Assembly (NCBI RefSeq): GCF_049243625.1 | Contig: NZ_CP046975.1 | Strand: one strand, 5' to 3' | DNA from: Corynebacterium amycolatum | Lineage (GTDB): Bacteria; Actinomycetota; Actinomycetes; Mycobacteriales; Mycobacteriaceae | DNA: 32,000 bases | In this document: in pieces, positions 1-32,000 of the stretch | Position numbering within the stretch: the first letter of the stretch is position 1 | Layout of the letters: each line of letters starts with the position of its first letter | Made by a program: the position numbers and the translations under genes | Notes under the pieces: model-generated | What the model saw: the letters and a program-made list of their open reading frames with translations, nothing else | The model's database searches: none | What the model was told of the DNA's origin: nothing

Positions 1-1
1 T

Positions 2-634
2 CGGCACGGGCAGGAACACGATTCGGCACCGCTTCGGGTCGCTGAGTTCTCGCTTTACGACGAGCCGGAGTGCCAAGCGAACGAGCGTCGTCCGGAAACG
101 GCAGCCGCCACGGTGGAGTTGGGTCGCAACTACTGTGGCCTGACCGGCGCAGCGGAGACCGATATCCGTGTGGAACTTTTCGCCGTCGCCTACGCGGACT
201 TTCCCGTGGCCACCATGGTCGCGGCCGCGGGAGCGCTGGTGGAGGAAGAGCCGGAGTTTCTCTCGCCAATTCCGGGCCGTGTCATCCCGAATGCGGTGCG
301 GCTGGTGTCCGATCGGGTTGCCGAGGTAGGGGAGTCGTCGTCAAGCACTGCCTTTACCGTGGTGCACGTGCTGTGCACGGTACCGTACGTGTGGAGCGAC
401 GGGGTGCCGAATGTGTCCGAGATGCCGGGCAAAATCAGCCTGCATGAGGGCGATGTGGAGTCCCCGCAGGGGCGCATGACCACGATGACGCAGCTGGTGC
501 CGATCACGGATGCGGAGCTGGAGTTTTATGAGCAGCAGGGTCCGCAGGCGCTGATGCAGAAGTTGGCCGAAGTGGATGCTGACCTGCGGGATTGGTGCCG
601 TGAGTCGGTTGTTTCCCAGGAGGGTTCGAACTAG
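2..634 (+). CDS. Hypothetical protein, 5' end outside window (possibly Suppressor-of-fused-like domain protein)
   Basis: The frame is open from nt 2 to TAG 632-634; the track ORF 113..634 is only the part after the first Met. Codon usage is GC3-rich. The C-terminal LVPITDAELEFYEQQGPQALMQKL resembles the conserved tail of bacterial SUFU-like proteins from memory only. Confidence 0.45.
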   Translation, partial: RHGQEHDSAPLRVAEFSLYDEPECQANERRPETAAATVELGRNYCGLTGAAETDIRVELFAVAYADFPVATMVAAAGALVEEEPEFLSPIPGRVIPNAVRLVSDRVAEVGESSSSTAFTVVHVLCTVPYVWSDGVPNVSEMPGKISLHEGDVESPQGRMTTMTQLVPITDAELEFYEQQGPQALMQKLAEVDADLRDWCRESVVSQEGSN

Positions 635-664
635 CCGATCCGGGGTGGAAGGTAGGCTGAGCAC

Positions 665-3649
665 GTGGCTCTGTATAGGAAGTATCGTCCGGCATCGTTC
701 GCCGAAGTGGTGGGGCAGCGGCACGTAACTGACCCGCTGTCGGCGGCGTTGGAATCTCGGGATGCGCAGGGGCGTCCCAACCGCATTAACCATGCGTATT
801 TGTTTTCCGGGCCGCGTGGCTGTGGCAAGACCTCGTCGGCGCGCATTATGGCGCGCAGTTTGAACTGTGCGGAGGGGCCGACGGCCACACCGTGTGGTCA
901 GTGTGCGTCGTGTCGTGCGTTGGCGCCGGGTGGCCCGGGCAATTTGGACGTTATTGAGCTGGACGCGGCTTCGCACAATGGTGTGGAAGATATGCGTGAG
1001 CTGCGGGAAAAGGCTATCTTCCAGCCGGCGGAGTCGCGCTACCGCATCTTCATTATTGATGAGGCGCATATGATTACCGCCTCGGGTTTCAATGCGCTGT
1101 TGAAGATTGTGGAGGAGCCGCCGGAGCACCTCATCTTCATTTTTGCGACCACGGAGCCGGAGCGTGTGCTGCCGACGATTCGCTCCCGTACGCATCACTA
1201 CCCGTTCCGGTTGCTGACTCCGCCGGATATGCGCGGGTTGCTTGAACGTGTGGTGACGGCCGAGGGCGTGCAGGTGGACCCGGACGTGTATCCGCTGGTC
1301 ATCCAGGCCGGTGGTGGTTCGCCGCGTGATTCGCTGTCGATTATGGATCAGTTGATCGCTGGCTCTGGCACCGATGGCGTGGATTATGAAACTTCTGCGG
1401 CCATTCTCGGTGTCACTGACAGCGTGATTATCACGGATGCGATCGAGGCGCTGGCAGCTGGTGATCGCGCGGCCATGTTTAGTGTGGTCGGGCGTGTGAT
1501 TATGTCGGGTCAGGATCCGGCGCGGTTTGCCTCGGATCTCCTTGGACGGGTGCGTGATTTGCTGGTGCTCTCGGCGGTGCCGAATGCGCTGGAGCAGGGT
1601 CTTGTGGAGATTCCGGAGAGCCAAATCGACGGTGTGCTGGAGCAGGCCGGAAAGATTCCTCCGGCTACCCTGACGCGCTTCACGCAGGTGCTCTCTGATG
1701 GTCTGCGGCACTTCCGCGGCGTGACGTCGCCGCGTTTGCTGCTCGAGGTTCTCTGTGCGCGCATGCTCCTGCCCGCCACCGAAGACTCCGTGGAGTCGCT
1801 GCTGCAGCGCGTAGAAGCATTGGAGCACGGCAGGCCCGCGCTTGCCGACGGTTCGGGGGCTGCAACGCCCGCAGCGGCACCGGTGTCTTCCGATGCGGGT
1901 GCGGCTGAAGCGTCGCCGATGCAGTCTGGCCAGTCGGCTCGGGAGGCATGGCGTCAGCGGAATGCCCAGCGGAAGAAGGGTGCGCAGTCGGTTTCGGTCA
2001 CTCAGCGCGGACGTACTGAGCAAGCAGCGCATGTGCCGTCCCAGGCACAGCCAGAACCCCAGCCGGAACCGCAGCCTAAGGTTCAGTCGGAACCCGTTGA
2101 GCAGCAATCGGCGCCAGCGGCAGCGGTGTCGCAGGAGTCGGTAACTGAGCCGAAGCCTGCACCAGAAGCACCTACTGCGCCCGCTGAGCAGCCTGAGCAG
2201 CCTACGCAGGCTACGCCGGCCGAATCAGTTGAGCAGTCACAGCAGACCGAACAACTGCAGCAGCCGGAATCGGCTGAGCAGCCGTTGTCCGAGGAAGAGG
2301 CTCAGGCAGAGAAGATTCGTGAGTTCCGTCGGAAGATGGCGGAGCATGCCCGGATTAGCGAGCAGCAGACTCGGGCGCAGCTTGCACAGGAGCGTGAGCA
2401 GCAGACTCGTGAGCGTGAGGGTGAAGGCGGCTCGATGTCGATTGTCGAGGAGGAGCCAGTTGTCTCTTCCTCGCCAACGCACTCTGAACAGCCAACCCAG
2501 CCGACTCAGGCCGCACAGTCTGAACAGCCAACCCAGCCCGAGCAATCAGCCGAGTCGGCACGGCCAACTCAGGCCGCCCAGCCCGAGCAGCCTGAACAGC
2601 CAGTTCACAAGCCGGAACCAGAATCGCAGCCGGAGCCCGAACCTGCACCCGCTCGTATCGAGCAAATCCGCGAGCGCTGGCAGGACATCCTTGCAGCTGT
2701 TGACGGCCCGCACGCGTTCCCCATTCGCGTGCTAGCTGAACAGGCAGTGCCACTCGATGTCGAAAATGACAGGCTCATCATCGGGCACAGCACAGGAGCG
2801 CTCGCTACCAGGCTAAACACACCGGATTACGCACAGGCACTGTCCGCTGCCGTGAAGCAGGTGACGGGCTTCAATGGTCAGGTGCACTGTGTCGTCGGTA
2901 CGCGCCCGCGCGCACCGCGGTCAACAGCTACGAGTGGTGTTGCTGGGGAGGATGATTCGTCGTCAAGAGGTTCGTCCTCGCCGAACGACACCGCCCCTGC
3001 ACCGACACCAGCAGCGCCAGCGCAACCAGAGACATCTGAGCAGCGGGAACAGCAGACGCAGTCAGAGCCAGCACCGCGCCCGCAGCGATCGTCGGCCTAC
3101 GCGTCTGTTGCTGAGCGCCGCGCAAAAATCGAGGCTGCCAAGCGTGCTGCGATGGGGCACCAGGCAGGTCACGACCAGCCAGCGCAGCCACATCAGCAAA
3201 GCCAGCCAAATCAACCAGCTCAGCCAAGCCAACCGACTCAGCCGAACCCGAACTCGGTCCATCAACAGCCGCAACAGCAGCCAAACCAGCCGCAGCCGCA
3301 GTCGTTCCTGCGCGCGGCGCAGGCCAACGCCCAGGCAAATGCCCAAGCTCAGGCCAATCAGGATTCGGGCTTCGGCGGCGTCCCGCTGCCGCCAGAACCG
3401 ATGGAGGAGTTCGCTCCACCAGAGGGCGCAGAGGGCGCAGGGGGCTACGGCTTGCACACCCCGTCCAACGCCAACACCACCTACAACCCGGTTTCCCAAA
3501 ACCCGCAGGACAACAACTACGAAGAGGACACCTCCGAGTATTTCGAGGCCGCGAACGAGGTCGGGTCGCTCGATCACCGTTCGTTAAAGGACGTGGTCAT
3601 GGAGATGCTGGAAAAGGAGCTGGGAGCCAAACCGCTCAATGACCGTTAG
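665..3649 (+). CDS. dnaX: DNA polymerase III subunit gamma/tau, unusually long (994 aa) with Pro/Gln/Glu-rich linkers
   Basis: GTG start. N-terminus MALYRKYRPASFAEVVGQ, Walker A GPRGCGKTS, zinc module CGQCASC, DEAH box IIDEAHM and SRT motif TIRSRT. Followed by ybaB-recR as in most bacteria. Confidence 0.95.
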   Translation: MALYRKYRPASFAEVVGQRHVTDPLSAALESRDAQGRPNRINHAYLFSGPRGCGKTSSARIMARSLNCAEGPTATPCGQCASCRALAPGGPGNLDVIELDAASHNGVEDMRELREKAIFQPAESRYRIFIIDEAHMITASGFNALLKIVEEPPEHLIFIFATTEPERVLPTIRSRTHHYPFRLLTPPDMRGLLERVVTAEGVQVDPDVYPLVIQAGGGSPRDSLSIMDQLIAGSGTDGVDYETSAAILGVTDSVIITDAIEALAAGDRAAMFSVVGRVIMSGQDPARFASDLLGRVRDLLVLSAVPNALEQGLVEIPESQIDGVLEQAGKIPPATLTRFTQVLSDGLRHFRGVTSPRLLLEVLCARMLLPATEDSVESLLQRVEALEHGRPALADGSGAATPAAAPVSSDAGAAEASPMQSGQSAREAWRQRNAQRKKGAQSVSVTQRGRTEQAAHVPSQAQPEPQPEPQPKVQSEPVEQQSAPAAAVSQESVTEPKPAPEAPTAPAEQPEQPTQATPAESVEQSQQTEQLQQPESAEQPLSEEEAQAEKIREFRRKMAEHARISEQQTRAQLAQEREQQTREREGEGGSMSIVEEEPVVSSSPTHSEQPTQPTQAAQSEQPTQPEQSAESARPTQAAQPEQPEQPVHKPEPESQPEPEPAPARIEQIRERWQDILAAVDGPHAFPIRVLAEQAVPLDVENDRLIIGHSTGALATRLNTPDYAQALSAAVKQVTGFNGQVHCVVGTRPRAPRSTATSGVAGEDDSSSRGSSSPNDTAPAPTPAAPAQPETSEQREQQTQSEPAPRPQRSSAYASVAERRAKIEAAKRAAMGHQAGHDQPAQPHQQSQPNQPAQPSQPTQPNPNSVHQQPQQQPNQPQPQSFLRAAQANAQANAQAQANQDSGFGGVPLPPEPMEEFAPPEGAEGAGGYGLHTPSNANTTYNPVSQNPQDNNYEEDTSEYFEAANEVGSLDHRSLKDVVMEMLEKELGAKPLNDR

Positions 3650-3762
3650 AGCCGTTAGAATGGGGCGGCGATGCGCGTCGTAAAGCAAGGGCGATGAGCC
3701 TTTAAGCGTGCGCGTAACTATAAATCAGCACGTAAAAAGCACAATAGTTAGGAAAGTTAGTT

Positions 3763-4086
3763 ATGACTCAGCCAGATATGAACGCAATTCTGCAGCAGGC
3801 ACAGCAGATGCAGGCGCAGCTGCAGGCAGCACAGCAGGAGATCGTCGCCTCCACCATCGTCGGTGAGGCCGGTGGCGGTCTGGTCAAGGTGACTATGCAG
3901 GGCTCGGGCGAGGTCACGGACATCGCCATTGATCCGAAGGTCGTAGACCCGGAGGATGTCGACGGGCTGCAGGACCTGGTCCTCGCAGCTTTCCAGGACG
4001 CTACCGCTAAGGTGCAGTCGCTGGCAGAGCAGAAGATGGGCCCGCTGTCCCAGGGCTTCGACGGTCTCGGTGGCCTCGGTTTCTAA
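3763..4086 (+). CDS. ybaB: Nucleoid-associated protein YbaB/EbfC
   Basis: 107 aa. Has the Q-rich N-terminal helix (QQAQQMQAQLQAAQQEI), then GEAGGGLVKVTMQGSGEV and a Gly-rich tail. Sits in the conserved position between dnaX and recR. RBS aggaaag lies upstream. Confidence 0.9.
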   Translation: MTQPDMNAILQQAQQMQAQLQAAQQEIVASTIVGEAGGGLVKVTMQGSGEVTDIAIDPKVVDPEDVDGLQDLVLAAFQDATAKVQSLAEQKMGPLSQGFDGLGGLGF

Positions 4087-4123
4087 ATTAGCTTTTCAGA
4101 CCAGTAATTGTAGGTAATTATCA

Positions 4124-4750
4124 TTGTTCGAGGGACCACTCCAAGATCTCATTGATGAGTTCTCGCGCCTGCCGGGCATCGGCCCGAAGTCAGCTCAGCG
4201 TATCGCTTTCTACTTGATGAAGGCGGAGCCGGAGGACATCGGGCGACTCCAATCCGCGCTGGGGCGGGTGCGCGAGGGTGTGCAATTCTGCCGGGTCTGC
4301 GGCAACATCTCGGAAAGCGACGTGTGCCAGTACTGCTCGGACACACGCCGCGACCGTGGTCTGGTGTGCGTCGTTGAAGAGGCGCGCGATATCCAGGCCA
4401 TCGAGCGCACGGGGGAGTACAACGGTCGCTACCACGTGCTCGGCGGGGCGCTCGATCCGCTCGGCGGCATCGGTCCGAACGAGCTCAATATCCGCACGCT
4501 GCTGCAACGTATCGCCGGCGTGCTTGACGACGTCGACGAGACCGAGCCCCCCGAAATCCACGAGGTCATCATCGCGACTGACCCCAACACCGAGGGCGAA
4601 GCAACCGCGACCTATTTGGCCCGGCTGCTCCGGGACTTCCCGGATCTCGAGGTCACTCGGTTGGCCTCCGGCATGCCGCTCGGCGGTGACTTGGAGTTCG
4701 TCGATGAACTCACCTTGTCCCGCGCGCTGACGGGCCGGCTGAAGGTCTAG
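4124..4750 (+). CDS. recR: Recombination protein RecR
   Basis: TTG start. [29 protein letters not shown] (HhH), C4 zinc finger CRVCGN...CQYC, and a Toprim region (VCVVEEARD ... [12 protein letters not shown]). Confidence 0.95.
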
Positions 4751-4758
4751 GCCCGCCA

Positions 4759-4788
4759 ACCGGCCGCTGACCAGTCAGCTCGGCCGGT
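4759..4788. terminator. GC-rich hairpin between convergent recR and gatD (putative bidirectional terminator)
   Basis: ACCGGCCGCTGAC-CA-GTCAG(CT)CGGCCGGT gives 8+5 bp stems with a 2-nt bulge. It sits in the 56-nt gap between two stop codons. There is no U-tract. Confidence 0.45.
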
Positions 4789-4806
4789 CGCGCGAAACCA
4801 CAAAAA

Positions 4807-5619
4807 CTAGCGCTCGCTCTTCGGACGCGGCTTGGACAGGATGCGCTCTTCGCGCAGCTTATCCACGACCTCAAGGTCCAGAGGAGCCAGGCTCGACAGG
4901 TCCTGGTCGGTCGCGCGGGCCAGCATCAGGTCGGCCAGCTGCGGATTGCGGGCCAACACAGGTCCGTGCAGGTAGGTACAGATAATCGAGCCCTGCACCG
5001 CGCCCTCGACGCCACCGGCGGGGTTAAGTGCAGCAACGTCTACTCCCGGAGCAATCCCGGAGTCCGCCTGCTCTACCTCAGGGCCGGAGTTGCCCACGCC
5101 ACGGACAACCCGACCAAGCGGCTTCGCATCGGCTCCCAGGGTCGTGCGACCCATGTGGTTTTCGAAGCCAGTCAGCGGGCTGGCGTCGACGTCGTCAAGC
5201 AAACCGTTCGTGGGATCGACGAGCGTGCAGATTTCGCCGATTGCGCGCGTGGGCAGCGAATCGGTGGTGCAGTCGACAAGACCGAGACCTGCGACGTCGC
5301 GTCCGCCCGCGCGGAAAGAATTGCCGAAGATCTGGAAGCCTGCGCAAATTGCGAGGATCTGCTTGCCGGCATCGGCTGCCTTCTTGATGCCGCCGTCGTT
5401 AATCAGGTGCTCCACCGCGATGGTCTGCGCGACGTCCTCGCCGCCACCGACGGTGTAAATGTCCAGGTTGGTGGGTACGGAATCGCCCAGCTTAATCGGG
5501 ACGATCTCGGCGTCAATCCCACGCATCCGCGCGCGTTGCCGCAGCACCAGCGCATTTCCATCATCGCCGTAGGTGCCCAGCACGTCCGGGAGGATCAGAC
5601 CGATAGATAGCTCGCTCAT
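4807..5619 (-). CDS. gatD: Lipid II isoglutaminyl synthase, glutamine amidotransferase subunit GatD (CobQ-like GATase)
   Basis: N-terminus LILPDVLGTYGDDGNALVL, nucleophile motif AICAGFQIFG and TYLHGPVLARNP. Its ATG abuts the murT stop (5619/5620). It corresponds in position to the Rv3713/Rv3712 pair next to recR. Confidence 0.85.
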   Translation of the reverse strand: MSELSIGLILPDVLGTYGDDGNALVLRQRARMRGIDAEIVPIKLGDSVPTNLDIYTVGGGEDVAQTIAVEHLINDGGIKKAADAGKQILAICAGFQIFGNSFRAGGRDVAGLGLVDCTTDSLPTRAIGEICTLVDPTNGLLDDVDASPLTGFENHMGRTTLGADAKPLGRVVRGVGNSGPEVEQADSGIAPGVDVAALNPAGGVEGAVQGSIICTYLHGPVLARNPQLADLMLARATDQDLSSLAPLDLEVVDKLREERILSKPRPKSER

Positions 5620-6969
5620 TTACTTTTCCTCCTGTGCTCGTTCGATGTCGCGCTTCAGATCGCGGAAGGCGGTGTAGTTCGCCAGCACCTCAACTCGGGT
5701 GACGCTTGACGACGACCCCCGCGCCTCACACGACCGGATCGCCTGCAGCGGATTTGCGACCAACCTCGCATCAATGCCCGCATACAGCAACCGCACCGCG
5801 AGGTCAGTTCCGCGTTCGCCCGCGGATAACACATCCATGCCGTCGAAGTCCTCGAAGCGGACATCCCACAGCCAGGACAGGTCCTCGCCGTCAGCGACGT
5901 GACCGTTGACCGCGATGACCACTGCATCCGCAGTGCGGTCGACCATGGACAGCGCCTCTTGCCAGCCGGCCGGGTTCTTGGCCAGCAGCATGCGCACGTG
6001 CTTCTCGGCGCCCTTGTCATCTCGCACAATCATGGTGGAGTAGCGGCCCGCGACGTTGTCGACGGTTTCGGTGGCGCGGAGGGATTTCTCCAGGTCCGCA
6101 CCCATATCGACAGCGCCCGCGATCGCCAAGGTGGCGTTGCCACGGTTGGCGTTACCCGGCAGCGTGAGGTTCATGGGAAGGGTGTCGCCAGCAGGCGTGA
6201 TGACGCCCTCGGCTGTGATGCGGTAGTCCGGCTCTGGGCGTTTGAACTCCGAGCCATCCGGGAGTGGCTTCACGGCATACCAGTTGTGCCCGTCCTGGAT
6301 GATGGGGCCGCCGGTGCGCGGGGAAGAGGTGGCATCGTTGGTCCAGCCACCGCCCGCGGAGACCCAAATAACCTTCTTGGCATCCCATGCAGCCGACGCG
6401 ATGAGTGGGTCGTCGCAGTTGGCGATGACCGTCGCCTGCGGGTTAGCGTCCACCGCAGCGCGGAGTGTGGCCTCAATCTTGTTAATCTCGCCGACGCGGT
6501 CGAGCTGGTCGCGGGACAGGTTCAGCAGCACCAGGACCTGTGGTTTCAGATCCTCTGCGATGTGCGGGACGTGCAGCTCATCGACCTCCAGGACCAGGCT
6601 GTCCGCATCGGGAGTGGCGAGCAGCGCGGAGATAATACCCGCGTCCATGTTGTCGCCGCCCTCGTTGGTGGCCACGTTGTGGCCAGCGGCGCGCATGGCG
6701 GCCGCGAACATGCGGGTGGTGGTGGACTTGCCGTTGGTGCCAGTGATGATCGCGGCCGGGCGTCCCTTGCCGAGGGAAGCCAGAATGCGCGGGTCAATCT
6801 TCTGCGCAATCAGGCCACCAATCATCCCACCCGCGCCGCGGCCGGACTTCCGGGAGGCCCAGGTGGCGGCGTGGGCGGCGGCAGTCGCAAACCGAGCACG
6901 CAGGCTCGGGGAGCTTGCGCGATCGCGACGGTGGTCACTTACGCCGTTATGTGAAGTGCCTTCTTTCAT
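5620..6969 (-). CDS. murT: Lipid II isoglutaminyl synthase, Mur-ligase-like subunit MurT
   Basis: Mur ligase P-loop ITGTNGKSTT and a C-terminal DUF1727-like region. The start is chosen at MKEGTSH (6969) rather than the ORF-track Met at 7020, so the start is uncertain by 17 codons. Directly upstream of gatD. Confidence 0.85.
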   Translation of the reverse strand: MKEGTSHNGVSDHRRDRASSPSLRARFATAAAHAATWASRKSGRGAGGMIGGLIAQKIDPRILASLGKGRPAAIITGTNGKSTTTRMFAAAMRAAGHNVATNEGGDNMDAGIISALLATPDADSLVLEVDELHVPHIAEDLKPQVLVLLNLSRDQLDRVGEINKIEATLRAAVDANPQATVIANCDDPLIASAAWDAKKVIWVSAGGGWTNDATSSPRTGGPIIQDGHNWYAVKPLPDGSEFKRPEPDYRITAEGVITPAGDTLPMNLTLPGNANRGNATLAIAGAVDMGADLEKSLRATETVDNVAGRYSTMIVRDDKGAEKHVRMLLAKNPAGWQEALSMVDRTADAVVIAVNGHVADGEDLSWLWDVRFEDFDGMDVLSAGERGTDLAVRLLYAGIDARLVANPLQAIRSCEARGSSSSVTRVEVLANYTAFRDLKRDIERAQEEK

Positions 6970-7029
6970 AACTGTGTATTTTACTGTGAATAATTCGTAG
7001 AACGAATGCGCTGGCGACAAGCCCTAGCC

Positions 7030-8262
7030 CTACTTCTCCATCTCTCCGACCAGCCGCAAAAATGCCTCATCGGAAACAATCGGAATGTCCTTCCGGTGGG
7101 CATGCATGGCCTTGCCAGTCAGTTGATCCGGCGTCACATCCGCAGGCCGGTTACACACCAGCACCGACGACTCTCGCGTGACCTTCTCCGAGTACGCCAG
7201 CCCAGCCCGCACGCCCGCCGCAATCAAATCATCCGGGTCCAGCGACACCTCTGGTGCCACGACGAACTCCATGCCCGCAGCGAGCTTCCGCCCTGGTGTA
7301 TAGCGGCCGGGGTTCTCCACGGGGCGCGGCGCCTCCATCGCGTCGACACGCACTGCCGAGCGCTGCAGGCCCACAATGTCCTCGCGCAGCTGGTCGGGCG
7401 TGTACATGTTCAGGGTTGCGCCCTCGTCCAATCCACCCTGTGCGCGGAACAGCGCAAGCGTAGTGGTGACATCATCCAACGTCCGCACCCGCTCTGGCAC
7501 CGAGATGCCGGCAATCGATGCCTCGGGTGAAGGCACATCGAGGCCGTAGGCGCGCGCGACGGCGCGCAGGCGAGCGTCGTCAAGCCGTTTGCCCTGGCGA
7601 CGCGCCGTTTCCAACGTATCGGCAATCCGCGCGGGCGCCGGAATCCGCGCGACGCGAGTACGCGTACGACGACGCCCCCGCTTGTTCCGTGCGGACCGCT
7701 CACGATTCGCTTGACGACGGGCCCTCTTGGCCTCGGCGACTATAAAACCCCAGACCAGCGGTGCATTATGAGCAACCAACGTGCGCCCATCGAGCGCGTG
7801 CGCGAGCTTGGCCTGGATCACCCCGAACTTCGGCGCCCCCTCGAAGTCCGCGGGCTCGAGGCCGTGGAGGTGTGTCGGGCCGGGATCTTCGGTGGGATTG
7901 ATGACGACATGCCAGGTGTCCACGATGTTGCCGCTGCTGTCGGCGGTGGACACTCCCAGGCTGACCAGCCGAGACGTCTTGGGATGGATGCCCGTGGCCT
8001 GGATGGACACGATTGCGTAGGGAGCGTCCTCCGCCGACGAGAACTGTTTGTGCTCGTCAGCGGCCTTTGTTGCGGCGGTCTCGGCTGTGGCCGGTGTGGT
8101 TGCGGCGGTTGCAGCCGGGTCGGTTCGGTGCTGCGGATTGTGCTGGCCCTGGCGCTGTCCAGCTCCCGACGCGCGTTGAGAACGACGACGATTCCGCCGC
8201 CTCCTCTTCGTATGAGAAGAGGTCCCAGTCGCATTGCGCTCCTCGCGCGCCGATTCAGTCAT
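7030..8262 (-). CDS. DnaQ-family (DEDDh) exonuclease-like protein with C-terminal BRCT domain; catalytic motifs appear degenerate
   Basis: The segment YAIVSIQATGIHPKTSRLVSLG ... INPTEDPGPTHLHGL ... LVAHNAPLVWGFI ... TLDDVTTTLALF aligns by eye to the ExoI/II/III motifs. A BRCT-like tail follows (GMEFVVAPEV...VLVCN...KAMHAHRKDIPIVSDEAFLRLV). It sits in the same position as dnaQ next to murT/leuA in Corynebacteriales. Confidence 0.75.
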   Translation of the reverse strand: MTESAREERNATGTSSHTKRRRRNRRRSQRASGAGQRQGQHNPQHRTDPAATAATTPATAETAATKAADEHKQFSSAEDAPYAIVSIQATGIHPKTSRLVSLGVSTADSSGNIVDTWHVVINPTEDPGPTHLHGLEPADFEGAPKFGVIQAKLAHALDGRTLVAHNAPLVWGFIVAEAKRARRQANRERSARNKRGRRRTRTRVARIPAPARIADTLETARRQGKRLDDARLRAVARAYGLDVPSPEASIAGISVPERVRTLDDVTTTLALFRAQGGLDEGATLNMYTPDQLREDIVGLQRSAVRVDAMEAPRPVENPGRYTPGRKLAAGMEFVVAPEVSLDPDDLIAAGVRAGLAYSEKVTRESSVLVCNRPADVTPDQLTGKAMHAHRKDIPIVSDEAFLRLVGEMEK

Positions 8263-8299
8263 GCCTCAAGACTAGCGGGTGCGCTCACCCACGGAGAAA

Positions 8300-8366
8300 G
8301 TGACCAGGTTTATGGCACTTTAAGCAAAAACTTTGCGACGATACTGCTATAAACCTGGTCAGTAAC
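8300..8366 (-). repeat. Palindromic intergenic repeat element, copy A
   Basis: Arms GTGACCAGGTTTATGGCA and TGCTATAAACCTGGTCAGTAAC are separated by 27 nt. Related copies lie at 9660, 19400 and 23277. Confidence 0.8.
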
Positions 8367-8545
8367 TTGGGTGCCCAATCGGAAGGGTCGTTGGGCACGG
8401 TCACATGGGTCCCATAAACCACGTAAACCACACACTTCCCAAAGTTTCTCCCCCGGTAGGGTGCCCAGCGGAAAGGGATGGAACCGGGAGGGTGCTTTTC
8501 GCGCCTTATTAAATAAGGAGCACATTAACCACGGGGCGGGGAGAA

Positions 8546-9589
8546 GTGAGCAATAAGAAACGCAAGCAACTGGTGGCGGACCAGTATGGAATCATTAGGC
8601 CGGAGAACCAGCCGGGGGACGGGTACCGCGAGGTCGCAAGGCAAGCGCGGGCCGGTTATCTGGAGCGGCTTTGCCGAGGCCACTATGTAGTCGCACACTC
8701 GTGGGAGGGACTCCACCGCGAAAAACGCCTGGCTATTACTGCGTTGGCGGTGGTCTCCGAGACGTCGTCAGGCGTTATTTCGGGAGCTGCAGCGCTGGCC
8801 TTGCATGGCTCGTGGGTGCTGGTGCGCGACGCGAAGATCGTGGTCGTGGGTGGGAGCCAGAAGTTCCACGGCATCGACTATTGTATGCGCCTGCGGTCGG
8901 AGATCCATCTGGATCACACGCAGGGGCTCGCGGACCGGCGGGTGGCGGTGCTCGCGCGTGCGGCTTTCGATGAGTGTCGGGTCCGACTCAGACAGAAGGG
9001 GCAGGAATCCGTGTCGTGGCGGGCGGCGGTGTTGGCCGTCGAAGGTGCGCTGCGGCATGGCGTCACGCGTGATCAGCTCGCGGAGATGCCAGCGCATTAT
9101 CCTAGCTTGCGGGGTCAGGAGCTGTTTCACCGTGCGTCTGCGGTCTGTCATGGTCGCTGCGAAACGCCCGGTGAGGCTCTGACCAAAGCGGCGCTTCTCG
9201 AGCTCGGCCTGAAATTCCACGAACAAGCCGAGATTTGGACCCGCGGAACCAGCCACACGGCGCCGCATTTTCTTGCCCGAGTGGATTTTTACGTCCCCGA
9301 CCTGCTGCTTGTGGTGGAGTTCGACGGCCACATCAAGTATTCGGCGAGCGAGGTCGCACCGACGCCCGCGGCCCAGTCCGAGCTGCTCACGCGGGAGACC
9401 TATCGTGAGCGTTCGCTGCGCGCAACGGGGCTTGATGTCGCGCGGGTGGTGTGGAACGAGGTGGAATCGTCGCATGCAGTTCGCTTATCGACGCTCCGTT
9501 CAATCCTCATCGAGCGCGAACGCGTCATAGCCGCAGGTGGGGTCACCTTCCGTGCGGATGTGCGCAATGCCGGTCCGTTGATTGGGTAG
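8546..9589 (+). CDS. AbiEi-N-like wHTH / DUF559 (restriction-endonuclease-fold) domain protein
   Basis: GTG start. The N-terminal pattern (CRGHYVV ... VISGAAALALHG) is typical of AbiEi_4-type domains. The C-terminal RVDFYVPDLLLVVEFDGHIKY matches the DUF559/Vsr-like core. Assignments rest on motif recall only. Confidence 0.6.
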   Translation: MSNKKRKQLVADQYGIIRPENQPGDGYREVARQARAGYLERLCRGHYVVAHSWEGLHREKRLAITALAVVSETSSGVISGAAALALHGSWVLVRDAKIVVVGGSQKFHGIDYCMRLRSEIHLDHTQGLADRRVAVLARAAFDECRVRLRQKGQESVSWRAAVLAVEGALRHGVTRDQLAEMPAHYPSLRGQELFHRASAVCHGRCETPGEALTKAALLELGLKFHEQAEIWTRGTSHTAPHFLARVDFYVPDLLLVVEFDGHIKYSASEVAPTPAAQSELLTRETYRERSLRATGLDVARVVWNEVESSHAVRLSTLRSILIERERVIAAGGVTFRADVRNAGPLIG

Positions 9590-9659
9590 TTGGGGTGTTG
9601 GGTCAGGCCGTTAGATAGTTGGATAGCTGGGCCGCTGGATAGTTTGCCCCAAAAAGAAA

Positions 9660-9726
9660 CTGACCAGGTTTATAGCAGATTCGGCCTCAAATTCGGGCCG
9701 GAAGCGCAATAAACTTGGTCAGTAAC
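9660..9726 (-). repeat. Palindromic intergenic repeat element, copy B
   Basis: Arms CTGACCAGGTTTATAGCA and GCAATAAACTTGGTCAGTAAC are separated by 28 nt. It lies 66 nt downstream of the leuA stop. Confidence 0.8.
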
Positions 9727-9791
9727 TCTGTGGAGCGGAAGGTTGTAGAGCTGAGCCCCAACTCCACAGCCAGCTTCCAGCGCGACAGGCC

Positions 9792-11727
<1,936 letters not shown>

Positions 11728-11937
11728 GTGATGTACCTTACCCCGATGGTTATATGAATTTCATCATTCGGGGGTTTTGGTGGGGGAAATGTGCTCGGGT
11801 TTTCCGTGCCGTAAGAGTTACGTGCCATAAGGGGTGAACGGCGTTGTCGACGGCTCCCAGTCAACCACCCCGCCCGCCGATAGTTCTAAAACTAGTACCA
11901 ATGTATTTAGTGAAGTAAAGATGATAGCCTCCTTAAG

Positions 11938-14571
11938 GTGCAAACTAGCTGGTCTATTCTTAAGCGAGACTTGCGCCGTCTCCGCAATAGCCCAAGAGTG
12001 TGGGTAATCATCATCGGTGTGATGATTACCCCTGCCTTGTACTCCTGGTTCAACATCCCAGGCTTCTGGGATCCGTACGAGCACACCGAGAACATCGGTG
12101 TGGCAATTGTGAATGAGGACAAAGGCGCGAGTTCCACGGTTACTGGAAGCCTCAATATCGGTAACCAGGTGGTCAAACAACTAAAACAAAATCATGAACT
12201 GGGCTGGCAGTTCCCCGATGCCGAGAAGGCAGACCGAGATCTAAAGCGCGGTAAGGTCTATGCCTCAATCACCATTCCGTCGAATTTCTCCCAGGAAATG
12301 GTTGATCTGATCCAAGGCAAGGGGCATCCAGCAAAACTGACCTACCGCGCTAACCAGAAGATCAACGCAATCTCGCCGCACATCACGGCGCAGGGCGCGT
12401 CCGGCATTGATGGTCAGATCTCCGCTTCCTTTAATAAGGAGATCGCGAAGGCGGTCACCGAGCAGGTCAAGGAAGCTGGCGGTCTGATGCAAGGCCGGTT
12501 CGACGCTGCCCGTCTCAATTCCGCCGACGCTTTCCAGGATGTCGCTGATGCGGTTGCCAATAGCCGCGATGAAGTCGGCGCTATCCAGGAGCAGATTGGC
12601 GATCTGCAGCCGACGATTGCGCAGATTAAGAAGACTCTTGGCAGCGTAGATACGGCCCTCGACGATGCCCAGGATGCGTTGACGCAGGTGCAGGCGATTA
12701 CTGGTGAGCTCAACAACGAGGTCCTGAATTTCTCCGCGGATCTCAACGATGCCTACCTGCAGGGCAGTACCGCCCTGGTAGAGGGCACCGGCAATGCCAA
12801 CGCCGCGATCGGCGCGATGACTGGCAATCTGCAGGGCGCAATTTCCCGTTCGGATTCCGCGACGGCTGCGGCGGAGGACATCGTCAAGCAGGCGGATCAG
12901 GTCATTGGTGGGCTGAATTCCCTGTTGGATGCCAGCCCGCTCAACGGCCCGGATAAGCAGGCAATCCAGCGCACCATCGATGCGCTCGACGAGAGCAACG
13001 CCACCAATAAAGAGCTGGTGGAGGGCCTGAAGAACGTCTCCGGCTCGGCGCAGGGAACTCTCGACTCCCTCAACGCCACCAGCGAGGCATTGGCGCAGGC
13101 CACCAAGGACGGCAAGGCCGCCTCGGATCAGATCCGCGAGGCGTCCCAGGACGCGCTCCCGCAGTTGAGCAGGGCGCTTAATCAGCTCAACGCGCGCGTG
13201 GGCTCGTACGCGGCGGCGCTCGGCGCGCAAAAGGACACCGTCCGGGAAACGTCCGCGCTTCTCGACGCTACGAGTGGGCAGCTTTCCGCCGCGAATCAGG
13301 TCCTCGAGAGTTTCAAGGCTGACCTTGATGGCGTACGCGATGGCCTGGAAACCGCGCGTCTCGATGTTCTTACCCTGGGCACCACCGAAGAGCGCGAAGC
13401 TATGGAAATGGTCAATGACCTCGACCCCGAGGGAATTTCGCAGTTCCTGAGCGATCCGGCCGAGATCCAGACTGAGGCCGTGTTCCCGGTGGATCACTAC
13501 GGCTCGGGTATGGCGGCGCTGTTTACCAACCTGTCGTTGTGGATTGGCGCGTTCATCCTGATTGTGATTTTCCGCGTGGAAGTTGATGCGGAAGGTTTCA
13601 AGGAAATCACGGTCGGCCAGGCGTACATGGGCCGTACCTTGCTGCTGGGCATCATCGCTATTTTCCAGGCGCTGATTGTCTCCATCGGTGACATTGTCAT
13701 TGGTGTGCAGAATGTCAGCGCGGTTGCGTTCGTCCTCACCTGTGTCGTGGTGGAGTTGTGTTATCTCGCCATTATTTACAGTATGGTGGCGGCATTTGGG
13801 CACGTGGGACGCGGTATCGCCGTGGTGCTCGCGTTTATTCAAATCCCTGGTGCCGCCGGTCTCTATCCAATTGAGATGACACCGGACTTCTTCCAGGCAC
13901 TGAATCCGTTCTTGCCGTTGACCTACGGTATTGATGCTCTCCGCGAGACAATTGGTGGTTTCTACTCCAATTACTACCTGAAGAACATGCTCACCCTAAT
14001 GGTCATGGCAGTGATCGCCTACGTGGTCGGCTACTGGCTGCGCCGCAGCTTGTCCTCGGTCAACGTCTTGGTTAACCACCAGCTTGAAGAGGGCGGTCTG
14101 GTCAACAACGAAGAAGTCCATCTGGTCGGTAGTGGGTACAAGCTCAGTGACCTGGTCTTCGCGCTGCGCAACCGCGAGGAGTACCAGACGCGAGTCGATG
14201 AGCGGATGGAGAACCTGCGTGGCAGCTACACGCTGTTCATGCGCATTGCCATTGGTGTCGCAGTGGTCGCCCTGGTGATACTGGGTATTCTGGCCCGCAA
14301 CTACCCGGATCAGAAGGCCCTGTTCTTCGGTCTAGCCTGCCTGTTCGTACTGCTCTGCCTCGCTTACATCGCGGTGCGCGAGTACGTCAAGCAGTCTGTG
14401 ATTCACGCCCAGGAGCTCAGCGAGCTGTCGGAGGAAGAGCTGCGCGCCTACATGGAGCACCAGACTTCCCATCCGCATGCGTACTCGTTGGAAAATGCTG
14501 GCGATACGTTTGAGCCACAGACGAAGGTGTCGTCGGCAAGCGTGAAGACTTCCCCAGAAGGTGAAGCCTAA
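11938..14571 (+). CDS. YhgE/Pip domain-containing membrane protein (ABC-2-like permease fold, long helical ectodomain), paralog 1
   Basis: GTG start. The N-terminus WSILKRDLRRLRNSPRVWVIIIGVMITPALYSWFNIPGFWDPY...IGVAIVNED is typical of YhgE/Pip. A roughly 480-aa Ala/Leu/Gln-rich extracytoplasmic region follows, then a cluster of C-terminal TM helices. Confidence 0.75.
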   Translation: MQTSWSILKRDLRRLRNSPRVWVIIIGVMITPALYSWFNIPGFWDPYEHTENIGVAIVNEDKGASSTVTGSLNIGNQVVKQLKQNHELGWQFPDAEKADRDLKRGKVYASITIPSNFSQEMVDLIQGKGHPAKLTYRANQKINAISPHITAQGASGIDGQISASFNKEIAKAVTEQVKEAGGLMQGRFDAARLNSADAFQDVADAVANSRDEVGAIQEQIGDLQPTIAQIKKTLGSVDTALDDAQDALTQVQAITGELNNEVLNFSADLNDAYLQGSTALVEGTGNANAAIGAMTGNLQGAISRSDSATAAAEDIVKQADQVIGGLNSLLDASPLNGPDKQAIQRTIDALDESNATNKELVEGLKNVSGSAQGTLDSLNATSEALAQATKDGKAASDQIREASQDALPQLSRALNQLNARVGSYAAALGAQKDTVRETSALLDATSGQLSAANQVLESFKADLDGVRDGLETARLDVLTLGTTEEREAMEMVNDLDPEGISQFLSDPAEIQTEAVFPVDHYGSGMAALFTNLSLWIGAFILIVIFRVEVDAEGFKEITVGQAYMGRTLLLGIIAIFQALIVSIGDIVIGVQNVSAVAFVLTCVVVELCYLAIIYSMVAAFGHVGRGIAVVLAFIQIPGAAGLYPIEMTPDFFQALNPFLPLTYGIDALRETIGGFYSNYYLKNMLTLMVMAVIAYVVGYWLRRSLSSVNVLVNHQLEEGGLVNNEEVHLVGSGYKLSDLVFALRNREEYQTRVDERMENLRGSYTLFMRIAIGVAVVALVILGILARNYPDQKALFFGLACLFVLLCLAYIAVREYVKQSVIHAQELSELSEEELRAYMEHQTSHPHAYSLENAGDTFEPQTKVSSASVKTSPEGEA

Positions 14572-16913
14572 TGAGAAACGTTCTTGAAATTGTGCGGAAC
14601 GACTTTCGGGTGATCCGCCAGAACACGATGACCGGCATCATGGTTTTCGGTCTGGTGCTGATTCCGCTGCTGTTCACCTGCTTTAACGTGCTGGCCAGCT
14701 GGGAGCCGTTTGAGAACACCGAAAAGCTGAAGATTGCGGTCGCCAGTAATGACCGTGGTCATCGCACGGATATCGGTGCGATTGACCTCAACTTGGGCAA
14801 TGAGGTGCTGTCGAAGCTGAGCCGTAATCACGACATTGACTGGCGGATTACGGATTCCAATGACGCCATCGATGGCACCAAGTCCGGTGACTACTACGCG
14901 GCAATCGTGCTTCCGGAGAACTTCAGTACCGAACTGATGACCTTCTACGTCCGCGGTACCAAGGCGCCGAAGCTGACGCTCTATACGAATGAGAAGAAGA
15001 ACGCGCTGTCGTCGATCATTACGGGCAAGGGCGCAAGTGGCGTTATTCAGGAGATCGATAAGAACTTCACGCAGGTCGTCGCCAGCGTTGGTTTGGGCGC
15101 AATCACCTCGCTGGATGAGTACCTGGACACCTCCGACTCCAAGCAGGCGCTGACGCGCGTGCAAAACCGCGTTGATGACACCGCCGCGCGACTGCGTTCT
15201 GGCGCGCAGACTGCTCGTTCGCTGTCCACGCTGGTGGAGACCACCGTGCCACTGGTGGAGACTGCGGATTCCATCTTGGAAAACGCTGGTGCGCGGATGG
15301 ATATTCTGCGCAATGGTTCGGGTGACGGCAACGTCGCCGGCGATCTGGAGGCCGCGGTCGGCAATGTCCGCGGCTCGGTTAGCACGGCGCTCGACGCAAC
15401 GCAGGCGAGCTACGAAGGCGTGCGCGACCGGGTCAACGAGCTTGTCGACGGCACCCAGGCCACCAGCGGCGCGACCGCGGATACCTTTGATGCGATGGCG
15501 GCCAAGTTCGGCCAGCAGGCCGATGGTCTGACTGCGATGCGCGACCGCCTGGAAGACACTGTTGGGGCAGTGGTTCCGGGTATCGCGAAGCCGGGCTATG
15601 ACCATGCAATCTCCGACTTGAACACCTCGATTGCTCGCACCCGTGGGCTGCAGGAGAGTTTCTCTGCCGTGGCAGCGGATTTGCGTGGTGGTCGGGATAC
15701 GGGATCGTCGATAAGCCAGGCGAAGGACGCTTTCACGGCTGCGATTGCCGCTGTGGAAAATGCCAAGAACTCCTACGAGCAGAACCTGCGCCCGCAGATC
15801 GACGCACTGTCGGAACCGGTGTCGCGACTGAGCAATGACATCGAGGTCATTGGCGAGGACATTCGCGGCATTCGCGGTACGATTTCCGGCTCGCCGGTGG
15901 ATACGCTGCGTAAGACCAGCGCTGCCACGATGGGCTTGAGCAACCGCTTCGATGATCTGGCCGCTCGTTTCGACGAGATCCACAACGCGCTGGAAGAGGC
16001 GAAGGACACCGGTGATCTCTCGCGCATTGCCGCGGCCATCGGTGACGACCCCAGTGCCCTGGCAGCGCAGTTGGCCGCGCCGGTGCAGGTCGAGGAAGAC
16101 CCCGTCTTCCCAGTCAAGAGCTTCGGTGCGGGCATGGCGCCGTTCTATGCGACACTCGCACTGTGGATCGGTGCGCTGCTGTCGTCGGTGCTGATTCGCA
16201 CCACGGTGCGTAGCCGCGGCGCTCAGAAGGTCGGCGATGAGGTCGGTGCTGATGAGGTCGAGGCCGCGGTCGATGAGGCGCAGAGCGATGAAGCGCTCGA
16301 TGATGCGCAGAGCGATGCAGCCGCTGAGGTCGGCGATGATGCTGACGCCGAGGCCGTCGAGCCCAGCGACCAGCAAATCAACGCTGCCCAGACCGATGAC
16401 TACACCCGCGTCGAGAAGTACTTCGGCCGGTTCGCCACCTTCGCCACCGTTGGCTTGGTTCAGGCCACGCTGATGGTGTTGGGACTCCAGGTGTACGTGG
16501 ACGTCGATCCCGCACACCGATTCCTGATGCTGCTGGCCGGCTGGATGATCTCGCTGGTGTTCATGATGATCGTCTTCTCGTTCGTCTTCACCTTCGACAA
16601 CGCCGGCAAGGCCATCTGCGTGCTGTTGCTGGTGATGCAGGTCTCGGCCGCAGGTGGCGCGTATCCGCTGCCTCTGGTGCCGCAGTGGGTCCAGAACATT
16701 AGCCCGTGGCTGCCGGGTACCTACGCGATTGATATGTTCCGCAGCTCCATCGCCGGTATTTACGAGGCCGACTACTGGAAGCTGATGTTCATGTTGGCGC
16801 TGTTCATCATCCCGTCGCTGATCCTGGCGCTGGGCCTCCAGCGCATCTTTGAAAAGGGAATCAACGGCATCAAGGACGCAATCGAGGAGACGAAGGTGAT
16901 GGCCACCTCGTAA
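14571..16913 (+). CDS. YhgE/Pip domain-containing membrane protein, paralog 2 (with Asp/Glu-rich insert)
   Basis: Its ATG overlaps the upstream stop (TAATG at 14569-14573). It has the same architecture (VLEIVRNDFRVIRQNTMTGIMVFGLVLIPLLF...WEPF...IAVASND). An acidic insert GDEVGADEVEAAVDEAQSDEALDDAQSDAAAEVGDDADAEAVE follows the first C-terminal TM helix. Confidence 0.75.
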   Translation: MRNVLEIVRNDFRVIRQNTMTGIMVFGLVLIPLLFTCFNVLASWEPFENTEKLKIAVASNDRGHRTDIGAIDLNLGNEVLSKLSRNHDIDWRITDSNDAIDGTKSGDYYAAIVLPENFSTELMTFYVRGTKAPKLTLYTNEKKNALSSIITGKGASGVIQEIDKNFTQVVASVGLGAITSLDEYLDTSDSKQALTRVQNRVDDTAARLRSGAQTARSLSTLVETTVPLVETADSILENAGARMDILRNGSGDGNVAGDLEAAVGNVRGSVSTALDATQASYEGVRDRVNELVDGTQATSGATADTFDAMAAKFGQQADGLTAMRDRLEDTVGAVVPGIAKPGYDHAISDLNTSIARTRGLQESFSAVAADLRGGRDTGSSISQAKDAFTAAIAAVENAKNSYEQNLRPQIDALSEPVSRLSNDIEVIGEDIRGIRGTISGSPVDTLRKTSAATMGLSNRFDDLAARFDEIHNALEEAKDTGDLSRIAAAIGDDPSALAAQLAAPVQVEEDPVFPVKSFGAGMAPFYATLALWIGALLSSVLIRTTVRSRGAQKVGDEVGADEVEAAVDEAQSDEALDDAQSDAAAEVGDDADAEAVEPSDQQINAAQTDDYTRVEKYFGRFATFATVGLVQATLMVLGLQVYVDVDPAHRFLMLLAGWMISLVFMMIVFSFVFTFDNAGKAICVLLLVMQVSAAGGAYPLPLVPQWVQNISPWLPGTYAIDMFRSSIAGIYEADYWKLMFMLALFIIPSLILALGLQRIFEKGINGIKDAIEETKVMATS

Positions 16914-16918
16914 GTGGC

Positions 16919-17950
16919 CTAATCCTCCGCCTCCGGCACTGCGCCCGCCTCGTCGCTCTCGCGCTCGGCCTCCGGTTCGCCCTTGCCATCGCGCGAGAGC
17001 TTCCGCAGCCACCAAATCAGCAGCGCAATAATCACCGCCGCTGCTGCCAGGATGGCCCACATCCACCACTGCCACTGCGAACCGCTGCCGTCGAACACGG
17101 ATTCCTCATCAGGATCCATCGGCACCTGGTGCCCCGTCACCAGCAGGCGGTGCGTGTTAATGCCGTAAGGCGTGCACGTAATCAGGGTGATTAGGTCTTC
17201 TCCGGGGACGCGTCGTAAAGCATCGGTTTCATCCGGCTTTACGACGGCTACGTCGTGGACCTCATACTTCAACTTGTGACCCGCGACTGCGATGTAGAAC
17301 GCGTCGCCCTTCTTGACCTTGTCGAGGTTGTCCCACAGCGTCGCATTCTGCAGACCCGTATGCGCCGACAGCGACGCGTGACGACCTTCACCCTCGCCCA
17401 CGCCGCCGACCGGGAAGTCGGTGCCGTAGAGGTGACCGACCCCGCGCGAAAGCGATTTTTCCGACGTGCCGTGGAAAATGGGCAGGTCAGAGTTGATGGA
17501 CGGGATGACGATGCGGCCGAGCGCGTCGGTCTCGCCAAGCACGTCGAGGTAGTGGCGATAGCGCTGGTACTCCGGGGAAGACTCGTCATCGGAGGTGGTC
17601 CAGGCATCGCCCGGATTGACCTCGCCGAGGCTGGCGTTGTACTCGTGGGCCTCGTTCCAGGCGGTGTCCAAGACCTCAGGAGGAGCGGATTTCTCCAGCT
17701 TGGAGTACTCATCTGCGGCGCGGGCCTGCAGGAAGTTATTCCACTGCGTTGCGACAACCGGGTACAGCAGCACGCCCAAACCACCAATGATTAGCAGTAG
17801 GGCGATGATGGTGTTCGAGTTGAGCTTCTTGCCCTTTTGGGGCTTTGCTTTGGTGTTGGTTGCGGCGCTGGCGTTGGTATCGTTTGCGCGTTCGGACTTC
17901 CGCTTAGATGTCGGTTTAGATGCCCGCTTGGAATGGGAATGACGCCCCAT
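16919..17950 (-). CDS. Class C (pilus-type) sortase, orphan copy
   Basis: N-terminal TM, His motif SAHTGL, TLITCTPYGINTHRLLV (Cys plus Arg) and a C-terminal TM (WWMWAILAAAAVIIALLIWW). It is a clear paralog of the sortase at 30922..31959. Confidence 0.85.
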   Translation of the reverse strand: MGRHSHSKRASKPTSKRKSERANDTNASAATNTKAKPQKGKKLNSNTIIALLLIIGGLGVLLYPVVATQWNNFLQARAADEYSKLEKSAPPEVLDTAWNEAHEYNASLGEVNPGDAWTTSDDESSPEYQRYRHYLDVLGETDALGRIVIPSINSDLPIFHGTSEKSLSRGVGHLYGTDFPVGGVGEGEGRHASLSAHTGLQNATLWDNLDKVKKGDAFYIAVAGHKLKYEVHDVAVVKPDETDALRRVPGEDLITLITCTPYGINTHRLLVTGHQVPMDPDEESVFDGSGSQWQWWMWAILAAAAVIIALLIWWLRKLSRDGKGEPEAERESDEAGAVPEAED

Positions 17951-18108
17951 CGAATCCTACCTTTGGTGACCTTGTGCATAGCGGCCACGGGGTCTTTCTC
18001 ACCAGGGACAGTTCCCGGGCAGGGGATAGCCAGGCCGACAAATCGCTAACGACTTAATAAGTGCAAATACCAATGTAGGTGATGTGGCCCGGGAGAGTTG
18101 AACTCTAC

Positions 18109-19230
18109 TTACCGCGCTGCGGCATCGGTGGAATCTGTGGTGGTGTTTGCGGAGCTTGTGGTGTCGGCGTTTGCGGTGTTTGCATCGGCTTTTGCGGTGC
18201 TTGGGGCGCTTGTGGAGGCTGTGGCGGTGGCTTCTGCCGGCCGAGCCGCCAGGGCAATAGTGGCAGAAATCATGGTCGCCAGTGCGATAAACAGCGCCAC
18301 CCACTGCACACCAACTGCCTGGAAGCGTTCACCAAGAACGATGTATCCCAAGCTGAAGGCAACAATCGGCTCCACGACGGTCATAGCTGGCAGCGAAGCC
18401 TGCAACGGTCCCGCGTTAAAAGCCGCCTGCTGCAGGCCGACGCCAATAACTGCCAGTGCCACCAGCAGCCAGAGTTCCCAGGAGAGCAAGAGCTGGACGA
18501 GTCCGCCGTTGACATAGGTATCGACCACCGACTTAGACAGCAGCGCGACGAAGCCGTACAGCCAGCCGGTTGCCGTGCCGAGCAGCAGGGCCTTCGGGTT
18601 CTGGCGTAGCACTCCGCGCTGTTTCGTGTCTGAGGTGCTACCTGTGCTGTTGTCGGTGCTGGAGCGGTCTGCGATGGCTGGGCTGTCACTCGTGTTGGAG
18701 CCGCTACCTGCGTTGGAGCCGCTACCTGTGTCGGTATTGGGCCACTGAACTGCAGCGGCGTACAGTCCGCAGGTGACCACGCCACCGGCGGCAAGAGCCC
18801 ATCCCCACAGGTAGGTGGGGACATCGGTGGAGCCCGCAGTCGGCTTGCCGAGCAACACCAGCGTCGCCACCGCAAAAGTAAGCGCCACGGACCAAATCAT
18901 CTCTGACCGCGAAATCCGCCGACCATTGACCTTCGCCGCCAGCGGGAGCGTGAGCATCAGCTTCATGACCAACAACGGCTGCACCAGGAGCAACGTGCCA
19001 AATGCCAACGCCGCGACCTGAAATACATACCCGGCAATCGCCAGGCCCGAGCCCAACCACCAGCGCGGCAGTTTCAGGGTCTTCGCCACTCCGCGAAGTG
19101 TGCTGGTGCCCTCTTCCAGTGTTCCGGAGAGGTTGTGGCGGATGACGGTTCCCCACGCGATGCTGAGCGCGGACAGCAGTGCCAGTATCGCAGCGAGAAG
19201 GTCATTGTTCACGTAGGGAATGCTAGGCAT
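18109..19230 (-). CDS. DMT (EamA-like) family transporter with low-complexity Ser/Thr/Gly loop and tail
   Basis: Multi-TM protein with LLAAILALLSALSIAWGTVIRH at the N-terminus. The start is chosen at MPSIPYV (19230) because the preceding 53 codons of the track ORF are non-membrane, Pro-rich and overlap the intergenic region. Confidence 0.6.
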   Translation of the reverse strand: MPSIPYVNNDLLAAILALLSALSIAWGTVIRHNLSGTLEEGTSTLRGVAKTLKLPRWWLGSGLAIAGYVFQVAALAFGTLLLVQPLLVMKLMLTLPLAAKVNGRRISRSEMIWSVALTFAVATLVLLGKPTAGSTDVPTYLWGWALAAGGVVTCGLYAAAVQWPNTDTGSGSNAGSGSNTSDSPAIADRSSTDNSTGSTSDTKQRGVLRQNPKALLLGTATGWLYGFVALLSKSVVDTYVNGGLVQLLLSWELWLLVALAVIGVGLQQAAFNAGPLQASLPAMTVVEPIVAFSLGYIVLGERFQAVGVQWVALFIALATMISATIALAARPAEATATASTSAPSTAKADANTANADTTSSANTTTDSTDAAAR

Positions 19231-19399
19231 GCAACACTTGTCATGTCCACTTCGCAGGGGTTGGGCGGGGCAGTGTTTGGTGCCCGCAGCGCCGTGGGGA
19301 GTCGCTGGCGGATTAGCTGGCCCGGCCAAGATGCTGGCGGATACCGGGAGTTCGGGAGTGACACTGACTGAGCCCGGAGTTCCTGGCACAGTACCGAGA

Positions 19400-19480
19400 G
19401 TTACTGACCTAGTTTATGTCAGTTTTGACAAGTTTCAGGGCCTATTTTTGTCATAAACTCAATCAGTTTCACATTTGCAG
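19400..19480 (+). repeat. Palindromic intergenic repeat element, copy C (diverged)
   Basis: GTTACTGACCTAGTTTATGTCA ... TGTCATAAACTCAATCAGTTTCACATTTGCAG. It shares the CAGTTTCACATTTGCAG tail with copy D. Confidence 0.7.
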
Positions 19481-19714
19481 CCCGCTGGCAGCCCGCAGCC
19501 GCGCCCGATTCACACCCAACCCACAGCCCAAGCACCCCAAACACCCCAGCCGTCACACTCTCAACGCGCAGCCGCGCTCACCCCACGCCCAACCACGACC
19601 CCGCGCCCAAACACCCCACAAACCCCCGCGCAACCCGCCCCAAAACTCCCACGCAACCCCCACAAGCTACGTTTTGGTAACCCACTATGTATTTACGAAT
19701 GCAACTCAAGTAAA

Positions 19715-19744
19715 TTGAGTCAATAATAGTTACGTGCATATAGT
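19715..19744 (+). promoter_or_regulatory. Putative lysC promoter (-35 TTGAGT, 18-nt spacer, -10 TATAGT)
   Basis: Sigma-70-like hexamers lie 27 nt upstream of the lysC ATG, in an AT-rich patch. RBS GGAG at 19757-19760. Predicted by eye only. Confidence 0.3.
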
Positions 19745-19770
19745 TGCCTAGTTTTTGGAGGTTGCCGACC

Positions 19771-21036
19771 ATGGCACTGGTTGTGCAGAAGTACGGTGGT
19801 TCATCCCTGGAGAGCGCCGAACGCATTCGTCGTGTTGCAGAACGAATTGTGGAAACCAAAAAGCAGGGCAATGACGTCGTGGTTGTCTGCTCGGCAATGG
19901 GCGACACCACCGATGAGCTTCTGGACCTCGCTGAGCAGGTCAATCCGGTCCCGCCGGGACGCGAGATGGATATGCTCCTGACCGCCGGTGAGCGTATTTC
20001 CAATGCGCTGGTCGCTATGGCGATTGCAAGCTTCGGTGCCTCGGCTCGGTCTTTCACCGGTTCGCAGGCCGGCGTGATCACTACGGAACGCCACGGTAAC
20101 GCCCGCATTGTCGAGGTCACTCCGGGGCGTGTCCGTGAGGCTCTCGATGAGGGCCATATTTGTCTGGTGGCCGGTTTCCAGGGCGTGAACCGCGAGACTA
20201 AGGACGTCACTACGCTGGGTCGTGGTGGCTCGGATACCACTGCGGTCGCTCTCGCGGCAGCTTTGGAGGCAGACGTCTGCGAGATTTACTCCGATGTGGA
20301 TGGCGTGTACACAGCGGATCCGCGCATTGTGCCGAATGCACAGCGTTTGGACAACATTTCCTTCGAGGAGATGCTGGAGATGGCCGCGGTCGGCGCGAAG
20401 ATTTTGCAGCTGCGAAGTGTCGAATACGCCCGCGCGTTTAACGTCCCGTTGCGTGTGCGTTCGTCGTATAGCAATGAACTTGGCACCCTTGTTGATGGAT
20501 CGATGGAGGATATCCCTATGGAAGAAGCAGTGTTGACCGGTGTGGCGCATGACCGCTCCGAGGCGAAGGTGACCGTGCTGGGCATTCCGGATGATCCGGG
20601 CCAGGCGGCGAAGATGTTCCGTGCTGTTGCGGATGCGGAGATCAACATCGATATGGTGCTGCAGAACGTCTCTACCATCGCGGATAACCGCACTGACATT
20701 ACTTTCACCTGCCCGCGCGAGGACGCTCCGAAGGCGATGGCGTTGCTGAAGAAGCTGCAGGCTGACAATGACTGGAATGACGTGCTTTACGACGATCACG
20801 TGGGCAAGGTCTCCTTGGTCGGTGCTGGCATGAAGTCCCACCCGGGTGTGACTGCGACGTTCTGTGAGGCGCTCGCTGATGAGGGTGTGAATATCGACCT
20901 GATTTCCACTTCTGAGATTCGTATCTCGGTGCTGGTTAATGACCAGGATGTCGATAAGTCTGTGAAGGCTCTGCACGACGCTTTCAATCTCGGTGGCGAC
21001 ACTGAGGCTGTTGTTTACGCTGGTACGGGACGTTAA
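19771..21036 (+). CDS. lysC: Aspartokinase (alpha subunit reading frame)
   Basis: [27 protein letters not shown], with two C-terminal ACT domains. Followed 9 nt later by asd, forming the classic lysC-asd operon. Confidence 0.95.
20518..21036 (+). CDS. lysC: Aspartokinase beta subunit, nested in-frame start inside lysC
   Basis: In-frame ATG at codon 250 ([22 protein letters not shown]) is preceded by GGAGGA at 20505-20510. This is the same arrangement described for Corynebacterium glutamicum lysC alpha/beta. Confidence 0.6.
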
Positions 21037-22086
<1,050 letters not shown>

Positions 22087-22119
22087 TTAACCGCGGTATT
22101 TGAGAGCGCAAAAAGTTAA

Positions 22120-22149
22120 GCCTCGGCACTTAGGTGCCGGGGCTTTTCT
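22120..22149 (+). terminator. Rho-independent terminator of lysC-asd
   Basis: GCCTCGGCAC-TTAG-GTGCCGGGGC (10-bp stem with one G-U pair) followed by TTTTCT. Confidence 0.8.
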
Positions 22150-22433
22150 GCTGGAAAAGGCGAGCCTGGTCTGGGGTGACCAAAAGGCTAACAATGTGGT
22201 GTGTGACATGCACCGTTTGGGCATAAGTGCAGGTTAAAATTTGCCGGTTTTCTGTTTTTAATTTGTTGGCTGAAGTGTATCGAATTTTTATATTGTGACC
22301 ATTTTTTAACACCGGTACGGTTTTCGTGTGAGCACGGCAGTGGCCGCAAAGGAGAAGGCGAGAAGCCCTTTACCTTCAGCTCTGGGCATCGCGCCACATA
22401 TCTATCTACACTTCGTTTTTCTAAAGGATCATC

Positions 22434-23081
22434 ATGGATAACCTGTGCAATATCTGCGAACTGATTTCCTCCTTGCCAGCACCGGCTCCGCTGCCGGCTC
22501 CTGAGTTCAACGTGAACTTCCCGGAGGGCCCGCTGGTTCAGGTCGACTCTCTGTTCCCGAATTTCCACTCTCTGACTGAGGGCGGCAACCTGGGTCTGCA
22601 GAATGTCGGCGGCGATCAGGACAACGCTCTGCAGAATGTCGGCGGCAACCAGGGTCTCCAGAACGCTGGCGGCGACCAGCTGAACGGTGGCGACCAGATT
22701 GGTGGCGACAAGCTGGACAAGGGCGACAAGGTCGGCGGCGACCAGGTTAACGACAAGGGCCAGATTGGTGAGCGTCAGTCCGGTTTCCAGACCGGCGGCC
22801 AGGACCAGAGCCTGCAGAACGTCGGTGGCGACCAGGGCCTCCAGAACGGTGGTCAGGAGCAGGGTCTGCAGACTGGTGGTAAGAACCAGAACGGTCTCCA
22901 GACTGGTGGTCAGGAGCAGGGCCTCCAGACCGGTGGTAAGAACCAGGGCGGCCTCCAGACTGGTGGCCAGGAGCAGGGTGCCCAGACCGGCGGCAACAAC
23001 CAGGGTGGTCTGCTGGCCGAGGACGGTGCGGGTGACAACCTGCCAGTTGACCTGGACCTGACTGGCGCAAAGGCTATCTAA
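22434..23081 (+). CDS. Gly/Gln/Asn/Asp-rich tandem-repeat protein of unknown function (about 9-10-aa units GLQNVGGDQ / GLQTGG[QK][EN]Q[G])
   Basis: ATG is preceded by AAAGGA. It is the longest of three frames open across the repeat and uses the codon set common in neighbouring genes (ctg, cag, ggc/ggt, gac). A non-repetitive N-terminal 55 aa shows no obvious signal peptide. Its own terminator lies at 23205. Confidence 0.55.
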   Translation: MDNLCNICELISSLPAPAPLPAPEFNVNFPEGPLVQVDSLFPNFHSLTEGGNLGLQNVGGDQDNALQNVGGNQGLQNAGGDQLNGGDQIGGDKLDKGDKVGGDQVNDKGQIGERQSGFQTGGQDQSLQNVGGDQGLQNGGQEQGLQTGGKNQNGLQTGGQEQGLQTGGKNQGGLQTGGQEQGAQTGGNNQGGLLAEDGAGDNLPVDLDLTGAKAI

Positions 23082-23204
23082 AACCGTCTAAGGCCGTCTA
23101 ACTAAAGCCATCTAAGCTGGCTCGATAACTGCCTTGCGCGGTTAGCGCGACTACTGCGGTTTGCGGTTTGTGGTTATTGCGGTTGTTAATACGCAAGCGT
23201 ACGA

Positions 23205-23244
23205 GCGCCTTCTCACTCCTTGTGGAGTGGGGAGGCGCTTTTTG
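23205..23244 (+). terminator. Rho-independent terminator
   Basis: GCGCCTTCTCACTCC-TTGT-GGAGTGGGGAGGCGC (15-bp stem with G-U pairs) followed by TTTTTG. Confidence 0.8.
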
Positions 23245-23276
23245 CGTTTATGTTCGGCAACCCCGGGCCAATGCGA

Positions 23277-23357
23277 GTTACTGACTAGGTTTATGGCAAA
23301 AATGGCCCGAAAAATGGCCTGAAAGTGCCATAAACTCCTACAGTTTCACATTTGCAG
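23277..23357 (+). repeat. Palindromic intergenic repeat element, copy D
   Basis: GTTACTGACTAGGTTTATGGCA - 27 nt - TGCCATAAACTCCTACAGTTTCACATTTGCAG. Confidence 0.8.
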
Positions 23358-24055
23358 TCCCCTATTCAGTCGCGTTTTACATAACGTGATCTGTTGGAGT
23401 GCCTTGAATCAGACCCACTTTTGTCTGTTAACCGCGGATGGCGAGGTTGGGGACGAGAGGCGATTATTTATGCAGCCGCAATTAGCGCACAATTATGTGG
23501 CTTATTAAATGATGTCCGGGGATTCTTTTGCAAATAGTCTTGAGACGTCATTTTTGCTCTTAGAGATTTATTGGCTTGCATTTTCATTAGGTGGGGGTGG
23601 AGTGTTGGCTGTGCCGTAACTCACAATTATGAAAATCGTGACATGAGAGACATTCTAACCCGAATTAATGCGTGGGGAATTATTGAAAAATCTTCCTATG
23701 CGCAGGTTAATGGTGATTTTATGGGTTGAATGGCTAGGTGTCATGGAGGAAAGTGGAACTTCGGCATGCGTGTAGTATCCAAATGGCTACCCCTGAAAAA
23801 ATGTGCAAACAACAATTATTGGCATTGAAATAAAAGATAATAAGGGTGCCAATTAAATGACTCAACAAACATAAAATGTATTTGTTATATTCGGGGACGG
23901 CCAACGCTATAAATGAGAATTAGAAGGCGATGTCAACTGGGCTACCTGTGATGGGGGCTGGAGACGCTTATGCGTGGTCATTGATTGTTAATTGAAGGCT
24001 GGAAAGGTAGCGAAAGGTGTATAACGCACTGAAATCGAAGGAAGGGGGAGGGCTC

Positions 24056-27000
24056 ATGTTCGGTCGTTTTACAAACGAGAAGCGCTGGTTGGCGCTTTTT
24101 AGCTTCATGGCTGTGCTCGCTCTTTTCTTCGCTAAATCTCCAATAATTGCGCATGCGCAGGAGGCAGAAGACACTGGCGAAACCCTGACGATTCAGAAGA
24201 TTTTGAGTGTTCCTGGAACCGTTGCGGGTGTTGAAGCCAATGGAAATGTCCGTAATTTTGGGCCACTCATCGCGGCATTTGACGAGGCCGCAACTCCATA
24301 TGGTAGCCACAAAATGGGTTACTGCATTGAGGCCAGCGTCGGCGGTGATCTTTATGACACCGGTCGTGTGCAGAACTTCAGTCAGTTTTCGCGCAGTACA
24401 GATACCAATAACAAGCTGCGGAACGACTTTGACCGATACCGGAAGCTCAACTGGATTGCGCACCACGGTTCGCCAGCTGTTGGTTTGGATGAACTGGGGA
24501 AGGCAGCTGGAGTTAAAGGACGCCTGAATGTGCTGGATGCCAATAACGCAACTCAGTTCGCTCTGTGGCACTTCTCCGATGACATTGACTTCTCCCAGGG
24601 CATTCACAACCCATCGACGAAGGCTGTCTACGACTACCTGACTGGTCCGGCTAACGTCGGTCAGGGCACCGTCGACGGTACGAACCGCACTGGCTACATT
24701 TTCAACAATGGTGAGAAGCAAGACATCATTGTGATTGACAATGTCACTCCGTCTTCCGGTGAGGTTCCAGCTGAGCCGACGAAGCCATCTGAGCCAGAAA
24801 AGCCAACCGAGCCAGAGAAGCCGACTACTCCGACCACGCCTGCTGAGACCACGACTCCGTCCGAGTCGACCAAGCCGTCTGAGCCGGAGAAGCCGACCAC
24901 GCTAAAGCCGTCGATTTCCACTCAGGCTCGCCTGAACGGCAACAAGATCGTTGCGGGCGCTGTGGTTAAGGACATCGTGAGGTTCACCGACCTGGTGCCG
25001 GGTAAGAACTACCGCCTGGACGCCACCCTGGTGGACAAGACCAATGCTGACCGCATTCTGGGCACCGGCAGCGTCGAGTTCACTCCGGAGACCTCTTCGG
25101 GTGAGCAGGCTGTCATGATGACCGTCTCCGATGATGTGGATGAGCCGGTTTCCGCTGCTGTTGCATTTGAAAAGCTGACTTCGACAGAGGTCACCGCCGA
25201 TGGCCAGGACAACACTGATGGTCAGCCGGTAGAAATCGCTTCCCACGAGGACATTAACGACGCAGCTCAGACCGTTCACGGCGAAAAGCCAGAGCAGCCG
25301 TCGACCTCCGAAGAGACTCCGACGAGCGAGGAGACAACCGAGGAGACAACGGAGCCGTCGTCCAGCGAGACCGCTACCTCTGAGACCAGCGAATCTGAGG
25401 CTCCGACGACGTCGGAAAGCGAAGAGCAGCCGAGCTCTTCGACGACTACTCCTAACGCCTCCGAGTCCACGAAGCCGGCTGCCCCGACGGAGTCGACCGA
25501 GCCGACTGACAGCACTGAGTCGCAGACCACGGAGCCGACCGAGCCGACTGAGGCCACCGAACCGTCTAAGCCGAGCGAGCCCGCTGATACACCGCTGGAG
25601 CCGGAGCTGCGCACGGTAGCCGAGCTTCAGGGCAACCGCATTGAGGCCAATGCCAAGGTCATCGACACCGTACATTTCGAGGGTCTGGTGCCTGGTAAGA
25701 ATTACACCCTGTCCGGTGAACTGGTTAACAAGGCTGATGGCTCTGTGATTGGTCATGGCGAGGCGACGTTCAAGCCGACTTCCGCAAGCGGTACGGTGAC
25801 TGTCACTCTCGAGGTGTCTGACTCTGTTAAGACTCCTGTTGCTGAGGCTGTCGTATTCGAGCACCTGACCTCTGATGAGGTTGACTCGACTGGTAAAGAA
25901 AGCGCTGGTCAGGTCAATGAGATCGCTGACCACGCAGATATCAACGACGCAAACCAGACCGTGACTGGCGAGGTTCCGGAGAAGCCGGAAGACACCCCGA
26001 CTGAGGAAAGCGAAACTCCGTCCGAGGAAACGACCACACCGGAAACCAGCTCGACTGAGCCGACCACGTCCACCGTTCCGGTAACTCCGAGCGAGGATGA
26101 GCCTTCCGAGCAGCCAGAGACGACACAGCCGGAAGAGCCGTCTGAGACGACAACTCCGTCTAAGTCTGAGTCCGAGAAGCCGTCCAAGCCGGCTCACCCG
26201 GAGAAGCCGAGCAAGCCGACTAAGCCTGCCCAGCCGGAGAAGCCGAGCAAGCCGACTAAGCCTGCCCAGCCGGAGAAGCCGAGCAAGCCGACTAAGCCGA
26301 CGAAGCCTGCCCAGCCGGAAAAGCCAAGCAAGCCGACTAAGCCTGCTCAGCCAGAGAAGCCGAGCAAGCCGTCCAAGCCTGCCCAGCCAGAGAAGCCGAG
26401 CAAGCCGTCCAAGCCTGCCCAGCCAGAGAAGCCGAGCAAGCCGTCCAAGCCAAGCCACCCGAGCACCCCAGCGCAGTCTGAGGACAACCCGGCTATCACG
26501 ACTACTGCCGGTATTGCTGGCAAGGGTCTGATTGAAAAGGGTGCTGTCGTCATCGACACCGTGCACTTCACTGGCCTGAAGCCGGGCACGAAGTACACCC
26601 TGACCGGTGAGTTGATGTGCAAGGAGACGGGCAAGTCCACTGGTGCTAGGAGCCGCCTGCACTTTGTGCCGACGGCATCCGCAGGCACGGTTGATGTTCC
26701 GATCATCATCACTGACGCCGATTGCGCTTCTCAGGTTGCATTCGAGACTCTGACCGATGCTAATGGCAAGGAAGTTGCTGTTCACAAGGACATCAACTCT
26801 GCGGAGCAGACTGTCACGAATGGCAAGACCCCAGAGAACACGCCTGCTGAGCAGCCCAAGGGTGAGGGCGAGCAGAATACGCCTAACGACGATTCCTCCG
26901 CACCCACCAGCGATGCTGCCACCCCGAACACTGTGATTAATCAGCATTCGGAGCAGTACAACACCAACGTCACTGTCATTGGTGGCACTGGCCAGGACAA

Positions 27001-27118
27001 GCAGAAGAACCATGGAAAGCCGTTGGCTCCGAACTCGGAACGACGTGCAATTAGTTCGGTTCCGTCTGGCCCGACCGGTTTGGCTACTCACGCTCTGCCG
27101 ACGGTAGCTACGAACTAA
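24056..27118 (+). CDS. Secreted adhesin: N-terminal thioester (TQXA/TED) domain plus three Thr-Gln ester-bond (VaFE-repeat) domains with long Pro/Thr/Ser/Glu linkers; no canonical LPXTG signal seen
   Basis: Start is chosen at MFGRF (ATG 24056, RBS GAAGGGGGAGG). Signal peptide LALFSFMAVLALFFAKSPIIAHA-QE. Thioester motifs GYCIE (Cys codon 24323-24325) and TQFALW (Gln codon 24554-24556). There are three units of the form [IL]xT.A...VxFE.LT...H.DIN.A.QTV (AVAFEKL/HEDINDAAQTV, AVVFEHL/HADINDANQTV, QVAFETL/HKDINSAEQTV). Confidence 0.85.
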   Translation: MFGRFTNEKRWLALFSFMAVLALFFAKSPIIAHAQEAEDTGETLTIQKILSVPGTVAGVEANGNVRNFGPLIAAFDEAATPYGSHKMGYCIEASVGGDLYDTGRVQNFSQFSRSTDTNNKLRNDFDRYRKLNWIAHHGSPAVGLDELGKAAGVKGRLNVLDANNATQFALWHFSDDIDFSQGIHNPSTKAVYDYLTGPANVGQGTVDGTNRTGYIFNNGEKQDIIVIDNVTPSSGEVPAEPTKPSEPEKPTEPEKPTTPTTPAETTTPSESTKPSEPEKPTTLKPSISTQARLNGNKIVAGAVVKDIVRFTDLVPGKNYRLDATLVDKTNADRILGTGSVEFTPETSSGEQAVMMTVSDDVDEPVSAAVAFEKLTSTEVTADGQDNTDGQPVEIASHEDINDAAQTVHGEKPEQPSTSEETPTSEETTEETTEPSSSETATSETSESEAPTTSESEEQPSSSTTTPNASESTKPAAPTESTEPTDSTESQTTEPTEPTEATEPSKPSEPADTPLEPELRTVAELQGNRIEANAKVIDTVHFEGLVPGKNYTLSGELVNKADGSVIGHGEATFKPTSASGTVTVTLEVSDSVKTPVAEAVVFEHLTSDEVDSTGKESAGQVNEIADHADINDANQTVTGEVPEKPEDTPTEESETPSEETTTPETSSTEPTTSTVPVTPSEDEPSEQPETTQPEEPSETTTPSKSESEKPSKPAHPEKPSKPTKPAQPEKPSKPTKPAQPEKPSKPTKPTKPAQPEKPSKPTKPAQPEKPSKPSKPAQPEKPSKPSKPAQPEKPSKPSKPSHPSTPAQSEDNPAITTTAGIAGKGLIEKGAVVIDTVHFTGLKPGTKYTLTGELMCKETGKSTGARSRLHFVPTASAGTVDVPIIITDADCASQVAFETLTDANGKEVAVHKDINSAEQTVTNGKTPENTPAEQPKGEGEQNTPNDDSSAPTSDAATPNTVINQHSEQYNTNVTVIGGTGQDKQKNHGKPLAPNSERRAISSVPSGPTGLATHALPTVATN
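26174..26460 (+). repeat. In-frame 36-nt tandem repeats encoding EKPSKP[TS]KP[AS][QH]P (about 8 units)
   Basis: Near-identical gagaagccgagcaagccgactaagcctgcccagccg units, read directly. One unit carries an extra KPT. Confidence 0.9.
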
Positions 27119-27127
27119 GGAGATTCC

Positions 27128-27895
27128 ATGACTGATCAGTTTGGCTCGGACGAGGCCGGACAGGAACCTGGAAACGCACCAGGTTACGAACCGGGCATCG
27201 AACCGGAAACCGATACCGGCGCACTCGACCACGTTGATGCGTTTGACCAGGACGAAGACCAGGCCGACGGCCATGTCGAAGACCTGCAGGACGTGCCGTG
27301 GTGGAAGCAGCCAAGGATGTATATCGCCGCTATCGCATTAATCGGCGTTATCGCTCTGCTGGTTATTGGCCAACTGAACCGCAATGATTCGGCGCTCGAA
27401 GGTGCGCAGGAGAATCTGCCCACTCCAGCACAGGGTTCTCGGGGAGCTGTGCACGAGATGGAGATGCTCATTGATGGTAAGTCGGCTCCGATTGATTTCG
27501 TTCAGCTGACTGATCAGGGATCTCTGATTCCGCCGACGGATGTTTCACGCCTTGGCTGGTACTCAGCTTCCGCGATTCCCGGTGAGGAAGGTGCTGCTGG
27601 TTCGTCCGTCATTACCGGCCACGTCAATGAGGTGGACCAGGGTGATGGCTACGCTGCACGTTTCGCTGACCTGAGGGCTGGAGACACTGTCACGGTGAAG
27701 GTGGATGGCGAAAGCCGCGACTTCACCGTCAGCCACGATCCGATTCAGGTGGTCAAGGGCGCTCGGATGCCCGAGGCCGTCAACGATGCAGTTGGTGAGA
27801 ACCGCTTGGTTCTCATTACCTGCGGAGGCGAGTTCGTCGGCGGCACGTTGGGATACGCAGACAACATCATCGTCGAGGCCACCCCGGTGCGCTAA
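27128..27895 (+). CDS. Class F-like sortase family protein (possibly lacking catalytic Arg)
   Basis: Acidic N-terminus and a single TM (MYIAAIALIGVIALLVIG). Motifs GWYSASAIPGEEG, SSVITGHV (His) and LVLITCGG (Cys). The ATG lies 9 nt after the adhesin stop, with GGAG upstream. Confidence 0.7.
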   Translation: MTDQFGSDEAGQEPGNAPGYEPGIEPETDTGALDHVDAFDQDEDQADGHVEDLQDVPWWKQPRMYIAAIALIGVIALLVIGQLNRNDSALEGAQENLPTPAQGSRGAVHEMEMLIDGKSAPIDFVQLTDQGSLIPPTDVSRLGWYSASAIPGEEGAAGSSVITGHVNEVDQGDGYAARFADLRAGDTVTVKVDGESRDFTVSHDPIQVVKGARMPEAVNDAVGENRLVLITCGGEFVGGTLGYADNIIVEATPVR

Positions 27896-28059
27896 TCTAG
27901 TGCGCTAGGGCGCGGCTCTCAATTCATTGACCAATTCCATTGGCTGTGGTTGTTTGGCGCCGTCGAACAACGGCGGTGCCGCTAACCACAGAAAACACAG
28001 ATAACCACAGAACAAATCTGCAGAAATCCTGCAGAAACACTGAAGATAAGGAAGTGCTT

Positions 28060-28419
28060 ATGAACATGTTGAAGAAAATCGGTGTCTGGGGTGTGGGCGC
28101 GCTTGTGCTTGCCGCTCCGGTTGCTACTGCCGCACAGGCGGTAGCTGCACCTGCAACCTCCGCTGACACTGCAGTTGTCGCTCCGGGCAAGGGCGGATTC
28201 CTCCACTCGGGCAAGCTGGCCGTCAACCGCTACGTCTTCGAGCTTGAGCATCGCGATGGCAAGGACTACGTCAACATCACCTTCACGGGTGATCACAGCG
28301 CTGACGTGCAGATCATGCCGGATGGTATGACTCCCGAGGGCAAGAAGAAGGTCGATCAGATCGGTGATGTCCTCAAGCTCAACGGCTACAACGATGTTCA
28401 TTACTGGGCGGTTCTCTAA
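28060..28419 (+). CDS. Small secreted protein of unknown function (119 aa)
   Basis: Internal ATG with RBS AAGGAAG. Signal peptide MNMLKKIGVWGVGALVLAAPVATAAQA-VA. No recognisable motif. Confidence 0.55.
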   Translation: MNMLKKIGVWGVGALVLAAPVATAAQAVAAPATSADTAVVAPGKGGFLHSGKLAVNRYVFELEHRDGKDYVNITFTGDHSADVQIMPDGMTPEGKKKVDQIGDVLKLNGYNDVHYWAVL

Positions 28420-29091
28420 ACGTCTTAAGTGACGCGGTAGGGCGCCCCGTGTCGCTCACTTCCTTTGTGCTTTTACAGGTCCTAGCACAGGGCGGTGCGT
28501 CGCGGGGCGGTTTGCTGCAAACGGCTTTTGCTTTCGCTTGACGACGTTGTCGTGGCAACAAATTCGAGAAGGTTGATAAGTCCCCATTTTCCTGGGATGT
28601 ACTGGGGAGATGACGGTTTCCCATAGAGGTAATCGACATGGGTCATTTGGCTGCCCCCGGTTGTGGGGGTGGGTGGATTCTGTGGGGATTCGAGAATGTT
28701 TTGGGCTGATTGGAAAAAGTCGTTGTGACCTCTATAAAAGCGATACCAATCTTCGATAATTCTTACTTTTGTATAAGTTTTCCGTGCGTTCCGGCTTGGC
28801 GGCGTGTTTGCGTCGAGTGTTGGCTAAGCGCTGAACAGGTTAAGTTATTTATAAGCGGTTCACTGAGCGTTGTTAACCGAACGAGCAATGGGCCTGAGCT
28901 GGAATGTTTATAAATATAAACATAAAAGTTCATGATGCTTAAGCTTAGAAGGTTAGGCGGACTGGTCTTTCCTTTAAGGGAACTCTCAGTTTTGTGCGGT
29001 CGGGGAATATCGATGTCGCCGTCTGAAGTGAATCGCGAGACGTATTGAAGCGTGTCGCTTCATTTTGGACTTCTGTAAAGGACCTGTTTTC

Positions 29092-32000: not shown

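What the first reader, a model, noticed from the sequence alone, without database searches (positions are those of the whole stretch)
24056..27118. Thioester plus triple Thr-Gln-ester adhesin with no recognisable cell-wall sorting signal
The N-terminal domain carries both halves of the Cys-Gln thioester signature (GYCIE and TQFALW). Three Ig-like units each carry the VaFE Glu, the H-x-D-I-N-x-A-x-Q-T-V tail and an N-terminal [IL]xT.A Thr, which are the features of autocatalytic Thr-Gln ester-bond domains (Clostridium perfringens Cpe0147 type). Two points are unusual. First, the ester domains are separated by 100-170-aa P/T/S/E linkers, and the wall-spanner-like EKPSKPTKPAQP array sits before the last domain rather than at the C-terminus. 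Second, the last 100 aa end in ...KPLAPNSERRAISSVPSGPTGLATHALPTVATN* with no LPXTG, hydrophobic helix or cationic tail. I translated the other two frames of the last 140 nt and found no hidden sorting signal. This is a covalent-binding adhesin in a sortase-rich locus with no obvious way to be anchored.
Basis: partly seen in the sequence, partly recalled or inferred. Interest (0 to 1): 0.7.

Follow-up and report, generated by a model that had tools for sequence, protein, structure and literature searches.

The report
Covalent adhesin with unusual sortase tag
This Corynebacterium amycolatum surface adhesin lacks the usual LPXTG wall-anchor signal, but it ends in a short conserved tag that in dozens of species sits directly beside a dedicated class F sortase gene, which points to a first natural substrate for an enzyme class with no known role.

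Summary
ORF 24056-27118 encodes a 1020-aa secreted protein with one thioester domain (Cys90/Gln167) and three Thr-Gln ester domains, each with the full residue set. The domains are separated by long P/T/S/E linkers. There is no LPXTG motif, C-terminal hydrophobic helix or basic tail.

The conclusion that it has no obvious way to be anchored does not hold. The last 37 residues (G.PL...R..I..[IV]P[ST]G...) are the best-conserved part of the protein among C. amycolatum orthologues. The same tag sits at the extreme C-terminus of 48 protein clusters with at least four different domain layouts. In 33 of about 40 evaluable Corynebacterium loci the tagged gene lies directly upstream of a homologue of the next gene here (27128-27895). 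That gene encodes a membrane-anchored class F sortase (His165, Cys232, Asn246) and starts 10 nt after the adhesin's stop codon. Related sortases in Micromonosporaceae and Pseudonocardiaceae sit next to small proteins with classical GPxTGG or IPAGG + helix + Arg-rich signals.

Best reading: a thioester/ester adhesin carrying a helix-less sorting tag for a dedicated class F sortase. Cleavage and wall attachment are inferred, not shown. I found no description of this tag in the literature or in the HMM libraries searched.

The parts
24056..27118 (+). Adhesin coding sequence (1020 aa plus stop): signal peptide, thioester domain, three Thr-Gln ester domains and a C-terminal tag
   Evidence: orthologues are named 'VaFE repeat-containing surface-anchored protein' of C. 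amycolatum
24056..24160 (+). Sec-type signal peptide (aa 1-35; hydrophobic core LALFSFMAVLALFF; the AHA/QE cleavage site is inferred)
   Evidence: sequence read directly; Kyte-Doolittle maximum 1.99 at aa 14
24317..24655 (+). Thioester domain (Pfam TED, aa 88-200); Cys90 codon at 24323-24325 in GYCIE; Gln167 codon at 24554-24556 in TQFALW
24905..25285 (+). Thr-Gln ester domain 1 (aa 284-410: Thr289, Asp306, Glu372, His397, Gln405)
25601..25975 (+). Thr-Gln ester domain 2 (aa 516-640: Thr520, Asp537, Glu602, His626, Gln634)
26172..26451 (+). 36-bp repeat, 7.6 copies, encoding the EKPSKPTKPAQP array inside linker 3. This is the most length-variable part among orthologues.
   Evidence: linker 3 is only 65% identical to the window across orthologues
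26492..26830 (+). Thr-Gln ester domain 3 (aa 813-925: Thr816, Asp834, Glu897, His910, Gln918)
27005..27115 (+). Conserved C-terminal tag (aa 984-1020: GKPLAPNSERRAISSVPSGPTGLATHALPTVATN plus 3 residues upstream). The core R996-x-x-I-x-x-V-P-S-G1005 lies at 27041-27070.
27117..27122 (+). AAGGAG ribosome-binding site of the sortase gene, overlapping the adhesin stop codon. The two genes are 10 nt apart and in the same frame.
27128..27895 (+). Class F-type sortase (255 aa): acidic N-terminal region, membrane helix at aa 64-83 (27317-27376) and catalytic domain at aa ~100-255, with His165 (27620-27622), Cys232 (27821-27823) and Asn246 (27863-27865) at the position where other sortases have Arg
   Evidence: PMC6998099
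28060..28419 (+). Small secreted protein (119 aa) of no known family. It is conserved beside the sortase in the amycolatum group. Whether it belongs to the system is uncertain.

Best explanation
The gene encodes a thioester/ester adhesin of Corynebacterium amycolatum.

Shown by sequence and HMMs: it has a Sec signal peptide and an N-terminal thioester domain (Cys90-Gln167), the warhead that in characterised relatives binds host proteins covalently. Behind this is a stalk of three self-crosslinking Thr-Gln ester domains separated by long, extended P/T/S/E linkers.

Shown by comparison: in place of an LPXTG + helix + basic-tail signal, it ends in a 35-37-aa tag, G-x-P-[LV]-x-x-[ND]-[AS]-x-R-x-x-I-x-x-[IV]-P-[ST]-G followed by 10-17 non-hydrophobic residues. 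The tag is strictly C-terminal, is found on several unrelated secreted protein types, and is encoded directly upstream of a dedicated class F sortase.

Inferred mechanism: the membrane-anchored class F sortase (His165/Cys232/Asn246) is translated from the same transcript. It recognises the tag outside the cell and cleaves at or near [IV]P[ST]|G, forming a thioacyl intermediate. It then transfers the adhesin to the cell wall, most plausibly to the meso-diaminopimelate amine of lipid II or peptidoglycan, as other actinobacterial sortases do. The conserved residues after the Gly would act as an enzyme-docking leaving group that replaces the missing membrane helix.
For: The tag is real. All orthologues end identically. 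The tag is the most conserved segment, invariant in 36 of 37 columns, and the last 40 codons differ from strain SK46 by 4 synonymous and 0 non-synonymous changes. More distant Corynebacterium adhesins, only 30-55% identical overall, share the tag. A 35-position tag profile searched against 1.84 billion representative proteins gave 55 hits. All 48 single-stretch hits end within 4 residues of the protein's C-terminus.

The tag is modular. Carriers include TED+TQ proteins, a TED-only protein (P0289), a Big_8/DUF5979/DUF7601 adhesin (P0292) and secreted proteins with no Pfam domain (P0275, P0277, P0283, P0291).

The tag is coupled to the sortase. Of 43 Corynebacterium-type sortase loci, 33 have a tagged ORF as the nearest upstream tag-bearing gene on the same strand. 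The gap is 9-214 nt in 26 loci and about 0.9-1 kb in 7. Three further loci have too little upstream DNA to evaluate. The tag regex matched no other ORF among 4832 ORFs in the 70 loci. In the reverse direction, I looked up 7 tagged proteins found independently. Five have the sortase as the next gene or next after a tagged paralogue, one has it 5 kb downstream, and one contig ends too early to tell.

The enzyme is a sortase: Pfam Sortase E 1e-11; TGH and TCGG motifs in 118 of 118 homologues; AF2 model pLDDT 81.6, with Foldseek top hits all sortases at TM 0.6-0.66.

The same sortase clade (TCGG.WVGG.LGYADN) in Micromonosporaceae and Pseudonocardiaceae is directly preceded by small proteins with classical tripartite signals, GP[ANDH]TGG or IPAGG + helix + Arg-rich tail. 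A dedicated adjacent substrate with a P-x-(T)-G core is therefore the norm for this clade.

Operon structure: a 10-nt gap, with the ribosome-binding site overlapping the stop codon.
Against: No experiment exists, so cleavage, the cleavage site and the acceptor are all inferred. Every known sortase substrate has a membrane helix after the motif, and a helix-less signal has no precedent.

The core P-[ST]-G is one residue shorter than P-x-T-G.

Seven of about 40 evaluable Corynebacterium-type loci have no tagged gene next to the sortase (L004, L008, L009, L015, L031, L032 and one more).

In most other species the tagged proteins carry a conserved hydrophobic segment (K..LWWLLLIPGLGLI..) 83-140 aa before the C-terminus. 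If that segment is a true stop-transfer helix, their tags would be cytoplasmic and out of reach of a sortase.

In the one study found, deleting all four class F sortases of Actinoplanes gave no phenotype (PMC13251363).

The sortase scores below NCBIfam's class F cut-off (77 against 166 bits).
Confidence: 0.6

Rival explanations
1. The tag is a non-covalent docking peptide. It binds the class F sortase-like protein, or a wall polymer, and holds the adhesin at the surface without transpeptidation. One variant is a long-lived thioacyl link to Cys232, so that the membrane-anchored enzyme itself is the anchor.
For: The substrate has no membrane helix. The enzyme lacks the canonical catalytic Arg. 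The conserved residues after the Gly look like a binding epitope. Synteny fits this reading as well as it fits catalysis.
Against: His and Cys are invariant in 118 of 118 homologues, which argues for retained chemistry. Arg-to-Asn is reported as the general state of actinobacterial class F enzymes (PMC6998099). A class F enzyme of P. acnes is reported to process LPXTG (as cited in PMC8225981 and PMC11231552). Relatives of this clade pair with classical cleavable signals.
Confidence: 0.15
2. The adhesin is released into the medium or only loosely associated with the cell. In this reading the tag is a propeptide, or a secretion or quality-control signal. The neighbouring sortase either trims it hydrolytically or is functionally unrelated.
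For: There is no canonical anchor. Sortases can hydrolyse their substrates when no nucleophile is available (general knowledge). Some sortase loci lack a tagged neighbour.
Against: The tag-sortase adjacency is conserved across at least four unrelated carrier architectures and dozens of species. A thioester warhead on a long ester-crosslinked stalk is of little use to the cell unless it is tethered. The tag is under stronger constraint than the neighbouring sequence.
Confidence: 0.12
3. In this family the tag is a cytoplasmic tail, and anchoring is by the upstream WWLLLIPG-type helix. The C. amycolatum protein would then be a derivative that has lost its anchor and keeps a vestigial tag.
For: Most tagged proteins have a hydrophobic segment of about 12-20 residues located 83-140 aa before the C-terminus.
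Against: The segment is short, is rich in Pro and Gly in many species (PWWLILIPGIGLGK), and has its basic residues on the N-terminal side. It is absent from the amycolatum group, C. otitidis, L012 and a low-GC group, yet their tags remain conserved and sortase-linked. A vestigial tag would not be the best-conserved segment of the protein.
Confidence: 0.06
4. The C-terminus is an artefact: a frameshift, a truncation or an assembly error has removed a normal LPXTG signal.
For: None beyond the absence of LPXTG.
Against: Eighteen independent orthologue clusters and three genome loci have the identical C-terminus. The other frames encode nothing of the kind, and the next gene starts 10 nt downstream.
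Confidence: 0.01

Closest known systems
Cpe0147 of Clostridium perfringens and other thioester/isopeptide/ester ('TIE') adhesins such as SfbI and FbaB (Walden et al. 2015, PMC4450167; PDB 4mkm, 4ni6)
   Same: An N-terminal thioester domain with the Cys and Gln motifs, followed by repeated Thr-Gln ester domains with the Thr/Asp/Glu/His/Gln residue set. It is secreted through a signal peptide.
   Different: TIE proteins are described as almost always carrying a C-terminal LPXTG signal (PMC4450167). This protein has none and ends in the [IV]P[ST]G tag instead. Its ester domains are separated by 100-170-aa low-complexity linkers rather than packed in tandem.
Class F sortases (the P. acnes SrtF; Streptomyces and Actinoplanes SrtF paralogues)
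   Same: Sortase fold, N-terminal membrane anchor, His and Cys present, and Asn where other classes have Arg (PMC6998099).
   Different: It scores below the NCBIfam class F cut-off (77 against 166 bits). The one characterised enzyme is reported as a housekeeping LPXTG sortase. This one appears to be dedicated to a neighbouring substrate with a helix-less tag. The physiological roles of class F enzymes are stated to be unknown (PMC13251363, PMC11231552).
Dedicated sortase-substrate pairs such as SrtB-IsdC (NPQTN), and the homologous Micromonosporaceae/Pseudonocardiaceae pairs found here (GPxTGG or IPAGG + helix + Arg-rich tail)
   Same: A specialised sortase is encoded next to its own substrate, and the substrate has a variant Pro-containing motif near its C-terminus.
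   Different: All of those substrates keep the hydrophobic helix and basic tail after the motif. The Corynebacterium tag has only 10-17 polar or small residues after the Gly.
Mobiluncus mulieris adhesin ester-bond domains (PDB 8dj2, 8fha, 8f90, 7uc3)
   Same: Actinobacterial Thr-Gln ester domains that align to all three domains here.
   Different: The comparison covers the stalk domains only. I did not compare how those proteins are anchored.

Membership tests
Thioester domain (TED) adhesins | Match to Pfam PF08341 above the gathering score | tested here: met
   60.0 bits against a cut-off of 22; aa 88-200
Thioester domain (TED) adhesins | Thioester-forming Cys in [YFW]C[IV][EQ] and Gln in TQxA[IVL]W | tested here: met
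   GYCIE (Cys90) and TQFALW (Gln167). The TIGR03934 TQXA_dom match is below its cut-off (26.2 against 30.4). No solved TED matches by sequence.
Thioester domain (TED) adhesins | Actual Cys-Gln thioester bond and covalent binding to a target | not testable with these tools
   Needs intact-mass spectrometry (a loss of 17 Da) and binding assays
Thr-Gln ester-bond domain (Cpe0147 type, PF18202 / NF033903 VaFE repeat) | HMM match above the cut-off, in repeated copies | tested here: met
   PF18202 at 205.6 bits in 3 stretches; NF033903 at 151.9 bits in 3 stretches; aligns to 4mkm and 4ni6
Thr-Gln ester-bond domain (Cpe0147 type, PF18202 / NF033903 VaFE repeat) | Bond-forming Thr and Gln plus the catalytic His, Asp and Glu in every domain | tested here: met
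   T289/D306/E372/H397/Q405; T520/D537/E602/H626/Q634; T816/D834/E897/H910/Q918. The choice of Thr in domain 3 (ITTTA) is ambiguous among Thr815-817.
LPXTG cell-wall-anchored surface proteins | LPXTG-like pentapeptide near the C-terminus | tested here: not met
   No L[PAS].T[GASN] motif in the protein or its orthologues. TIGR01167 gives no hit, although it does hit the neighbouring pilin.
LPXTG cell-wall-anchored surface proteins | Hydrophobic helix and basic tail after the motif | tested here: not met
   The highest 19-residue Kyte-Doolittle mean after the signal peptide is 1.2, inside ester domain 3. The last 15 aa are PTGLATHALPTVATN.
Class F sortase (the neighbouring gene, 27128-27895) | Sortase fold and Pfam Sortase domain | tested here: met
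   PF04203 at 45.1 bits against a cut-off of 26.6. AF2 model pLDDT 81.6; Foldseek top 50 hits are all sortases, TM 0.58-0.66.
Class F sortase (the neighbouring gene, 27128-27895) | NCBIfam NF033748 above its curated cut-off | tested here: not met
   77 bits against 166. It is nonetheless the best-scoring class, and database homologues are named class F sortase.
Class F sortase (the neighbouring gene, 27128-27895) | Catalytic His and Cys, with Asn replacing the canonical Arg (reported as the class F hallmark in Actinobacteria, PMC6998099) | tested here: met
   TGH in 119 of 120 homologues. TCGG followed by GY[AES]DN in 113 of 118. No conserved Arg in the 19 aa after TCGG.
Class F sortase (the neighbouring gene, 27128-27895) | Transpeptidase activity on the adjacent protein's C-terminus | not testable with these tools
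   Needs an enzyme assay or genetics
Proposed [IV]P[ST]G C-terminal tag / class F sortase pair | Tag located at the extreme C-terminus of secreted proteins | tested here: met
   48 of 48 single-stretch profile hits end within 4 residues of the C-terminus. Full-length carriers have signal peptides.
Proposed [IV]P[ST]G C-terminal tag / class F sortase pair | Tagged gene encoded next to the sortase | tested here: met
   33 of about 40 evaluable loci, and 6 of 7 reverse look-ups. In the window the gap is 10 nt.

The most novel reading that the evidence does not exclude
The [IV]P[ST]G tag is a new kind of sortase sorting signal that works without a membrane helix or basic tail. It is read by a dedicated class F (His-Cys-Asn) sortase. 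If so, Corynebacterium thioester/ester adhesins are the first natural substrates assigned to class F sortases outside Cutibacterium. A further, more speculative layer concerns the conserved WWLLLIPG hydrophobic segment that most other species carry about 100 aa upstream of the tag. It may be a segment that crosses or sits in the mycolate outer membrane. It is missing from C. amycolatum and C. otitidis, two species that make no mycolic acids (the latter from my own knowledge).
Probability: 0.3. Interest if true: 0.85.

Novelty: new variant of a known kind. Interest (0 to 1): 0.68.

Why it matters
Class F sortases are widespread in Actinobacteria, but reviews and a 2026 knockout study state that their physiological role is unknown. 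A conserved, genetically linked candidate substrate with a defined recognition tag makes that question directly testable by peptide cleavage assays, a sortase deletion and C-terminal mass spectrometry.

If the tag is processed, it would be the first sorting signal without a membrane-retention helix, which would change how surface proteomes are predicted. LPXTG-based predictors miss these adhesins in skin and mucosal corynebacteria such as C. amycolatum, C. tuberculostearicum and C. afermentans.

The carriers are covalent-binding adhesins of opportunistic pathogens and dominant skin commensals, so how they are anchored bears on colonisation. A short helix-free sortase tag would also be useful for protein ligation.

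Tried and rejected
- Truncation or frameshift: rejected. All orthologues share the same end, the other frames are empty, and the next gene starts 10 nt away.
- Known C-terminal sorting-domain models: scanning three tag sequences against NCBIfam at E up to 10 found nothing relevant. Pfam finds only TED and TQ.
- Word-indexed search with the tag alignment: two calls failed on parameters. The third returned only short contig-end fragments and told nothing about carrier diversity. The exhaustive representative search answered that question.
- First AF2 model of the full sortase from 15 sequences: pLDDT 59, unusable. Repeating it on the catalytic domain with 67 sequences worked.
- phmmer of the sortase and of the TED region against PDB: no hits. 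The profile search and hhalign against class C sortases aligned only as far as the TC motif, so the Arg position could not be aligned by profile. It was settled by column counts, by the model's secondary structure and by the literature (PMC6998099).
- My initial idea that the missing Arg marks a pseudo-enzyme: dropped. Arg-to-Asn is reported as the normal state of actinobacterial class F sortases.
- The P. acnes SrtF paper (Biochem J 2019): not held in the library.
- Link between loss of the WW segment and lack of mycolic acids: only partly consistent, because L012 also lacks the segment. I keep it as speculation only.
- An automated pick of 'the upstream ORF' in high-GC loci chose overlapping out-of-frame ORFs. 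I replaced it with a signal-pattern scan.


Full report
**What is there.** The window is Corynebacterium amycolatum DNA. The adhesin's orthologues are 82-94% identical proteins named 'VaFE repeat-containing surface-anchored protein [Corynebacterium amycolatum]', and the flanking sortase matches C. amycolatum SK46 at 92%. The ORF runs 24017-27118. ATG 24056 follows a strong ribosome-binding site and gives 1020 aa.

Pfam finds one thioester domain (TED, 60 bits, aa 88-200) and three Thr-Gln ester domains (PF18202, 205.6 bits in total). NCBIfam finds three VaFE repeats.
- Thioester domain: Cys90 in GYCIE and Gln167 in TQFALW.
- Ester domain 1: T289/D306/E372/H397/Q405.
- Ester domain 2: T520/D537/E602/H626/Q634.
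- Ester domain 3: T816/D834/E897/H910/Q918.

The ester domains align to the solved Cpe0147 domains (4mkm, 4ni6) and to the Mobiluncus adhesin ester domains. The linkers are 105 and about 170 aa of P/T/S/E-rich sequence. The EKPSKPTKPAQP array is a 36-bp repeat of 7.6 copies at 26172-26451, and it is the most variable region among strains. There is no LPXTG-like motif, no hydrophobic stretch after the signal peptide and no basic tail. The other frames hide nothing.

**The C-terminus is not a loose end.** All 18 orthologue clusters end with exactly ...GKPLAPNSERRAISSVPSGPTGLATHALPTVATN. Across 17 aligned sequences the last 37 residues are invariant in 36 columns, against 45 of 58 in the stretch just before them. 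The last 40 codons differ from strain SK46 by four synonymous changes and no non-synonymous ones.

More distant Corynebacterium adhesins from C. singulare, C. marquesiae, C. afermentans, C. tuberculostearicum and C. otitidis are only 30-55% identical overall, yet they end in the same pattern: G-x-P-[LV]-x-x-[ND]-[AS]-x-R-x-x-I-x-x-[IV]-P-[ST]-G, then 10-17 non-hydrophobic residues that often end in [ML]-P-x-[YF]-I.

A 35-position profile of this tag, scored against 1.84 billion representative proteins, gave 55 hits at E <= 1e-3. Seven were multi-stretch low-complexity matches. All 48 single-stretch hits place the tag within four residues of the protein's end. The carriers are mostly TED/TQ adhesins. 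They also include a TED-only protein (P0289), a Big_8/DUF5979/DUF7601 adhesin (P0292) and four secreted proteins with no Pfam domain. The tag therefore behaves as a portable C-terminal module. No model in NCBIfam or Pfam matches it.

**The partner gene.** Ten nucleotides after the adhesin's TAA, with AAGGAG overlapping the stop codon, starts a 255-aa protein (27128-27895). It has an acidic N-terminal region, one membrane helix (aa 64-83) and a sortase domain (Pfam E 1e-11). The best NCBIfam class is F, at 77 bits against a cut-off of 166.

An AlphaFold model of the catalytic domain built from 67 homologues (pLDDT 81.6) matches only sortases in the PDB, with TM 0.58-0.66. TGH (His165) and TCGG (Cys232) are essentially invariant in about 120 homologues. 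No Arg is conserved after the Cys, and GY[AES]DN occupies the start of the last strand. At first this looked like a crippled enzyme. However, Arg-to-Asn is reported as the normal state of actinobacterial class F sortases (PMC6998099, citing Malik and Kim 2019), so it supports the class F assignment.

**Coupling of tag and sortase.** An alignment of sortase homologues was used to scan one genome per species. Among the 43 Corynebacterium-type loci, 33 have a tag-bearing ORF upstream on the same strand. In 26 of these the gap is 9-214 nt. In 7 it is about 0.9-1 kb, with a small divergent gene between them. Three loci are cut by contig ends. Seven have no tagged neighbour. The tag regex matched no other ORF among 4832 ORFs of at least 100 aa in all 70 loci.

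The reverse test gave the same answer. Starting from seven tagged proteins found by the profile search or the homologue search:
- Four have the sortase as the very next gene (P0291, P0289, P0263, P0283).
- One has a second tagged paralogue and then the sortase (P0275).
- One has the sortase 5 kb downstream (P0079).
- One sits on a contig that ends too early to tell (P0295).

The linkage holds for carriers with unrelated N-terminal domains, which argues that it is the tag, not the adhesin domains, that travels with the sortase.

**Relatives with classical signals.** The same sortase clade (TCGG.WVGG.LGYADN) occurs in Micromonospora, Plantactinospora, Longispora, Catellatospora and Pseudonocardiaceae. 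There the gene directly upstream encodes a small protein ending in a textbook tripartite signal. That signal is GP[ANDH]TGG, or IPAGG in Pseudonocardiaceae, followed by a hydrophobic helix and an Arg-rich tail. A strict pattern finds this in 17 of 26 loci, and inspection adds at least three more. A dedicated neighbouring substrate with a Pro-x-(Thr)-Gly core is therefore the rule for this clade. The Corynebacterium tag looks like the same idea with the helix and basic tail removed.

**Most likely mechanism.** The protein is exported by Sec. The thioester domain is the covalent warhead. The ester-crosslinked domains and extended linkers form a long stalk. The C-terminal tag is recognised outside the membrane by the co-translated class F sortase and is probably cleaved at [IV]P[ST]|G. 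The adhesin is then passed to a wall amine.

The first three steps follow from family knowledge of TIE adhesins (PMC4450167) and the sequence evidence here. The functional link between tag and sortase rests on comparative genomics and is well supported. Cleavage, the cleavage site and the acceptor are inference. I put about 0.7 on the tag-sortase functional link and about 0.4 on covalent wall anchoring specifically.

Rival readings are non-covalent docking to the sortase, hydrolytic release of the adhesin, and a cytoplasmic-tail model prompted by the feature described next.

**An unexplained feature in relatives.** Most tagged proteins in other species carry a conserved hydrophobic segment, such as KKKLWWLLLIPGLGMIPAVLGGG or PWWLILIPGIGLGK, 83-140 aa before the C-terminus. 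It is absent from the window's protein and its group (L001-L003), from C. otitidis (L043), from L012 and from a low-GC group (L071).

If it were a true stop-transfer helix, the tag would be cytoplasmic in those species. That is hard to square with the helix-free but equally conserved, sortase-linked tags of C. amycolatum and C. otitidis. Both of these species lack mycolic acids (from my own knowledge), so the segment may relate to the mycolate outer membrane. The numbers are small and L012 is an exception.

**Known or new.** The adhesin's domains are known and already annotated, so that part is ordinary. Full-text searches for class F sortase plus Corynebacterium, for TED/ester adhesins plus sortase, for 'VPSG' plus sortase, and for class F substrates found no description of this tag or of a helix-less sorting signal. 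Reviews and a 2026 study say that class F function is unknown. I rate it a new variant of a known kind: a dedicated sortase-substrate pair with a non-canonical signal. Interest is moderately high because it gives an orphan enzyme class a testable substrate.

Noticed in passing
window 29200-29202 (within the pilin gene, ~29095-30708, + strand): The SpaH/EbpB-type LPMTG major pilin has an in-frame TAG just after its signal peptide (…APAAIAQDTAVN*AAGDSPL…). C. amycolatum SK46 has CAG (Gln) at the same codon. In this strain the pilin is therefore either a nonsense pseudogene or carries a read error, while its class C sortase (30922-31959) is intact.
   Followed up: partly
L005-L041 and proteins P0019-P0030, P0250-P0292 (83-140 aa before their C-termini): Most tagged proteins of other Corynebacterium species carry a conserved hydrophobic motif, K..[LP]WW[LI][LI]LIPG[LI]GL.., upstream of the tag. 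It is missing from the C. amycolatum group, C. otitidis, L012 and a low-GC group. Its function is unknown. A link to the mycolate outer membrane is possible but speculative.
   Followed up: partly
window 27116-27130: The adhesin stop codon (TAA) and the sortase ATG are in the same reading frame, three codons apart (…VATN*GDSMTDQF…). Read-through would fuse the two proteins. This is probably coincidental, since other species have gaps of 135-214 nt.
   Followed up: no
window 28060-28419 (+): A small secreted protein of 119 aa with no family match is conserved immediately after the sortase in the amycolatum group (L001-L003, 56-98% identity). Weak matches occur near the sortase in L004, L011 and L012. 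It may be a third component of the system.
   Followed up: partly
window 22434-23081 (+), 23203-23240 and 23260-24050: A 215-aa Gly/Gln/Asn-rich ORF is built from 27- and 57-bp tandem repeats (GGDQGLQN…) and has no signal peptide or family. It is followed by a strong hairpin terminator and then about 800 bp of AT-rich (GC 0.41) non-coding DNA upstream of the adhesin. The ORF is 99.5% conserved in L002.
   Followed up: partly
window 16919-17950 (-): A second class C sortase (277 bits) has no pilin gene beside it. Its neighbours are a DMT transporter (18109-19389) and two large ABC-2/YhgE-like membrane proteins (11938-14571 and 14571-16913).
   Followed up: no
L044-L070 (for example L060 9292-9798, L053 8996-9607, L044 7554-9218): In Micromonosporaceae and Pseudonocardiaceae, class F sortases of the same clade are each preceded by a small protein (about 170-550 aa) ending in GP[ANDH]TGG or IPAGG + helix + Arg-rich tail. 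These look like undescribed dedicated class F substrates with a Gly/Ala-Pro-x-Thr-Gly motif.
   Followed up: partly
L071/L072 (GC 0.38) 6001-8043 and 12951-13823: An unidentified low-GC organism carries a tagged TQ adhesin (…APRQVIGSVPSGDYSVTGSTLFNR) and a matching sortase (GYNQN). A ClpB-like AAA+ gene and a multi-pass membrane protein lie between them.
   Followed up: no
L076 1782-2840 and 3257-4108: Two tandem paralogous tagged proteins with no Pfam domain, both carrying the WW-type hydrophobic segment, precede a single sortase gene. One sortase may therefore serve several substrates.
   Followed up: partly
window 8546-9589 and 9942-11837 (+): Two sizeable ORFs (347 and 631 aa) have no Pfam or NCBIfam match.
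   Followed up: no
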